From a virus: a stretch of 64,000 nucleotides of DNA. The stretch covers positions 64,001-128,000 of the IMG/VR virus record IMGVR_UViG_3300043418_000120. The stretch is one strand, 5' to 3'. Shown piece after piece: positions 1-64,000 of the stretch (position 1 is its first letter; each line of letters begins with the position of its first letter). The position numbers were made by a program, and so were the translations under genes. Below the pieces are notes generated by a model. It was not told the origin of the DNA. It saw nothing but the letters and a program-made list of their open reading frames with translations, and ran no database searches.

Positions 1-213
1 GGTTTCAACGAAGATATGTTCTTTCCAGTTCAAATGGCTGGTCATACCGAAATGTTCTTCTTGCCAAACACTATCCGTGTGAAGGATGAGACTCTTGAGG
101 AAGCGATGGGTAACTTGACAGCAAACCAAATTGCTAAGAAGTTCTCTAAGCATGTGGGTGGTAAGAAGACCTCTCGCATTTTGTTAAACCGTTTTGTTCA
201 GGCTGTTGCATAA
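1..213 (+). CDS. C-terminal end of a CobT-like/VWA partner of the CobS ATPase (truncated by window)
   Basis: C-terminus KKFSKHVGGKKTSRILLNRFVQAVA resembles T4-like phage CobT/VWA C-termini; CobS lies 2 kb downstream. Confidence 0.5.
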   Translation, partial: GFNEDMFFPVQMAGHTEMFFLPNTIRVKDETLEEAMGNLTANQIAKKFSKHVGGKKTSRILLNRFVQAVA

Positions 214-575
214 TGAAACCACATTTACACGGGAGGATCCATGCCAAAAAGTATGGCGGAAAATCGGAAGACTACGCCGACATCGACGACTTTATCGATT
301 CATCCAAGTGCGCTGTCCCAGACGTTCGTCATCGGGCCATCCTGCACTCAGCTTTCGGATGCTTTATTGTTGAACGGATGTTCGGTCGTACGCGATTTAA
401 CTCCGACGGACGTGAGTATAGTCCACGCGATATCGCCGAAGACCACATCCTTCAAGACCTCGGTTTCATACCAACAATGGAACAGTACTTGAACAACATG
501 ACCATTCAGCCTTGGATGAGTGGTACTGAAAAGAAGAACCAAGTGACACGTAAACATATAAGTTTAGAGGATTAA
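213..575 (+). CDS. Conserved phage protein (DUF6915-like)
   Basis: HxxxHAKKYGG..DY..IDDFIDSSK...RHRAILH pattern. Confidence 0.6.
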   Translation: MKPHLHGRIHAKKYGGKSEDYADIDDFIDSSKCAVPDVRHRAILHSAFGCFIVERMFGRTRFNSDGREYSPRDIAEDHILQDLGFIPTMEQYLNNMTIQPWMSGTEKKNQVTRKHISLED

Positions 576-578
576 ATT

Positions 579-971
579 ATGGGAAAACTGGCTACAGTTA
601 TTGAAGCTCCAATCAAGGGAGCATTGGGTACGGAAGTTAATGTGGGTGACACCGTTATGGTTGTTACTACTGGCTATTCGCATAACGTGAGTGTCAAGAA
701 GGGTATTTACAAAGGCTACATCAAGGGCAGCTACTACCCTCAGCGAGCTCGCGTTGAAGTTGAGTGCATGCGCAAGGTTCAGGTGAAGCCTGATGGTACT
801 GTGTTTAGTTGGTCAAAGGATTATAACTCTGCTACATGGGAAGACGTTCGCAAGACTCTTACTTGGCGAGAAGAACTCTTTATCCACAAGACTACTTTGA
901 ATTTGAACCGCATCGCATCTATCACTGCTGCTGAAGCTGAAACAGTTACTAAAATTGGGAAGCTCGTATAA
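579..971 (+). CDS. Hypothetical protein
   Basis: ORF with GAGGA RBS, tightly packed. Confidence 0.75.
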   Translation: MGKLATVIEAPIKGALGTEVNVGDTVMVVTTGYSHNVSVKKGIYKGYIKGSYYPQRARVEVECMRKVQVKPDGTVFSWSKDYNSATWEDVRKTLTWREELFIHKTTLNLNRIASITAAEAETVTKIGKLV

Positions 972-1279
972 TGGGATACTATACTGATTTTGAATTGACA
1001 GTTGTTGAAGGCGACCCTGATCTTGAGAAGGTTGCTGAACGATTGGCTACGATTAGCACTTATGATTGGGACACTGACTTTTTCTTGAACGCGAAGTGGT
1101 ATGACTTCAATCTAGACATGAAGAAGTTGAGTGAGGAGTTTCCTGATGTTCTATTCTGCCTAGAAGGTAAGGGTGAAGAGAATGGAGATCTCTGGATGGC
1201 ATATTACAAGAACGGTAAGAGTCAAATGTGCCCAGCTGTAGTTACATATGAACCGTATGATGAAAGTAAATTGAAATGA
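971..1279 (+). CDS. Hypothetical phage protein
   Basis: TAATG coupling; MGYYTDF..KWYD..DM..LS..FPDVLFCLEGKGEE family pattern. Confidence 0.75.
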   Translation: MGYYTDFELTVVEGDPDLEKVAERLATISTYDWDTDFFLNAKWYDFNLDMKKLSEEFPDVLFCLEGKGEENGDLWMAYYKNGKSQMCPAVVTYEPYDESKLK

Positions 1280-1686
1280 GTATTATCAAAAAAGGTTACC
1301 GAATCACAGTAACATCTTGGGAAAACGATGCTGACAACTACAACACTCTCTCGCGCGATGGGCTCGACGAGAAGGTAGTTGAGGGCTACGTAGAAATGTT
1401 GAAGTTGCTGAAAGGCAGCTACTGTAACAACAAAAATGTTTTTGGTAACCTATACGAACCTCGCGATCACGAAGTTGCTGAGTTTGAAGCTGCCATCCGC
1501 CCAATTATGGATAAGCATGGCATTGAGTATGATGACGAGTATCCAACAGACGCCTTCTGCGATATCGTTAGTGAGTTCACAGGTTACGGAGAAGGTTATA
1601 TGACACGAGTTGTTGAAAAACTCGTTGTTGAGTATGTGCCAGAAGACATTATCATTGAAGACGTTTCTAAAAAATTTGGAGTATAA
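1276..1686 (+). CDS. Hypothetical phage protein
   Basis: ATGA overlap; SWENDADNY motif. Confidence 0.75.
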   Translation: MSIIKKGYRITVTSWENDADNYNTLSRDGLDEKVVEGYVEMLKLLKGSYCNNKNVFGNLYEPRDHEVAEFEAAIRPIMDKHGIEYDDEYPTDAFCDIVSEFTGYGEGYMTRVVEKLVVEYVPEDIIIEDVSKKFGV

Positions 1687-1688
1687 AC

Positions 1689-2204
1689 ATGAACGATAAA
1701 ATTCAAACCCGTTTTGATCAACTAATCAGCGATCAAGCTGCGTTGCAACGCAAATTCCAAGAACAAGCTCAGACTATGTTCAAAGAAATCACTAAAGAGT
1801 TCTTCGACAAGAATCCAGGCATCACTGGTGTTGTTTGGACACAGTATACACCATACTTTAACGATGGCGATACTTGCGAGTTTGGTGTGAACGAACCTAC
1901 TTTCACCAACGCACCAGTTGATGAGATGAGCGAAGTTCGCTGGGGTGAGTATGAAGGTGAAACTGATGGTGTGTGGGCATGCGAGAACATCCATTCTGTT
2001 CTTGAGAGTGACCGTGACTACTACAAGGAAACTGCAGATGCCATTCGTGCGGCTGGTGGTGTTGATCCAGAGTCATGTCGTCTTATGGCAACTGCCATCG
2101 GTTCGAGCGACATGGAAAATGTCATGAAAGCCATGTTCGGCGACCACGTAAAGGTTATCGCTACACGCGAAGGCTTCGATGTGGACGACTACGACCATGA
2201 CTAA
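1689..2204 (+). CDS. Hypothetical phage protein
   Basis: WTQYTPYFNDGDTCEF motif common in phage hypotheticals. Confidence 0.75.
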   Translation: MNDKIQTRFDQLISDQAALQRKFQEQAQTMFKEITKEFFDKNPGITGVVWTQYTPYFNDGDTCEFGVNEPTFTNAPVDEMSEVRWGEYEGETDGVWACENIHSVLESDRDYYKETADAIRAAGGVDPESCRLMATAIGSSDMENVMKAMFGDHVKVIATREGFDVDDYDHD

Positions 2205-2222
2205 AAAGTAAACCAAAAGGTT

Positions 2223-2245
2223 TAACCCTACTGCCAGTAGGGTTA
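2223..2245. repeat. 23-bp palindrome TAACCCTAC-N5-GTAGGGTTA (copy 1 of 5)
   Basis: Perfect 9-bp inverted repeat 12 nt upstream of a -35 box. Confidence 0.8.
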
Positions 2246-2257
2246 TTCCGAAAAGTA

Positions 2258-2286
2258 TTGACATTTATTGGGTTTTAACGTATAAT
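2258..2286 (+). promoter_or_regulatory. Sigma70-type early promoter
   Basis: TTGACA-17-TATAAT. Confidence 0.9.
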
Positions 2287-2319
2287 TACTCTATTGTGAT
2301 TGAAAACCAAGGATATATT

Positions 2320-3456
2320 ATGAATCAAGAGTCTTTTGAGGCGAAACTGCTCGCCATGTTCCCTGAAGTCGTCGATGCTGGCGTTGTTTCTCGTGCTCAG
2401 ATCGCTTCAACCATGGAAGAGCTCGGTACTACGAAATGGCCAACATGGTTGATGGCTGAGAAGGTTGGTCGTGGCTTATATGCCATCAGCGGAAATACAG
2501 CCCGAAAGCCTGTTGAGGAAGAAGTTGAAGTGAGTGCTCCAAAATCTGTTTATGTGACCGAAGCTACGGTTGCGCCACCTGTCGTTGACCCCAACTATGT
2601 TGCTTGGGGCAACCACGCCGACGTTGATGCTATCGTCAAGTCAAAATTATTCCACCCCATCTACATTACAGGTCCAACTGGTAACGGTAAATCTACCATG
2701 GTTGAGCAAATTTGCGCAAAGGCCAAGGTTGCTCTCATCCGTGTGAACTTGAACAGCACTGATGACGAAGATAAACTGATCGCATCTAAGACTTTGGTTG
2801 ACGGTAACGTGGTGATTGAAGACGGTCCAGTTGTTGTTGCGATGCGTAAGGGCATCCCAATCCTGATTGATGAGATTGACGCTGGTGGCGCAAACCTTTT
2901 GATGTGTTTGCAAGGCGTCTTGGAGGGCAAACCTCTCTACATCAAGTCTAAAAACGAAATTGTTTACCCAACCAAGGGTTTTAATGTGATTGCGACCGCA
3001 AACACGAAGGGTAAGGGCTCTGACGATGGTCGTTACATCGGCACAAACGTCCTGAACGAAGCCTTTCTTGAGCGTTTCGCCATTGTGTTTGAGCAAGAGT
3101 ATCCAGGCTCTAAAATTGAGTCTAAAATCGTCACAAACCTGATGAAAAGCCTGAATTGTATGGATGGCGAGTTTACCGCTGTCCTGATCAAGTGGGCTGA
3201 TGCGATCCGTCGCACTTTCGAGGACGGTGGTGTCGATGAAACGATTACGACTCGTCGTTTGGTTCACATTGTGAAGAACTTTGCGATCTACAAAGACAAG
3301 CGTAAGTCCGTCCAATTGGCTGTAAACCGATTTGACGCCCATACGAAGGAAGCATTCCTAGATTTGTTCGACAAGGTCTCTGCAGAGCCTACAGCGGCTC
3401 CTGCAGTCCCTGTAAGCTACGAAATTGCCGAAGATCGAGGCGAAGTTCCCTTCTAA
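2320..3456 (+). CDS. cobS: CobS/MoxR-type AAA+ ATPase
   Basis: Walker A GPTGNGKS, Walker B LIDEID, ATANTKGKG, NEAFLERF, TTRRLVHI. Confidence 0.9.
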   Translation: MNQESFEAKLLAMFPEVVDAGVVSRAQIASTMEELGTTKWPTWLMAEKVGRGLYAISGNTARKPVEEEVEVSAPKSVYVTEATVAPPVVDPNYVAWGNHADVDAIVKSKLFHPIYITGPTGNGKSTMVEQICAKAKVALIRVNLNSTDDEDKLIASKTLVDGNVVIEDGPVVVAMRKGIPILIDEIDAGGANLLMCLQGVLEGKPLYIKSKNEIVYPTKGFNVIATANTKGKGSDDGRYIGTNVLNEAFLERFAIVFEQEYPGSKIESKIVTNLMKSLNCMDGEFTAVLIKWADAIRRTFEDGGVDETITTRRLVHIVKNFAIYKDKRKSVQLAVNRFDAHTKEAFLDLFDKVSAEPTAAPAVPVSYEIAEDRGEVPF

Positions 3457-3461
3457 AATGC

Positions 3462-3490
3462 TTGACATTATACCTGAATTCAGGTATAAT
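3462..3490 (+). promoter_or_regulatory. Sigma70-type early promoter
   Basis: TTGACA-17-TATAAT. Confidence 0.9.
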
Positions 3491-3528
3491 TACTTGTAAA
3501 CTTGAAAACCTCTCAAAGGAAATATACT

Positions 3529-3924
3529 ATGTTGAAATATGCTGACCTGACCAAAGCCCAAAAGCGTTTCGTTGATGCCGTCCTCGCCGAATTCCCAGCC
3601 GTTGCTGAGACTGGCCAAGTGTCGCGTAAGGAACTTGAGTCCATTTACTGGACTTTGAATGACCTGCGCGCACAAGGTGGTGAGAAAGTTGGTTTTCCGA
3701 ACTGGTTGACTGGCCCAAATAAGGTTGCTCGCGGTGTGTTCGCAATGCCAATGCCTGAAACACAAGCAAAGAAGGCTAAGAAAGCTGTTGCGAAAGAAAA
3801 GGCTGCGTTCGAAGCAATCATCGACGAGACTCCGATTCTCGACAGCACAGATTATTCAGACTACGATGCTGAACAAGAAGAAGTTTTGAATGCTGCTCGC
3901 GAATGCGCTGGCTTTGAAGACTAA
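3529..3924 (+). CDS. Hypothetical early protein; N-terminal part resembles the CobS N-terminal extension
   Basis: PNWL..NKVARGVF versus PTWL..EKVGRGLY in CobS. Confidence 0.7.
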   Translation: MLKYADLTKAQKRFVDAVLAEFPAVAETGQVSRKELESIYWTLNDLRAQGGEKVGFPNWLTGPNKVARGVFAMPMPETQAKKAKKAVAKEKAAFEAIIDETPILDSTDYSDYDAEQEEVLNAARECAGFED

Positions 3925-4009
3925 GAAATAAATTTTGAGGGAAGGATGCGTGTGGTCACCAGCGCATCCATATTCCCATTTGTAGGTGACGTTATTTTAT
4001 GGAGTTACG

Positions 4010-4273
4010 ATGAGTAAAACTGCTAAATTGGTTCAATCTTTTCAAAATGGCAACGAGTTCACTGCTAAGCAAATCTCGGGATCTTTTGGTTTTAAGAATC
4101 CAGGACGTGCTGTTCATTACCTGCGTTCGCAAGGGTATTGCATCTACAGCAACCCAGTGACCTTGAGCACTGGTGAGACAGTTGTGAAGTATCGTTTGGG
4201 TAAGCCAAGCAAGCGTATGGTTGCCATTGCCAACGCCGTGTTGGGCGCATCTGCGTTCTCGCGCACAGCCTAA
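4010..4273 (+). CDS. Small basic protein, probable winged-helix DNA-binding protein
   Basis: FTAKQI...NP.RAVHYLRSQGYCIY...YRLG pattern; GGAG RBS. Confidence 0.6.
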   Translation: MSKTAKLVQSFQNGNEFTAKQISGSFGFKNPGRAVHYLRSQGYCIYSNPVTLSTGETVVKYRLGKPSKRMVAIANAVLGASAFSRTA

Positions 4274-4318
4274 TGGGACAGGGCTGGTGCAATGCCAGCC
4301 CATTTTCTTGGAGAATAT

Positions 4319-4672
4319 ATGGCAACTCGCAGAATCAATCTAGACAAAGTCAAAGCATCGCAAGAAGCTACGACTGGTGGTCGCAAATTTGATGGTGGTA
4401 AACTTATGTACGGTTTGCTGCCTCCACTCGCGCTCGAGGAAACTGTAAAGGTTTTGACCTTCGGCGCTGAGAAGTACGAGCCTGACAACTGGAAATATGT
4501 TCCAGATTCGAAGCGTCGTTACTATGATGCCCTACAGAGACACCTCTGGGCTTACAAACGTGGTGAGCAACTTGATCCAGAGTCAGGTATCCATCACTTG
4601 GCACACGCAATGTGTTGCTTGATGTTCTTGTATGAACACGATGTTAAATACTCTTTGGAGGAATCCAAATAA
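4319..4672 (+). CDS. dATP/dGTP diphosphohydrolase-domain protein (DUF5664-like)
   Basis: KFDGGK..LLP...GAEKY..DNW...YYDAL.RHL...DPESG.HHLAHA. Confidence 0.85.
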   Translation: MATRRINLDKVKASQEATTGGRKFDGGKLMYGLLPPLALEETVKVLTFGAEKYEPDNWKYVPDSKRRYYDALQRHLWAYKRGEQLDPESGIHHLAHAMCCLMFLYEHDVKYSLEESK

Positions 4673-4693
4673 TCACTTAACCGAGGAGAGCAT

Positions 4694-4951
4694 ATGTCGC
4701 ACGAATTTGACAAAGAACAACACTCTAAACGTATCCATCAAAAGGAAACGGTACTCGAGAAGAAGATGAGACTCGCGAAAGAGTTTCGTCATGAACATGC
4801 CCTAAAGAATCCACATCGATATCATAAGGCTTCGCTGTTTAACTGCGGTGATGCAAACTGTGTGATGTGTATGAATCCTCGTAAAGCATTTGGAGAAAAG
4901 ACAATGCAAGAACGTAAGTTCGAGCAGACAACAAAGTGGACAGATGAGTAA
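4694..4951 (+). CDS. Hypothetical protein with Cys cluster
   Basis: CGDANCVMCMNPRK. Confidence 0.7.
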   Translation: MSHEFDKEQHSKRIHQKETVLEKKMRLAKEFRHEHALKNPHRYHKASLFNCGDANCVMCMNPRKAFGEKTMQERKFEQTTKWTDE

Positions 4952-5501
4952 CTTTATTTTTATTGAGCGCAATATTGATGTAGCACCAATCCTGAAACAG
5001 GTTTTAGATAACCCGCAGGATTGGTCTGCTGTTTCGGAGTATGAGAGTATTGGTGGTGATCATAAACCACCTGGATTCTTGCCTCTAATTATGGCGGTCG
5101 TTGAACCCAACGCCGATCCTAAAAATGCCGAAGCACTTCAACAAACACCTCTGTTCAACAAGTATGATCAGGTGTTGCGTTTTATTGCGTCAAGAGGAAT
5201 TAAGAAACTCGCACGAGCAGCCTTCTTCAAGTTGGCTGTTGGTGCTTCTGTCACTCGTCACATCGACGAAGGAACTTACTACTTGACTAAAGATAGATAC
5301 CACTTGTCCTTACAAGGTAGGTATCTATACGAAGTTGATGGTGAGGAACATATTATTGAGCCAGGAACATTTTTCTGGTTTGATAATAAGAAGTATCATC
5401 GGGCAGTTAATATTTCTCCCGATACTGATAGGATTACGTTTGTGTTTGACTCGCATCACTCGCCGACTAATCCGCATCATTTAGTGAAAGATTTATTATG
5501 A
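4944..5501 (+). CDS. Aspartyl/asparaginyl beta-hydroxylase-like 2OG-Fe(II) dioxygenase
   Basis: HID, RYHL, WFDNKKYH, DRI.FVFD. Confidence 0.8.
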   Translation: MSNFIFIERNIDVAPILKQVLDNPQDWSAVSEYESIGGDHKPPGFLPLIMAVVEPNADPKNAEALQQTPLFNKYDQVLRFIASRGIKKLARAAFFKLAVGASVTRHIDEGTYYLTKDRYHLSLQGRYLYEVDGEEHIIEPGTFFWFDNKKYHRAVNISPDTDRITFVFDSHHSPTNPHHLVKDLL

Positions 5502-5689
5502 GTGGGCTTGGTTTTATTGCACCAGAAGAAGATGGCGAATGTGAATTGTGCGGTAAGGTTGATGAACTTCGCCCTTATGGTCCAAATTATGAGCGTATCT
5601 GTTTTGATTGTGGAATGAAGAATGAAGAACTCAGCCGTCAACGTGCTGCTGAGTATATTTTTGGTATACCGAAAGTGAGATTACAATGA
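5498..5689 (+). CDS. Small zinc-finger protein
   Basis: CELC...RPYGP...ICFDC. Confidence 0.7.
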   Translation: MSGLGFIAPEEDGECELCGKVDELRPYGPNYERICFDCGMKNEELSRQRAAEYIFGIPKVRLQ

Positions 5690-6183
5690 TTATTGAAGCG
5701 TTGCTGTTGATTGCAGCATTATTTCTTATCGCAGGCATTATTGGTGTCATGCATAAGCGCAAGAAGGCTAAGAAAGCCGCTGAACACGCAGAACTTATGG
5801 AACGATTGGAAGCAGCTAATCGTAAAGAACGCGAGCGTCGCAAAACTTTACGTATGACAATGCCAGCGCCTTATGGCTCAGCGCCACGTGTAACTGAGAC
5901 ACGTGCTCACCAGAACCGTTACTCGGATCGCCGTGTTGCCGATGACGATACAGATATGATGGCTGCAATGATGATTCAGAATGCTATCAGCCAAGCTAAT
6001 ACGCCAGTCTACGTATCTTCGACACCAGAATATGACAACTCGAGTATTTCGAGTAGCACTTCTTACGGTTACAGCTCGCCTTCAAGCGAAACCTGTTCGC
6101 GTTCGAGTAGCTCGTCGAGCTACGATAGTTCTTCGAGCTACAGCTCCAGCGATTCTGGTAGCAGCAGTTCGTTTAGTGACTAA
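5686..6183 (+). CDS. Membrane-anchored protein with Ser-rich tail
   Basis: N-terminal hydrophobic helix; SSSYDSSS low-complexity C-terminus. Confidence 0.7.
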   Translation: MIIEALLLIAALFLIAGIIGVMHKRKKAKKAAEHAELMERLEAANRKERERRKTLRMTMPAPYGSAPRVTETRAHQNRYSDRRVADDDTDMMAAMMIQNAISQANTPVYVSSTPEYDNSSISSSTSYGYSSPSSETCSRSSSSSSYDSSSSYSSSDSGSSSSFSD

Positions 6184-6190
6184 AATAAAT

Positions 6191-6219
6191 TTGACAAATA
6201 CACACAGACACGGTATAAT
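6191..6219 (+). promoter_or_regulatory. Sigma70-type promoter for replication genes
   Basis: TTGACA-17-TATAAT. Confidence 0.9.
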
Positions 6220-6260
6220 ACCTATACATATTGATATATCATTAACAGGAGAATTGAATA

Positions 6261-6920
6261 ATGAAATTGAGTAAAGAAACCCAAGAGATTTTTAAGAACT
6301 TCGCTCACATCAATGCGAATTTGATGTTGCGTACAGGTAATAAAATTTCTACTTGGACTGAGAACAAGACGATTATCGCAGATGTGACTCTGCCTGAAAC
6401 ATTCCCACAAGACTTTGGCATCTATGATGTTAACGAATTCTTGGGTGTATTGAGCTTGTTCAACGACCCAGAGTTGACCTTCAACAACGACGTAGTTGTT
6501 ATCAAGGAAGGTAAGAACCAAATCAAGTACAAGGCAGCTGAGGAATCTACTTTGAAGACTCCAACAAAATCAATCGTGTTCCCAGAAGCAGAAATCAATT
6601 TCTCTTTGACAGCTGGCGATCTTCAACACATCATCAAGTCTGCTGGTATCCTGAAAGTCAATGACGTTTCGTTCATCGGCGATGGCAATACTTTGACAGC
6701 TTTGGTTGTTGACAAGAAGAACCCATTGACAAACAAATTTGAAATTGATGTTGGTACTACCGATCGCACTTTCACTGCCAACATGAAGATTGAGAACTTC
6801 AAGATGTTGCCAGGAGCATACGATGTTTCTATCGCTCGTATGAAAATCTGTCGCTTTAAAGCAACAACAAGCTCGTTGGTTTACTACGTTGCGGTTGAGT
6901 CTGATTCTACATCAGAATAA
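6261..6920 (+). CDS. gp45: Sliding clamp
   Basis: MKLSKET..IFKNFA.IN, FGIYD.NEFL, YYVAVE; position before the clamp loader. Confidence 0.95.
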   Translation: MKLSKETQEIFKNFAHINANLMLRTGNKISTWTENKTIIADVTLPETFPQDFGIYDVNEFLGVLSLFNDPELTFNNDVVVIKEGKNQIKYKAAEESTLKTPTKSIVFPEAEINFSLTAGDLQHIIKSAGILKVNDVSFIGDGNTLTALVVDKKNPLTNKFEIDVGTTDRTFTANMKIENFKMLPGAYDVSIARMKICRFKATTSSLVYYVAVESDSTSE

Positions 6921-6936
6921 ATAGACTGCTCATATT

Positions 6937-7215
6937 ATGAAGACCGTGAAAGAACTCGACGGTCGGCTCTGGCGTGAGCCGATCCTCGATGTATGGAATA
7001 CAACTCTTTTTGGTAAACAGTTGAAGACTTTCGTTTGCAGAACTTGTAAAGAGAAAGCCTACGTGTCCGAAGCGTATAAGTGCTCAACACGCAAGAGTGG
7101 TTACCGTCCTTACCATGCTTCATGCTGGAATAAGTACAACGGCAAATCGTTCTCGCGTTTGTTTGAAACACCAAAAGAGCCAGAACCAGTGGCTACCCTT
7201 GATTATTTTATTTGA
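6937..7215 (+). CDS. Small Cys/His protein with C-terminal clamp-binding-like motif
   Basis: CRTC...HASC; ends TLDYFI. Confidence 0.65.
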   Translation: MKTVKELDGRLWREPILDVWNTTLFGKQLKTFVCRTCKEKAYVSEAYKCSTRKSGYRPYHASCWNKYNGKSFSRLFETPKEPEPVATLDYFI

Positions 7216-7226
7216 AAGATTATACT

Positions 7227-8168
7227 ATGAGTCGCGAAGAATTTCTGTGGTGCGAAAAGTATCGCCCACAAACCATTGATGATTGTATCTTGCCTCAACA
7301 GGTCAAGGACACATTTAAGCAGTATATCCAAGGTGGACAACTGCCAAACTTTATCTTTTCAGGAAGTGCTGGCGTAGGTAAAACTACGGTGGCTCGTGCG
7401 TTGTGTAACGAACTCAGCGCGGATTACTTGTTTATCAACGGTTCAGAAGAAAGAGGTATCGATGTCCTGCGTACAAAAATCAAGAGCTTTGCCTCGTCTG
7501 TTAGTCTCACCGAATCAGGTGTCAAAGTCGTCATCCTCGACGAAGCCGACTACCTTACCCCAGACACCCAAGCAGCTTTGCGCGCTTTTATCGAAGAATT
7601 TTCTAACAACTGTCGATTCATCCTTACTTGTAACTTCAAGAACCGAATCATCGCACCTTTACACAGCCGATGCGCTGTAATCGACTTCAAAATCGAGAGT
7701 AAAGACAAACCTAAGATCGCAGCATCATTCTATCGCCGTGTCGTTGACATTTTGGCCAAGGAATCCGTTGAAGCTGATCAAAAGGTCGTTGCGAAGGTTG
7801 TAGAGACGTTTTTCCCCGATTTTCGTCGCGTTTTGAACGAACTTCAGCGTTACAGCGTATCAGGTCAAATTGATGCTGGTATTCTGGCTAATATGTCTGA
7901 TGAGTCTATGAAGGAACTTGTGGGCTACTTGAAAGAGGCTGACTTCAGCGCGGCACGCAAGTGGGTTGCTCGTAACTCCGACATTGACACTTCTGTATTG
8001 TTCCGTCGTCTATATGACACAGCTTCTGACTTCTTAGAAACACAATCTGTCCCAGTGATGATTGTTATTTTAGCTGACTACCAGTATAAGGCTGCTTTTG
8101 TTGCCGATGCTGAAGTCAATAACGTAGCTGCGTTGACTGAGATTATGATGCAATGTAAATTCAAGTGA
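7227..8168 (+). CDS. gp44: Clamp loader large subunit
   Basis: EKYRP, GSAGVGKTT, LDEAD, LHSRC. Confidence 0.97.
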   Translation: MSREEFLWCEKYRPQTIDDCILPQQVKDTFKQYIQGGQLPNFIFSGSAGVGKTTVARALCNELSADYLFINGSEERGIDVLRTKIKSFASSVSLTESGVKVVILDEADYLTPDTQAALRAFIEEFSNNCRFILTCNFKNRIIAPLHSRCAVIDFKIESKDKPKIAASFYRRVVDILAKESVEADQKVVAKVVETFFPDFRRVLNELQRYSVSGQIDAGILANMSDESMKELVGYLKEADFSAARKWVARNSDIDTSVLFRRLYDTASDFLETQSVPVMIVILADYQYKAAFVADAEVNNVAALTEIMMQCKFK

Positions 8169-8175
8169 GGTTGTC

Positions 8176-8559
8176 ATGACCCCATTTGACTTTATCAACG
8201 CAATTTGCGAGAACAAGAATAAGGACTTGATCAAAGAGCCACAGGCAGAGAAAGACTACAAGGCATTCATTATCAACCGTGGGCTTGCGTATTATTACGA
8301 TACGGTTCTACAAGCCAACACGATGAATTATCATCACCACATTCCGAAAGATTGGCAATTTTCGTATTTGCTAAATAGCATTACCAAGAAGAAGCGTCGC
8401 ACTGCGTGGGAAAAGAAAGACACAAAGAGCGATCACTTGGAACTCGTTATGCTACACTATGATTATAGTAAGCGTAAAGCAATGGCTGTTCTAGACATTC
8501 TAACAGAAGAGCAATTGGCTATGATAAAACAAAAATACGAAAAAGGTGGAAGAAAATGA
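8176..8559 (+). CDS. gp62: Clamp loader small subunit
   Basis: PFDFINAI, FIINRGLAY, position; ends KGG. Confidence 0.9.
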   Translation: MTPFDFINAICENKNKDLIKEPQAEKDYKAFIINRGLAYYYDTVLQANTMNYHHHIPKDWQFSYLLNSITKKKRRTAWEKKDTKSDHLELVMLHYDYSKRKAMAVLDILTEEQLAMIKQKYEKGGRK

Positions 8560-8975
8560 CTGTTGAGACCGTCTACTATGACTGGACGCCAGAAAGCATG
8601 CTCGAAGTGACTCTCCCTGAACCTGACAATTTCTTAAAGGTTAAGGAAACACTTACGCGCATCGGAATTGCGTCTCGCAAAGAACATAAATTGTACCAGA
8701 GCTGTCACATCCTGCATAAGCAAGGTAGATATTTCCTAGTCCATTTCAAAGAGCTGTTTGCTTTGGATGGTAAGGAATCTAACTTGACTGGCAATGATGT
8801 GGAGCGTAGAAATACCGTTGCGGTGTTGCTTCAGGATTGGGGTCTTTTGAAGATCGTCAATATGGCTGAAGCAGAACCTCAAGCATCTCTGTCGCAAATC
8901 AAAGTGCTATCCTTCAAAGAGAAGCACGAATGGGAACTTGTTCCTAAATATAACATTGGCAAGAAGAAGGCATAA
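8556..8975 (+). CDS. regA: Translational repressor RegA
   Basis: FLKVKETLTRIGIAS, LYQSCHILHKQGRY..VHFKELF. Confidence 0.97.
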   Translation: MTVETVYYDWTPESMLEVTLPEPDNFLKVKETLTRIGIASRKEHKLYQSCHILHKQGRYFLVHFKELFALDGKESNLTGNDVERRNTVAVLLQDWGLLKIVNMAEAEPQASLSQIKVLSFKEKHEWELVPKYNIGKKKA

Positions 8976-8976
8976 T

Positions 8977-9141
8977 ATGAAGACTACTATTGACTTAGAA
9001 TTGAGCCCAGATGAGATTGATACCATTTTGGGTTCTCTTGGTGAACAACCTTACATCAAAGTAAGCGGCGTCATCGAAAAGATCCGAGCTCAAGCTATTC
9101 CACAATGGCAAGAGATCTCAGGCGAAAAACCACAGGAGTAA
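8977..9141 (+). CDS. Hypothetical protein
   Basis: L..LGEQPY..V...I.KIR.QA pattern. Confidence 0.65.
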   Translation: MKTTIDLELSPDEIDTILGSLGEQPYIKVSGVIEKIRAQAIPQWQEISGEKPQE

Positions 9142-9143
9142 GT

Positions 9144-9347
9144 ATGAAAATCGTTTCGATCCTATTGGCAACTGCTTTGCTGGCTTCTCCAGCTTTTGCT
9201 TATGTTGCTCCATCAGCAGCTAAGAAGGCTGCTCCTGCTGACACTACCAAGCACGCTAGTCAGTCCATCAAGGACAAGATTAAGAACAAGAAGTTAGAGA
9301 AGAAACCAGCTAAGAAGGCTGCTCCAGCGAAGAAAGCTGCTAAATAA
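9144..9347 (+). CDS. Secreted Lys/Ala-rich small protein
   Basis: Signal peptide ending AFA; AAKKAAP repeats. Confidence 0.7.
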   Translation: MKIVSILLATALLASPAFAYVAPSAAKKAAPADTTKHASQSIKDKIKNKKLEKKPAKKAAPAKKAAK

Positions 9348-9363
9348 TGATTGACTTGAATCC

Positions 9364-9548
9364 ATACGCTATCTGATCCCCATTCGGGATGGGAACAAGG
9401 TCTGAGGTAACCTTGTTAAACACCTCACTAAATTGTCCCACCTTGGGACCGTTGTCGTCTACGGTATAGGCGTCCGTGCAATTGAACTGACATACGTAAT
9501 TGTCGCTGGATAAAGTAACCAGCAAAACCGCTGTGCCTTACGGGCAGC
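9364..9548 (+). ncRNA. Candidate structured cis-regulatory RNA with pseudoknot upstream of hsp20
   Basis: ORF-free region with several stems; AACAAGGT/ACCTTGTT hairpin whose loop TGAGGT pairs with downstream ACCTCA. Confidence 0.6.
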
Positions 9549-9582
9549 ATTTTACATTACTCGCTTAATAGGAGAAATCAAA

Positions 9583-10089
9583 ATGGTAAAACCATTCACA
9601 CCCTCATTCTTTAGTCAAGACGTGTTCAAAGACTTCGATAAAGTATTCGTTGGCTTCGATGAACAATTCGAACGTTTCCAAACGCTTCATGACGATCTGA
9701 CAAAGAACATCCCCAACTATCCTCCATTCAACGTTCGCAAGAACGGCAACACATACACGATTGAAATTGCTGTTGCTGGTTTCGCTCAAAACGAAATCGA
9801 CATCACAATCGATGGTGGTAAGTTGATCGTAAAAGGCAACGTAGAGTCTAAGGAAGCTGAAGAGAGTTTCTTGTTCAAAGGAATCTCTAATCGCGCCTTC
9901 ACTCGCGCATGGGCTATTGGTGACCAATACGAAGTTAAAGACGCTGAACTTTTCAACGGTATGTTGAAGATCGCTCTTGACAAGTTGGTACCAGAAGTGC
10001 CAAAGGCAAAGAAAGTCCCAGTTAAAACTGGCTCAGGCAAACAGTTTCTAACAGAGGACGAAAAACATGAAATCGCATCTAGAATGTAA
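9583..10089 (+). CDS. hsp20: Small heat shock protein (Hsp20/IbpA family)
   Basis: NYPPFNV, IEIAVAGF, KGISNRAFTR, AEL.NGML.I. Confidence 0.95.
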   Translation: MVKPFTPSFFSQDVFKDFDKVFVGFDEQFERFQTLHDDLTKNIPNYPPFNVRKNGNTYTIEIAVAGFAQNEIDITIDGGKLIVKGNVESKEAEESFLFKGISNRAFTRAWAIGDQYEVKDAELFNGMLKIALDKLVPEVPKAKKVPVKTGSGKQFLTEDEKHEIASRM

Positions 10090-10156
10090 TTGGATTCCAA
10101 TGACTGACGATGATGTGGATTGGGTGAACGGCAAAACGCCACCACCTCAAAAGTGA
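10067..10156 (+). CDS. 29-aa peptide MKSHLECNWIPMTDDDVDWVNGKTPPPQK
   Basis: GAGGA RBS; overlaps hsp20 end and fills the gap to the terminator; not in ORF track. Confidence 0.5.
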   Translation: MKSHLECNWIPMTDDDVDWVNGKTPPPQK

Positions 10157-10159
10157 TAC

Positions 10160-10181
10160 AAGGCTCCTTCGGGAGCCTTTT
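10160..10181 (+). terminator. Rho-independent terminator
   Basis: AAGGCTCC-TTCG-GGAGCCTT followed by T run. Confidence 0.85.
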
Positions 10182-10203
10182 GACATTGGACTAAATAATT
10201 TGC

Positions 10204-10446
10204 ATGAGCATCAAACGAGTCCAAATTAACAAAGATATCTTGTCCTACGTCACAGCCAAGCGTGATGATTGGGTATTCAAGGCGTCGGTATACAAGGACA
10301 AATACATCCTCTTGATAGGCTACAATGACACTACAGGAGACTTTTTCACAAGGTCTTTCGCTGACTACGACAATGCTGTAATCTTCGTCGAAGCCCTCGC
10401 TACAAGGGGCTATGGTGGGTTCAGATATAACGATTCGAACCTATAA
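10204..10446 (+). CDS. Hypothetical protein, probably late
   Basis: Preceded by CTAAATA near 10191. Confidence 0.65.
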   Translation: MSIKRVQINKDILSYVTAKRDDWVFKASVYKDKYILLIGYNDTTGDFFTRSFADYDNAVIFVEALATRGYGGFRYNDSNL

Positions 10447-10452
10447 AAGTCC

Positions 10453-10481
10453 TTGACATTTATTCCGAAAAGAGGTATAAT
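10453..10481 (+). promoter_or_regulatory. Sigma70-type early promoter
   Basis: TTGACA-17-TATAAT; next ATG at 10488 may be nearly leaderless. Confidence 0.9.
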
Positions 10482-10487
10482 TATGTC

Positions 10488-10718
10488 ATGGCTGCTAATA
10501 ATCACTACCTCCGCAAACTCGCTTCTGACGAACTGTCAGACACCCTGTTCTTCGCAACAGGCTCTCGAGTAACAAAATCCCGAACACCAGACACAGTAAC
10601 CCTAACTGCAGGGCAATTTACTGTAGTCATCAAACACACGCGATTGATCACCGTCAATGGCGACAAGTGTAAGTCCATCCCCGAAGCAAAATATGTTGTA
10701 CAGGATTTGATTCGATGA
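10488..10718 (+). CDS. Hypothetical protein
   Basis: ORF directly after promoter. Confidence 0.7.
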   Translation: MAANNHYLRKLASDELSDTLFFATGSRVTKSRTPDTVTLTAGQFTVVIKHTRLITVNGDKCKSIPEAKYVVQDLIR

Positions 10719-10936
10719 ATAAAATTATCCAAGACATCGCAGAACATTGCGACTTCTATGTCGGTAATGAACATAGTGACAAATTATATGAGCAAAAGCA
10801 ACGTCTCTTTATGGAAAAGTTCGCCCAGTTGATTGTGCTGGAATGTGGTCAATATCTTAACTCTCCTGAGTTTATTGGACGCAGTGACTTGGACTGGGCA
10901 ATGGTGCTGAATGAACATTTCGGAGTTGAAGAATGA
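10715..10936 (+). CDS. Hypothetical protein (KFAxLIVxEC...HFGVEE family)
   Basis: Paralog of 11381..11647. Confidence 0.75.
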   Translation: MNKIIQDIAEHCDFYVGNEHSDKLYEQKQRLFMEKFAQLIVLECGQYLNSPEFIGRSDLDWAMVLNEHFGVEE

Positions 10937-11079
10937 TTGAATGGACTACACATTTTAAGTTTCTTGGATTTACAGTACAAACCTGTGATTATGGTGGACG
11001 CTATATTTGGTGGAAACTTGGCAACTTTAATATCGGGTACAGCAAGGATCCTGACTTTAGTAAGATGGAACAAGAATGA
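10933..11079 (+). CDS. 48-aa hypothetical protein
   Basis: ATGA overlaps on both sides; not in ORF track. Confidence 0.6.
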   Translation: MIEWTTHFKFLGFTVQTCDYGGRYIWWKLGNFNIGYSKDPDFSKMEQE

Positions 11080-11384
11080 TTGACTATCACGAAGCCGTTA
11101 GAGAAATGCACAAAGGCAATGTGGTCAAGTATGTGGGCACGGTCAATGGCAATGTGATGACAGATCGTGGCTGGAGTTGGTGTATGTGCCGTGGTTGTAT
11201 TTTTCCATATCAAGATGGACCCGTATGGAAGTTAGCAGGTCGCATGGTTTACGATCCAGACTTTCGTTATGTGCTTACTGGTGAAACAGTTGATACAAGA
11301 GCGTGGAAGCCAGCACGGAATCAAGACCGTAAAGAGATTAAATCAAAATTGGGCTACAGCCGTATCGGAAGGAACAATGTATGA
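11076..11384 (+). CDS. Hypothetical protein
   Basis: Translationally coupled ORF. Confidence 0.7.
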   Translation: MIDYHEAVREMHKGNVVKYVGTVNGNVMTDRGWSWCMCRGCIFPYQDGPVWKLAGRMVYDPDFRYVLTGETVDTRAWKPARNQDRKEIKSKLGYSRIGRNNV

Positions 11385-11647
11385 TCGAACGAATTGAGCA
11401 ACTTGCCGAACAATGCGTGACCCGTAAGTTTTATGTTGACCACGCCAGCGAAGAATTTGATTACAAAAAGTTCGCCGAGCTGATTGTGAAAGAATGTGTG
11501 ACAATGTGTGACGATACACGAGCCGACTACTTCAAACATCGTAAGTCTGCTGATGATTTTCAAGATAAGAATATCTATGCTGAAGGCGAAGCCGCTAGTG
11601 ATATAATCAAATACAAAATAAAGAAACATTTCGGAGTTGAAGAGTGA
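11381..11647 (+). CDS. Hypothetical protein (KFAxLIVxEC...HFGVEE family)
   Basis: Paralog of 10715..10936. Confidence 0.75.
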   Translation: MIERIEQLAEQCVTRKFYVDHASEEFDYKKFAELIVKECVTMCDDTRADYFKHRKSADDFQDKNIYAEGEAASDIIKYKIKKHFGVEE

Positions 11648-11886
11648 AAACAAAATACATCATTGTGAAACAAGGCAGCTTCGAGTTGCCTTTTGTGTTC
11701 AGCGAGCTCTGTACGCATTCTGATATCGCTTACCAAGTTGGTGGTACAGTTGTTGGTGCAGGATTTTGTCTTGTTGCTGATGACCGCTACTGCTGTTACG
11801 GTGAGAGTATCAGCTGTAAGGTTAAGAGCCGTTACCACGAAGACGATGCTGTTTTAAATAAAATGCTTTTGGGATTTGACGAATGA
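11644..11886 (+). CDS. Hypothetical phage protein
   Basis: KYI...F.....H...A....VGAGFC......CYGES.S pattern. Confidence 0.7.
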   Translation: MKTKYIIVKQGSFELPFVFSELCTHSDIAYQVGGTVVGAGFCLVADDRYCCYGESISCKVKSRYHEDDAVLNKMLLGFDE

Positions 11887-12074
11887 ACGAAGAACGACAA
11901 GCAGTTGTGAAGGCTGTTCTTGATGGTGTCATGTCCGCAGATGCGCTAACCATGGACGAACTTGTCTACATTGAGAACTTGGTCAACGAGTTAATTGGAG
12001 AAAAGATTTTACAAAAATCCCTCGATGAAGGTAAAATAGTATTCATCGGAGTAGAGAACGGAGTACTGAATTGA
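11883..12074 (+). CDS. Hypothetical protein
   Basis: Coupled ORF. Confidence 0.65.
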   Translation: MNEERQAVVKAVLDGVMSADALTMDELVYIENLVNELIGEKILQKSLDEGKIVFIGVENGVLN

Positions 12075-12247
12075 AACCAACCCACCAAATTCGTGCGTAT
12101 CGGCAAGGCATGATTATGATGACCGAATATGCGTACGACTGGTTGGAAGCTGACACTAAGGTCGAAGAGCTTCTGAAGACCAGCATGTATGATGAATTAC
12201 GAATTATTAAATTAGATAAGGACACAAAAGATGATGTATATGTTTGA
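12071..12247 (+). CDS. 58-aa hypothetical protein
   Basis: TTG start with GGAG RBS; fills the gap; not in ORF track. Confidence 0.5.
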   Translation: MKPTHQIRAYRQGMIMMTEYAYDWLEADTKVEELLKTSMYDELRIIKLDKDTKDDVYV

Positions 12248-12800
12248 CGTAGAGACACTGGACGTAGAGAGCACCAGTGTCATTCTATCAGCATCAATTA
12301 TTGAGTTTGATCCGTCGGATACGACGAAGACATATCAAGATTACCTAGATACTGCGTTGTTCGTTAAGTTCAACGTAGCAGAACAGATTAAGAATTACAA
12401 ACGTACCATTAGCAAGGACACCGTTGAGTGGTGGTCTAAACAGCATGACTATGTGCGTAAAACCAGCCTGACTCCATCGGCTGATGACGTCACGACTATT
12501 GAGGGCATCGACCTTCTCAAAGACTACATCGGCGATAATGCAGGCAATTCAACATTTTGGGCACGAGGCTCGCTAGATCAAATGGTTATCGACAGCTTGT
12601 GTAAAGCAGCTGGACAAGAATTGATCGCACCTTATCATGTGTGGCGAGATATCCGCACTGCTTTGGACTGCCTGACTGAAACTTCAAAGAACGGTTACTG
12701 TAAACTGAAGATTGATTTTGACGTTGGTGCCCATGTCGTAAAACACCACCCAACTCATGACTGCGCATATGACATCATGATGTTGGTTCACGGTAAGTAA
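12231..12800 (+). CDS. dexA: DEDDh 3'-5' exonuclease (DexA-like)
   Basis: FDVETL, TVEWWSKQ, WARG..D, RDIRT, H.PTHDC.YD. Confidence 0.85.
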   Translation: MMYMFDVETLDVESTSVILSASIIEFDPSDTTKTYQDYLDTALFVKFNVAEQIKNYKRTISKDTVEWWSKQHDYVRKTSLTPSADDVTTIEGIDLLKDYIGDNAGNSTFWARGSLDQMVIDSLCKAAGQELIAPYHVWRDIRTALDCLTETSKNGYCKLKIDFDVGAHVVKHHPTHDCAYDIMMLVHGK

Positions 12801-12808
12801 GGAGTTCA

Positions 12809-15313
12809 ATGGAATTTTACACAAACGTATTTCCACTTGGTAATAAGCTATGTGTGCGCGGTGTCAAGAATGGCATCCCATACATGGACAAGATCGACTT
12901 CAACCCAACATTATATGTTTCTTCGAAGACTAAGAATGCTGGCGAAGTTCATCACACATTGGATGGACAGGCTGTTTACGCAATTCAGCCAGGATCTATT
13001 CGAGAAACGAAAGATTTCCTTGAGCGTTATAAAGATGTTCAAGGTTTCAACGTATTTGGCAATACCAACTTTGCCTACCAATACATCTCTGACAACTATC
13101 AGTCTGAGATTAAGTATGACAAATCGCTAATCAAAATCACATCGATCGACATCGAAACTTCTACTGAAGAAGGCTTTCCCAATATTGAGACTGCCAATGA
13201 AGAAGTGCTTCTGATCAGTATGATGGATAATACTACTAAAGAGATTCATGTCTTTGGTAAGAGTCCATACACAGGTAACAAGGAAGTTATCTTTCACCAC
13301 TGCGAAAATGAAGCAGCCCTACTGTTGAATTTTATCGACTTCTGGAAAGAGAACTATCCTGATGTTGTTACTGGTTGGAACATTAACTTCTTCGATATTC
13401 CGTACTTGATTCGTCGAATCATGGTTGTTCTTGGTGATCAAGCTGCGAAACAGTTGTCGCCTTGGAATGTTCTCTATGAGCGTAAGATCAACTCGCGTGG
13501 TCGTGAAGAACTTTGTTATGATATCGCAGGTATCTCTGCGCTTGACTATCTTGACTTGTACAAGAAGTTCACATACACGATGCAAGAATCATATAAACTT
13601 GATCACATCGCCTTTGTTGAGCTTGGTGAGAACAAGCTAGACCACTCTGAGTACGAAACCTTCAAGGACTTCTATACTTACGGTTGGAAGAAGTTCGTTG
13701 ACTACAACATTCACGACACTAAGTTGGTTGACATGTTGGAAGATAAGATGAAGTTGGTTGAGTTGGCTATCGTTATGGCGTATACTGCTCGCGTAAACTA
13801 TGAGGACGTGTTCTCTCAAGTTCGTATGTGGGATACCATCATCTATAATCATTTGAGAGCCAAGGGAATTGTTATTCCTAACAAGACTCACAACGAGAAA
13901 GATGCTGTTATCGAAGGCGCATATGTTAAGGATCCGCTGGTTGGCATGCATGACTGGGTTGTGTCTTTCGACTTGAACAGTCTGTATCCTCACTTGATTA
14001 TGCAGTATAACATCTCACCAGAAACGATGGACGCTAACTACAAGCACATCGGTGGTGTAAACTATTTCCTTGAGCATGCTGAGACTGGTGGATATCACAA
14101 CCTGAACCTTTCTTGTACTGCCAACGGCTGGTGTTATACGAAAGAGCATAAGGGTTTCTTGCCTGAGTTGATGGAAAAGATGTACATCGATCGAAGCAAA
14201 GCCAAGAAGCAAATGTTGAAGATCCAGCAGGATTATGAGAACACCAAGGATAAGTCTCTGGTAAATGAGATCTCTCGCTTGAACAACCTTCAGATGGCTT
14301 TGAAGATTGCTTTGAACTCAGCTTATGGTGCGTTGGCCAACCAGTATTTCCGTTACTACGACAAGCGTATGTCTGAGGGCATCACGTTGTCTGGTCAGTT
14401 GTCTATTCGTTGGATTGCTAACAAGTTGAACGGATACTTCAACAAGATGCTCGGAACTGACAAGGATGACTTTGTTATTGCGGTTGATACTGACTCTGTG
14501 TACTTGCGCTTTGGTCCATTGATTGATAAGTTGTTCACGAAGGAAGACCAACTCGACAAAGATAAGATCGTCAAGTTCATCGATAAGATTTGCGAAGATA
14601 AGCTACAGCCATTCATTGATAAACAGTATCAAGAGTTGGCCGATCGTCAGAATGCCTTTGCTCAGAAGATGATCATGAAGCGCGAAGTTATTGCCGACCG
14701 TGGTATCTGGACTGCTAAGAAGCGTTACGTTTTGAACGTACACAACTCTGAGGGTGTTCAGTACGCTCAACCCAAGATGAAGATTATGGGTCTTGAGATG
14801 GTTAAGTCATCGACGCCTCTGGTTGTTCGTGACAAGTTGAAAGAGGCGATGAAGATTGTTATCAAGGGTGATCAACTTGCTCTGCGTAAGTTTATTACTG
14901 ACTACAAGACCGAGTTCTTCAAGCTGTCGATTCCTGAGATCGCATTCCCTCGTGGTGTCAACAACATGAAAGAATATGCTGACGCTGGTAAGGTATATCG
15001 TAAGTCAACGCCTATCCATGTTCGTGGTGCTTTGATGTACAACCATATGCTCAAGCAGAAACAACTCGAGAATAAGTATCAGCCTATCAACGAAGGCGAT
15101 CGTATCAAGTTTATCTACTTGCGCGAACCCAACACACTACACGAAGATGTGATTAGTTTCACAACTGAAATTCCAAAGGAATTTGATTTGGATAAATACG
15201 TTGATTACGAGAAACAATTCAACAAGGTTTTCTTGGATCCTCTGGCTGCTATCATGGGCGCAATCTCATGGACGATCGAGGACGAAGCGACTCTTGATGA
15301 CTTCTTCGCGTAA
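12809..15313 (+). CDS. gp43: Family B DNA polymerase
   Basis: DIET exonuclease motif, SFDLNSLYP, KIALNSAYG, DTDS, KKRY; ends TLDDFFA. Confidence 0.98.
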   Translation: MEFYTNVFPLGNKLCVRGVKNGIPYMDKIDFNPTLYVSSKTKNAGEVHHTLDGQAVYAIQPGSIRETKDFLERYKDVQGFNVFGNTNFAYQYISDNYQSEIKYDKSLIKITSIDIETSTEEGFPNIETANEEVLLISMMDNTTKEIHVFGKSPYTGNKEVIFHHCENEAALLLNFIDFWKENYPDVVTGWNINFFDIPYLIRRIMVVLGDQAAKQLSPWNVLYERKINSRGREELCYDIAGISALDYLDLYKKFTYTMQESYKLDHIAFVELGENKLDHSEYETFKDFYTYGWKKFVDYNIHDTKLVDMLEDKMKLVELAIVMAYTARVNYEDVFSQVRMWDTIIYNHLRAKGIVIPNKTHNEKDAVIEGAYVKDPLVGMHDWVVSFDLNSLYPHLIMQYNISPETMDANYKHIGGVNYFLEHAETGGYHNLNLSCTANGWCYTKEHKGFLPELMEKMYIDRSKAKKQMLKIQQDYENTKDKSLVNEISRLNNLQMALKIALNSAYGALANQYFRYYDKRMSEGITLSGQLSIRWIANKLNGYFNKMLGTDKDDFVIAVDTDSVYLRFGPLIDKLFTKEDQLDKDKIVKFIDKICEDKLQPFIDKQYQELADRQNAFAQKMIMKREVIADRGIWTAKKRYVLNVHNSEGVQYAQPKMKIMGLEMVKSSTPLVVRDKLKEAMKIVIKGDQLALRKFITDYKTEFFKLSIPEIAFPRGVNNMKEYADAGKVYRKSTPIHVRGALMYNHMLKQKQLENKYQPINEGDRIKFIYLREPNTLHEDVISFTTEIPKEFDLDKYVDYEKQFNKVFLDPLAAIMGAISWTIEDEATLDDFFA

Positions 15314-15338
15314 TTATAACATACGACAAAGGAAATAT

Positions 15339-15548
15339 ATGGAAAATACTACTGTGGCAAAGAAGCCACCTTTCAAACTGATTTGCGAAAAGCACGGAGA
15401 AATCCCAGATGACTACGTGTTCCGTGTGAATATGCCCGACTTCGGCTATGAACAAAAGACTTACTGTCTTGTATGCGCCATTGAGTATCTCTCGATGATT
15501 GCTAACGAAGTTACCTATGTACCAAATGATGAGGAGAAATCAGAATGA
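15339..15548 (+). CDS. Small zinc-binding protein
   Basis: CEKHG...YCLVC; AGGA RBS. Confidence 0.65.
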   Translation: MENTTVAKKPPFKLICEKHGEIPDDYVFRVNMPDFGYEQKTYCLVCAIEYLSMIANEVTYVPNDEEKSE

Positions 15549-16606
15549 GCTTTTTAAAAGATATTGTAAAAGAACTGGATAATGAATATGCGGGACTCGC
15601 TGATGATGGTGTGGTTGGTGATACTGATACTTTTATCGACACTGGTTCTTATACTCTCAATGCCCTGCTATCTGGCAGCATCTATGGTGGTTTACCTGGC
15701 AACAAAGTCACAGCTCTGGCTGGTGAGTCGTCGACTGGTAAAACCTTCTATGCTCTGGGTATTGCGAACAATTTTCTCCGCACTGATCCAAAGGCTGGAA
15801 TCATTTACTTCGAAACCGAAGGTGCCCTGAACCGCGAAATGCTCGAAGAGCGTGGTATCGATACCAAGCGTTTCATGATTGTGCCAGTTTCGACAGTACA
15901 GGAATTCCGTACTCAAGCTACTAAGGTTCTTGATTCGTACGAGAAGACTCCTAAGAAAGATCGACCACCATTGATGTTCTTCTTGGACTCATTGGGTATG
16001 TTGTCAACTTCAAAAGAAATGGAAGACATCGCTGAAGGTAAAGACACTCGCGATATGACACGTTCTCAATTGATTCGTGGCGCATTCCGTGTGTTGTCAT
16101 TGAAGTTGTCTAAACTTGATGTCGCGATGGTTGTTACAAACCATACCTACGCTGTCATCGGTTCTTACATGCCATCCCGTACTATGGGTGGTGGTGATGG
16201 TTTGAAGTACGCAGCTTCTTCGATTGTGTTCTTGTCTAAGTCTCAAGACAAAGACGGTACTGAAGTTGTTGGTAACATCATCAAGTGTAAGGTTGAGAAG
16301 TCTCGTTTCACTCGCGAGAAGTCAATGGTTGAAACGAAGCTGTCGTTCACCAAAGGTTTGGATCGTTACCATGGCTTGACCGATCTGGCTGTTGAAGCTG
16401 GTATCTGGAAGGCGCAAGGTGGACGTATCGAAGTTCATGATGGACGTAAGGTGTTCGGTAAGGCTATCGCTCAACGCCCAACAGAATTTTTTACCAAGGA
16501 AATCCTAGATAAACTTGACACATACTGTAAATCCAAGTATAATTATGGTAGCGACGAATCTGTTGTTACTGATAATGATATTGAGGATGAAGTAGATGCG
16601 AATTGA
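15545..16606 (+). CDS. uvsX: RecA-like recombinase
   Basis: AGESSTGKT, DSLGML, NHTY, MGGG.GLKYAAS. Confidence 0.96.
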   Translation: MSFLKDIVKELDNEYAGLADDGVVGDTDTFIDTGSYTLNALLSGSIYGGLPGNKVTALAGESSTGKTFYALGIANNFLRTDPKAGIIYFETEGALNREMLEERGIDTKRFMIVPVSTVQEFRTQATKVLDSYEKTPKKDRPPLMFFLDSLGMLSTSKEMEDIAEGKDTRDMTRSQLIRGAFRVLSLKLSKLDVAMVVTNHTYAVIGSYMPSRTMGGGDGLKYAASSIVFLSKSQDKDGTEVVGNIIKCKVEKSRFTREKSMVETKLSFTKGLDRYHGLTDLAVEAGIWKAQGGRIEVHDGRKVFGKAIAQRPTEFFTKEILDKLDTYCKSKYNYGSDESVVTDNDIEDEVDAN

Positions 16607-17990
16607 AGACCAAATCTTTGGCAACTTAATTAGTCACGAGGAGTACGCAAGAAAGGTTATGCCTTTCTTGTCCCCTGACTATTTTACAGATAGAACCGAC
16701 CGAGTTATCTTTGAAGAACTTGCTCGGTTCTTCACCAAATACAATGCTGCTCCTGCGAAGGACGTTTTGAAGATCGAGGTAGCAAACCGCACCGATGTGA
16801 CTGAAGACCAAGTCAAGGCTGCGAACAATATCCTCGACTCTGTTCAAGCAGAGAAGACTAACATTGACTGGATTACAGATTCGACTGAGAAATTCTGTAA
16901 AGACAAGGCTGTTTACAATGCTATCATTAACTCCATCCGAATCATCGATGGTAAAGACAAGAATCATAATGCTGACGCTATTCCTGACCTTCTGTCTAAA
17001 GCTCTCGCTGTCACTTTTGATTCTCATGTTGGCCATGATTACTTGGAAGATTCTGACTCTCGCTATGACTTCTATCATCGCGTTGAAGAAAAGATTCCTT
17101 TCGACTTGGATATGCTCAACAAAATCACCAACGGTGGTCTGAGTAAGAAAACCCTCAACGTAATTCTAGCTGGTACTGGTGTTGGTAAGTCGCTGGCGAT
17201 GTGTCACTTCGCAGCTGCTAACTTGATGCGCAGTAAGAACGTTCTCTACATTACCATGGAAATGGCTGAAGAGCGTATCGCTGAACGTATTGATGCGAAC
17301 TTGCTAGAATTGTCTATGGATTCTTTGAAGATGGTTGAGAAACGTGTCTTTGATTCACGCCTTGACAAACTTCGCAAGAAAGATCCAGGCAAGTTGATTG
17401 TTAAAGAATATCCAACTGCCTCTGCGCATTCTGGTCACTTCAGAGCGTTGATTGAAGAACTGAAGATGAAACGTAACTTTATCCCTGATATCATCTACAT
17501 TGACTACTTGAACATCTGTTCTAGCCAACGTATGAAGATGGGTGGCTCTGTAAACTCTTATACATATATTAAAGCAATCGCAGAAGAACTGCGTGGCTTG
17601 GCAGGTGAGTACAAGGTGCCAATTGTTACGGCTACTCAAACGACTCGAGGTGGTTTCGCAAACAGCGACCCAGGATTGGAAGATACTTCTGAATCGTTTG
17701 GTTTGCCAGCGACAGCTGACTTGATGCTTGCGTTGATTAGCACAGAAGAACTTGAACAAATGAACCAGATTATGGTGAAGCAGTTGAAGAACCGTTACTC
17801 TGACCCGAACTTCTATAAGAGATTCGTAGTTGGTGTTGACCGTAAACAAATGAGACTTTATGATGTTGAAATGAGCGCGCAAGCCAATATCTCTGATCAA
17901 GGTGAGATTGACGACGATGTTCCCGTTTTCGACAGAGGCAACTTCGGCAAAAGAATCAAGACTGAGGGATTCAAAGGATTTAAGGCATAA
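16596..17990 (+). CDS. gp41: Replicative DnaB-like helicase
   Basis: AGTGVGKS, DYLNI, TATQTTR, SESFGLPATAD, KQLKNRY. Confidence 0.97.
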   Translation: MRIEDQIFGNLISHEEYARKVMPFLSPDYFTDRTDRVIFEELARFFTKYNAAPAKDVLKIEVANRTDVTEDQVKAANNILDSVQAEKTNIDWITDSTEKFCKDKAVYNAIINSIRIIDGKDKNHNADAIPDLLSKALAVTFDSHVGHDYLEDSDSRYDFYHRVEEKIPFDLDMLNKITNGGLSKKTLNVILAGTGVGKSLAMCHFAAANLMRSKNVLYITMEMAEERIAERIDANLLELSMDSLKMVEKRVFDSRLDKLRKKDPGKLIVKEYPTASAHSGHFRALIEELKMKRNFIPDIIYIDYLNICSSQRMKMGGSVNSYTYIKAIAEELRGLAGEYKVPIVTATQTTRGGFANSDPGLEDTSESFGLPATADLMLALISTEELEQMNQIMVKQLKNRYSDPNFYKRFVVGVDRKQMRLYDVEMSAQANISDQGEIDDDVPVFDRGNFGKRIKTEGFKGFKA

Positions 17991-18001
17991 GGAGAAAGAA
18001 A

Positions 18002-19381
18002 ATGGTTAAAGTAATTGTAGCAGATAAAATTCATGATTCAGAACACTTGCTCGGCATGTTTGTCGACGAGTCGCACTACGATGTGTTAATTGAAGAAGAC
18101 ACAGATTGTTATCTACCAGCAGATTGTGACGCTGCTTCGCAGGCAAACTGTGAAACCGATCGCGACTGTTCTAATTGTTCGAAGGGTATGAACGAGGCGC
18201 GTATCGCCTTCAAATTCCGTAAGAACTTCTTCACCAAAGAAGAACAAGATAATGCATATGCTGGTCTGCGCGAAGCTGCTGTTCGTACCGAAAACCGTGG
18301 ACTTGCTTCTGGTATCAAAGAAGGTACATCCGTAACAGGCGAAGGTCGTGAGTGGGTTACCAACTATCAAGAAGAAATGATTCATGCGATCCTGAGTGCT
18401 CGTACTGAGTCCTTGATTGAAGGTGATGTGATTGAAGAAGTTCGTTCACGTTTCCCAACCCAAGCCGATCGTCTAAAGGCTTTGGGCTCTGGTAAGAACA
18501 ACGTATGGGTTATCTCGCGTTTCCGTAACAAGTTCAACTTCGACGAGTTCATCGACAGCATCATTCCTCTCGATCGCGAGAAGCGTGCTACTGAGATGGA
18601 AGAAGTCATGAAGATGATCAGTGAGACATCTTATGGCAACCCTGTTGACTCAGGTATCGCTGGTTGGTACGATCGTTATCCACGTATCCCTTATGGTCGT
18701 GCGACAACTTACACTCGTGACAACTTCGAGAAATTCCAGTTGGCTTACCCATTCCTTCAAACTCTTGCGAAGGGGTTTAAAGACTTGTTGCCATGGCGTT
18801 ACAACAACCAGATGGAAGCTGCTAAGAAACTTGACCCACGTTACCTTGTGCCTGGAACACCATTCACCACAATTACCGTGAACAAGACTTTCCGTACAGC
18901 TGCTCACCGTGATGCTGGTGACTTGGATTCTGGTTTGTCGAACTTGTTGACTCTATCTAACGATGGTCGTTACACAGGTGGCTACTTGATTTTCCCAGAG
19001 GTTCGCATTGCTGTTAATGTGCGTCCAGGCGACTTGCTGTTGGTTAACAACCACGAAGTTATCCACGGTAACACGCCAATCGTATGTGAGGAAGGTTCTG
19101 AGCGCATTTCTTTGGTATGTTATTTCCGTGAGAAAATGCTTGAGCTTGGCACTCACGAATATGAAGATGCTCGCTATCGTTACGTCGAATCTCGTCGTCT
19201 GAATAAAGAACACCCAATGTGGAAGAAACTCTGGAATGGTGTTTCTCCAGGCATGTGGGATGACGCTGAATGGTACGATTTCCTTCGTAAACAACCGAAC
19301 GGCGACGCAATGGTAGCAAAGTACCACCCTGACGCGAACAACGCCGACTTGGGCGACTTGGGAGATGAATGGTTCGCTTGA
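18002..19381 (+). CDS. TET/JBP-family 2OG-Fe(II) dioxygenase (5-methylpyrimidine hydroxylase)
   Basis: FTTITVN..FRTAAHRDAGD (HxD), GGYLIFPE, HGNTP (distal His), ERISLVCYFRE (2OG-binding Arg). Confidence 0.85.
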   Translation: MVKVIVADKIHDSEHLLGMFVDESHYDVLIEEDTDCYLPADCDAASQANCETDRDCSNCSKGMNEARIAFKFRKNFFTKEEQDNAYAGLREAAVRTENRGLASGIKEGTSVTGEGREWVTNYQEEMIHAILSARTESLIEGDVIEEVRSRFPTQADRLKALGSGKNNVWVISRFRNKFNFDEFIDSIIPLDREKRATEMEEVMKMISETSYGNPVDSGIAGWYDRYPRIPYGRATTYTRDNFEKFQLAYPFLQTLAKGFKDLLPWRYNNQMEAAKKLDPRYLVPGTPFTTITVNKTFRTAAHRDAGDLDSGLSNLLTLSNDGRYTGGYLIFPEVRIAVNVRPGDLLLVNNHEVIHGNTPIVCEEGSERISLVCYFREKMLELGTHEYEDARYRYVESRRLNKEHPMWKKLWNGVSPGMWDDAEWYDFLRKQPNGDAMVAKYHPDANNADLGDLGDEWFA

Positions 19382-19406
19382 CTTTTATCCTATAATCAGG
19401 TATAAT
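19378..19406 (+). promoter_or_regulatory. Sigma70-type promoter
   Basis: TTGACT-17-TATAAT. Confidence 0.85.
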
Positions 19407-19429
19407 TGACTATATTTTAAGGAATCACA

Positions 19430-20290
19430 ATGCGATCGAATTATTGGTCATGTTCTAAATTTGCTGACTGGCTTCGTGGTACTGACAAGCCACCAGCAGC
19501 AACTTCGGAAGGCTGGCGCTCATGGCGCCTTGCCTCTAAGAAGACACACCCAATCCGTCATTGGATCGTTGAAGAAGGTCTTGACAATCTTCAACGATTC
19601 GTCTATTGGCCAGCTGACAAGTTGAACGACATTCGTTACTACATCAACAACCGTTGGGTGGCACGTTCGCATTCACTGACAGCACATCCTCGCGATATCA
19701 AGCCAGGATCTTGGTGCGATGTTGGTAACCGTTTCTTGCCTTGTATGTTCAATGAGTTGGTTGACTTTGTTGAAGTTGAATCAGCATGGATGCATGTTGT
19801 TTGGAACGACGAGAATCGCGACAAGTACAATGTTCCATTCTGGCGCAAGCAATGGTGGACACGTTGGGGAATGGTATGGCGTTGTAAGGAAGCTGGTCTT
19901 GATCATTTGAACTGGGCTGCTCAGTTGCGTTTCGATGATGAGTTCATTGAACAAGACAGCCCATCATACGGCAAGTTCACACCACAAGCCATAAATGCTC
20001 AGGAAATTCTAAGCCTTTACACTTGGTGGACTGAGAAGCGTCCAGCTCGTCCCGATCCATATGAAGTGTCAGGTTGGTCAGCATTGTGCGCTGAGCGTAG
20101 AGCTGCTCGTCGCGCCGAAACTGGCGACAGCAAGGATGACTTCTTTATCTCCGACGAGAAGACACCAGAAGCTAGACAGAAAACAACTGCTGCTCTAGAT
20201 GCGCTACATATGTTAGAGGCAGAATATGAAAAAGAAGACGAAGAAATGATGATTCGTCTAATCAAAGTACGACACGGTCTCTGGACTTAA
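19430..20290 (+). CDS. Conserved Trp-rich phage hypothetical protein
   Basis: YWSCSKFADWLRG...LFNELVDFVE-like motif...MIRLIKVR. Confidence 0.8.
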   Translation: MRSNYWSCSKFADWLRGTDKPPAATSEGWRSWRLASKKTHPIRHWIVEEGLDNLQRFVYWPADKLNDIRYYINNRWVARSHSLTAHPRDIKPGSWCDVGNRFLPCMFNELVDFVEVESAWMHVVWNDENRDKYNVPFWRKQWWTRWGMVWRCKEAGLDHLNWAAQLRFDDEFIEQDSPSYGKFTPQAINAQEILSLYTWWTEKRPARPDPYEVSGWSALCAERRAARRAETGDSKDDFFISDEKTPEARQKTTAALDALHMLEAEYEKEDEEMMIRLIKVRHGLWT

Positions 20291-20302
20291 TAAAGGAAAA
20301 AC

Positions 20303-21652
20303 ATGAAGATTATGATGGTAATGCACACCTTCAACAATTTTGGAGGTATTATCAACCACTGTGAACATCTAGTCGCAGGGTTGAAAGAGCTTGGTCATGA
20401 GGTTACGTTCGCGTATCTGAAAGGCAACAAGACAGTTCGACCAGTTGAGATTCCAACTGAGTTGAAGGAAGGTTATGAGATTGGTGTTGGCACAGGTTAT
20501 CCTGTACACCAAGGCGATGGTTGGATCGCACCTTATTACTCATACAAAGTTCAAGAATCGATTGACAAATTTGTTGTAGATGCTAACCAACACGATTTGG
20601 TTATTTGGCAGTCTATCTTTGGCTTCAAGAATAAAGACACCGAGAAGTCTCTAATGTGGTTGCCGATGGTTGAGAAAATCACTGCCAAGCAAGTCCCAAT
20701 TATTCATGATGCTAACTTGAAGAAGCTGTACCCTTGGATCCAGTTGTTTGAGAAACACTTTGCTGGTCTGGCATGCGTTCACCCAGCAGCTTATGACTCA
20801 GCTGACTTTATGGATGTTCCACGTGCTCTGATTTTGAACCCACAGGACATTGCTAATATTCCCCAGCCACCCTTGTTTTCGAACCAAGAAAACAAGGTTT
20901 TGTCTATCCAGACATTCAAGCGTTGGAAACGTGTTGATGATTTGATTCGTGCTGTACCACACATGAAAGAGGTTAAGACTCTGGTTGGCGGTTATGGTAT
21001 TGAAGCAGCTTACATGATGTCCAAGGACAAATGTAAGGACGAGTACTACTGCACTTCGCAGTATGACCCAGATCGTACCCCAGAGATGGATGGTAAGCGT
21101 ATTTGGCAAAACGCCGAGGAATCAGGTAACTTTGAGTACCTTGGATTTATCTCAGGAGCAAAGCGTGATGAAATTCTATCAACATCTAAGTTTTTGGTTG
21201 ACCCCTCTTGGTCAAATACTTTCGGCGAGCATTTCAACCGTGTGGTTGTGGACGCTATGCGCATTGGTGTCGTACCAATTGCCATAAACTTTGGTGTCTC
21301 TGACAACGAAGAAGGTCAAGGCGTCGTTCTGAAGGCAGGTATCAACTACTGTATGATCAAGAAAGGCTCTACTCCAAAGCAGTATGCCGACAAGATTAAA
21401 GAGTTTTGTAACATGTCTCAGGCTGATTACCAACAAATGCAGCTAAATAACTATGAACTGATTAAACAGTTCGATCGAAAGGTAATTGCTCAGCATTACA
21501 TCGACTTGGCTATGGGTAAGGAGACAGGCTATCTGAACGAACTTAGAACCAAGACGAACCATGACCCAAATATCCCTAGAGTTGCGCGAAACATGTTTGA
21601 AGAACACTTCGAACAACCCAGCGCACAGTCTTTGGACGATTTCTTCGGGTGA
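20303..21652 (+). CDS. GT-B fold glycosyltransferase with C-terminal clamp-binding motif
   Basis: GGIINH...LKELGHEV, FKRWKRVDDLIRA, YLGFIS, EHFNRVVVDAM; ends SLDDFFG. Confidence 0.85.
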   Translation: MKIMMVMHTFNNFGGIINHCEHLVAGLKELGHEVTFAYLKGNKTVRPVEIPTELKEGYEIGVGTGYPVHQGDGWIAPYYSYKVQESIDKFVVDANQHDLVIWQSIFGFKNKDTEKSLMWLPMVEKITAKQVPIIHDANLKKLYPWIQLFEKHFAGLACVHPAAYDSADFMDVPRALILNPQDIANIPQPPLFSNQENKVLSIQTFKRWKRVDDLIRAVPHMKEVKTLVGGYGIEAAYMMSKDKCKDEYYCTSQYDPDRTPEMDGKRIWQNAEESGNFEYLGFISGAKRDEILSTSKFLVDPSWSNTFGEHFNRVVVDAMRIGVVPIAINFGVSDNEEGQGVVLKAGINYCMIKKGSTPKQYADKIKEFCNMSQADYQQMQLNNYELIKQFDRKVIAQHYIDLAMGKETGYLNELRTKTNHDPNIPRVARNMFEEHFEQPSAQSLDDFFG

Positions 21653-21653
21653 T

Positions 21654-21682
21654 TTGACTTCGAACAGCTTTCGTAGTATAAT
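21654..21682 (+). promoter_or_regulatory. Sigma70-type promoter
   Basis: TTGACT-17-TATAAT. Confidence 0.85.
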
Positions 21683-21688
21683 AATGGT

Positions 21689-22342
21689 ATGAAAGCTGAT
21701 CTGATCCAAAACTACAAACACAACTTCGTGGATCTGCTGAATGTGGATCTACCGTCACTCGTCCCAGCTAAACTCTGGGACGACTTTGACAAGTATCGCG
21801 ACGACCCCAAGGGTATGAAGCGTTATCTTGCTCGTCAACATAAAACAAAACTAGAATTTGAATACGACCCAAGAGAATGCCGTGTCTCTGGGGAATTCGA
21901 CATTGAGACAGAACGTATCTCAATTTTCGCTACCATTTCTCGCCGTTGGGAAGACAGAGACTGGGACTACTTCAAGTTTGAGGTAATTGTCACCATGATG
22001 CATGAGTATATTCATTACATGCAGTGGTTGAAGAGTGGAGATGAGATGGATCTGGTGCTGTTCCACAAGGAAAGCAAGAACCCAGACAAACAAGAAGACC
22101 GCGAGTACTACGCTTGCTGGTCAGAGATCCAAGCCTATGGGCACTGTATCTACATGGAGATGAAGGCTAAGAATGCCAAGAAATCCTGTGCTGAGATGCT
22201 ACAATCCAAGAGACGAAGCTGGTACTCGCCATCATTACGTCAATTCAGAACTGCATTTGATGGTTTTGACTATCCTTTACGCTACCTGTACCGAGAGGTG
22301 CTCCGCTGGGAGAAACGCTACGAATCACTAAATATAGGATAA
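21689..22342 (+). CDS. HEXXH zincin-like protein
   Basis: MHEYIHY.Q ... SEIQAY. Confidence 0.65.
   Translation: MKADLIQNYKHNFVDLLNVDLPSLVPAKLWDDFDKYRDDPKGMKRYLARQHKTKLEFEYDPRECRVSGEFDIETERISIFATISRRWEDRDWDYFKFEVIVTMMHEYIHYMQWLKSGDEMDLVLFHKESKNPDKQEDREYYACWSEIQAYGHCIYMEMKAKNAKKSCAEMLQSKRRSWYSPSLRQFRTAFDGFDYPLRYLYREVLRWEKRYESLNIG
22328..22334 (+). promoter_or_regulatory. T4-type late promoter
   Basis: CTAAATA before the late cluster; similar motifs near 9340, 10191, 26884, 29135, 31850, 34286, 42819, 56198, 59407, 63235. Confidence 0.65.
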
Positions 22343-22358
22343 TTTTAGGGATTTATCG

Positions 22359-23663
22359 ATGGCGTCAATTGTAGGTAGCTCAAAATACGGTGAAGGACAT
22401 AAGGTTGTTCTGAAAGAAGCCAGTAAGATGGCAGCTACCACTGTATCCGCATTCTCAGAACATAAGTACAAAGCTGGCGAAGCGGTCTTTGAGATTGCTA
22501 AGAAGGTATCCATCAAAGAAATCAACACAATCATCCAGATTGGTGCTGGTAAAGACAGCATTATGTTAAAGGACACCAAGGGTAAGTATGTCTTACTCAA
22601 AGGTTCCGAATCCTCAATCAACAATTCCTTCAATCACTTCAGCGATAACTCTAAGAGCAACACTGGCGATCTTACTGAACTGAAAGAAATTGTCAGCATG
22701 TATTTGTTCGAGTCGATCGTTGAGAACAACAAACTTCTAACTGAAGACCAGCTAATCAAGAAGCTGGGCGACAAGGCTAAACTCTACAAGACACTGTATT
22801 ACACAAGTGCCAAGGCTCAAGCTGATGAGTTGAAGAAGTTTATGAAGGGCGCAAAGGGTTATACCTACGAACGCCAACAACAAGACAAAACAGTTGCGAT
22901 CTATGCTCTTGGTCGTAAGTTATCTGGCAAAGCCAACGACAACTGGAATCCTGCTGACGTATGGATGTTCAAGAAGGCTATGAAGCTAGACACTATCCTT
23001 GCTTCTAAGTCAATTGACGAGCTCAACAGCCACATTGCCAATGCCTTTAAGAAGAAGGAAATTATCCCAATCTCCTTGAAGCAAGTTGAAGGCGATAAGG
23101 CTAAGATGGATATTGTCGACCCATCGTCGCAAATGACACAGAAGCTCGACTACGACATGACATTCCTGAAGGTTGACTTGTCTGACACATTTGCCAACTT
23201 CATTGTTCAAACCAAATCTGGTTTCGCTGTTCGATGCGGATTTAAAGCATCGGCAACTACACTGAACGTATCACTAGAAGGTCGCTTCATCGGCGCAGGT
23301 TTCCAACTTGGTGCTGTTGATGCTAAGCAGTATGGACCACACGTTAAACAAAACTACAACTACCAAGTGCGTAGTGGTGTTGGTGTTACATCTGTTGACC
23401 ACACAAAAGCGAAAGCCGAACTGAAAGCAATGTTCGCTGCGTATCCTCGCCTATCTAATACATTGAAAGATTATAAGCAAGCTGAAGCTATCTTCAACAA
23501 GGCTGATAAACTTACCAAGGATAGATTCGCAAACCTAATCTCTTACTTGTATAGTTTCTTGATGGCACCGAAGGGCGCTAAGTTTAAAGACAATATGACA
23601 TTCTGCTACTTCAGCTCAAAGAAGCTGACTGCTGGTAGCTGTATCTATACAATCATCCACTAA
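22359..23663 (+). CDS. Late Lys-rich protein with PD-(D/E)XK nuclease-like motif
   Basis: WNPADVW...IPISLKQ. Confidence 0.6.
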   Translation: MASIVGSSKYGEGHKVVLKEASKMAATTVSAFSEHKYKAGEAVFEIAKKVSIKEINTIIQIGAGKDSIMLKDTKGKYVLLKGSESSINNSFNHFSDNSKSNTGDLTELKEIVSMYLFESIVENNKLLTEDQLIKKLGDKAKLYKTLYYTSAKAQADELKKFMKGAKGYTYERQQQDKTVAIYALGRKLSGKANDNWNPADVWMFKKAMKLDTILASKSIDELNSHIANAFKKKEIIPISLKQVEGDKAKMDIVDPSSQMTQKLDYDMTFLKVDLSDTFANFIVQTKSGFAVRCGFKASATTLNVSLEGRFIGAGFQLGAVDAKQYGPHVKQNYNYQVRSGVGVTSVDHTKAKAELKAMFAAYPRLSNTLKDYKQAEAIFNKADKLTKDRFANLISYLYSFLMAPKGAKFKDNMTFCYFSSKKLTAGSCIYTIIH

Positions 23664-23671
23664 GGAACAAC

Positions 23672-24847
23672 ATGAAATCGTTTCTACAATATATTACCGA
23701 GGAAGCTGAAGGCGCGAAGCTAAAGCATATTCACCATGCTGAAGATCGTCCTCTGTATCACGGAGCTAAAGGCTTCGAGCATGCGCATGGCGCATTGACA
23801 CAGGCTCACCAGCATATGGTAAGTGGACACTCTAATAGCAACCTGACAATGAAGTATGACGGTTCTCCAGCTGTTGTTTATGGACATCACCCTGAGAATG
23901 GTAAATTCTTCGTCGCTTCTAAGTCTGCGTTCAACAAGAACCCAAAGCTGAACTACACTCACGCCGATATCCAAAAGCATCATGGCCATGCTCCTGGACT
24001 TGTGGATAAGTTGGGCGCGGCTCTTTCTCACCTACCAAAAGTTGCGCCAAAGAAAGGTGTCTATCAAGGCGACCTGATGCATAGTCATACTGACGTTGAG
24101 CATCACAAAAGTGGCTCAGCTTCATTTACGCCAAACACCATCAAGTACACTGCTCATGGCGCGGAGGCAGCTGCTGTTAAGAAGTCAAAGGTTGGTGTTG
24201 TTACTCATACACAATATCACGGTAAAGATATTACCTCGATGGCCGCATCGCCACACGTCGATCACCACAACTTTAAACAACATCCAGACGTATACCAAAA
24301 GTCTGCTGAGCACGACACAAGTAAGGTAAAGTACCCGAAGGCTGCTCAACAGAAATTCCTACACCACATCGGCGCAGCGCATGATATCCACAAGGAACAT
24401 GGCGCTAAGATGTACTCAGCTATACACCCACAACATGCTGGCGAAGCTGGTCATCTTGGTACATATATTAACCAAACAGTTCGTACTGGTGCAAAGCCAT
24501 CTGCTAAAGGTTTCCAGCAACACTTGACTGCTAAACATCAAGCAGCTGCTGATAAGTTGAAGAGCGAAGCGGGTAAGAGCAAGAAAACTACTGAGGGAGC
24601 TGCTCACGTTGCTCACGTTGAGAAGAACAAACCTCATTACGAAAATCTATTGAAGATGCATCAGCATATTCATGATGCCAAGAACGTTCTAGTGAAGCAT
24701 CTAGAAACACACGAAGGCGGTCTAGACCATCACATTGGAACAAAGAAGTCGAAGCCAGAAGGCTTTGTTGTTAACCACGCTAATGAGCCAACGAAGCTAG
24801 TCAATCGCGCTGAGTTTGCCAGAGCCAACCTACTGAAGACACGATAA
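23672..24847 (+). CDS. DUF6267-like protein, RNA-ligase/covalent nucleotidyltransferase-like; putative internal head protein
   Basis: KYDGSP, QGDLM, PEGFVV, KLVNR; N-terminus MKSFLQYITEE. Confidence 0.7.
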   Translation: MKSFLQYITEEAEGAKLKHIHHAEDRPLYHGAKGFEHAHGALTQAHQHMVSGHSNSNLTMKYDGSPAVVYGHHPENGKFFVASKSAFNKNPKLNYTHADIQKHHGHAPGLVDKLGAALSHLPKVAPKKGVYQGDLMHSHTDVEHHKSGSASFTPNTIKYTAHGAEAAAVKKSKVGVVTHTQYHGKDITSMAASPHVDHHNFKQHPDVYQKSAEHDTSKVKYPKAAQQKFLHHIGAAHDIHKEHGAKMYSAIHPQHAGEAGHLGTYINQTVRTGAKPSAKGFQQHLTAKHQAAADKLKSEAGKSKKTTEGAAHVAHVEKNKPHYENLLKMHQHIHDAKNVLVKHLETHEGGLDHHIGTKKSKPEGFVVNHANEPTKLVNRAEFARANLLKTR

Positions 24848-25311
24848 TGATCTCATTCAAACAATACCTAGAAGAAGCCAAGCGTGGCTTGTGGGATAAC
24901 ATCCACGCAAAGCGCGAACGTATTAAGAACGGTTCAGGCGAGCGTATGCGAAAGCCAGGAAGTAAAGGCGCACCAACCGCTGCGAACTTGAAACAAGCTG
25001 CAGAATCGGTCGAGCACGAATGCGAGTGCGAAGAGAAGTGCGGATGCGATACTGTTCTTGAAGACGCTAAGGGGTACAAGAACCCAACAGGAGGTCTTAC
25101 CCAGAAAGGCAGAGACCATTATAATCGCGAAACTGGCGGAAACTTGAAAGCGCCAGTCACAACTCCTCCTTCTAAGCTAAAGAAGGGTAGCAAAGCTGCT
25201 AATCGCCGTAAGTCATTCTGCGCTAGAATGTCTGGCGTAGAAGGTCCAATGAAAGATGACAAAGGTCGTCCAACCCGCAAGGCTCTTGCTCTAAGAAAGT
25301 GGAACTGCTAA
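24847..25311 (+). CDS. Basic putative internal head protein (DUF6321-like)
   Basis: MISFKQYLEEA; GGLTQKGR...RRKSFCARM...ALRKWNC. Confidence 0.75.
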   Translation: MISFKQYLEEAKRGLWDNIHAKRERIKNGSGERMRKPGSKGAPTAANLKQAAESVEHECECEEKCGCDTVLEDAKGYKNPTGGLTQKGRDHYNRETGGNLKAPVTTPPSKLKKGSKAANRRKSFCARMSGVEGPMKDDKGRPTRKALALRKWNC

Positions 25312-25925
25312 TGAAAAGATTTATCGACTATTTGTTCGAAGCTGCCGAGAAGCATCATGTGCTTGCGTTCGGTCGTATGAACCCAATCACTTCTGGTCAC
25401 GAGGCTGTTGTTAACAAGGTACACGATGTTGCCAAGAAACATAAAGCTGATCACACTGTTGTTGTTTCACATAGCCAAGACGCTAAGAAGAATCCTTTGA
25501 CTGGTGAACAAAAGGTTAAACATGCCAGCCGAGCATTCCCTGGAACAAAGGTGAAGTCTGCTAGCAAGGAACACCCTACAATCCTACACCATGCTGCTGA
25601 ACTACACAAGGCTGGCGTGCAACACTTACACGTTGTAGCTGGTTCTGACCGCCACCATGAGATGCATACACTGCTTCATAAATACAACAACGGCGAAAGC
25701 CATAAGCATGGTTCTTACCACTTCAAGTCTATCACAGTACACTCTTCAGGCGCACGCGACCCTGACGCTGAAGGAACAACTGGTATGTCTGCTAGCAAGA
25801 TGCGCGAACATGCTAGTAAAGGCGAGAAGGATAAATTCCATGCAGGCGCTCCATCAAAGATGAGCACTAAACACAAAGACGAAATGTATCATGAAGTAAG
25901 AAAGGGCATGGGGCACCATGACTGA
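25311..25925 (+). CDS. HxGH nucleotidyltransferase (cytidylyltransferase/NMNAT-like)
   Basis: FGRMNPITSGH, KNPL, VAGSDR, RDPDAEG..GMSASKMR. Confidence 0.85.
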   Translation: MKRFIDYLFEAAEKHHVLAFGRMNPITSGHEAVVNKVHDVAKKHKADHTVVVSHSQDAKKNPLTGEQKVKHASRAFPGTKVKSASKEHPTILHHAAELHKAGVQHLHVVAGSDRHHEMHTLLHKYNNGESHKHGSYHFKSITVHSSGARDPDAEGTTGMSASKMREHASKGEKDKFHAGAPSKMSTKHKDEMYHEVRKGMGHHD

Positions 25926-26877
25926 TTTAAACGATCTGTTCAAAGCAGCAGCTGACGAGAAGAGAAAACTCCGAGAGCAGCAAGAAAACTCTCCAGCTGG
26001 CAAGGCGTTGAAGGCAGTCCAAGAACGCCTAAAAGAACAGAACGAAATCGCTGCGCTATTTAGAGCCAAGCAAGCAGAAGTTGTTCAAGAAGCCATTCCT
26101 GAATTTGTGCCAGAACCGACTCCGACTGCAGCGCCAGATAACCTTGTCAATGCGGCAGTTACTGTTGCTCAGCAAACCAATCACGACTCGTTCCAGCAGC
26201 CAGCGCCTCAGCAAATTGACCAGAATATTGCTGCAATGATCAAGAAGATGCAATTCCTTGAGCAAGCTATTGGCAAGATTGCCGCTACTGGGCCAGGATC
26301 TGGTGAAGTAAACCTTCGATGGTTGGACGACGTTGATAGAAGCACGATACAAGATAATCGTTATCTGCGCTACAGCGCTGCAAGTAAAAAGTTCATCTTC
26401 GATGACGTTGATGCTGTTGGAGAGTATCTTACATTTTGGGACACAACCAGTAGAAACGTCACACAATCTGCGCAATATTTGCTAGAGCTGAACTCAACAA
26501 ATGGGTCTCGAAACATAACACTAGAGAATTCTTCTAAGATAACATTTACTAAAGCTGGCACATACATCATCAGTTACAGTTTACAGCTGGTTAATACTGG
26601 AAACGAACAGGAAGATGTGAATGTGTGGATCAAGAAAAATGGCCAAAACGTTGAAGACACAAACAGCATCTTTACTGTACCAGCAAGAAAGAATACGTCA
26701 ATTACTGGTAAGATGGTAGCTACTTCACCGATACCTGTTGATGTAAATGCTGGCGACTACATTCAAGTTTACCTGCATACAGACTCAAGTACTGTGAATA
26801 TTGATACTGTTAACGACGATTCTGTACATGGAATTCCTAGATCCCCCAGCGCAATTTTAGTTGTAACTAAAATGTAA
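25918..26877 (+). CDS. Virion protein with coiled-coil N-terminus and beta-sandwich (C1q/TNF-like) C-terminus
   Basis: GSGEVNLRWLDDVD; ITFTKAGTY.ISYSLQL...VNAGDYIQV. Confidence 0.6.
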   Translation: MTDLNDLFKAAADEKRKLREQQENSPAGKALKAVQERLKEQNEIAALFRAKQAEVVQEAIPEFVPEPTPTAAPDNLVNAAVTVAQQTNHDSFQQPAPQQIDQNIAAMIKKMQFLEQAIGKIAATGPGSGEVNLRWLDDVDRSTIQDNRYLRYSAASKKFIFDDVDAVGEYLTFWDTTSRNVTQSAQYLLELNSTNGSRNITLENSSKITFTKAGTYIISYSLQLVNTGNEQEDVNVWIKKNGQNVEDTNSIFTVPARKNTSITGKMVATSPIPVDVNAGDYIQVYLHTDSSTVNIDTVNDDSVHGIPRSPSAILVVTKM

Positions 26878-26918
26878 ATCTAATAAATAAGTCATATATT
26901 TTAACATAGATGGATTAA

Positions 26919-28811
26919 ATGAAAGCATATAGTCAGTTCCTAAAAGAGCTGCCTTCAAAGAAGGTAGTATTTGCGTATGGCGATTTTCAAGCGCCAACGA
27001 ATGGTCACGAACTTCTCATCAAAACGGTTGAGAAAGTTGCCAATGAGCAGGCTGTGCCTCATGTAATCTACACATCTCAGAAGACCCTTGCTGCTGATCG
27101 CAAGGCTCACTATCTGAAAAGAATGTTCCCAGAAGCCAATATCAAAGCTGCTGGGAACACACTCATTGAGGCAGCTAAAGACCTCAACAAGAAATACAAA
27201 AGCATCATTCTAGTTACTGGCGTTGACCAAGTAACTGAGTGTAAGAAGCTCCTAGAATCCAAAAACGGAAAAGAATATAACTTCGACACAATCACAGTAG
27301 TTTCTACTGGCGAGCGCGACGCTGATCTAGATACAACAGCCATCAAAGCTGCCAAGAAGGGCGATATTGAGTCATTCAAAGAAAGCCTTTGTCAGTCTAT
27401 CACATCAACCGATGCTATGCGCCTAATGAATGAGTTGAGAAGCGTTCACGATCTAGACCCAATTAAGCAAGATTTGAAGATCGCTACCGACTGGCTACGT
27501 GAGTCATATTTCCGTGGTGAGATCTATCAAATCGGCGACTTGGTTGAGTCGCAAGAAAAGACATTTGAAGTTGTTGATCGAGGTAGTAATTACCTTGTAG
27601 TTCTAGATGAGTCGGGAAAGACATTCCGCAAATGGCTCAAAGATATCCAGCCATCCACTTCTAACGACAGTATCGTTGAAAAACAAAACGATATCCTCGA
27701 AGCAACGAAGTGGTCTCCATCAGATAAAATCAAAGTAGCTAAGATTGTTGCTGGCGCACTAGGTGTTCAGAATCTAAACAGCACATCTAATCCAGAGCAA
27801 CTTGTTAACAACGCCCTGCGCTTTGTTCGTAACAAGCCAATGCGTCCAGAGTATGTTGCTATTCTAAAGAGAATGCTGCAGACTGCTAAGGAAGTTGGTA
27901 TTGATTTTGACGAGAAACTAATCCCACACAAAGTCGACGAAGCGCGCATGAGCGCAGCTGTTAAACTTCAGCGCGCATTCGAGCGCGAGCAAGAGAAGTC
28001 CGCAGCAAGCCGCAAGCGTGGCGAAGAATTGCTAAACCCAAAGAAACCAGAAGAGAAGAAGCCAGTCGCTGAGCATATCGTTAAGACTGGCTCAGGGTAT
28101 AAGCTGCTATCTAAGAAGACTGGTAAGAATCTTGGCACTGCTACAAGCAAGGCTGGTATTCTAAAGCGCGAGCGTGAAGTTGAATACTTCAAACACGTCA
28201 AAGAAGAAGCTGCCTTTGAAAAGGATGACGATATCCTAAAGGCAACTAACAACATCGACGATAACGCAAGAGTCTTCGACAGCGACATCTCTAAGATTAA
28301 AGAAATTGATCACGTCATCCACGCATATGACGACAAAGAACTTGCGTTTGTTGACCACGATACTGGTGAACACGTAGGTGATGTCCACGATGACGATAAG
28401 AAAACTGGCCAGCGTATTGAGCAGCCAGCAACTGAGACTGACGAATACCAAGGTTCTCGTTATGTCAAGGAAGAATACCTTGAAGAAGGCTTGAGTCGTA
28501 TGGAACGTATTATGCGTAAGCAACGTTTCATGAGAACTAAGTCAAAGCGCGAGCAGAGAGTTAAGATTGCTCTTCGCAAATCATCAAATATCATCACAAT
28601 GAGTAAACGCGCTCGACGCCTTGCTACTCATATGATCAAGACACGCATCCTGAGAAAAGATCCAGAGACTGCGTCGATCCCAGAAAAAGAACGAGTTGAG
28701 GCTCTTCTAAAGAAACGTCCGTTGTTGGTGAACCGTTTGGCTTCTCGCCTACTACCTAAGCTGCGTGAAGTTGAGAAGAACAGACTACGTCACCACAAAT
28801 ACACAAAATAA
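26919..28811 (+). CDS. Putative internal head protein with degenerate HxGH nucleotidyltransferase N-terminal domain
   Basis: MKAYSQFLKEL; YGDFQAPTNGH; GERDAD; RESYFRGEIYQIGD.V. Confidence 0.7.
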   Translation: MKAYSQFLKELPSKKVVFAYGDFQAPTNGHELLIKTVEKVANEQAVPHVIYTSQKTLAADRKAHYLKRMFPEANIKAAGNTLIEAAKDLNKKYKSIILVTGVDQVTECKKLLESKNGKEYNFDTITVVSTGERDADLDTTAIKAAKKGDIESFKESLCQSITSTDAMRLMNELRSVHDLDPIKQDLKIATDWLRESYFRGEIYQIGDLVESQEKTFEVVDRGSNYLVVLDESGKTFRKWLKDIQPSTSNDSIVEKQNDILEATKWSPSDKIKVAKIVAGALGVQNLNSTSNPEQLVNNALRFVRNKPMRPEYVAILKRMLQTAKEVGIDFDEKLIPHKVDEARMSAAVKLQRAFEREQEKSAASRKRGEELLNPKKPEEKKPVAEHIVKTGSGYKLLSKKTGKNLGTATSKAGILKREREVEYFKHVKEEAAFEKDDDILKATNNIDDNARVFDSDISKIKEIDHVIHAYDDKELAFVDHDTGEHVGDVHDDDKKTGQRIEQPATETDEYQGSRYVKEEYLEEGLSRMERIMRKQRFMRTKSKREQRVKIALRKSSNIITMSKRARRLATHMIKTRILRKDPETASIPEKERVEALLKKRPLLVNRLASRLLPKLREVEKNRLRHHKYTK

Positions 28812-28822
28812 TAGGAGCCGAT

Positions 28823-29254
28823 ATGGAATTAGAAATGTCCCTGAGAGTTGCCCTTGGCAATACTTTCATTATGTACTTCAAGGCGCATAGCCACCACTGG
28901 AATGTGGTTGGTATTGAGTTCTCTCAACTACACTCTTTCTTCGGCGATATCTACGAAGACGCATTCGACGCAGTTGACGGCTTGGCCGAAGAGCTCCGCG
29001 CTCTGAATGTAATGGCTCCAAAGACTTTGTCTGAAATGTACCATTATAAGACAATTAGCGAAGGAAATGTCGCTGTAACTGCTACAGAGATGCTGGAAGA
29101 CCTCAAAAATGCGAATGACGGAGTAATTGAATCCCTAAATAAGTCATTAGAGATCGCGACTCGTGAAAATAAGCAAGGGCTTGTTAACATGTTAGCCGAT
29201 CGTATCGACAAACATAGCAAGCACGGCTGGATGATTGGGAGTCACCTAAAATGA
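28823..29254 (+). CDS. dps: Dps ferritin-like protein
   Basis: HSHHWNV.G..F.QLH.FF..IY, D.LAE.LR, H.KH.WM. Confidence 0.9.
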   Translation: MELEMSLRVALGNTFIMYFKAHSHHWNVVGIEFSQLHSFFGDIYEDAFDAVDGLAEELRALNVMAPKTLSEMYHYKTISEGNVAVTATEMLEDLKNANDGVIESLNKSLEIATRENKQGLVNMLADRIDKHSKHGWMIGSHLK

Positions 29255-31308
29255 GTTACGACGATAACCGCACTGGATTTACTAAGCGCCCTCGTGAGGA
29301 CGACGAAGGTCACAGCAAGCCAAAATTCAAAGCCAAGTCTACAATGGATCGCCCACATACTGTTCACGTGGACGGTAAGGCATGGAAGAAGTTCGACAAT
29401 GGACACCAAGCTCATGCTGCAGCCAAGACCCTAGAAGCTAAAGGTAAGAAAGCAACTGCTATCGCTCACTTCAAGGAAGAAGCTGTCGATGAATCTATGA
29501 CTGATTCATGGAAGAGCGTTCAATCAATGGACAAAGGTTCTGTTCTTTCTGGTAAAGATGGCGCTAAGAAACGCCTTGCTTACTTGAACGCTGTTCATGC
29601 CCACCACAAGAAATTTGGCAATGATACTAAGAAAGTCAAGAGTGAGATTGAAAGTATCAATCGCTCACGTGTTGCTGAGGAAGTTGAACAAGTTAAAGAA
29701 GACACTCTTGTTGAAGGCTCATACGAAAAAGCTGAAGAAAATAAGCGTTCGGCTGAAGCAGCTAAGTCTCAAGCTAGACCATTCGACTACCATATGCATA
29801 TGGCTGACCACCACGACAATATGTCGCAGTGGCATGCATCAAAGGGTCGTCATGGCGAAGCAGATCGTCATGGAGAAAAATCTGACGAACATCACGAAAA
29901 AGCTATGTCTCTTAAAGAAGCTACTGCATACTACAACAAACCATCTTTCCTGAAGAAGATGGGTCGCGTCGCTAAGCAAGAACGTTTGGCTCGCGAGAAA
30001 AAAGAAAAGGAAGCCAAACCAGTGAAAGAAGATACTGATCTAGACGAAGGTCTTAAGCCAGGATGGATGCTAAAAGCTGACACGAATTTGGCCACTAAAC
30101 TCAAAGCGCAACTAGACCGCAAGAAGCACGTTCTTGGTAAACCAAGTCCAGGATATAAGCCCGATGAACCAAAGAAGAAAGTTTCTGAGGAAGTTAAGGT
30201 TTCTACAAACTCTTACGGCAAGAAGTCGACTCGTGAAGTATTGAACGCACTAAGCGGCAAGCAAGATATGTCTCCAGTCCAACAAGACATTAGCCCTGAT
30301 GCTTCTAAGAAGCCAGTTGGTAAAGTGTTGTCTGCTCTGAAGGGCAAACAAACAATGTCGCCAGTGAAGGAAGAAGTTCTCGACGAAGCTCGCGTTAATG
30401 GTCGCGAGTACGCGAGCCATGGTTTGATGCACCCTGATCACGCTAAGATGGACATCCATAAAGTATCTGGCCAACACGTCGACTTCTACGCTAGCAAGAC
30501 TGGTGATAAGATGCAAGGTAAGGTTGTTAAGAACGACGGCAAACACGTTCACATCCAAGCGCATTCCGATAAAGAAATCGGCGATGGTAAGCTACATAAA
30601 TTCAAAGTTCAAAGCTCACTGCCAACACAACACAACGAAGAAAAACAACCAGAAGGTTTGTATTCTTCAAAGCGTCAAGAAACTGACGGACAGCGTATTG
30701 CTCGTCTAGCTAAAGAAAAGCGCCAATCTGAGAAGAAAGAAAAGGTTGAAGAAGCTAAGAAAGAAGCCGCAGTAATGTGCGCTAACTGTGGTAAGCCATA
30801 TCACAAAGGTGAGTGTGATGGTGAACCAGAAAAAGAACTCAAAGAGGAAGAAGGTTATACACTTCACTCTAAGGAAACAAATGCGGACGGTACAATTACA
30901 ATCATCTTAAAGTCGCCAAGCGGCAAGTTGATCCGTCACAAAGGCAAAGGCGCAGCCAATGCTGTTAAGCAACGCTATGGCATTCAATCTGGCGTTCAGG
31001 AAGAAACTGAAACTCTAACAAAGGAAGACACGATGATCAATTCATTCAAATCATACATGCAAGAAGATCTGGACGAGGCAGCATGGCCAGGTACGCCAGA
31101 GTACAAAGCTAAATTCCCTGAAGTTAAGCGACTAGCTAAAGGCGAAAAGCAAAAGGGTGCTAAGGGCACTATCACTGGTACTGGTACTGGTGTTAAACAC
31201 GAACGTGATTACGAAAAGGCTGAGAAGGAGACTGGCGCTTCAGAAACTCAAGAGAAGCGTGGTCGTGGTCGTCCAAAAGGTTCAGCTTCTGGCGCTCGTC
31301 AAAAGTAA
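29251..31308 (+). CDS. Large Lys/His/Glu-rich virion protein with many prohead-protease-like sites and C-terminal AT-hook
   Basis: Repeated (V/L)xE boundaries; ends KRGRGRPKGS. Confidence 0.7.
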   Translation: MSYDDNRTGFTKRPREDDEGHSKPKFKAKSTMDRPHTVHVDGKAWKKFDNGHQAHAAAKTLEAKGKKATAIAHFKEEAVDESMTDSWKSVQSMDKGSVLSGKDGAKKRLAYLNAVHAHHKKFGNDTKKVKSEIESINRSRVAEEVEQVKEDTLVEGSYEKAEENKRSAEAAKSQARPFDYHMHMADHHDNMSQWHASKGRHGEADRHGEKSDEHHEKAMSLKEATAYYNKPSFLKKMGRVAKQERLAREKKEKEAKPVKEDTDLDEGLKPGWMLKADTNLATKLKAQLDRKKHVLGKPSPGYKPDEPKKKVSEEVKVSTNSYGKKSTREVLNALSGKQDMSPVQQDISPDASKKPVGKVLSALKGKQTMSPVKEEVLDEARVNGREYASHGLMHPDHAKMDIHKVSGQHVDFYASKTGDKMQGKVVKNDGKHVHIQAHSDKEIGDGKLHKFKVQSSLPTQHNEEKQPEGLYSSKRQETDGQRIARLAKEKRQSEKKEKVEEAKKEAAVMCANCGKPYHKGECDGEPEKELKEEEGYTLHSKETNADGTITIILKSPSGKLIRHKGKGAANAVKQRYGIQSGVQEETETLTKEDTMINSFKSYMQEDLDEAAWPGTPEYKAKFPEVKRLAKGEKQKGAKGTITGTGTGVKHERDYEKAEKETGASETQEKRGRGRPKGSASGARQK

Positions 31309-31337
31309 ACCAATAACAATAACAAAGGAGAACAACC

Positions 31338-31850
31338 ATGGCACTATGGGGAAAACAAGACGCTGCTGCTCTTTCGCAAGGCACAACAATTGGCGTTACT
31401 AACGGCTCGACAGCCGTAACAGGTTCTGGTACAGCTTTCTTGAGCGATATCAAGAACGGCGACACACTAGTAATCGCATCACCAACAACACAGATTAAGT
31501 ATCGCGTGTTGTCAGTTACATCTAACACTGCTCTAGTGTTGGCCGATAACTTCCAAGGAACAACAAACGCTACATTGGCTGTTGCTAAAGTTCAAGTTCA
31601 ACAATCGCCAAAGTTTGTTTACCAAGCTGCTGTTCCAGTAACTGGTTCTGGCGCATTGGCAGAAGTGTTTGGTGTTGACGCAGTTGAAGCTAAAGTTGCT
31701 TCTAACCCAAAGGTGGCAAGTCCAGGTTGGGTTCGTGTTAAGACTGGTACAGGCGGTCGCTCAGGTCGCGTCACTACTGAAGTTTTGGTAGCAGGTCGTA
31801 CTCTGATTGCTGGCGATAATGGCGACGATTCTACGTTTGCTGACGCTTAA
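31338..31850 (+). CDS. Virion structural protein
   Basis: MALWGK.D...VTGSGTAF...PGWV...GR...EVLVA; AGGAG RBS. Confidence 0.7.
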   Translation: MALWGKQDAAALSQGTTIGVTNGSTAVTGSGTAFLSDIKNGDTLVIASPTTQIKYRVLSVTSNTALVLADNFQGTTNATLAVAKVQVQQSPKFVYQAAVPVTGSGALAEVFGVDAVEAKVASNPKVASPGWVRVKTGTGGRSGRVTTEVLVAGRTLIAGDNGDDSTFADA

Positions 31851-31881
31851 TAAATAAACTGAATAACAGAGGAACATAAAC

Positions 31882-32823
31882 ATGGCATCTAAAAAGATTT
31901 CAGAACTAAACTCAGCGGCAACGTTGACTGGTGCTGAACGATTTTTGATTGTCCAGTCAGGCGATAACCGTCAACTAACACTTGACAGCTTGCTAGCTGG
32001 ACTTACAACTTCGTCAGCAGTAAACCCTACACTTACACTTACTACCAACGCCTTCATCATCAAAGGTACTGGTGGTAACTCTACCAACGGCATCATCCGT
32101 ATCCAAGGTAACTCGTCTAGCTTGCCAACTCTGTTGTTGAGCAACGGCTCAGGTACTAAGTTTACGCTTGGCGTTGGTGACTTGTCTTCAGTTGGTGGCA
32201 CTTCGTTGTCATTGGTTGAAACATGGAACAGCACTACTCAGATCCACACTTCAGTGGACCTACAGATTACTAACACATCATCTAACGCAGCGGCACGTGT
32301 CTTGAGCGTTAAGGTCGGCGGAACTCAAGTTGCTTCGATTGACGTTGGTGGTAACATGTGGTGCCAGACACAGTATCCTAAGTTCGCTTCATTGGGCTTC
32401 GTTGGTACTTACAACGGTATTACTACTGCGATTAACTCTATCTCTGTTGCTGCTAACACTGACTTGTCTTCAAGCCAATTGTCTAGCACTTCGTTGGTAT
32501 ACTTGAACCAGTCAGGCGCTGCTTCTTATAACATCACATTGCCTTCATTGGCTTCTGATGACTCAGCATCTGGTAAGATCTTTACCTTCGTTATCAACCA
32601 AACTACCGCCAACTCACAATCGTTGTACGCTATCAACTCTGCTGAACAAGGTACCTTGTTCTTCAAGTATCGTACTGCTGCTGTTGCTGGTAAGTACATG
32701 ATGCAATTTGCATGGTTGAAGATTGATGGCACAGGTCGTTGGTATCCAGTAACTGGTTGCCCATACGCAGCTACTACTGTTACAACTCCACCAACACAAG
32801 GTATCCAACTACACAACGCCTAA
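31882..32823 (+). CDS. Fibre-like structural protein
   Basis: KKISELNSA.TLTG.E...IVQ N-terminus; Ser/Thr/Gly-rich. Confidence 0.65.
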   Translation: MASKKISELNSAATLTGAERFLIVQSGDNRQLTLDSLLAGLTTSSAVNPTLTLTTNAFIIKGTGGNSTNGIIRIQGNSSSLPTLLLSNGSGTKFTLGVGDLSSVGGTSLSLVETWNSTTQIHTSVDLQITNTSSNAAARVLSVKVGGTQVASIDVGGNMWCQTQYPKFASLGFVGTYNGITTAINSISVAANTDLSSSQLSSTSLVYLNQSGAASYNITLPSLASDDSASGKIFTFVINQTTANSQSLYAINSAEQGTLFFKYRTAAVAGKYMMQFAWLKIDGTGRWYPVTGCPYAATTVTTPPTQGIQLHNA

Positions 32824-33194
32824 TGTTTAAGAGTGAAGCTGAATTTCTACAGTATGCAATGCATAATTATGACAATCCTCAATGTTCTACCGTAACGGAG
32901 TTCGAAGAGGATTTGAAAAAATTCTTGTATCTGAAGAAATTATTTACGCGATACAAAAAGAACGATGAGTTGAAGGAGCGATTAATCCTCAACCACCTCA
33001 TCGTTCTCTTCAATCTTTTTGGCGATCATGCAAATGATATGCTGTTCTATAAGATTGACCCAAGCGATTGGGGCGTACTAGCTACATTTTTAGTTTACAT
33101 TGAGCGTTTGCCAGAACAAATTCCAGGTTCGTCAGTTAAGGCTACGGACTTGGTCTTAGATGAACGAGTAATTACAGAGTTAAGGAAAATCTGA
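32823..33194 (+). CDS. Conserved T4-like hypothetical protein
   Basis: YAMHNYDNPQC...FEEDL...ERLILNHLIVLFN.FG. Confidence 0.8.
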   Translation: MFKSEAEFLQYAMHNYDNPQCSTVTEFEEDLKKFLYLKKLFTRYKKNDELKERLILNHLIVLFNLFGDHANDMLFYKIDPSDWGVLATFLVYIERLPEQIPGSSVKATDLVLDERVITELRKI

Positions 33195-33703
33195 TGTCCC
33201 AAATTGTTGACAATCTGATTGCGTTTAAAATACTTCACATGTTGGTAACACCATTTGAAGAGACAGATGCATTCAAACTTGGCGTCATCGATAAGGCTGG
33301 CCATCCGAGAATGAAGATCAAAGATATGAACCAAGACCAGCGTGACGTCTATACGATGCTTCACCGTCTAGTGTTCCGTCTTAAAATGATCATGGCAAAG
33401 ATTCCAATTATCAACACGAAGTTGGGAACACTAGCAGCAGCATACTTTCTAGTGAGAGAATGCTACGACAATAAGCGAACTGCAACAAACCTTGAAGAAG
33501 ACTTTGTTGACTTGTTGCGCAAGATTCAAATGGAAGATGTAACTCTAGTTGATGAGTACATTCTTGCTGAGAGATATTTTACAGAAGACATGCCAGCCAA
33601 CGTAACAGGCGTGGGTGTTAAGACTGACGAGCCGATCATTCGTAAACGTAATGTGAAGCAGATTCAAGCACTGGCTCGAAGAGCTAAACCAGCAGGTATG
33701 TGA
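33194..33703 (+). CDS. Conserved T4-like hypothetical protein
   Basis: LVTPFEETDAFKLGVID..G...YTMLHRLVF.LK. Confidence 0.75.
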   Translation: MSQIVDNLIAFKILHMLVTPFEETDAFKLGVIDKAGHPRMKIKDMNQDQRDVYTMLHRLVFRLKMIMAKIPIINTKLGTLAAAYFLVRECYDNKRTATNLEEDFVDLLRKIQMEDVTLVDEYILAERYFTEDMPANVTGVGVKTDEPIIRKRNVKQIQALARRAKPAGM

Positions 33704-34293
33704 TGTGGGTTCTTGACTTTTTACCATTCTGGGTGTTCCACCTGATCGTCCTTGCGGGCATCGGTGGAATTATCACATCAATGGCGCTAAAGTTTATCCC
33801 ATTTGTGTCGACCTATAGAATGCCAATTCAAATTGCTGCTATCGCAGCTCTGGTGTTTGGTGTTTACATGGAAGGTGGTATCTCGAACCAAGAGAAGTGG
33901 GAAGCAAAGGTTGCTGAAGCCAAACTCGAGATCGCCAAGAAAGACGCTGAGTCTGCCAATGCCTCTGTCCAAATTGTTACTAAATACATTGACAGAGTAA
34001 CAGTCGTTAAGGAGACAGGTGATGCTATCATCAAAGAAATTCCAAAGTACATTTCGCAAGCTGACGATGCTCAGTGTCGTGTGCCTAATGGTTTCGTCTT
34101 GCTCCACGACAGTGCCAGTCGCAACGAAATTCCCGACACCACCAGAGGCTCTAATGAAGGAGCCTCCGAAGTTAAACTCTCTGAAGTCGCATTAACTGTA
34201 TCAGAAAATTATACACAGTACTACCAAGTGAGCGAACAATTGAAGTCTTTGCAAGACTGGGTGCGTTCTCAGCTAACCATTTACAATAAATAA
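33700..34293 (+). CDS. Rz-like spanin/lysis accessory protein
   Basis: N-terminal TM helices, coiled coil, VTKYIDRV...C.VPNGFV.LHD.A...NY...QL..LQDWV. Confidence 0.65.
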   Translation: MMWVLDFLPFWVFHLIVLAGIGGIITSMALKFIPFVSTYRMPIQIAAIAALVFGVYMEGGISNQEKWEAKVAEAKLEIAKKDAESANASVQIVTKYIDRVTVVKETGDAIIKEIPKYISQADDAQCRVPNGFVLLHDSASRNEIPDTTRGSNEGASEVKLSEVALTVSENYTQYYQVSEQLKSLQDWVRSQLTIYNK

Positions 34294-34304
34294 GAATAAC
34301 AACT

Positions 34305-34625
34305 ATGGACTTAGAAAGAATCGCTAAATTGGAAGCTCAAGTAGAAGGTATCAAGGAGGATGTTGCGGACGTTAAGTCTGACATCAAAGACCTCCACTCT
34401 CGTATTACAACGGGTAATCGTGAGATTATGGACAAGTTCGAAGAGAAAATCAACGAACTAGCCAAATCTGACAAGGAGCAGCACGAGGCATTGAAGAAGT
34501 CTATGGAGACTGTGCGAGAGCGTGTCGATGTACTTGAACGCTGGCGTTGGATGATTGTCGGTGGAGCCATTGTTATCGGCTACTTAATCGGTCACCTCGA
34601 GTTCTTCAAGAAGATTGCTGGTTAA
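34305..34625 (+). CDS. Coiled-coil protein with C-terminal TM helix (possible holin)
   Basis: Heptad repeats followed by WRWMIVGGAIVIGYL. Confidence 0.55.
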   Translation: MDLERIAKLEAQVEGIKEDVADVKSDIKDLHSRITTGNREIMDKFEEKINELAKSDKEQHEALKKSMETVRERVDVLERWRWMIVGGAIVIGYLIGHLEFFKKIAG

Positions 34626-34650
34626 GACTATTCAGAAACCCAACACTGTT

Positions 34651-34679
34651 ATTATACAAGTGTAACGAATTACTGTCAA
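34651..34679 (-). promoter_or_regulatory. Leftward sigma70 promoter, antisense to late genes
   Basis: Reverse complement TTGACA-17-TATAAT. Confidence 0.75.
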
Positions 34680-34690
34680 CTATATCTCCG

Positions 34691-34719
34691 AAAGGCAAGC
34701 ATAAAAACTTGCCTTTTTT
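34691..34719 (+). terminator. Terminator hairpin overlapping the primase promoter
   Basis: AAAGGCAAG-N8-CTTGCCTTT plus T run; TTGCCT-17-TATACT at 34709-34737. Confidence 0.65.
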
Positions 34720-34744
34720 CACATCTTAGGGTATACTTACTCCT

Positions 34745-35764
34745 ATGTTATACGTTGATCTCAAATTCATATCCCAACTTTCCACTCGGCTTCGAAACTT
34801 CAAGCATACGGGCACATACACCTTCAACTTCTCTTGTCCCTTCTGTGGCGACTCGAAGAAGAACAAGCTAAAGGCGCGTGGCTATGTCTATCAGAAGAAG
34901 ACCGACCTCTTCTACAAGTGCCATAACTGTGGCGTAGGCGCCAACGCTGGTAACCTAATCAAACATGTCGACGATTATCTTTATCGCCAATATGTCCTAG
35001 AGCGTTACCAAGGAGGGGCTGACAAGCACAATTCACATAACAAAGTCTCGTATCCAGAGACAAAACCAGTATTTACAGAGCTAAAAGACTCACTTCTAGA
35101 TGGGCTTCGTAGGATTGATACCTTACCCCTTGACCATCCTGCTAGAAAGTATGTGGAATCGCGTTTAATTCCCAAGGACCAAATGGAGCTACTTTATTAT
35201 TGTCCGAAGTGGAAAAAGTTCGTCAATCAGCATAAATACACTTACACTTCAGAAGAAGAGGGTGAACACCCAAGGCTGGTGATTCCATTCTGCAATGAAC
35301 ATGGTAAAGTGTTTGCGTTTCAGGGCAGAGCCTTCGGCGACGAGGCTCCAAGATATATGACCATCAAGCTAGATGAGATGGAACGAATCTTTGGTCTTGA
35401 GCGTGTTAACTTTTCCCAAAAGGTGTATGCTGTCGAAGGTCCACTGGACAGTCTGTTCTTACCCAATTCAATTGCTGTAGCTGGCTCATCGTTTACTGGA
35501 CCGTATCTCAAAGGTCTTGCCAGCAAGTTGGTGGTTGTGTTTGATAACGAACCGCGCAACAAAGATTTATGTAAGCAGATTGGTAAGTGTATCGAAGAAG
35601 GATATACAGTTTCCTTGATGCCAGAGACAGGATACAAAGATATTAACGACTTGGTGAAAGCTGGGTGGTCAGTTGACAAGATCCTTACCTTGATCGACGA
35701 CAATACGGTGAGTGGTCTTGAAGCGACTGCTCGGTTTAACCAATGGAAGAAAATAGGAGCCTAA
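34745..35764 (+). CDS. gp61: DNA primase
   Basis: CPFCGDS...CHNC zinc finger, RLVIPF, QGRA, EGPLDS, DNEPRN, KDIND. Confidence 0.96.
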   Translation: MLYVDLKFISQLSTRLRNFKHTGTYTFNFSCPFCGDSKKNKLKARGYVYQKKTDLFYKCHNCGVGANAGNLIKHVDDYLYRQYVLERYQGGADKHNSHNKVSYPETKPVFTELKDSLLDGLRRIDTLPLDHPARKYVESRLIPKDQMELLYYCPKWKKFVNQHKYTYTSEEEGEHPRLVIPFCNEHGKVFAFQGRAFGDEAPRYMTIKLDEMERIFGLERVNFSQKVYAVEGPLDSLFLPNSIAVAGSSFTGPYLKGLASKLVVVFDNEPRNKDLCKQIGKCIEEGYTVSLMPETGYKDINDLVKAGWSVDKILTLIDDNTVSGLEATARFNQWKKIGA

Positions 35765-35765
35765 T

Positions 35766-35906
35766 ATGAGCGACGGTGGTAAAGGCGACAAGCGTCGACC
35801 AGAAGACCAAAAACAATGGGACAACGGATACGATCGTATCTGGGGTAACAAAAAGAAACAAGATGAACAGAAACCAATTGAAAGCGAACAACAAAATGCA
35901 AGTTAA
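35766..35906 (+). CDS. 46-aa conserved small protein MSDGGKGDKRRP...YDRIWG
   Basis: AGGAG RBS; GKGxxxRP...DRI(W/F)G pattern; not in ORF track. Confidence 0.65.
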   Translation: MSDGGKGDKRRPEDQKQWDNGYDRIWGNKKKQDEQKPIESEQQNAS

Positions 35907-36552
35907 ACTAATCTCCTTCTCTCAATCAGCACACGAAGCCGCGCACGACATGACCGAACTTGTTTCGTATTGCGCTCGCGTGAGCAACCCAAGCAACCAA
36001 TCGAATATGGAAACAAGCGAGAAGTTGATCAAGTACTTGATTAAGAATCAACACTGGTCGCCGCTCGAAATGGTAAACGTGTGTCTGGAGATTACAACAA
36101 CTCGTGATATCGCTCGACAGATTTTGCGTCATCGTTCATTCTCATTCCAAGAGTTTAGCCAGCGCTACGCTGATCCAACTAAAGACTTAGATTTCGTGAT
36201 TCGCGAAGCTCGCCTACAAGACACAAAGAACCGCCAGAACAGTATCGAAACTTCTGACGCTGAGCTGAATGTTTGGTGGGACGCCAAGCAGAAATTCATC
36301 ATCGATCACGTTAAGGCTATCTACGCCGAAGCTATCGAGAAGGGTATTGCTAAAGAACAAGCTCGTGCTATTCTGCCAGAAGGTAATACTGTGTCGCGTC
36401 TATACATGAACGGTACTGTTCGTAGCTGGATCCACTATATACAGTTACGCTCAGCGAATGGTACACAAAAAGAACACATGGACATCGCTAGAGTCTGCGC
36501 TCAAGTCATCGCAGAAGTCTTCCCACTGTCTGCGGAGTTCGTACAACAATAA
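35896..36552 (+). CDS. thyX: Flavin-dependent thymidylate synthase
   Basis: HWSPLE, RHRSFSFQEFSQRY, TQKEH. Confidence 0.95.
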   Translation: MQVKLISFSQSAHEAAHDMTELVSYCARVSNPSNQSNMETSEKLIKYLIKNQHWSPLEMVNVCLEITTTRDIARQILRHRSFSFQEFSQRYADPTKDLDFVIREARLQDTKNRQNSIETSDAELNVWWDAKQKFIIDHVKAIYAEAIEKGIAKEQARAILPEGNTVSRLYMNGTVRSWIHYIQLRSANGTQKEHMDIARVCAQVIAEVFPLSAEFVQQ

Positions 36553-36566
36553 CAGGATAACAATAA

Positions 36567-38351
36567 ATGAACAACATCGTATTAAATTACGAGAGAGATG
36601 CTCTCTTTGACGCATTAGGTATTAAGCGTCTTCAAGAGAGCTATATGAAGGAGGACGAAACGTCCCCTCAACAACGCTTTGCTTACGTCTCTTCAATGTT
36701 CGCGACCGACGACGCTCATGCGCAGCGTCTCTATGAACATAGTAGCAAACATTGGCTCTCTTACTCAACACCGATTCTCTCGTTCGGTCGAAGCAAACGT
36801 GGAATGCCTATCTCTTGTTTCCTCAACTATATCGAGGACACAGCTGAAGGTTTGGTAGAGAACTACAGCGAAACCAGCTGGTTGTCTATGATGGGTGGTG
36901 GTGTTGGTATCGGCTTCGGTATCCGTTCAGCCAGCGACAAGTCAACAGGTGTTATGCCTCACTTGAAGACATATGATGCATCGTCTCTTGCTTACAAGCA
37001 AGGTAGCACTCGTCGCGGTTCTTATGCAGCTTATCTAAGTATTGATCATCCTGATATTATCGCATTCCTTGAGATGCGTAAGCCAACAGGCGATCAGAAC
37101 ATGCGTTGTTTGAATCTACACCACGCTATCAATATTCCTGACACATTCATGGAGTTGGTTGAGAAGTGTATGATTGACCCTGATGCTGATGACAGCTGGA
37201 ATTTGGTTGACCCTGCTTCTCATGAAGTTCGTGAAGTTGTTTCTGCTCGCCACCTATGGCAACAGATTCTTGAACTTCGCATGATGACTGGCGAACCATA
37301 CCTACACTTTGTCACAACAAGTAACAAAATGTTACCTCAGTGGTTGAAAGACTTGGGTCTTGTTGTTCACCAATCTAACCTTTGCTCTGAGATTATTCTA
37401 CCAACAAACGAAAAGCGTACTGCTGTTTGTTGCTTGTCTTCATTGAACTTAGAATACTACGACGAGTGGAAGAACGATCCTACTTTCCTACGCGATGTAG
37501 CGGAAATGCTTGACAACGTTCTTCAGTACTTTATTGACAACGCACCTGACACAATCTCTCGCGCTAAGTTCTCCGCTCTGCGTGAACGAAGCATTGGTGT
37601 TGGAGCTCTCGGCTGGCATGCATTCTTACAAAAGAATAACATCCCATGGGAATCCGCAATGGCTGTGGGTCGTAACAAACAAATTTTTAAACACATCAGA
37701 GAGGGTCTTGATCGTGCGAACATGGAACTTGGATCTCTACGAGGCGAAGCGCCTGATGCAAAAGGTACTGGTTACCGCTTTAGTCATCTTATGGCTATCG
37801 CTCCCAATGCTTCTTCTTCCATTCTCATGGGCAATACTTCTCCTAGCGTTGAACCTTTCCGTGCCAATGCTTATCGCCAAGATACTCTATCAGGCTCTTC
37901 GCTAGCAAAGAACAAGTGGCTTGATGTGATCATCAAAGCCGAAGTTGAAAAACATAAGGATGGTTGGTATGAAGAAACATGGTCAAGTATCATTGCGAAT
38001 GATGGTTCAGTACAACATCTGGAATGGATGGACGACTGGACTAAAGACGTATTCAAAACAAGTATGGAGATCGATCAGCGTTGGGTCGTTCAACACGCAG
38101 CCGACCGCCAAGTGTACATTGATCAAGCCCAATCTATCAATCTATTCTTCCGACCTGATGCGCACATTAAATATATCCACGCAGTACACTTTCAAGCATG
38201 GAAATCTGGCTTGAAGACTTTGTACTACTGCCGTTCTGAGAAGATTGGTAAGGCTGATAAAGTGTCGAAGCGTATTGAACGCGAAGTGATGAAAGAAATT
38301 GACTTGCGTGCTCTCGCTGAGGGTGATGCTTGTATTGCTTGCGAGGGTTGA
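36567..38351 (+). CDS. nrdA: Class I ribonucleotide reductase alpha subunit, no ATP cone
   Basis: ISCF, SNLCSEI, VCCLSS, APNASSS, KTLYY, CIACEG. Confidence 0.96.
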   Translation: MNNIVLNYERDALFDALGIKRLQESYMKEDETSPQQRFAYVSSMFATDDAHAQRLYEHSSKHWLSYSTPILSFGRSKRGMPISCFLNYIEDTAEGLVENYSETSWLSMMGGGVGIGFGIRSASDKSTGVMPHLKTYDASSLAYKQGSTRRGSYAAYLSIDHPDIIAFLEMRKPTGDQNMRCLNLHHAINIPDTFMELVEKCMIDPDADDSWNLVDPASHEVREVVSARHLWQQILELRMMTGEPYLHFVTTSNKMLPQWLKDLGLVVHQSNLCSEIILPTNEKRTAVCCLSSLNLEYYDEWKNDPTFLRDVAEMLDNVLQYFIDNAPDTISRAKFSALRERSIGVGALGWHAFLQKNNIPWESAMAVGRNKQIFKHIREGLDRANMELGSLRGEAPDAKGTGYRFSHLMAIAPNASSSILMGNTSPSVEPFRANAYRQDTLSGSSLAKNKWLDVIIKAEVEKHKDGWYEETWSSIIANDGSVQHLEWMDDWTKDVFKTSMEIDQRWVVQHAADRQVYIDQAQSINLFFRPDAHIKYIHAVHFQAWKSGLKTLYYCRSEKIGKADKVSKRIEREVMKEIDLRALAEGDACIACEG

Positions 38352-38352
38352 C

Positions 38353-38544
38353 ATGGACGCGTATGATATCTCTGGAAAAATGAAGAGTATCTGGATGGAC
38401 CACTGTGAGAAAAACAGTGGGTCCAACACCCGAATCGGTACGATGGCAGTTGTGATTGACACACCTGAGGGATACCGAGAAGTTGTTGGAGTACGATACA
38501 ACAAAGAAATTAAAGCGATCGAGTTAATCATCGACAAGGAATAA
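38353..38544 (+). CDS. Hypothetical protein
   Basis: ORF between nrdA and nrdB. Confidence 0.6.
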   Translation: MDAYDISGKMKSIWMDHCEKNSGSNTRIGTMAVVIDTPEGYREVVGVRYNKEIKAIELIIDKE

Positions 38545-38546
38545 AA

Positions 38547-39545
38547 ATGATAAAAAAAGTAAAATCGAAACTGACCGACGAACGCACCTACTTCAAACCG
38601 TTCAATTACCCATGGGCTTACGAAGCATGGTTGAAGCATGAACAATCGCATTGGCTTCATACTGAAGTGCCATTGGCTGAAGACATCAAAGACTGGAAGA
38701 AGAAACTATCAAATGAAGAAAAGCAATTCCTTACTAACATTTTTAGATTCTTTACTCAAGGTGACATTGATGTTGCTGGTGGTTACGTTAATAATTACCT
38801 GCCCTATTTTCCTCAGCCCGAAATTCGCATGATGTTGTTGGGCTTTGCTGCTCGCGAGGCTCTTCATATTGCTGCTTACTCTCACTTGATTGAGTCCTTG
38901 GGTATGCCCGAGTCGACTTACTCAGAATTCCTAGAGTACGCTGAGATGAAAGAGAAGCATGATTACGTGCTTGATATTTCTAGCAACAACACTACGAAGG
39001 AAAACACTGCCAAGCATATCGCTGTATTCTCAGCGTTCACTGAAGGTATGCAGTTGTTCTCTTCATTCATCATGTTGTTGAATTTCCCACGCCACGGTAA
39101 GATGAAGGGTATGGGACAAATCGTTACTTGGTCGATCGTTGATGAAACCCAACACACTGAGAACATGATTCGTCTGTTCAAAGAATACATTCGTGAGAAT
39201 CCAGAAATCTGGAACGACGAGTTGAAGGGTGAGCTATATACTATCGCCGAGAACATGGTCAGACTAGAAGATAAATTCATTGACCTGTCGTTCGGTATGG
39301 GTGAGATGGACGAATTGACTGCTGCTGATGTTAAACAATACATTCGCTACATTGCTGATCGTCGTCTTATCTCTCTGGGTTTGAAGGGCATCTTCAAAGT
39401 TAAAAAGAATCCATTACCATGGGTTGAAGAAATGATCAACGCACCTACTCACACGAACTTCTTTGAAAATCGTGCGACTGATTATGCCAAGGGTGCGTTG
39501 TCTGGAACATGGGATGACGTATGGGGAAAGCATCATGGCAACTAA
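38547..39545 (+). CDS. nrdB: Ribonucleotide reductase beta subunit
   Basis: FFTQGD, EALH..AYS, EGMQLFSSF, DETQH, NFFE. Confidence 0.96.
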   Translation: MIKKVKSKLTDERTYFKPFNYPWAYEAWLKHEQSHWLHTEVPLAEDIKDWKKKLSNEEKQFLTNIFRFFTQGDIDVAGGYVNNYLPYFPQPEIRMMLLGFAAREALHIAAYSHLIESLGMPESTYSEFLEYAEMKEKHDYVLDISSNNTTKENTAKHIAVFSAFTEGMQLFSSFIMLLNFPRHGKMKGMGQIVTWSIVDETQHTENMIRLFKEYIRENPEIWNDELKGELYTIAENMVRLEDKFIDLSFGMGEMDELTAADVKQYIRYIADRRLISLGLKGIFKVKKNPLPWVEEMINAPTHTNFFENRATDYAKGALSGTWDDVWGKHHGN

Positions 39546-39687
39546 ACATTTCGACTGTGACGCCTGTGGCGCTCACGGAAAGATTACCTTCAAAGAGGGT
39601 GAATACACAACAAGCGATGTTGTCTACTGCCCTTTCTGTAGTGCCGATATTTATGAAGAAGAGTTAGAGGACGAAGAACTTGAGTGA
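39535..39687 (+). CDS. Small zinc-ribbon protein with acidic tail
   Basis: CDAC...YCPFC...EEELEDEELE. Confidence 0.7.
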   Translation: MATKHFDCDACGAHGKITFKEGEYTTSDVVYCPFCSADIYEEELEDEELE

Positions 39688-40135
39688 CACTTGGATCGTT
39701 GACAAAGTTGATCGGAATGGCGAGAAAGTATCTCTCGTCTATTCTAACAGTATCGGTGGTGGACCTGTAGTTCCGTTCTTTCTTAAGAACTACGCCGAGC
39801 TGATGGAAAACGGTCATGCTCACAATTTCATTATGGGCACTAACAAGAGCAAGGCTATCTATGCTGTCATTGATGGTAAGGTCGCTGGGCATATCATTTT
39901 TGATATTCTTGACGATGCTATCAAGACAGCTTGGATTGTCTTCAGCTGCGTTGACAAAGATTATCGTCATCGTGGTCTATATACTATGATGCACGAGGAG
40001 CTAGAGAACCAAGCTAAGAAGATGGGTTCTTCTAAAATTGCTAGCCACGTGCATGTAAACAATAACACAAGACAGGCAAGCTGCATTTCCGTTGGCATGA
40101 TGCCAGTCTTTTATAGAATGGAGAAAGAGTTATAA
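39680..40135 (+). CDS. GNAT-family acetyltransferase
   Basis: Motif A VDKDYRHRGL; VHVNN. Confidence 0.75.
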   Translation: MSDTWIVDKVDRNGEKVSLVYSNSIGGGPVVPFFLKNYAELMENGHAHNFIMGTNKSKAIYAVIDGKVAGHIIFDILDDAIKTAWIVFSCVDKDYRHRGLYTMMHEELENQAKKMGSSKIASHVHVNNNTRQASCISVGMMPVFYRMEKEL

Positions 40136-41232
40136 TGATTCCAAAGTATGAATACACCGAGAACAATCATTTCAAATGGGGCTTCGGTGATGAATGGTAT
40201 AATGAACCCGATCGCCTAAAACAATACAAACTCTCCCTCGGGCATGTTACCCGCAAGGTGGGGACATTTCGTGAAGAGTGTATTCACGCAGCTAAACTAA
40301 TCGGCGAGAAGGCAACCAAGCCTATCCTAGTTGGTCTCAGTGGTGGTAATGACAGCCAAGTTGTTTGTCTTGCGTTGAGAGAAGCTGGTGTTCCATTCAG
40401 CGTCATTATCGTTAAGACATTTGATGAGTTCTGGAATCCCGTCAACGAAGAGGACAACCAAGTCGCCTATGAGTTCTGTAAGAAGTATGATATTGAGTAC
40501 ATCGATTACAGTATCAACTTAGATTACTACTACCGCGACGAAGCACTTGACTACGCGGACAAGTATGGATTCTCTCAACATCACACTATCGTTCAATGTG
40601 CTGTTATGGATTATGTTTGTGATCGTTACTACTACATCATGGCTGGTGGCGACATCGTGTTCTCACCATATGTGAATATCATTACTCCAGAACTCGATCA
40701 ACCAAAGTTGCCAGGAACAGTTATTCCTGATAGAATCACAAAGTCTGTCTGGTGGCAAACACCACAACCAATCATGCAGTTGATGGTTGATAAAGGCTAT
40801 GAAGGTACAAGCAAGTTTTATCTGTACACACCAGAGTTGATTGCTTCTTACTTACAGCATCCAGTTACTACTCAGTATCTAGAGAATGAGGATGTGATTC
40901 TTCAAGCGTTCACTCGATGGTTCCCTCGACCAAAAGATATGTGGTGGCGTTGTTTCCACATGTTGTACAAGCCTATGATGATCAAGCAGGAATTCCCTGA
41001 GGTGATTCAATCTCTAAAGAGAACTGGCTTCGAGAAGATCGAAACATTGAAGGCTCCGCAAGGTCCAAGAACAGTGGTTGGTGAGTATATTAAGTTACTT
41101 CGCGATGCAGCTAAAGGTAAGTGTGGTGGTCAAGTTATCGCAACGCCAATTGCTGATTTGATTAGATACATCAACACACCACATACTGAAGAAGATTGTT
41201 TGAAATCTACACCATTGAATTTTAATGTATGA
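40135..41232 (+). CDS. PP-loop (adenine nucleotide alpha-hydrolase) protein
   Basis: VGLSGGNDSQ; MAGGD; K.TGFEK. Confidence 0.7.
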   Translation: MIPKYEYTENNHFKWGFGDEWYNEPDRLKQYKLSLGHVTRKVGTFREECIHAAKLIGEKATKPILVGLSGGNDSQVVCLALREAGVPFSVIIVKTFDEFWNPVNEEDNQVAYEFCKKYDIEYIDYSINLDYYYRDEALDYADKYGFSQHHTIVQCAVMDYVCDRYYYIMAGGDIVFSPYVNIITPELDQPKLPGTVIPDRITKSVWWQTPQPIMQLMVDKGYEGTSKFYLYTPELIASYLQHPVTTQYLENEDVILQAFTRWFPRPKDMWWRCFHMLYKPMMIKQEFPEVIQSLKRTGFEKIETLKAPQGPRTVVGEYIKLLRDAAKGKCGGQVIATPIADLIRYINTPHTEEDCLKSTPLNFNV

Positions 41233-42278
41233 AGCAATACGTATGGTTGAACTGGTCTAACATAGACTACAAGAAACATCCATATCGTAATAGTTACAAA
41301 AGTCTACAGGGTTCTTTCGAGTTCCCTGTAGATCGCTTTGGGATTACGAAAGGTGCTCTTGAGATTCCTTGTGTAAACATGGTGAAGGATCCTGTATACA
41401 ACTTGAACAATATCACCAAAGACTTCAAGGACAGATACTATGATGCCTTCGCTATCGCAGCTGACAACGTATACTCTACAGTTGGATGCCGTACTATTCA
41501 TGTTCTATACAGCGGTGGTATTGACAGCATCTGTGTGTTGGCTGCTCTTCAGCGCCATAAGGATTACGATCGTCTCGTTGCTGAGGGTCGTTTCAAAATC
41601 TCGATGACGACTGCTAGTATCGAGGAATGCCCAAGCATCTTCTACAATAGAATCCTTGGTAATGTGCCAATTCAGGTTCTTAACTACACAACTCTAATGT
41701 GCGACAAGGATGCCTTGTTAGTTACTGGTGATATGGGCGACCACATCATTGGATCAAGCGACATCCTGGGGATTGTTGGGTATTCTGACTATGATAGTTC
41801 TCAGCCTTGGAACACTCTTATCCCGCACATCGTCAAAGAACCAAGCAGTAATCTGTACATGGATATGCTGATGATTGCTAAGAAGAACGCACCGTTTGAT
41901 ATTGTATCTGCCAATCAACTTATCTGGTGGGCGAATCAGTGTTATGCTTTTCAAGACGACTTGGTCAAGCCATGGTATTGGTCACGTTACCAAGATTATG
42001 CTGAACTTGCTACTCAAAGAAAGGTGTTCCGCTTCTTCTACGATGATGCGTTTGTTTCATTCACGCATGAGTATATGTCAACAAACCCAAAGTACAAGAA
42101 CTACCATGAGTGTAAGGAATGGGCAAGAAGTTACGCAGTTAATCACTTCAAGATAGATTCTATTCTCAGTAAAGAGAAGGTGTTCAGCCAACGCCTAACC
42201 TTGAGACTGGCAGAGAAGTCACAAATTTACATGGATGATGGACTTATCCGTGGTGGGAATTATAATGAAACCGTATAG
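41229..42278 (+). CDS. PP-loop protein, asparagine-synthetase C-domain-like
   Basis: LYSGGIDS; LVTGDMGD.IIG. Confidence 0.75.
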   Translation: MKQYVWLNWSNIDYKKHPYRNSYKSLQGSFEFPVDRFGITKGALEIPCVNMVKDPVYNLNNITKDFKDRYYDAFAIAADNVYSTVGCRTIHVLYSGGIDSICVLAALQRHKDYDRLVAEGRFKISMTTASIEECPSIFYNRILGNVPIQVLNYTTLMCDKDALLVTGDMGDHIIGSSDILGIVGYSDYDSSQPWNTLIPHIVKEPSSNLYMDMLMIAKKNAPFDIVSANQLIWWANQCYAFQDDLVKPWYWSRYQDYAELATQRKVFRFFYDDAFVSFTHEYMSTNPKYKNYHECKEWARSYAVNHFKIDSILSKEKVFSQRLTLRLAEKSQIYMDDGLIRGGNYNETV

Positions 42279-42873
42279 TTTTAGATGCCTTGTAGATCAA
42301 GTAACAGGACAGATTGTTTGGATGACATTCAATGAATCCGCTGAGGTGCCAATCATTGACCCAACACTAAACTACTATCGCTACAATGGATCAACGAACA
42401 TTAGCGTGTGGAGTGCTTATGCGACTTACGAACTGTTTCTCGACGAAGACGGTAAGACCTTAGTCGTTAAACCTCGTGGTGAGATTGACACACGCATACA
42501 GACTATCAGAGCAAAGTATGTTACAATTGATCTAATCAACGCAATCATCAAGGTTCATTACGAGAGACAGGGATTCCCAGAAGGATCTATCTATCGTAGA
42601 ATTGACACCTCAAGCAAATGGGTTGGTGTTCTTGCTGAGATGCATTCTTGCTCAACTGAGGATGCTGCTACTTTGCTTGACTTTAAGATCTCTGAGTTTA
42701 AGAACACGGAGTTTATGTTAGAGTCGCGCAAGATGATGATGGTTCAGAAGTTGAAAGAAGCTGAGTGTTTCGCGGATGTTGCTGGCGTTTATGCCAAATA
42801 TACATCGTTGTTCTTCAATATAAATAGGAAGGATCTGATGGCGATTGATTCCATCAGAGGCGAACTATTATGA
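42265..42873 (+). CDS. Hypothetical protein
   Basis: Coupled ORF in the cassette. Confidence 0.7.
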   Translation: MKPYSFRCLVDQVTGQIVWMTFNESAEVPIIDPTLNYYRYNGSTNISVWSAYATYELFLDEDGKTLVVKPRGEIDTRIQTIRAKYVTIDLINAIIKVHYERQGFPEGSIYRRIDTSSKWVGVLAEMHSCSTEDAATLLDFKISEFKNTEFMLESRKMMMVQKLKEAECFADVAGVYAKYTSLFFNINRKDLMAIDSIRGELL

Positions 42874-42880
42874 GGATACT

Positions 42881-43027
42881 ATGGCAGAAAACACAAGCGA
42901 ATTACAGGGGACTGATTGGTTCTCTAGATTGAAGAACCCACAGGGTGGTGGTATGGATACCGCTACTGCCGAAGGTGCGCCAAAACCACCAGCGGAGACC
43001 CCAGCAAATGTGGCTCCACAACAATGA
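42881..43027 (+). CDS. 48-aa Gly/Pro/Ala-rich peptide
   Basis: GAGGA RBS; TATAAATA near 42819. Confidence 0.6.
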   Translation: MAENTSELQGTDWFSRLKNPQGGGMDTATAEGAPKPPAETPANVAPQQ

Positions 43028-43397
43028 ACCTTTCGAAGATGCTGGCAAATGGTATGGCTTCATCTACGAAATTACGAATAATCTGACTGGTAAGAAATAC
43101 ATCGGTCGAAAATACTTCACTGAAGCCAAGACTCGTCAAGTCAAAGGCAAGAAGAAACGAACTCGCGTAGAGAGTAATTGGCGTGACTACTGGGGTTCAA
43201 GCAAGTCGCTTACTGAAGACATAGAGAAACATGGTGTTGAGAACTTCTCGAAGAAGATCCTGATGCTATGTGAGACTCGTGGCAATACCAACTATTGGGA
43301 AGCAAAATTCCAATTTGACAATAATGTTCTTTTGAGCGATAATTACTATAATGAATGGATTATGGTTAAAACTCACAGGAAACACATAAAGAAATGA
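43008..43397 (+). CDS. GIY-YIG (Seg-like) endonuclease-domain protein
   Basis: GFIYEITN..TGKKYIGRK; YWGSS. Confidence 0.85.
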   Translation: MWLHNNEPFEDAGKWYGFIYEITNNLTGKKYIGRKYFTEAKTRQVKGKKKRTRVESNWRDYWGSSKSLTEDIEKHGVENFSKKILMLCETRGNTNYWEAKFQFDNNVLLSDNYYNEWIMVKTHRKHIKK

Positions 43398-44605
43398 CAT
43401 ACCTACTATACTCTTGCGGATTCATGTTATCCGCAGTAGCAGCGTATTACTCCGTAATGGGTCTCATTGCTATCTTCTCGACAGCAATCATTCCTATCGC
43501 GATCATGGGTTCGGTTCTGGAAATCAGCAAGCTGGTATCAGCAAGTTGGCTTTACAGAAACTGGAACACAGCACCTAAGATGTTGAAGTACTACTTCACC
43601 GTTGCGGTAACAGTATTGATGCTACTAACATCAATGGGTATCTTCGGATACCTGTCGAAAGCGCACTTGGACCAAGCAGTTCCTACGGGAGATGTTGCGT
43701 CTCAGGTCGCAATTCTCGACGAGAAAATAAAAACAGAAAAGGAAAATATTGATGCAGCTCGTAAAGCACTTACTCAACTGGATTCGCAAGTCGACCAAAC
43801 CATCTCAAGAACCACAGAAGCCAGCGGAGCCGATCGCGCCGTTGCCATCCGTAGAGGACAAGCCAAAGAAAGAGCAAGTCTCCAAGCCGAAATCGCAACC
43901 TCGCAAGCCAAAATCGGCAAGCTCAGAGAAGAACGCGCCCCAATCGCCAGCGAGCTCCGCAAAGTCGAAGCCGAAGTCGGTCCGATCAAATACATCGCAG
44001 CCTTAATTTACGGCGACACCCTTGACGATACGTTACTCGAAAGTGCAGTTCGTATCGTCATCTTGTTGATCATCTTCGTGTTTGATCCACTTGCGGTTCT
44101 GTTGTTAATCGCAGCAAGTCGTGAGTCAATGCTAAAGCATAAGATTGAGGAAGTTGAACCAGAGCCAATCTATGTTGCTGATGTAACAATGCCAGAACCC
44201 GATTATCCTCATGTCTATCCAGACATGAGTGTCTGGAAGGATGTTGTCGAACAGCTAAGTAAAGAACGTGAAGAACCAGAAGTCGAAGTTGAAGCTGCGC
44301 CTATCATTGAGCCACCAATTGAGCAGGTCTTCTTTGAAGCTGCGAAAGAACAGGCTAAAGAGTTAGACGAGACTGCTACCATTGACTGGGAGATTGCTCA
44401 GCCACCAAAAGAAACTCCCGATGAGTTTACTAAGGTTGTTCAAGAGTATTTCCACCCAGAAGACGAAGCTAAGGAAACGATGCTTTATGTGAACGAAGAA
44501 CCTGAACCATCTTTTGTGTTGAACCCTGACTTCAATCAGAAGGATCCGTTCATGGAGAAGCCAAGACCGAAGGTCATGCCCGACTCGAGAACTGAGAATC
44601 GTTAA
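43394..44605 (+). CDS. Multi-TM coiled-coil membrane protein with acidic tail
   Basis: LTSMGIFGYLSKAH, EVGPIKY, IFVFDPLAV. Confidence 0.75.
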   Translation: MTYLLYSCGFMLSAVAAYYSVMGLIAIFSTAIIPIAIMGSVLEISKLVSASWLYRNWNTAPKMLKYYFTVAVTVLMLLTSMGIFGYLSKAHLDQAVPTGDVASQVAILDEKIKTEKENIDAARKALTQLDSQVDQTISRTTEASGADRAVAIRRGQAKERASLQAEIATSQAKIGKLREERAPIASELRKVEAEVGPIKYIAALIYGDTLDDTLLESAVRIVILLIIFVFDPLAVLLLIAASRESMLKHKIEEVEPEPIYVADVTMPEPDYPHVYPDMSVWKDVVEQLSKEREEPEVEVEAAPIIEPPIEQVFFEAAKEQAKELDETATIDWEIAQPPKETPDEFTKVVQEYFHPEDEAKETMLYVNEEPEPSFVLNPDFNQKDPFMEKPRPKVMPDSRTENR

Positions 44606-44609
44606 GAAA

Positions 44610-44634
44610 TAACCCTACTTCGTGTAGGGTTTTT
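44610..44634. repeat. Palindrome copy 2, also terminator-like
   Basis: TAACCCTAC-TTCGT-GTAGGGTTT followed by T run. Confidence 0.75.
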
Positions 44635-44645
44635 CGTTTTAAGGC

Positions 44646-44674
44646 TTGACATTTATTCAAGTATCAGGTATAAT
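44646..44674 (+). promoter_or_regulatory. Sigma70-type early promoter
   Basis: TTGACA-17-TATAAT. Confidence 0.9.
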
Positions 44675-44696
44675 TGGTGCTTAAATGGAGAAAATA

Positions 44697-45626
44697 ATGA
44701 AAATCGGCGTATGTTCTGACCTACACTTGGAGTTCGCAGACTTGTTTCTGACGAACGACGAAGGCGTCGACGTGCTTGTTTTGTCTGGCGACATTCTTGT
44801 TGAGTGCGACTTAGACATGCGCGATCGTCGCCAGAGCGAACTAGGTTTTGCTCGCCATCGGTCTGAGCGATTCCATGACTTCTTCAGCCGTGTTTGTTTT
44901 CAATTCCCTCAGGTAATCTATGTCATGGGTAACCATGAACATTATCATGGCGACTTCGCTAAGACTTATTTGGAATTGAAGCGCAAATTGGCCGAGCACG
45001 ATAACCTTCACATCCTCGATAAAGAGTGCGTGAAGCTCGGCGATGTTACATTTATCGGAGGCACCCTTTGGACTGACATGAACAAGGAAGATCCTCTTAC
45101 CATGTTTCATATCAAGAAGATGATGAACGATTTTCGCTGTGTCATCAACAGCAATCAGATAGTCAACTATCGTGCCGAAGTTCTTGTTGATAAACCAACA
45201 GGTATGAGTGATGAAGAATTCATGGCACTACCCGCTGAGAAGCGAACCAAGATGGTGTTCAAAGAACGTGTTGCCACATTCAGCCCCACCGATGCTGTTG
45301 AAGACCATCGTAAGATGCTAGGTTACGTCGACAGTGTTATTGCTGGTAACCATGATACTAAGTATGTTGTCTGTGGCCACCATACTCCAAGTCATCAAAG
45401 TATGCATGATAAGTATCGCGGCGACGACTTGATGAACGGTGGTTACCACAGCGACTTGTCTGAGTTTATCTTGGATCGTCCGCAAATCAAATTATGGACA
45501 CATGGCCATACGCATGAAGTTTTTGACTACATGATCGGCGACACTCGCATCGTTTGTAATCCACGTGGTTATCATGGCTACGAAGAAGTTGCTGATAATT
45601 TTAAATTGAAGGTGGTTGAAGTATGA
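44697..45626 (+). CDS. Calcineurin-like metallophosphoesterase
   Basis: SDLHLE, SGDI, GNHEHY, HHTP, HGHTH, NPRGY. Confidence 0.92.
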   Translation: MKIGVCSDLHLEFADLFLTNDEGVDVLVLSGDILVECDLDMRDRRQSELGFARHRSERFHDFFSRVCFQFPQVIYVMGNHEHYHGDFAKTYLELKRKLAEHDNLHILDKECVKLGDVTFIGGTLWTDMNKEDPLTMFHIKKMMNDFRCVINSNQIVNYRAEVLVDKPTGMSDEEFMALPAEKRTKMVFKERVATFSPTDAVEDHRKMLGYVDSVIAGNHDTKYVVCGHHTPSHQSMHDKYRGDDLMNGGYHSDLSEFILDRPQIKLWTHGHTHEVFDYMIGDTRIVCNPRGYHGYEEVADNFKLKVVEV

Positions 45627-45955
45627 GTATGTATACACCAAACAAATGGATGGTGATCAAAATCAATAGCAAGAACCCACACTACCGTGTGTTCGCATCG
45701 TGGAGTGGTGGTTACCTTGGTGGTGATTCTTGGAAGTTGAATTCTGGAATTACCAAAGCTACTCTTGTTGATGGATTCTATCACTTCGAAGGAAGTTCTG
45801 GTTCTGTTTACAAGTGCCGCGAGGGTATGTACGGTGGCACAGGGTTTTCATATGGTGTTCTTAATGGTATGATCAAAGACGCTAAAGCGACCAGCGATGT
45901 TGATATCGATGTGCTACCAGCAGAAACAAATTTTCTAGAGTTAAACTATGAATGA
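45623..45955 (+). CDS. Conserved phage hypothetical protein
   Basis: WSGGYLGGDSWKLNSGI...G.SGSVY.C. Confidence 0.75.
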   Translation: MSMYTPNKWMVIKINSKNPHYRVFASWSGGYLGGDSWKLNSGITKATLVDGFYHFEGSSGSVYKCREGMYGGTGFSYGVLNGMIKDAKATSDVDIDVLPAETNFLELNYE

Positions 45956-46235
45956 CATCTTACTAAACACATGGGGATGGATTAAAGATGACTACCGAAC
46001 TCACCCTGTTCGATTTTGTATTGAGCTTCTTGCTTGGGCTATCTCTATTGGCTGCTCTCTCACGATGGCAGTCACAGTCCCCAATCCTCCTCTTATCGTA
46101 TTATATCCTATCTGGATTAGTGGGTGCTCTCTTTACGCTTGGGCTGCTTATAGCAGGAAATCGTTTGGGATGCTTGCTAACTACATCTTGTTAACAACGA
46201 TCGACACCGTCGGTCTATTCAGAATGCTATTCTAA
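45948..46235 (+). CDS. Small three-TM membrane protein
   Basis: Three hydrophobic segments. Confidence 0.7.
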   Translation: MNDILLNTWGWIKDDYRTHPVRFCIELLAWAISIGCSLTMAVTVPNPPLIVLYPIWISGCSLYAWAAYSRKSFGMLANYILLTTIDTVGLFRMLF

Positions 46236-46245
46236 GGAGAATCAA

Positions 46246-46482
46246 ATGGCAAAACCAAAACAAAAACGCCCCGAAGGTAACTGGACACCAACAGTTCTGA
46301 AGGCTGACAAAAACTTTCGCATGTCGAAGCAGACAAAGCGCCTGTTGGCTCTGATGTCATTCCCATCTGCTGAGCTGCGTAACAGCTATCGCCGTGCGAT
46401 GATCAACGCTCAGTTGGCTTCGGAAGCTGCAGCTCGTGCACCTTTGGGTGGCAAGAAAGATCGAGAAGATGTATCCGCATGA
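46246..46482 (+). CDS. Basic hypothetical protein
   Basis: AAGGAG RBS. Confidence 0.7.
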   Translation: MAKPKQKRPEGNWTPTVLKADKNFRMSKQTKRLLALMSFPSAELRNSYRRAMINAQLASEAAARAPLGGKKDREDVSA

Positions 46483-46654
46483 GATAGATCATGCCTCGTC
46501 GAAAGTTCTTGAAATCGTAGGACTTGACAAAAATACCTTCGACGAGGTAAAATATAAACAGTTGCGAAGTTTCCTAGAGGCTCTCGCAGCTGTTCACTAT
46601 TCAAAAGGACATGATGATGGCTACTCGCTCTCCGCTGGTTATTCCCGCAAGTAA
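46469..46654 (+). CDS. Hypothetical protein
   Basis: Coupled ORF. Confidence 0.55.
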   Translation: MYPHEIDHASSKVLEIVGLDKNTFDEVKYKQLRSFLEALAAVHYSKGHDDGYSLSAGYSRK

Positions 46655-46763
46655 ACCAAGAAATTGGATTGCTAAGGATTTGCGCACACCCAAGTATCGT
46701 GCACGTATCGAAGAGTGTAAGAAGAAATACACACGCAAGGAGAAGCATCGTGACGCCTATTAA
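46611..46763 (+). CDS. 50-aa basic protein resembling ribosome rescue factor ArfA
   Basis: RNWIAKDLRTPKYRARIEECKKKYTRKEKH; AAAGGA RBS; not in ORF track. Confidence 0.55.
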   Translation: MMMATRSPLVIPASKPRNWIAKDLRTPKYRARIEECKKKYTRKEKHRDAY

Positions 46764-47043
46764 ACAACATGAAATCCATGAGCATCTAGAGATTGATCAT
46801 GGTAGCATTACAACTTATGTGAACGTCTTTGGCGAAGACGACTATACACACATGATCATCGGTCGTACTGACAATGAAGGATTGCACATCCATAATAAGA
46901 TGGAGTTCTTCTTCGAAGATGAGCAACTCGATGAGCTTCTTTACTTCTTCACGGAATTGTCAAAGAAGGTTCGCGCAAAGCGTACTCAAGACCAATTAAC
47001 TGATGTTGTAAAACAATGGGTGGCCACTGATGGAAATGATTGA
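46750..47043 (+). CDS. Hypothetical protein
   Basis: GTG start after GGAG. Confidence 0.6.
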   Translation: MTPIKQHEIHEHLEIDHGSITTYVNVFGEDDYTHMIIGRTDNEGLHIHNKMEFFFEDEQLDELLYFFTELSKKVRAKRTQDQLTDVVKQWVATDGND

Positions 47044-47371
47044 AATTCTATTTTTAGTCTTGATCGCGTTCAATGTGTATTGGGCATGGGTCAATATTCG
47101 CGCAGCCATGGCTCAGAGAGCAGCACGTCAAGAGATTATGGAGAATATTCAAGAAGCCTACGAACGCTTCAAGAATATCATCATCATGCGCGTAGAGAAG
47201 CATGACGACATGCTCTATGTCTACAATCAACATACCAATGAGTTCATCTGCCAAGGCAAAACCCTTGAGGAAGTGAACGAGAACTTTGGTATCAAATATC
47301 CCAATCGTCAAGCCTTGGTCGACGAGGGATCGGAACTGTTATTTAAGGAGAAGATGAATGTCGCAAAATGA
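47030..47371 (+). CDS. Membrane-anchored hypothetical protein
   Basis: N-terminal TM; FICQGKTLEE. Confidence 0.7.
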   Translation: MEMIEILFLVLIAFNVYWAWVNIRAAMAQRAARQEIMENIQEAYERFKNIIIMRVEKHDDMLYVYNQHTNEFICQGKTLEEVNENFGIKYPNRQALVDEGSELLFKEKMNVAK

Positions 47372-47810
47372 GATCGTTGATATTGACTTTGATGAGGTTT
47401 TGTCAAAGCAAGAAGAGCAACGTATTAAGGATGAGCTGAACCATCCGAACTTTAAAAATTGGTTCAAGGGTTTGCTTCATGAATGTGAAGTCAATCTGAT
47501 TTTCTACAAGAAGTCTGGTGAAGAACGACACATGCGTTGTACTCTTCAGGAGTCAGAAATCCCTGCTGACAAGCAACCAAAGGGGACTGGTAAAACTACC
47601 AGTGGCGATACTGTGTCTGTGTTTGACACTGAGATCCAAGATTGGAGATCTTTCCGCTTCGACTCGATCAAAGAATTCGAGTACGACTTGCCTGAAGACT
47701 CTGAGTATCCTCCACATCCAGAGCCAGTGTTCTTAGACGCTGCTGGTGTTGAGTACGTTTCGGCTGCTGAGTTGTCCGAAGAAATCAAGAACGCAATTGT
47801 TGGGGAATAA
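47358..47810 (+). CDS. WYL-like/SH3 beta-barrel protein
   Basis: F.KKSGEER.MRCTL...VFD.E..DWRSFRFDSI. Confidence 0.75.
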   Translation: MSQNEIVDIDFDEVLSKQEEQRIKDELNHPNFKNWFKGLLHECEVNLIFYKKSGEERHMRCTLQESEIPADKQPKGTGKTTSGDTVSVFDTEIQDWRSFRFDSIKEFEYDLPEDSEYPPHPEPVFLDAAGVEYVSAAELSEEIKNAIVGE

Positions 47811-47811
47811 T

Positions 47812-48045
47812 ATGACTGAGAATAACACCATATCAACTATCGCAGGTATCGTAGCGGTTGCTCTGATTGGAAGCCTCACATATTTCCATGTTGTTGAAAG
47901 TAATAACAACAAAGAAATCATTACTCGCGCAATTGAGCGCGGTCTTGATCCAATCAGCGCAGCGTGCGCATCAAAGATTGGAACTCAAAGTTCAGCCGAA
48001 ATTCGTGCTACGTGCGAAAAGATGGCTATCATCAAAGGAAAATAA
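47812..48045 (+). CDS. Membrane-anchored hypothetical protein
   Basis: TM helix; G.DPISAAC. Confidence 0.65.
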   Translation: MTENNTISTIAGIVAVALIGSLTYFHVVESNNNKEIITRAIERGLDPISAACASKIGTQSSAEIRATCEKMAIIKGK

Positions 48046-48398
48046 TGAAGACTGTAAAAATTAAAGTCAAGGATCTCTTGGCTCACTTGAAGAAGAACCG
48101 TGCTAATCATAAAACACAGTACGAAGAACTGATGACAGATTATCGTACTGCTGTTATTGATGGGTTCAAAGCAAAGCTGAAGGCTGCGCAAAAGAACGAA
48201 GACGTTGACCACACAATTCGTGTTGTTCGCCCAGACGACTTTACATCATCATACGATCAAGCTATCGCGATGTTAGAGTGGACAACTGACACTGAAGTCG
48301 AACTTGATCAACATGAGTTCACACAATACGTCCAAGATAACTGGACATGGAAAGTTGGCTTCGCAGCTACTCAACGTGCCTACGGCAAAGGAATGTAA
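48045..48398 (+). CDS. Conserved phage hypothetical protein
   Basis: YDQAIAMLEW...EF.QYVQDNW.WK. Confidence 0.7.
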   Translation: MKTVKIKVKDLLAHLKKNRANHKTQYEELMTDYRTAVIDGFKAKLKAAQKNEDVDHTIRVVRPDDFTSSYDQAIAMLEWTTDTEVELDQHEFTQYVQDNWTWKVGFAATQRAYGKGM

Positions 48399-48400
48399 TC

Positions 48401-48580
48401 ATGCAATACGTCTTAATCCTCGTCCTCGCGATCGTCCTGATCATCTGCGGTCCATTGGCTACCATCTGGGCATTGAACACTTTGTTCCCAGTTTTGGCCA
48501 TCCCGTTCACGGTTGACACATGGCTGGCAGCTTTCTTGCTTGGTGGAGCCTTGACTGGCGCGACTTTCAGCAAGAAATAA
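48401..48580 (+). CDS. Small membrane protein
   Basis: GPLATIWALNTLFP..I....TW.A. Confidence 0.7.
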   Translation: MQYVLILVLAIVLIICGPLATIWALNTLFPVLAIPFTVDTWLAAFLLGGALTGATFSKK

Positions 48581-48585
48581 AACGC

Positions 48586-48614
48586 TTGACAAATAAACTC
48601 TTTTCAGGTATAAT
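48586..48614 (+). promoter_or_regulatory. Sigma70-type promoter
   Basis: TTGACA-17-TATAAT. Confidence 0.9.
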
Positions 48615-48636
48615 ATATACTTGAAAGGAGTCTACT

Positions 48637-49737
48637 ATGACTATGAACGCAGCTGAAAAGCGCCAGAAAATTATTGACCGCGCAAGCGGCAAGACTGATG
48701 AACCTATTATCAGTTCGGAAGCCAATTCACGTTATCAGGTACAACTGATGAGTGCGCTGAATTGGTATGCCAAAGAAGCCGATTCCAAACAGCGAAAGGC
48801 TTGGGCTCTCTCTTACTTCAAGAAACAGAAGAATCAAGAGTTGGTCGATCATCTATCAGAAATTGGTGACTGGGAATTCCATTCGTTGGGTGTCCTTTGT
48901 CGTCTCAAATCTCGTGGCTCGTTCTTGTCTGAACAGCATGAGAAGTACATTGACTCACGCGCAACAGAACTGTTGAAGATGCCATTGCCTAAGAAAGTTG
49001 TTGTGGCTGCAGCCCCTGTTCCGACAGGTCCATCCATTCAAGAACGCATCCTCGAAAAGTCTAAAGAGATTGCTGGTGACATCGATGGTCAGATTGATGA
49101 GTTTATTGCGACAGGTTGTCCAGCAAACTACAAGATGTCATTCAACGGTATGACTGCGCCGATCGCGAAGTATGTGTCCTCGTACATCAAGCCAACCCTG
49201 ACTGAAGTTCAGGAAGCCATTGATGGTGAAGACGAGCAGTTGGTTGAGGGCTACTCAAACTTTACAAAGCCACAGTTGAAGCGATTCGCTAACCTGTTGC
49301 AGTCGATTGTTGAGAAGTCTGAACAAGCCAAGAAGATTATCCGTAAGCCTACAGTTCGCAAGGCAAAGCCAGCTGGTGTTATCGTTGCTAAGATGAAGTT
49401 CAAAGCAGAAGATACCGAGCTTGGTTTGAAGTCAATCTCAGCCCCTTCGATTGTTGGTGCTGACGAGTTGTGGGTCTACAACACAAAGTATCGTAAGCTG
49501 ATGGTGTATCGTGCTGCCTCTGGTTTGTCTCTGACAGTCAAGGGTACTTCGATCCTGAACTACGATACAACTAATTCGGTCTCTAAGACCCTACGTAAAC
49601 CGAAGGAACAGTTGACTCCGATGCTTGCTATGACCAAGCGTCCGCTGTCTGCAGCTTTCAAAGCTGTGAAGTGTAAAGAGGCAACTCCCAATGGTCGCAT
49701 TAATGAAGAGTGCATTTTGTTTAAGGTATTCCAATGA
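48637..49737 (+). CDS. Conserved T4-like hypothetical protein
   Basis: ALNWY, QL.EGYS, LWVYNTKYRKL, KTLRKP, NGRINE. Confidence 0.8.
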   Translation: MTMNAAEKRQKIIDRASGKTDEPIISSEANSRYQVQLMSALNWYAKEADSKQRKAWALSYFKKQKNQELVDHLSEIGDWEFHSLGVLCRLKSRGSFLSEQHEKYIDSRATELLKMPLPKKVVVAAAPVPTGPSIQERILEKSKEIAGDIDGQIDEFIATGCPANYKMSFNGMTAPIAKYVSSYIKPTLTEVQEAIDGEDEQLVEGYSNFTKPQLKRFANLLQSIVEKSEQAKKIIRKPTVRKAKPAGVIVAKMKFKAEDTELGLKSISAPSIVGADELWVYNTKYRKLMVYRAASGLSLTVKGTSILNYDTTNSVSKTLRKPKEQLTPMLAMTKRPLSAAFKAVKCKEATPNGRINEECILFKVFQ

Positions 49738-50627
49738 TTTTACTTGATTACAGCCAAGTGGCACTCGCAGCTATCCTGACATTTCAACGCGACTTGAAGG
49801 GCGATGACCAAGAGAAGATTATCAACTTGATTCGACATGTAACCTTGTCGTCAATTAAAACATACAAGAAGAAGTACGGAAAAGAATATGGCCAAATTGT
49901 TATATGTTGTGATGGTCGCAAGTATTGGCGTCGGGACATTTTCGAGCATTACAAAGCCAACCGTAAGAAATCTCGAGACGCCAGCGATCTACCGTGGAAA
50001 CTGATCTTCGATACGTTGTCTGCCATGCGCGACGACATCGCTAAGAATTTTCCTTACCGTGTTATTCATCTGGAGAACGCAGAAGCTGATGACATCATTG
50101 CGGTGATGGCTAAGTGGACGCAGACTAACGATCTCGTTGAGCAAGGTTTGTTCACTGAGCCACAGAAGGTTATGATTCTTTCATCTGACCACGACTTTAT
50201 CCAACTGCAGAAGTGGGACAACGTCAACCAGTATTCTCCAAATACTAAGAAGTTGATCAAAGCCAACGCAAAGGAATTGCGTGAGAAACGCATCACTCAC
50301 ATTGTTAAGGCAAGTGATGATGGTATTCCAAACATTCTGAGCGCCGATGACGTGTTTGTCAAGGGCGAACGTCAGAAGACTGTGAGCGCCAAGCGTCTTG
50401 AGGAATTCCTTGAGAAAGGTATTGACGCATGCCGAAACGATGAAGAGATTCGTAACTGGCATCGTAACGAACGCTTGATTGATTTTGAATTCATCCCCAA
50501 AGAGATTCAAGATTCAATTGTGCAGACTTATCTAAATAATCCACCGACAGGTGATAAGATGACAGCCATGAAATATCTCATGGAACATCGTTGCCGTTTA
50601 CTACTCGAAGAAATTGAGGACTTTTAA
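49734..50627 (+). CDS. rnh: RNase H (T4-type 5'-3' exonuclease)
   Basis: YWRR..F..YKANR, EADDII, SSD.DF.QL, DGIPN. Confidence 0.93.
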   Translation: MILLDYSQVALAAILTFQRDLKGDDQEKIINLIRHVTLSSIKTYKKKYGKEYGQIVICCDGRKYWRRDIFEHYKANRKKSRDASDLPWKLIFDTLSAMRDDIAKNFPYRVIHLENAEADDIIAVMAKWTQTNDLVEQGLFTEPQKVMILSSDHDFIQLQKWDNVNQYSPNTKKLIKANAKELREKRITHIVKASDDGIPNILSADDVFVKGERQKTVSAKRLEEFLEKGIDACRNDEEIRNWHRNERLIDFEFIPKEIQDSIVQTYLNNPPTGDKMTAMKYLMEHRCRLLLEEIEDF

Positions 50628-51118
50628 TGAACCGTAATTTGAACTACATGCCAGAGATCCTAGACGCATTGACTAAGGATCCAAAGAAAGCAGCTGCATA
50701 CAAAGAGGACTTTGCTTTTAAGACCATCTTGAAGTGTGCTTTTGACAAAGACTATGCCTTTGCCTTGCCTGATGGAGCGCCACCATTTAAACCAGCTGAG
50801 CAGCCTTTGGGTATGACAACAGCTAACCTGCGTAGCGAAGCTCGTCGTTTCTACATCTTTACAAAGTTCAGTGATGTGCAGCAACGCCTTCGTCGTGAAC
50901 AATTGTTTGTTCAGATTCTTGAATCGATCCACCCTTCAGAAGCCAAAATCTTAATCGCTGTGAAGGATCAACAACTTGATGCTTTGTATCCAAAGATTAC
51001 GGCTGAATTCGTCAAGGCCAATTTCCCTGACGTATTGCCAGAAGGAACGGTGGTCGCCGAACCAGCAAAAAAAGCGCCAGTGAAGAAAGTAGCGAAGAGT
51101 GCAACAAAAGTGGATTGA
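50627..51118 (+). CDS. Conserved T4-like hypothetical protein (DUF6433-like)
   Basis: LP.G.PPFK...RRE.LF.Q.LE.IHP.EA. Confidence 0.75.
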   Translation: MNRNLNYMPEILDALTKDPKKAAAYKEDFAFKTILKCAFDKDYAFALPDGAPPFKPAEQPLGMTTANLRSEARRFYIFTKFSDVQQRLRREQLFVQILESIHPSEAKILIAVKDQQLDALYPKITAEFVKANFPDVLPEGTVVAEPAKKAPVKKVAKSATKVD

Positions 51119-51533
51119 TGCGTATTTGGACATGGCTGAGAGGTTCGCCCAACTCAGCTATGCCAAGCGACTCCAAGTCGGAGCAATTGTGGTCAAAGAA
51201 CATCGAGTTATCTCGATTGGGTATAACGGAACGCCCGAAGGCTGGGACAATGCCTGCGAATTCCAATACACTAACCCACAATCTAAAATCACTACTACGC
51301 ATACGAAAGACGAGGTGATTCATGCGGAAGCGAATGCGATTACGAAGCTCGCTCGCGATGGTCAGTCTGGTCGTGCTGCTGATTTATTCTGTACTCATGC
51401 TCCTTGCATTCAGTGTGCCAAGTTAATTCATGGCGCTGGAATTAAGAAGGTTTACTACAGGCACCAGTATCGCGATGACGCTGGTATAAAATTCCTTACA
51501 AAGGGCGGTGTAGAGGTCGTACAAAGTGCTTGA
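51099..51533 (+). CDS. cd: dCMP deaminase
   Basis: GYNG, HAEANA, PCIQC. Confidence 0.93.
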   Translation: MQQKWIDAYLDMAERFAQLSYAKRLQVGAIVVKEHRVISIGYNGTPEGWDNACEFQYTNPQSKITTTHTKDEVIHAEANAITKLARDGQSGRAADLFCTHAPCIQCAKLIHGAGIKKVYYRHQYRDDAGIKFLTKGGVEVVQSA

Positions 51534-51558
51534 CATTTAATCCAAATTAGGGTATAAT
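51530..51558 (+). promoter_or_regulatory. Sigma70-type promoter
   Basis: TTGACA-17-TATAAT. Confidence 0.9.
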
Positions 51559-51564
51559 TACATT

Positions 51565-52848
51565 ATGAAAACAGTGAACTCCATCCTTGAAGAAGTAGGC
51601 GCCAACGCCTCCCGCAACTTTAAAATCGAAAAGCTGACTGAACATGCGGGGAACGAAGTTCTTCGCAATGTTGTTTTTCTAGCCAACGATCCTTTCACAC
51701 AATTTTACATTCGTAAGATTCCCGAGTACACTCCCAACACTGGCGAAGGCATTTCGCTCAAGTTCGCACTCGATTCCCTCTTTGACCTTTCCTCTCGTCT
51801 TGTTACAGGCAACGCCGCTATCGCACATCTCAAAGGTATTCTTGAGGCTTTGACTTCAGAAGATGCCAAAGTGATTGAGAAGGTTATTCAGAAAGACCTG
51901 CGTGCTGGATTCACTTCTGGCACGGCAAATAAGATTTGGCCAGGACTTGTGCCTGAGTATCCTGTGATGCTGTGTTCGCCGTTCGAACAGAAGCTGGTTG
52001 ACAAAATTAAATTTCCAGCATACGCGCAGTTGAAAATGGATGGTATGCGTTTCAACGCTATCGTTCGTGAAGGTAAGTGCGAATTCCGCAGCCGTAACGG
52101 TAAAGAAATCCTGTTGCTTGGTAACTTGGAACAAGAGTTTATTAAGTTGGCTGGTGACAGCGACATGGTCTTTGATGGTGAGTTACTTGTCAAGATCGAC
52201 GGTAAGATCGCCGATCGTCAAACAGGTAACGGCATTTTGAACAAAGCAAACAAGGGCACTATCTCTGCTGCTGACGCTGCGAAGGTTTGCGCTACTGTTT
52301 GGGACTTGATTCCTTACGTTCAGTTTATCAGTGGCCACTGCCCAACGCCTTACCGTGCTCGCTATGCGACTCTGTTAATGATGCCAATGCCAGAGAAGAT
52401 CGCGTTGGTTGAAAGCACAGTTGTTGAAGACTTAGAATCTGCTCGTGCTATCTTCGAGAAGTATCTCGAAGCTGGTCAAGAAGGTATCATCCTGAAAGAC
52501 CCAACAGGAATCTGGGAAGACAAACGCTCCAAGGGTCAAATCAAGTTCAAAGGCGAACTCGAATGCGACCTGAAGATTGTAGGTATCGAAGAAGGTACAG
52601 GTAAGTATGCTGGTATGCTCGGCGCTTTGATTCTCGAATCGGACGATGGAGTTATTAAGGTTCGTGCTGGCTCTGGCTTCTCCGATGAACAGCGTAAGCA
52701 AGGTAAGGAAGTTATCGGCAAGATCGCTGCTATTAAGTACAACATGCGAAGTGTTGATAAACAAGGTAAACAAAGCCTGTTCTTGCCAATCGTACTCGAG
52801 ATCCGAGACGACAAGGACGAGGCTGATTCTAGCGAGAACATTAAATGA
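51565..52848 (+). CDS. gp30: ATP-dependent DNA ligase
   Basis: KMDGMR, FDGEL, EGIILK, K.K, GSGFSD, SLFLP. Confidence 0.96.
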   Translation: MKTVNSILEEVGANASRNFKIEKLTEHAGNEVLRNVVFLANDPFTQFYIRKIPEYTPNTGEGISLKFALDSLFDLSSRLVTGNAAIAHLKGILEALTSEDAKVIEKVIQKDLRAGFTSGTANKIWPGLVPEYPVMLCSPFEQKLVDKIKFPAYAQLKMDGMRFNAIVREGKCEFRSRNGKEILLLGNLEQEFIKLAGDSDMVFDGELLVKIDGKIADRQTGNGILNKANKGTISAADAAKVCATVWDLIPYVQFISGHCPTPYRARYATLLMMPMPEKIALVESTVVEDLESARAIFEKYLEAGQEGIILKDPTGIWEDKRSKGQIKFKGELECDLKIVGIEEGTGKYAGMLGALILESDDGVIKVRAGSGFSDEQRKQGKEVIGKIAAIKYNMRSVDKQGKQSLFLPIVLEIRDDKDEADSSENIK

Positions 52849-53198
52849 AAGTTGTAATCAACCGTTGTTTCGGTGGCTTTGGCCTTTCCCATGAGGCGAT
52901 TATGAAGTATGCTGCCCTTGCGCAGATTGACATGATTGCTGTTGAGAAAGACCCAACCAGCACGATGATGCCGTATGAGTATTACGTTGGTAAGGTTTCC
53001 GATGAGACCTACTGGAGCGAATATGAACTCTCACGTACTGACCCGAGTCTGATCAAAGTTGTTGAGCAAATGGGCGAAGCTGCTAATGGATGGGCTGCAG
53101 AGTTGACAGTTGTAGAAATTCCTGACGATATCCTGTGGCATTTGAGCGAATATGATGGTATCGAGCATATTGCCGAAGACCATCGAACTTGGAGATAA
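52845..53198 (+). CDS. Conserved phage hypothetical protein
   Basis: VVIN.CFGGFGLS...R.DP.L..VVE...EYDG.E. Confidence 0.75.
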   Translation: MKVVINRCFGGFGLSHEAIMKYAALAQIDMIAVEKDPTSTMMPYEYYVGKVSDETYWSEYELSRTDPSLIKVVEQMGEAANGWAAELTVVEIPDDILWHLSEYDGIEHIAEDHRTWR

Positions 53199-53199
53199 G

Positions 53200-53421
53200 A
53201 TGAACGAAAACGACGAAGTTGAATTTGAGAAACTGTATACCACTATCCGTGGTCAGTTTGATGAGCTTGCCTATAAAGAAGGCATCAATCCTATGCATAT
53301 CTTTGGTGTGTATCTAGGCATCATGGCTCAAGAGTTTAAAGAACACGCTTCTAAGGAAGACTTCGACAAATTCTTGACGCAAATGCTTGATGTTGAATGG
53401 ACAGAAAGAACGGTGATGTGA
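53200..53421 (+). CDS. Hypothetical protein
   Basis: GGAG RBS. Confidence 0.6.
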   Translation: MNENDEVEFEKLYTTIRGQFDELAYKEGINPMHIFGVYLGIMAQEFKEHASKEDFDKFLTQMLDVEWTERTVM

Positions 53422-53813
53422 TGGACGAGTTGCAAGAATACGATGAATTTGAGAAGCGCATGACTGAGAAGTATCCACAAATGTTCAGTGGATACTACGG
53501 TGGTTTTGCCTGCGGCAAAGGCTGGTGGCCAATCATTGAAGTGCTTTGTGCAAATATCCAGTCTCATATTGACTGGCGCAATAAGAAAGACCAAGTTGTA
53601 GAACAGGTTGTTGTTGCCCAAGTTAAAGAGAAGTTCGGTGGACTTCGTTTCTATTATGATGGTGGCGATGATCACGTTCATGGTATGGTTCGAATGGCAG
53701 AAGCATGGGCTGATCGCAGCTGCGAAACCTGTGGTAATATTGGTACTCGTCGTGGTGGCGGATGGATCCGCACCCTTTGTGACGAACACGCGAAGGATAT
53801 TCCAAGTGTCTAA
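53421..53813 (+). CDS. Conserved phage protein with zinc finger
   Basis: QVKEKFGGLRFY...CETCG...TLC..H. Confidence 0.75.
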   Translation: MDELQEYDEFEKRMTEKYPQMFSGYYGGFACGKGWWPIIEVLCANIQSHIDWRNKKDQVVEQVVVAQVKEKFGGLRFYYDGGDDHVHGMVRMAEAWADRSCETCGNIGTRRGGGWIRTLCDEHAKDIPSV

Positions 53814-54096
53814 AACAGTATGGGTTCTTGTTGAGACGGTATCTTCATTCCGTCATCGTTACATGGTGGAAGCGCCAGAAGGATGGCCAGAGTTCGCTCT
53901 GGATGATGTTGCTATGGAGACTGCTAAAGAGTTTTCCCAAAAGCACATCGGCGAACTCATCACATCGCATCGTGTTGTTACTGAGCAAGAAGCATTGGCT
54001 CTCTGCGATATTGACAATGATTATTTTATTGGAAGAACTGCTGAACAAAAGATTAAGGCGTTCTTCACAAAAGAAGGAGAGACAAGAGATGTCTAA
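53806..54096 (+). CDS. Hypothetical phage protein
   Basis: VETVS.FR.RY.VE...EFSQ.H.GE. Confidence 0.65.
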   Translation: MSKTVWVLVETVSSFRHRYMVEAPEGWPEFALDDVAMETAKEFSQKHIGELITSHRVVTEQEALALCDIDNDYFIGRTAEQKIKAFFTKEGETRDV

Positions 54097-54466
54097 AGTA
54101 TTCGATAATGTATCAACATTCCTGAAAGCCTGTGGTCAAGAGTACCCTGATGCTCCAACTGCTGAAGTCACTGACTTGGCAAACTTGTACAAGAAATTGA
54201 TCAAGGAAGAAACAGAGGAATTCTGGGAAGCTGTTGAAGCAAATGATGACAAAGAACAACTCGACGCATGCTTTGACATGATGTGGGTTATCGTTGGTTA
54301 CATGCATTCGCGTGGTTGGGATTGTTCGGCTGCATGGGACGAAGGCGCAAAGTCAAACTTGGCAAAGATTGACGCTACCACAGGCAAGGTTATCCGCCGC
54401 GAAGATGGCAAAATCATGAAACCAGAAGGTTGGCAGAAGCCTGACTTCAGCAAATTTATTGCTTGA
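54089..54466 (+). CDS. MazG-like/PRA-PH NTP pyrophosphohydrolase
   Basis: LIKEE..E, DA..D..WV..G, SN.AK, REDGK..KP.GW. Confidence 0.85.
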   Translation: MSKVFDNVSTFLKACGQEYPDAPTAEVTDLANLYKKLIKEETEEFWEAVEANDDKEQLDACFDMMWVIVGYMHSRGWDCSAAWDEGAKSNLAKIDATTGKVIRREDGKIMKPEGWQKPDFSKFIA

Positions 54467-54491
54467 CATTAATGCTGCTTCGAGGTATAAT
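54463..54491 (+). promoter_or_regulatory. Sigma70-type promoter
   Basis: TTGACA-17-TATAAT. Confidence 0.9.
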
Positions 54492-54497
54492 AGAGGT

Positions 54498-55010
54498 ATG
54501 ATAACACTTTACTTAGATATGGATGGAGTCCTCGCCGATTTCCATAAGGCTTACTATCGCGATCGAGTTCGCGACGGTTCATGGGATCGCGTGCGTTTCC
54601 GTGAAATGGTAATGCAAGGTAAGATTTTTGAAGACCTCGACAAGATGCCTCAAGCAGAATCGCTTCTGAATTTTGCGGTCGAACTTCAGCAAGACTTTGG
54701 TATTGACGTTGAGATTCTTACTTCGGTTGGAACCTTTGATGTCGACCAAGGCGCTGAAGCCAAGATCCAAAAACAGAAGTGGTTGATGAAGAACGGAATT
54801 GGTTGGAAAGCCAACTTCGTTCGCACCAAGCATGAGAAGGCTCAGTATGCCACGCCGAAAACTATTCTTGTTGATGATTCGATTGGTTGTATCACTCCCT
54901 TTACCACAGCTGGTGGTCATGGTATTCTTCATGATGACGAACGTCACGGCGATACCATCTTCACGTTACATCGCACTGTCCACGCAATTCGAGCATTCAA
55001 GTTACTATGA
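54498..55010 (+). CDS. HAD-family 5'(3')-deoxyribonucleotidase
   Basis: DMDGVLADF, ILTS, K..W, LVDD. Confidence 0.85.
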   Translation: MITLYLDMDGVLADFHKAYYRDRVRDGSWDRVRFREMVMQGKIFEDLDKMPQAESLLNFAVELQQDFGIDVEILTSVGTFDVDQGAEAKIQKQKWLMKNGIGWKANFVRTKHEKAQYATPKTILVDDSIGCITPFTTAGGHGILHDDERHGDTIFTLHRTVHAIRAFKLL

Positions 55011-55543
55011 ATATCTTTTATCTTCACGCTAACCCAAAAATTTGCGCTCAACAACACGTAGACAAACACTGCGTAAAAATGATTCTCGAGTATGCTCAAC
55101 TATTATCTACTGCACACCGTTTCCTTGATGGTACTGAGTCTATTGTTATGTCAGAGTCTGGACGAAAGAAAAAGACCTGGACTTTACCTGACTTTCGCGA
55201 TTCTGTACTTTACTCTGCTACTCACATCAATCACCCTAGTGCTATTTGGGCCAGACGAGGTCGCGAAAACTATATGCACCTCTACAACATGTTCATCGAG
55301 TTGTGCGCAGAATACACCCATCGATACCACAAGATCCATAAATGCGAGTCGATGAAAGATACGCTCGCTCTCGTGCCGAATAATATTGGTAAAGAGTTCT
55401 TCACACAACCAACACCAGCCATGCCTGACTACTGTAAGGTGCCTGGAGATTCTATCGCTTCTTACAGAAATTACTATATACAAGAGAAGTCTAGAATGGC
55501 TGTTTGGAAAACAAGACCCACACCTGATTGGTATATCACATGA
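55007..55543 (+). CDS. Pyrimidine-dimer DNA glycosylase (DenV-related) family protein
   Basis: MNIFYL...DKH.VKMI.E.AQLLSTAH, H.NHPS..W, EYTHRY.K.H. Confidence 0.75.
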   Translation: MNIFYLHANPKICAQQHVDKHCVKMILEYAQLLSTAHRFLDGTESIVMSESGRKKKTWTLPDFRDSVLYSATHINHPSAIWARRGRENYMHLYNMFIELCAEYTHRYHKIHKCESMKDTLALVPNNIGKEFFTQPTPAMPDYCKVPGDSIASYRNYYIQEKSRMAVWKTRPTPDWYIT

Positions 55544-56205
55544 TTATTGGACCATCATACATTAACAAGCATGATACAATGTACCCAAGTTCTGCCTACC
55601 TCTTTGATAGAAAAGAGATTGGAGACCTTGGGTCTTTTCACACTAATGCTATCTCAAACACGTACGGATATGTGTTTGATGGCGAGCTAACCTTACCGAA
55701 CAACAAGATTGTTTCGGCTGGTGAATACTTTTCTCTTTGGTCATTGTACGCAGAGCAAATTAGCTACACTGGCAAGGTCGCGATCTTTGATCGAATCGGT
55801 TTCAAAGGTCAGAACGTAATTGGTGGGCCACTAGAAGACAAAGGACGCTTGTCATACATTGATGGCTGTTCAGATTCATTGCTAATCTATCCTCCACGCA
55901 TGGGCGACCCTTCGCTCAACATGCTACATTTTCCACCAAACACTAAGCAATCATTCCACACTCACCCAAGCATTCGCTTTGGTATTGTTGTCAGTGGTTT
56001 TGGTTATGCTGCATTGATGGATGGTGAGGAAGAACAAAGCATTCGTCTCGAGCCAGGAATGTTATTCTGTATTGAAGAGCAAGAGAAGCATCGTTTCGTA
56101 ACAGACACAAAAGAGATGGTGGTGTTAGCGTATCACCCAGATGGCGATTGGGGTCCAACTGATCACAATCATACTATGCTAAACCGCACTTACCTGACTA
56201 AATAA
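55540..56205 (+). CDS. Cupin-domain protein
   Basis: YIDGCSDS, HTHPS.R.G, H.F.T, YHPD.DWGPTD. Confidence 0.75.
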   Translation: MIIGPSYINKHDTMYPSSAYLFDRKEIGDLGSFHTNAISNTYGYVFDGELTLPNNKIVSAGEYFSLWSLYAEQISYTGKVAIFDRIGFKGQNVIGGPLEDKGRLSYIDGCSDSLLIYPPRMGDPSLNMLHFPPNTKQSFHTHPSIRFGIVVSGFGYAALMDGEEEQSIRLEPGMLFCIEEQEKHRFVTDTKEMVVLAYHPDGDWGPTDHNHTMLNRTYLTK

Positions 56206-56209
56206 AAAT

Positions 56210-56437
56210 ATGCCTACCTATACTTTTAGAGACAAAAACACTGGTGAAACTTATGACAAGTTCATGAGTATGAGCGCACGTGAAGAATTCTTACTAGAGA
56301 ACCCCAACATAGAAACAGTGATCGGAGCAGTAGCAACGATTCGCGACACGCCAAAGTTGGATGGCGGTTTTAGGGAAGTCCTACAAAAGATTCATGAACG
56401 TACAGGTGGCAGCAACCTGAAAGACAGGATCCGATAA
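56210..56437 (+). CDS. FmdB-like small protein
   Basis: MPTYTF....TGE...GFREVL.KI. Confidence 0.65.
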   Translation: MPTYTFRDKNTGETYDKFMSMSAREEFLLENPNIETVIGAVATIRDTPKLDGGFREVLQKIHERTGGSNLKDRIR

Positions 56438-56456
56438 CAACTAAACTGGAGTACGC

Positions 56457-57218
56457 ATGGCAAGAAAAGCACCAACAACAGAAAGTGCCGTGAACGAGGG
56501 AAAATTAGAGAAGCGATTACATGTGAACAATTCGCTGAAAGTAAGAATAGACGATCTAAAGACGTTTGATCCATTAACCCAAAATCAAAAATTATTTTTT
56601 GATGCGTACAAAAGAGGAGACTACTTCGTAGCACTACATGGCGTAGCTGGTACTGGTAAAACTTTTTGTGCTTTGTATAAAGCCATTGAAGAAGTGCTCG
56701 ATAAGAGCAATCCCTTCAACAAAATTATTGTGGTAAGATCGGCGGTTCAATCCAGAGAGGTTGGCCACTTGCCAGGTGATGTGAATGAGAAGATGGAAAT
56801 CTATCAACAACCATATCGCCAAATCTGCGAAACCTTGTTTGGTCGTAAAGACGCTTGGGATCGCTTAGAAGAACAACATCATATCGAGTTCATTTCTACA
56901 TCGTTCATTCGTGGTATGTCATTTGATGACGCTATCATTATTGTCGATGAGATGCAGAACTTGACCTTTGAAGAAATCGATACCGTTATGACTCGTGTCG
57001 GATATCGATCTAAAATTATTTGGTGTGGCGACTATCGTCAAACCGATTTGAACAAGAAGAAGAACGACGTCACTGGAATTTTAAAATTCTTTGACATCGC
57101 TCAACACATGAGCGCATTCACTCGTATTGAATTTACGGTTGACGACATTGTTCGTTCATCCCTCGTGAAAGAGTATATTATGGCAAAGATAAGATACGAC
57201 GATTACGAAGGACGATAA
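56457..57218 (+). CDS. phoH: PhoH-like ATPase
   Basis: GVAGTGKT, G.LPG...EK, RGMSF, DEMQN, GD..Q.DL, DIVRS. Confidence 0.95.
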   Translation: MARKAPTTESAVNEGKLEKRLHVNNSLKVRIDDLKTFDPLTQNQKLFFDAYKRGDYFVALHGVAGTGKTFCALYKAIEEVLDKSNPFNKIIVVRSAVQSREVGHLPGDVNEKMEIYQQPYRQICETLFGRKDAWDRLEEQHHIEFISTSFIRGMSFDDAIIIVDEMQNLTFEEIDTVMTRVGYRSKIIWCGDYRQTDLNKKKNDVTGILKFFDIAQHMSAFTRIEFTVDDIVRSSLVKEYIMAKIRYDDYEGR

Positions 57219-57845
57219 ATGTCTATTACCCTAGAGCTACTACAAAACATTGCTCCACAAACAAAAGTATCGAAGCTAGAAGGTTTCGTTGAAGGACTAC
57301 AAGAAGCATGTGACAAATTTGAGATTAACACTCCAAGTCGTCTAGCATGTTTCCTTGCTCAAGTCGGTCACGAATCTGGCGGCTTTAATGCTGTTAAGGA
57401 AAACCTAAACTACAGCGCGGCTGGTCTTACTGGAACTTTCCATAAGTATTTCCCTACGCTTGAGTCTGCTCATGCTTATGAGCGTAACCCAGAAATGATC
57501 GCCAACCATGTCTATGCTAATCGCATGGGTAATGGTGATGAGCATTCTGGTGATGGATTCAAGTACCGTGGTCGTGGGTTGATTCAATTGACTGGTCATG
57601 ACAATTACCATGCCTTCGCTGAAGACTTGGGTCTTGAGATTGACGAAGCGATTGAATACCTTGAGACTTACGAAGGCGCTGCTATGTCCGCTGCTTGGTT
57701 CTGGTGGAAGAATAACCTGAACGATTGGGCAGATAAAGAAGACATGGTAACACTTACTAAGAAAATCAACGGTGGTACTATTGGTCTTGAAGACCGCATC
57801 CACCACTTCGCTTCTGCGAAACAAGCATTAGAAAACTTAGCATAA
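57219..57845 (+). CDS. GH19 endolysin
   Basis: FLAQ.GHES, ENLNYS, YRGRGLIQLTG..NY, INGG..GL.DR. Confidence 0.92.
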   Translation: MSITLELLQNIAPQTKVSKLEGFVEGLQEACDKFEINTPSRLACFLAQVGHESGGFNAVKENLNYSAAGLTGTFHKYFPTLESAHAYERNPEMIANHVYANRMGNGDEHSGDGFKYRGRGLIQLTGHDNYHAFAEDLGLEIDEAIEYLETYEGAAMSAAWFWWKNNLNDWADKEDMVTLTKKINGGTIGLEDRIHHFASAKQALENLA

Positions 57846-58490
57846 ATGTTCCAACATATACATCATGAACTCGTTAGTCTACCGCGAATTGATACACCAG
57901 AGGGAAGGTATTACCAGACACCAGACGGTAAAGCCTATCCCTCGGTAACAACTATCACTGGACAACTCGGCAAGGAAGCCATCATTGCGTGGCGTAAGAA
58001 GGTTGGTAATGAAGAAGCCAATCGTATTTCCTCAAGAGCTGCTGCTCGTGGAACTCGAATCCACAAACTATGCGAAGACGTTCTTAATAACAAGACCGTC
58101 GACGCTGGTTTCTTCGATGCTCCACTTTGGGTAGATATGCGTCCACTTCTCAACGACATTACAGAAGTACATGCTCTTGAGAAGCCCCTTTACTCGCATC
58201 ACCTAAGAACTGCTGGCACCGTAGATTGCGTTGCTAAGTATCGAGGGAAGATGTCCATTGTTGACTTTAAGACTTCGAAGCGTTTGAAGACTAGAGAAGA
58301 CATTAGCAACTACTTCATGCAATGCGCAGCTTATGCTGTTGCGTTTGAAGAAAGAACTGGCATTGCCGTATCTCAGTTAGTCATTCTCATGGGAGTTGAC
58401 GATGAAGCGCCGCTCGTGTTTATTGAGAAGCGTGATGACTGGATCGGTCAATTTTTACAACTCCGTGATTTATTTGAAAGAAACAAATGA
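57846..58490 (+). CDS. PD-(D/E)XK exonuclease
   Basis: YPSVTT, RGT.IH, AGTVDC, DFKTS, YFMQ..AY. Confidence 0.88.
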   Translation: MFQHIHHELVSLPRIDTPEGRYYQTPDGKAYPSVTTITGQLGKEAIIAWRKKVGNEEANRISSRAAARGTRIHKLCEDVLNNKTVDAGFFDAPLWVDMRPLLNDITEVHALEKPLYSHHLRTAGTVDCVAKYRGKMSIVDFKTSKRLKTREDISNYFMQCAAYAVAFEERTGIAVSQLVILMGVDDEAPLVFIEKRDDWIGQFLQLRDLFERNK

Positions 58491-58735
58491 AAGTATTGAA
58501 ATTCCAAGCAAGCTGGTGTGGTCCATGCCAAGCATTGAGTATGACTCTTAATGAGTTGACAGAGCAAGCCATTCTTATCGAACCAGTTGATATTGACGAG
58601 AACATGGAGATGGCTCGTAAGTATGGTGTTCGAAGCGTCCCAACCCTTGTGCTGGTGGATGATGCAGGCACCGAAGTTCGACGTTCTGTGGGAGCCGTTA
58701 CACTAGAGGCTTACAAGGCTTGGCTGGCTGAATAA
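58487..58735 (+). CDS. Thioredoxin
   Basis: WCGPC, VRSVPT. Confidence 0.92.
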   Translation: MKVLKFQASWCGPCQALSMTLNELTEQAILIEPVDIDENMEMARKYGVRSVPTLVLVDDAGTEVRRSVGAVTLEAYKAWLAE

Positions 58736-58742
58736 ATAGTCC

Positions 58743-58771
58743 TTGACATTAATACCGAATACGGGTATAAT
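58743..58771 (+). promoter_or_regulatory. Sigma70-type promoter, likely also drives the tmRNA precursor
   Basis: TTGACA-17-TATAAT. Confidence 0.9.
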
Positions 58772-58795
58772 AGTGTCATGAATAGGAGAAAAGTG

Positions 58796-59098
58796 ATGAA
58801 GAAGTTTCTAGTTTTACTGTTGGTTGGTTTGAGTTTTGCGGCTCAGGCTCAGCATTATCATGGTGATCATTTTCATCGCGGAGCCTACTACAACTGGGCT
58901 GCTCCAGCAATCATTGGTGGTGTTATTGGATACAGTATGGCTCAGCGCCCTACTACTGTAGTTGTCCAACAGCCACCAGTCTACGTTCAACAACAGCCAG
59001 TCTATGTTGATCGTCCAGGTATTCCTTACGGATACCGTTATGAGAATGTATTGGATGCGAACTGTGGCTGCTACCGAGTAGTCCTAGTTCCAAACTAA
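58796..59098 (+). CDS. Secreted Pro/Val-rich small protein
   Basis: Signal peptide ending AQA; QQPPVYV repeats. Confidence 0.7.
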   Translation: MKKFLVLLLVGLSFAAQAQHYHGDHFHRGAYYNWAAPAIIGGVIGYSMAQRPTTVVVQQPPVYVQQQPVYVDRPGIPYGYRYENVLDANCGCYRVVLVPN

Positions 59099-59403
59099 TT
59101 GTTGTAATCCCTTCAAAGCGAAGGACTTCTGGACGCGGGTTCGACTCCCGCCATCTCCACCACAAGCGCATTGGCGTAGTATGAGTACTCTAAAACTCGA
59201 CTGCGAAAATCTTAGTTCTAGTGTGCTTTTGATGGGGATGCCATGGTTTCGACAGGGGTAGATAGTAGAGACGGCAACACGGTAGGCGATGACCGTTAAT
59301 CAAGCAAATCAAAATAAATGCAAACGAAAGTTCATTTTTGATGGCAGCCTAATCGGCACCATCTGAGTTTCGGTGGGTGTACTTGGAAACAGAAACACCT
59401 ACC
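59099..59403 (+). ncRNA. ssrA: Circularly permuted two-piece tmRNA; tag ANESSFLMAA at 59320-59352
   Basis: T-arm and CATCTCCACCA end at 59162 precede GGGGATG...TTTCGAC at 59234; G3-U acceptor pair; ATAAAT-GCA resume context. Confidence 0.9.
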
Positions 59404-59463
59404 ATTATAAATAATTACTTACATCATGAACACACAACTTGATTTACACACACAGGAGTTTAC

Positions 59464-59739
59464 ATGTCAAACATGTCACCGTTCGAAATTCGCCTCGAAC
59501 TATTAAAAATGGCGAAGGAGATGCTCGTCGAGGATTACTACACCAAGAAAGAGCAAATCACAAACAGCTGGGCAACCGCAGTTGACTCAGCAAAGCAGAC
59601 TGGTGCTACGCCACCTGATCATCCAGCGATGCCTGCTTATCCAAGCGAAGCCGAGATTATTGCTAAGGCAACTACTCTCAACGGGTTCGTCTCTCAAATC
59701 CCCACAGCTACACTAGAAAAGACTAAGAAGTCCACCTGA
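59464..59739 (+). CDS. Conserved phage hypothetical protein
   Basis: PFEIRLELLKMAK...YP...EII.KA..L..FVS. Confidence 0.75.
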   Translation: MSNMSPFEIRLELLKMAKEMLVEDYYTKKEQITNSWATAVDSAKQTGATPPDHPAMPAYPSEAEIIAKATTLNGFVSQIPTATLEKTKKST

Positions 59740-59748
59740 TACGGGATC

Positions 59749-59770
59749 GGCGTGTGCCACAGCACACGCC
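59749..59770 (+). other. GC-rich intergenic hairpin
   Basis: GGCGTGTGC-CACA-GCACACGCC. Confidence 0.6.
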
Positions 59771-59792
59771 TTAACTAATTAAGGAGATTGTT

Positions 59793-60326
59793 TTGAAATA
59801 TCTAATTTCAATTCTCATTACCATATCATTGTTTGTTATGTTGCTCTTCTCGACAATTCCGTCAAGAGATATATCAACTGGTATCGTAAGTGTACCTTAC
59901 CAAAATTTGACTGCTTCTGAAAAGAAAGAAGTCGACTGTCTCGCAGATAACATCTGGTATGAGGCTCGTTCCGAACCTAAAGATGGCCAAGTGGCTGTCG
60001 GTCTTGTCACTCTCAACAGAGTCAAGTCTAAGGTGTTCAACAGTAGTGTTTGCGGTGTCGTACATCAAAAAACAAAAACTACTTGTCAATTCACATGGCT
60101 ATGCGAAGGTAAGAAAACTATCACCGCAAAGCAACGTGAACTGTATGAAGATGTCCGTGACATCGCTCTTTATGTATACTTCAATCATGCTGTGATTGAG
60201 GATCTTACTGGAGGGGCTATATACTATCATGCCGATTACGTGTCTCCTGGCTGGAAAAAGCTGAAGAAGACTACGAAGATCGGTCGCCATATCTTTTACA
60301 CCGACCCGAAAGTGACTAACCTATGA
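59793..60326 (+). CDS. SleB-like cell wall hydrolase (Hydrolase_2)
   Basis: CLA.NI.YEAR.E...GQ.AV..V.LNR, CQF.W, YYHADYV.P, IG.HIFY. Confidence 0.9.
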   Translation: MKYLISILITISLFVMLLFSTIPSRDISTGIVSVPYQNLTASEKKEVDCLADNIWYEARSEPKDGQVAVGLVTLNRVKSKVFNSSVCGVVHQKTKTTCQFTWLCEGKKTITAKQRELYEDVRDIALYVYFNHAVIEDLTGGAIYYHADYVSPGWKKLKKTTKIGRHIFYTDPKVTNL

Positions 60327-60883
60327 TGGAAAAACTCAATATCAACCTGAACGCAGGTGGTGATACCAAACAAAACTTCTTGTTGGTAATGGACGAAATT
60401 TCTTTGTCCTCTTGTAAGCAGATGGTCGAATGGATCTTTGCGTGTAACTTCAGCGAAGAGCAGTTTGATATTCTGAACCTTGTTATCTGTAGTCCAGGTG
60501 GCGATCTGAACGCAGCGTTTGCTGTTATCGACACCATGAAGGGCAGCTCTATTCCAATCCGAACTATCGGTCTTGGTCAAATTGCTTCTGCTGGTCTATC
60601 AATCTTCATGGCTGGTACAGCTGGTCAACGTATCCTGACACCAAACACTTCTATCCTCTCGCACCAATACTCATGGGGATCGTTTGGTAAGGAGCATGAA
60701 CTTATTGCTCAGGTGAAAGAATTTGACTTGACTACGAAACGCCTGATCGCGCACTACAAGAAGTGCACTGGTCTTGAAGAAGACGTTATCCGTGAGAAAC
60801 TGTTGCCACCACAGGACGTTTGGCTAAGTGCTGCTGAAGCAAAGAAGCTGGGTGTTTGTGACGTTGTGAAGGACTTATACTAA
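60323..60883 (+). CDS. clpP: ClpP-family serine protease
   Basis: SPGG, IASAG (Ser), SHQ (His), QDVWL (Asp), EA..LG..D. Confidence 0.88.
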   Translation: MMEKLNINLNAGGDTKQNFLLVMDEISLSSCKQMVEWIFACNFSEEQFDILNLVICSPGGDLNAAFAVIDTMKGSSIPIRTIGLGQIASAGLSIFMAGTAGQRILTPNTSILSHQYSWGSFGKEHELIAQVKEFDLTTKRLIAHYKKCTGLEEDVIREKLLPPQDVWLSAAEAKKLGVCDVVKDLY

Positions 60884-61056
60884 TGAAATGGCTCAAGTAC
60901 TCTGGCATCTTCATCACCATTGTTGTCAATCCATTCCATTGGCGACTTGGTCTTGACTATGGTAAAGATGAACTGTGTGGACCAAACAGCTGGACAGGCA
61001 AGTTAAACTTACTGTTCCTTGGTATTCATGTAGTATGGGATGATGGCGACTGGTAA
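60883..61056 (+). CDS. 57-aa hypothetical protein
   Basis: TAATG coupling; NPFHW...DDGDW; not in ORF track. Confidence 0.6.
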   Translation: MKWLKYSGIFITIVVNPFHWRLGLDYGKDELCGPNSWTGKLNLLFLGIHVVWDDGDW

Positions 61057-61068
61057 GCCACCCAAAAG

Positions 61069-61091
61069 AAAAGCCCCTTTCGGGGCTTTTT
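61069..61091. terminator. Bidirectional terminator between convergent genes
   Basis: AAAAGCCCC-TTTC-GGGGCTTTT. Confidence 0.9.
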
Positions 61092-61096
61092 GTCAT

Positions 61097-61627
61097 TTAG
61101 AACCACAACCAAATACCTTGGGTCATCAGTAGTAGGGCTAGTCCACCCACACCCCAAGATCCCCAGTACATTCGCATATCAACTGCGATGATCGATGCAG
61201 ACAACAGCACGATCGCAAGCTGGAACAACATACCAGAGAACGTCAGCCATGGGCTGTGTAGCTTGGCTTCATTACGGGCATCTTTAAGAGCTTGAGCTTT
61301 TGCCAACAATTCTTTCTTACCTTCTTTAGTCTTTGGGTCAGACTCATAACGATCGATCTTCTTTTGTAGCTCTGCTTTACGCTTTGGGTCTTTGGCTTCT
61401 TCGAGCTGTCCCTCAGCAATAGACTGCTTGATAGACTTAGCTTGGAAGAAGCTGTATGTGTCAGACGCTTCGATCAAGTTCGTCATCGCTTGACCACTGA
61501 ACGAGTTAGCATAGTAGGTGTTAAGTGCTAGGAACAGCGCCATCACAACAATCACTAGACCAGCGCGGTCTTTGATAGCAGCTTCGCGTTCGCTGCGTGT
61601 AGGGGTCTTTTTAATTTCTTCTGTCAT
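61097..61627 (-). CDS. DUF4337-like membrane protein
   Basis: FFQAKSIKQ; FQLAIVL.S.S; TM helices. Confidence 0.75.
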   Translation of the reverse strand: MTEEIKKTPTRSEREAAIKDRAGLVIVVMALFLALNTYYANSFSGQAMTNLIEASDTYSFFQAKSIKQSIAEGQLEEAKDPKRKAELQKKIDRYESDPKTKEGKKELLAKAQALKDARNEAKLHSPWLTFSGMLFQLAIVLLSASIIAVDMRMYWGSWGVGGLALLLMTQGIWLWF

Positions 61628-61628
61628 A

Positions 61629-61802
61629 TCATTCCTTCGGTTTCTTAAACCAGTATGTTGTTTGTAGTACACGCATCACTGCGTCGCCTGTTGTGTTGTT
61701 TAGGCGAGCTGCCCACTCAACGAAATAGCACCAATCGCGTTCTGCGTCTTCTTGACCAGAAGCCCATGCTTGGTACATATGTTGTAAGTGACGTGAATCC
61801 AT
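61629..61802 (-). CDS. 57-aa hypothetical protein
   Basis: MDSRHLQHMYQAW...; GAGG RBS; not in ORF track. Confidence 0.55.
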   Translation of the reverse strand: MDSRHLQHMYQAWASGQEDAERDWCYFVEWAARLNNTTGDAVMRVLQTTYWFKKPKE

Positions 61803-61817
61803 GTCAACCTCTCGTAT

Positions 61818-61967
61818 TTATTTGATGAACATCAAGACTTTGGCTGTCACAACTGCGACCCCAACGACCAACATCATGAACACTGCCGCTACTGTTATAA
61901 CGAAGATGGCAGCAAGCCCAACACCATAGCTCAACAGCGTATTCCATTTATTCTTTAGTTCTTGCAT
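61818..61967 (-). CDS. 49-aa hydrophobic protein
   Basis: MQELKNKWNTLLSYGVGLAAIFV...; not in ORF track. Confidence 0.55.
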   Translation of the reverse strand: MQELKNKWNTLLSYGVGLAAIFVITVAAVFMMLVVGVAVVTAKVLMFIK

Positions 61968-61968
61968 G

Positions 61969-62751
61969 TTAGCGCCCTGTCCAAACTTTCGGTGCAGCCT
62001 CTAATCTGCGTTGTTCTTCTGTCTTTGGAATCCACTCTGTTCCAAGCTGTGGATACTTTCTGATACGATCCTCAATAACGAAAGCAATCATTATACCCAC
62101 GGCTGCACATACAACCACTGCAGCGATCCCAATGATCATTTCTGCCCACATTTTCTCTATTCTTTTTCGTCTTCTGATGGCTGCGGAGCGATCATTTCGC
62201 ATCTGTTTTGCAATCAGGACACGCTGGGTAGCGCCCATCTGTTTCATCATCGCTTCTACTTCAGTGTAGAGAGCGCCAAGTTCTGGGGGAGATTGGTACA
62301 CCATCAGCTCGCGAAGGTCAACTGACATCTGTTCTAGCTGCTTACGCATCAGTACGCGCTGAAGAGCACGTTTACCAAGAGAGGCGTCACCAGTGTATAC
62401 TTCGTTTTCGGCGCGTCGCTCTTCTTCTTCCATGATGGCTAGGCACTTATAGAAGTTGTCGTAGTAAGCTCCAAGGTGTTCGCCGATCTCACGGTAGATA
62501 CCCTCGTGTTCGCCAGAGTTGGCCTTCTTGTTTAGCTCAATGACTTCGTTCTTTTGACGAATGTATTGATTCTTCTGCTCTACGGTAGCAGGTTTTTCTG
62601 GTGGGTGGAGCTTGTGGAACTGATCATCAAGGTCTTTGAGAACGTCTTTGACTTCTCCAGCAGCACTCTTGATGTCTTTGTATAGCTTACACCCTGCCTT
62701 GACGGCAGAGACTGCGCCGTTCGCCAGCGCAAAGAGCGTTAATGGATCCAT
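61969..62751 (-). CDS. Coiled-coil protein with C-terminal TM helix
   Basis: MDPLTLFALAN.AV...; late-type CTAAATA on the minus strand at 62784-62790. Confidence 0.7.
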   Translation of the reverse strand: MDPLTLFALANGAVSAVKAGCKLYKDIKSAAGEVKDVLKDLDDQFHKLHPPEKPATVEQKNQYIRQKNEVIELNKKANSGEHEGIYREIGEHLGAYYDNFYKCLAIMEEEERRAENEVYTGDASLGKRALQRVLMRKQLEQMSVDLRELMVYQSPPELGALYTEVEAMMKQMGATQRVLIAKQMRNDRSAAIRRRKRIEKMWAEMIIGIAAVVVCAAVGIMIAFVIEDRIRKYPQLGTEWIPKTEEQRRLEAAPKVWTGR

Positions 62752-62808
62752 TTTCTTCTTATTGTTATCAGGAATCTCGAACATATTTAGGATTGTTCGG
62801 ACTTTGAC

Positions 62809-62837
62809 TTGACATTAATCCAGTGTAGTTGTATAAT
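62809..62837 (+). promoter_or_regulatory. Sigma70 promoter sharing 24 bp with the leftward promoter at 34636-34659
   Basis: TTGACA-17-TATAAT-AACAGTGTTGGGTTT. Confidence 0.8.
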
Positions 62838-62869
62838 AACAGTGTTGGGTTTGATGTTAGGACTAAGTA

Positions 62870-62926
62870 TAACCTTGGAGTCAGTAGGGTTATCTGCTTG
62901 ACATTAAACATGAACTGAGGTATAAT
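62870..62926 (+). promoter_or_regulatory. Palindrome copy 3 (imperfect) plus sigma70 promoter
   Basis: TAACCTTGG-AGTCA-GTAGGGTTA; TTGACA 62898, TATAAT 62921. Confidence 0.8.
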
Positions 62927-62932
62927 TGATCC

Positions 62933-63229
62933 ATGATGAATGAAAGACAAACAGAGGTGATGCGAATCGCCCAAGAAGAGTCAGCTGAAATCATCCAAGC
63001 AATCAGTAAGGTTCTGCGTTTCGGTAAAGACAACTGTCATCCAGACAGCACTCAAACGAACGCTGAGCATCTAGCTGAAGAAGTTGGTGACATGCTGTGT
63101 ATGATCGAACTACTGATCGAAACAAAGGTTGTTAGTGAGAGTCAGGTACAGAAGGCTGCGAGGTTGAAGCGCAATAAACTTCGGAAATGGTCAAAAATAT
63201 TTTCCGAAAAAGATGAAAATTGTGCTTGA
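62933..63229 (+). CDS. MazG-like NTP pyrophosphohydrolase
   Basis: QEE.AE.IQA.SK..RFG...L.EE.GD. Confidence 0.8.
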   Translation: MMNERQTEVMRIAQEESAEIIQAISKVLRFGKDNCHPDSTQTNAEHLAEEVGDMLCMIELLIETKVVSESQVQKAARLKRNKLRKWSKIFSEKDENCA

Positions 63230-63254
63230 CTGTTATAAATAAAAGAGGTATAAT
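63226..63254 (+). promoter_or_regulatory. Sigma70 promoter with nested late promoter
   Basis: TTGACT-17-TATAAT; TATAAATA in the spacer. Confidence 0.8.
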
Positions 63255-63289
63255 AGATACCTCTAAACGAATTAAGGATTTAATCTTCA

Positions 63290-63409
63290 ATGTTACTCTG
63301 TCAAAGTTATCACCAGCCGATGAAAGCCACTTTGTGGTCTGGAGATACACGCACAGCAGTATCATTCGGCTCAAATCCAGAGATTAGTGTAGGGGTGTTA
63401 GAGGTATAA
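63290..63409 (+). CDS. 39-aa putative leader peptide
   Basis: AAGGA upstream; followed by mutually exclusive hairpins. Confidence 0.4.
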   Translation: MLLCQSYHQPMKATLWSGDTRTAVSFGSNPEISVGVLEV

Positions 63410-63434
63410 GAAGTCCAAACTTCAAACCAAAGCG

Positions 63435-63465
63435 CCCCAAGAGATGAAAGTCCTTGGGGTTTTTT
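63435..63465 (+). terminator. Rho-independent terminator, possibly an attenuator
   Basis: CCCCAAG..GAAA..CTTGGGG-TTTTTT. Confidence 0.85.
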
Positions 63466-63480
63466 GTTTTGTAGCTTGAA

Positions 63481-63752
63481 TAACCTTACAGTTCGTAAGG
63501 TTATCGCTTGACAATAAATTGAATGTCAGGTATAATTGATGTTCTGATGTTGATAAGGTGCTAAAGTTAAAGACCCTACGGTTCGTAAGGTTACTAAAAT
63601 TAGTGCTTGACTTAATTGATGACTTCAGTTATAATTGAGGTTCTGATGTGATGTGCTAAGATTGAAGTGCGAAAATTGCTGAATTGCTATGAACTTCGAA
63701 AATAGTGCTTGACATTATAACAGAAATAAGGTATAATTCTTAGTTCTGATGT
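63481..63752 (+). promoter_or_regulatory. Tandem array of three sigma70 promoters with palindrome copies 4 and 5
   Basis: -35/-10 at 63508/63531, 63607/63630, 63709/63732, each followed by GTTCTGATGT; palindromes at 63481-63503 and 63571-63593. Confidence 0.85.
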
Positions 63753-63775
63753 TCTTTAAAAATTTATCGCCATGT

Positions 63776-63850
63776 GCACGATTCGTCTATCGGTTAGGAC
63801 GCTGCCCTTTCAAGGCGGAAAGACGAGTTCGATTCTCGTATCGTGTACCA
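63776..63850 (+). tRNA. tRNA-Glu (UUC)
   Basis: GCACGAT/ATCGTGT acceptor stem, CTGCC-CT-TTC-AA-GGCGG anticodon arm, TTCGA T-loop, encoded CCA. Confidence 0.92.
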
Positions 63851-64000
63851 TATTAAAGCGTATTGGGTTACCAATACCAGTAGGTGGCTATGATGGTTCG
63901 AAGATGCTCGACGGAGCACGCTGTCATAGTTACAAGAAAGACGGAAACGCCCTTGCGGTGGAAACAGTAGTCGCGCTGGATTAGGTTGGCTTGTAATGTG

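Follow-up and report, generated by a model that had tools for sequence, protein, structure and literature searches.

The window analysed in this study is a stretch of 64,000 nt, positions 64,001 to 128,000 of the virus record IMGVR_UViG_3300043418_000120. The whole genome is 173,880 bp long (CheckV completeness 100%) and is that of a T4-like phage. In its replication gene cluster, gp41 is followed, in order, by a dioxygenase gene, an accessory gene and a glycosyltransferase (GT) gene, the dioxygenase ORF starting 12 nt after gp41 (Table 1). The cluster also includes the polymerase gp43, which is about 55% identical to cyanomyovirus gp43. A profile built from 29 orthologs of the sliding clamp gp45 matched the clamps of RB69 (1b77/1b8h; E 7.5e-44) and T4 (1czd; E 1.3e-42) over their full length.

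Table 1. Features of the locus and its context (window coordinates unless marked otherwise)
Feature	Position	Strand	Remarks
gp45 sliding clamp, proposed docking partner	6261..6920	+	Pfam gp45-slide_C, DNA_PPF
gp43 family-B DNA polymerase	12809..15313	+	Pfam DNA_pol_B, DNA_pol_B_exo1
gp43 C-terminal peptide TLDDFFA, reference clamp-binding tail	15290..15310	+	corresponds to T4 gp43 ..SLDFLFG
gp41	16596..17990
TET/JBP-family (5mYOX) Fe(II)/2OG dioxygenase, 459 aa	18002..19381	+	probably thymine hydroxylase (predicted)
Dioxygenase C-terminal peptide LGDEWFA, degenerate clamp-type tail	19358..19378	+
Accessory gene between dioxygenase and GT, 286 aa	19430..20290	+	function unassigned
GT-B (GT4-like, retaining-type) glycosyltransferase, 449 aa, proposed DNA glycosyltransferase	20303..21652	+
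GT C-terminal peptide SLDDFFG, polymerase-type clamp-binding tail (predicted)	21629..21649	+
ThyX thymidylate synthase (context)	35776..36552	+	PF02511 E 4.2e-42, genome 99944-100525
dCMP deaminase (context)	51099..51533	+	PF00383 E 5.7e-23, genome 115108-115458

Two enzymes and an accessory gene

The original prediction of a TET/JBP enzyme directly after gp41 was borne out. The protein carries the motifs TAAHRDAGD, HGNTP and ERISLVCY, and the Pfam domain Tet_JBP (PF12851) matched its residues 235-377 (E 5.6e-26; 91.2 bits against a cut-off of 34.9), scoring 93.8 bits in a six-frame search of the genome. Residues H302, D304, H355 and R368 align with the AHRD, HATTP and RISLVFY motifs of TET2. 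Among 47 dioxygenase homologs, the HxD...H iron ligands are invariant and the 2OG-binding R368 is kept in 46. The protein has the TET-type double-stranded beta-helix fold; its catalytic residues are intact, and both family and fold are established. It belongs to phrog_24024, a PHROG family with no function assigned, while a second PHROG match was weak and oddly labelled and an NCBIfam search returned nothing useful. When assayed in E. coli, some 5mYOX enzymes of clades C1 and D acted on neither T nor 5mC (PMC8256090). The N-terminal Cys cluster that had been pointed out is present (residues 36-59), but it proved not to be a family feature or a conserved zinc domain, as it lies in a variable insert modelled with low confidence (pLDDT 47-63) and has no counterpart in Stenotrophomonas phage DLP6.

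Two genes downstream, the expected GT-B enzyme was recognised by Glycos_transf_1 (E 6.9e-11; 42.4 bits against a cut-off of 26.4) and has the two-Rossmann GT-B fold. Even at E values up to 0.1, the only Pfam matches were Glycos_transf_1, Glyco_trans_1_4 and Glyco_transf_4. The GT is not a member of the T4 alpha-glucosyltransferase (alpha-GT) family PF11440 (best BLASTP E 0.11 against the T4 protein), its profile found no sequence-level match in the PDB, and PHROGs assigned it no function. Its modelled fold is highly similar to that of T4 alpha-GT, with which it is structurally tied, and the GT may therefore work like alpha-GT without belonging to its family.

In all 35 related loci holding both genes, the GT gene lies downstream of the dioxygenase gene on the same strand, in many cases with start/stop overlap, and the two genes abut directly in 18 loci. 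The accessory gene is found in 11 of the 35 loci and missing from 24; it had no match in Pfam, PHROG or NCBIfam and belongs to a family of hypothetical proteins that is very large and spread across phages. We considered it as a third pathway component bearing an internal KDDFF clamp motif and rejected this idea, since orthologs do not preserve the motif and so many loci lack the gene. It is unrelated to the dioxygenase/GT module and not a core part of it. A phage collection yielded no match to the locus by megablast, or to the GT or the accessory gene by tblastn. Farther downstream, PHROG 'cytidyltransferase' matches were obtained at 25299-25925 and 26919-28811, neither with a Pfam match, and among the neighbours of the GT gene we recognised none for nucleotide-sugar synthesis.

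Polymerase-type tails on the dioxygenase and the GT

The near-identity noticed earlier between the end of the GT (SLDDFFG) and that of gp43 (TLDDFFA) was verified, with five of seven residues (LDDFF) in common. The strict motif L[DE][DES][FL]F[GA] occurs only twice in the 54,634 residues of the genome's ORFs, both times as the final residues of a protein, namely gp43 and the GT. The shared tail is more than chance. The two copies use different synonymous codons for the same residues, so a repeated DNA element was rejected and the conservation is at the peptide level. In T4, gp43 ends in SLDFLFG and gp55 contains SLDFLYEAND; gp55 of the present genome has SLEVFF 12 residues before its end. The LD(D/E)FF tail is the form that the T4 clamp peptide takes in this lineage.

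The looser dioxygenase end LGDEWFA is likewise as described, and it is a degenerate copy of the canonical tail. Here the insertion of 4 aa and the replacement of F by W yield ..ADLGDLGDEWFA, with one extra residue between the Leu and the aromatic pair, whereas the nearest relatives end in ..ADLDEFFA. As the closest relatives of this genome's dioxygenase end in DLSDFV, tethering of this enzyme may be weakened in the sub-lineage. Both enzyme tails were modelled with pLDDT of about 50 (51 over the last nine GT residues).

We looked for ORFs with the motif at their end in about 45 related viral contigs and found orthologs of three proteins only; they number 108 of 1,194 ORFs in the related loci (dioxygenase 42, GT 37, polymerase 29). 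The gp43 tail is kept as (S/T)L(D/E)(D/E)FF(G/A) in 29 related loci, and 115 of 120 dioxygenase homologs (identity 66% or more) carry the canonical tail. Poor conservation of the GT tail had been named as evidence that would count against the original prediction; the tail was kept in 115 of 120 GT homologs with identities down to 55%, L444 and F448 being conserved in 97% and 98%. It is preceded by a hypervariable, indel-prone linker of 5-6 residues (column entropy 2.4-3.0 bits). Among representatives of 50%-identity clusters, the tail was present on 21 of 30 close dioxygenase homologs versus 4 of 120 distant 5mYOXs, the latter mostly of ~300 aa (Fisher p 6e-15). One tail-less 5mYOX is encoded in a 38-kb siphovirus-like contig.

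Corresponding tails recur independently in two cultured phages. In DLP6, the polymerase ends in ..TLDSFFA, the dioxygenase in ..TLGDFFV and a TAGT-family GT in ..DLSSFFN; in Caulobacter phage Cr30, the polymerase ends in ..DLSSLFD, a weakly TAGT-like protein (19.7 bits, under the cut-off of 27.5) in ..DLSKLF and the dioxygenase in ..GATLF. A GT family unrelated to the GT-B enzyme thus bears a lineage-matched tail.

Probable substrate base, docking partner and acceptor

It had been noted that the window holds ThyX and dCMP deaminase genes and neither a C5-MTase nor a dCMP hydroxymethylase gene, and our searches agreed. No match to PF00145 (C5-MTase) or PF00303 (ThyA, the dCMP methylase/hydroxymethylase type) was found in the window or anywhere in the complete genome, the C5-MTase search having been extended, as proposed, to all six of its frames, so that the thymine variant of the original prediction stands unrefuted. 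The complete genome was also negative for the other DNA MTase families PF01555 and PF02086 and for ParB_N (PF02195); positive controls were detected in the PF00145 and PF02195 searches. The genome thus holds no source of 5mC or of a 5hm-pyrimidine, and it lacks an encoded C5-MT and ParB, as is characteristic of the ParB-independent phage T-dioxygenases (O'Toole 2026). With ThyX, the phage makes ordinary dTMP. In Cr30, the dioxygenase ortholog adjoins an AADT (amino-acid:DNA transferase; PF18724, E 1.3e-52), an enzyme of thymidine hypermodification. Taken together, the missing C5-MTase, ThyA and ParB, the presence of ThyX and dCMP deaminase, and the AADT linkage make thymine the likely base, to be converted to 5hmU and then glycosyl-5hmU. 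PMC8989533 and PMC13229309 reason about the substrate in the same way; T-dioxygenases of phages are demonstrated there, and just 6% of 5mYOX pathways have a C5-MT.

The same module, tethered in the same manner, might instead act on 5mC made by the host or by an unrecognised phage MTase, giving glycosyl-5hmC. Characterised phage 5mYOXs of clades A and B oxidise 5mC (PMC8256090), and all of the solved structures closest to our dioxygenase are 5mC enzymes. Moreover, PMC8228603 lists the DNA of DLP6 as resistant to restriction enzymes, and some enzymes of the panel have sites made up of C/G only (PMC5349666); were that resistance complete, thymine-only modification would offer no simple explanation. 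Nevertheless, we consider 5mC an unlikely substrate. Neither DLP6 nor Cr30 has a C5-MTase, as is the case for the present genome with its lack of other MTase and ThyA-type genes; Dcm-type methylation by the host would yield sparse sites only, and the AADT linked to the Cr30 ortholog acts on 5hmU derivatives. D307 and R376 of the dioxygenase, at the positions of TET2 N1387 and H1904, might suit the N3-H and O4 of thymine.

Docking of the tail on gp45 is predicted because the tail has the same motif as gp43 and gp55 and because it is conserved. A real and selected tail might instead bind another partner, with gp32, the loader of the helicase and the RNA polymerase of the host among the candidates, or act as a signal for turnover or localisation; in T4, alpha-GT contacts gp45 while lacking a tail of this kind, which shows that the two traits can occur apart. 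We nevertheless regard a different role for the tail as quite improbable. The sole other carriers in the genome are gp43 and gp55, the two classic gp45 clients of T4, and in both the motif is placed as in the T4 counterpart; the gp45 encoded here is homologous over its full length to the RB69 clamp that was crystallised with the peptide; and in DLP6 and Cr30 the enzyme tails track the lineage's own polymerase tail. Even less credible is that the GT glycosylates a protein, lipid or small molecule and adjoins the dioxygenase gene for unrelated reasons. Its Pfam family and most of its structural neighbours (PimA, HepE, BshA) do act on lipids, polysaccharides or small molecules, and source databases label its homologs 'cell wall biosynthesis'. 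However, such a role is at odds with the invariable gene order and frequent start/stop overlap, with the polymerase-type tail on nearly all GT homologs, and with the structural tie to T4 alpha-GT, which acts on DNA; TET-associated GTs with the same tail stand at the corresponding position in DLP6 and Cr30.

Proposed clamp-recruited hypermodification and known systems

The explanation that we favour, and consider fairly likely as a whole, is clamp-recruited, post-replicative hypermodification by two enzymes, most likely of thymine: the dioxygenase would act on a pyrimidine of already synthesised DNA and hydroxylate its 5-methyl group, most likely turning thymine into 5-hydroxymethyluracil; the GT would then move a sugar from a host nucleotide-sugar onto the new hydroxyl; and both enzymes, bearing the gp43-type peptide (S/T)L(D/E)(D/E)FF(G/A) behind a short flexible linker, would be recruited by clamps remaining on new DNA, so that modification would take place at or just behind the fork. 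As both share the clamp peptide of the polymerase, base modification is probably coupled to the replication fork. What we infer here is that the clamp is bound, that the GT acts on DNA and that the base is thymine, together with which sugar is added and in which anomeric form. Precedents are the restriction resistance listed for DLP6 DNA (PMC8228603) and the co-purification of T4 alpha-GT with gp45, described in PMC13216743 with reference to Sommer 2004. The share of alpha-glucosylation in T4 is set mainly by promoter strength rather than by gp45 contact (PMC13216743). Tethering thus need not be functionally dominant.

Why phages rely on post- versus pre-replicative hypermodification, and how the enzymes reach their sites, was left open in PMC13229309. 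For T4-like phages, a clamp-docking tail would be a concrete answer, namely gp45 recruitment to freshly replicated DNA; it would widen the clients of T4-type clamps past polymerase and late-transcription factors and offer an easy way to recognise, by sequence, enzymes that act on DNA among phage genes lacking annotation. More generally, we lean towards the view that the polymerase-type C-terminal clamp peptide is a portable recruitment tag for base-modifying enzymes in T4-like phages, carried so far by 5mYOX dioxygenases and by GT-B and TAGT-family transferases in lineages as distant from one another as the present clade, DLP6 and Cr30. If so, hypermodification would be written on nascent DNA by clamp-riding enzymes behind the fork, a viral counterpart of PCNA-coupled maintenance methylation, and post-replicative modification could be fast and complete enough to shield DNA from host nucleases. 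As DLP6 and Cr30 are cultured phages, the idea is open to direct test.

Phage 5mYOX and GT pathways, T-dioxygenases and the contact of T4 alpha-GT with gp45 are already published; in the literature that we searched, no mention of polymerase-type clamp tails on 5mYOX or GT enzymes turned up. The pathways in Burke 2021 (PMC8256090), Pyle 2023 (bioRxiv 10.1101/2023.12.21.572611) and O'Toole 2026 (PMC13229309) also have Tet_JBP beside a GT without C5-MT or ParB, and likewise use post-replicative oxidation followed by glycosylation. These surveys note polymerase, helicase and gp45 genes as co-occurring neighbours, but none of them mentions the clamp peptide that both enzymes carry here. Characterised 5mYOXs are of about 300 aa, whereas the present dioxygenase, at about 450 aa, has an extra N-terminal region of ~200 aa.

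T4 alpha-GT (1xv5, 1y8z), a protein without significant sequence similarity to our GT and of another Pfam family, ends in ..KEQFDIITK, without a gp43-like tail, and it acts on 5hmC that gp42, an enzyme lacking in the present phage, supplies ahead of replication. The gp45-binding peptides of T4/RB69 gp43, gp55 and gp33 (1b8h) are built on the same acidic/hydrophobic (S/T)LD..F motif, placed at the C-terminal end or close to it; they are on polymerase or transcription factors instead of base-modifying enzymes, and read LDFLF where the consensus here is LD(D/E)FF. In eukaryotic maintenance methylation, DNMT1 binds PCNA via a PIP-box. The logic of a short peptide recruiting a DNA modifier is the same, although enzyme, clamp and chemistry are unrelated. 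In trypanosomes, base J is made by JBP1/2 and JGT through the same route, conversion of T to 5hmU by a TET/JBP enzyme and then glycosylation. JBP1 is targeted by its J-binding domain and has no clamp peptide. JGT is described as a structural homolog of phage GT-A enzymes (bioRxiv 10.1101/2023.12.21.572611), whereas the GT of the present phage is of the retaining GT-B type. It would therefore probably make an alpha-glycoside and not true base J, which is a beta-glucoside (PMC13229309).

Enzymes and genomic setting

The IMG/VR virus record (173,880 bp; CheckV completeness 100%), whose bases 64001-128000 make up the window, is a T4-like phage. By polymerase, its nearest annotated phages are cyanomyoviruses, at only ~55% identity, and a nucleotide-level search of a phage collection with the locus returned no match. 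All of the motifs, ORFs and C-termini described in the original prediction were found in the sequence, and its assignment of a TET/JBP-family (5mYOX) dioxygenase and a glycosyltransferase (GT) was borne out by profile searches, in which both passed cut-offs (Pfam Tet_JBP, E 5.6e-26; Glycos_transf_1, E 6.9e-11). In the dioxygenase, which contains TAAHRDAGD, HGNTP and ERISLVCY, residues H302, D304, H355 and R368 line up with the residues by which human TET2 binds iron and 2OG; across 47 homologs these positions vary little or not at all. The predicted Cys cluster is present here, but it is a low-confidence insert that is missing in the ortholog of Stenotrophomonas phage DLP6. The GT was modelled (pLDDT 91.3) with a GT-B fold of the retaining GT4 type.

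The gene between the two enzymes was rejected as a part of the module, since only 11 of 35 loci have this 286-aa gene; the enzyme genes abut or overlap in 18/35, and other small ORFs lie between them in 6/35. With three alternative contents over the 35 loci, the junction is an insertion hot spot. The middle gene product is Trp-rich. Its family, made up of hypothetical phage proteins and lacking a Pfam domain, is very large (5,289 matches) and extends to contigs >250 kb.

Features of the locus and of related loci (window coordinates unless marked otherwise)
Feature	Position	Strand	Remarks
2OG/cupin-type oxygenase	4890-5501	+	upstream of gp45; Asp_Arg_Hydrox, Cupin_2; unrelated to TET/JBP
gp45 (sliding clamp)	6261-6920
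Cys-rich protein	6937-7215	+	92 aa; between gp45 and gp44; C-terminus ATLDYFI
gp44	7212-8168
gp62	8176-8559
RegA	8556-8975
gp43	12809-15313		C-terminus TLDDFFA
UvsX	15545-16606
gp41	16596-17990
Dioxygenase	18002-19381		459 aa; C-terminus LGDEWFA
Middle gene	19430-20290	+
GT	20303-21652		449 aa; C-terminus SLDDFFG
PHROG 'cytidyltransferase' matches (phrog_3041, phrog_395)	25299-25925, 26919-28811	+	few kb downstream of GT
gp55 (late sigma factor)	own genome 31595-32179, outside window	+	SLEVFF 12 residues from C-terminus
DLP6 nucleotidyltransferase	L001:6274-7965		563 aa; adjoins dioxygenase
Cr30 module	L002:13293-14474		adjoins annotated inositol-1-phosphate synthase
Tail-less 5mYOX	L138:6001-6855		on 38-kb siphovirus-like contig

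The polymerase-type tail

The C-terminal peptide proposed to dock on the gp45 clamp was sought as L[DE][DES][FL]F[GA] in all ORFs of this genome (54,634 residues), and it matches twice, at the very C-termini of gp43 and the GT, whose shared residues are written in different codons. A looser pattern also retrieved gp55 and four internal chance matches. In T4, gp43 ends in SLDFLFG and gp55 has SLDFLYEAND, which the gp55 motif of this phage parallels; here too, therefore, both of these classic gp45 clients carry the motif, and its placement in them matches that in T4. In 49 related IMG/VR loci, fetched with the GT, the motif closes 108 of the 1,194 ORFs that are at least 80 aa long; 42 of these encode orthologs of the dioxygenase, 37 of the GT and 29 of the polymerase, which accounts for all 108. 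The tail was likewise kept by 115/120 homologs of the GT (55% identity or more) and 115/120 of the dioxygenase (66% identity or more) in a large protein collection. In the GT alignment, L444 and F448 are 97-98% conserved while the preceding 5-6-residue linker is hypervariable with indels, and the tail was modelled at low confidence, as expected of a flexible docking peptide. By these sequence comparisons, the tail is specific and selected. The dioxygenase tail of this particular genome is a degenerate copy, as relatives end in ..ADLDEFFA and a 4-aa insert plus an F-to-W change give ..ADLGDLGDEWFA here; the GT is the safer putative clamp client in this phage. The Cys-rich protein encoded next to gp45 carries a looser look-alike of the tail and gave no above-cut-off Pfam match and none in PHROG or NCBIfam; it could be another gp45 client.

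Orthologs of the dioxygenase (44-46% identity), mis-annotated as 'SNF2 DNA repair protein', occur in two cultured T4-like phages, DLP6 and Caulobacter phage Cr30. In DLP6 the polymerase ends in ..TLDSFFA, the dioxygenase in ..TLGDFFV and the GT, which belongs to another family (TAGT, PF20691), in ..DLSSFFN; the corresponding ends in Cr30 are ..DLSSLFD, ..GATLF and ..DLSKLF, the last on a weakly TAGT-like GT (19.7 bits, below cut-off). The tail that matches the lineage has therefore been acquired by an unrelated GT family as well. With homologs clustered at 50% identity, 21/30 of the closest representatives carry the tail versus 4/120 distant ones, mostly ~300-aa 5mYOXs (p 6e-15), and one tail-less 5mYOX adjoins a TAGT gene. 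Many ~300-aa tail-less phage representatives (P0282, P0288, P0318, P0362, P0374, P0377 and others) share an alternative C-terminal motif, ..ERAK.RK.GDPLY/W.

The nucleotidyltransferase of DLP6 probably serves sugar activation. Beside the GT in this window, no recognised equivalent of this enzyme or of the Cr30 inositol-1-phosphate synthase was seen; the two cytidyltransferase-like proteins downstream, which have no Pfam match, may be sugar-activating or structural.

The modified base

The original prediction put forward thymine as the possible substrate and kept 5mC, made by a C5-methyltransferase (C5-MTase) outside the window, as the alternative. Extending the search to the complete genome revealed no C5-MTase, and no ThyA-family enzyme, N6/N4 or Dam-type MTase, or ParB, with positive controls detected in every search. 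The lack of a ThyA-family enzyme means that a dCMP methylase and hydroxymethylases for dCMP or dUMP are absent too; ThyX and dCMP deaminase are both encoded, as had been noted. DLP6 and Cr30 are also without a C5-MTase, and an amino-acid:DNA transferase adjoining the Cr30 ortholog (AADT, PF18724, E 1.3e-52, without tail) belongs to thymidine hypermodification. The same no-C5-MTase logic was used by Lee et al. (PMC8989533) and by O'Toole et al. (PMC13229309), who showed phage T-dioxygenase activity experimentally and counted just 6% of 5mYOX pathways as having a C5-MT. For all of these reasons, a putative T -> 5hmU -> glycosyl-5hmU pathway is favoured over 5mC. TET2 N1387 and H1904 correspond to D307 and R376 in the dioxygenase, a pair that we infer would suit thymine. 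The modelled GT has a retaining-type fold and would thus probably yield an alpha-glycoside, not true base J. Hypermodification fits the listing of DLP6 DNA as resistant to restriction enzymes (PMC8228603); however, the restriction panel had C/G-only sites (PMC5349666), and a modification confined to thymine would not readily account for resistance there.

Comparison with known systems

Both the 5mYOX plus GT pathway type with phage T-dioxygenases and the clamp contact of a T4 DNA glucosyltransferase have already been published (PMC8256090, PMC13229309, PMC13216743, bioRxiv 10.1101/2023.12.21.572611). In these papers gp45, clamp-loader and polymerase genes appear merely as neighbours, and the 'sliding clamp' of PMC13229309 is ParB. 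Full-text literature searches that paired clamp binding with hypermodification, glycosyltransferase and dioxygenase turned up no description of the tail. The contact of T4 alpha-GT with gp45 is real, yet promoter strength, and not this contact, mainly governs the glucosylation share (PMC13216743), and alpha-GT makes the contact without a tail of the kind carried by the GT here.
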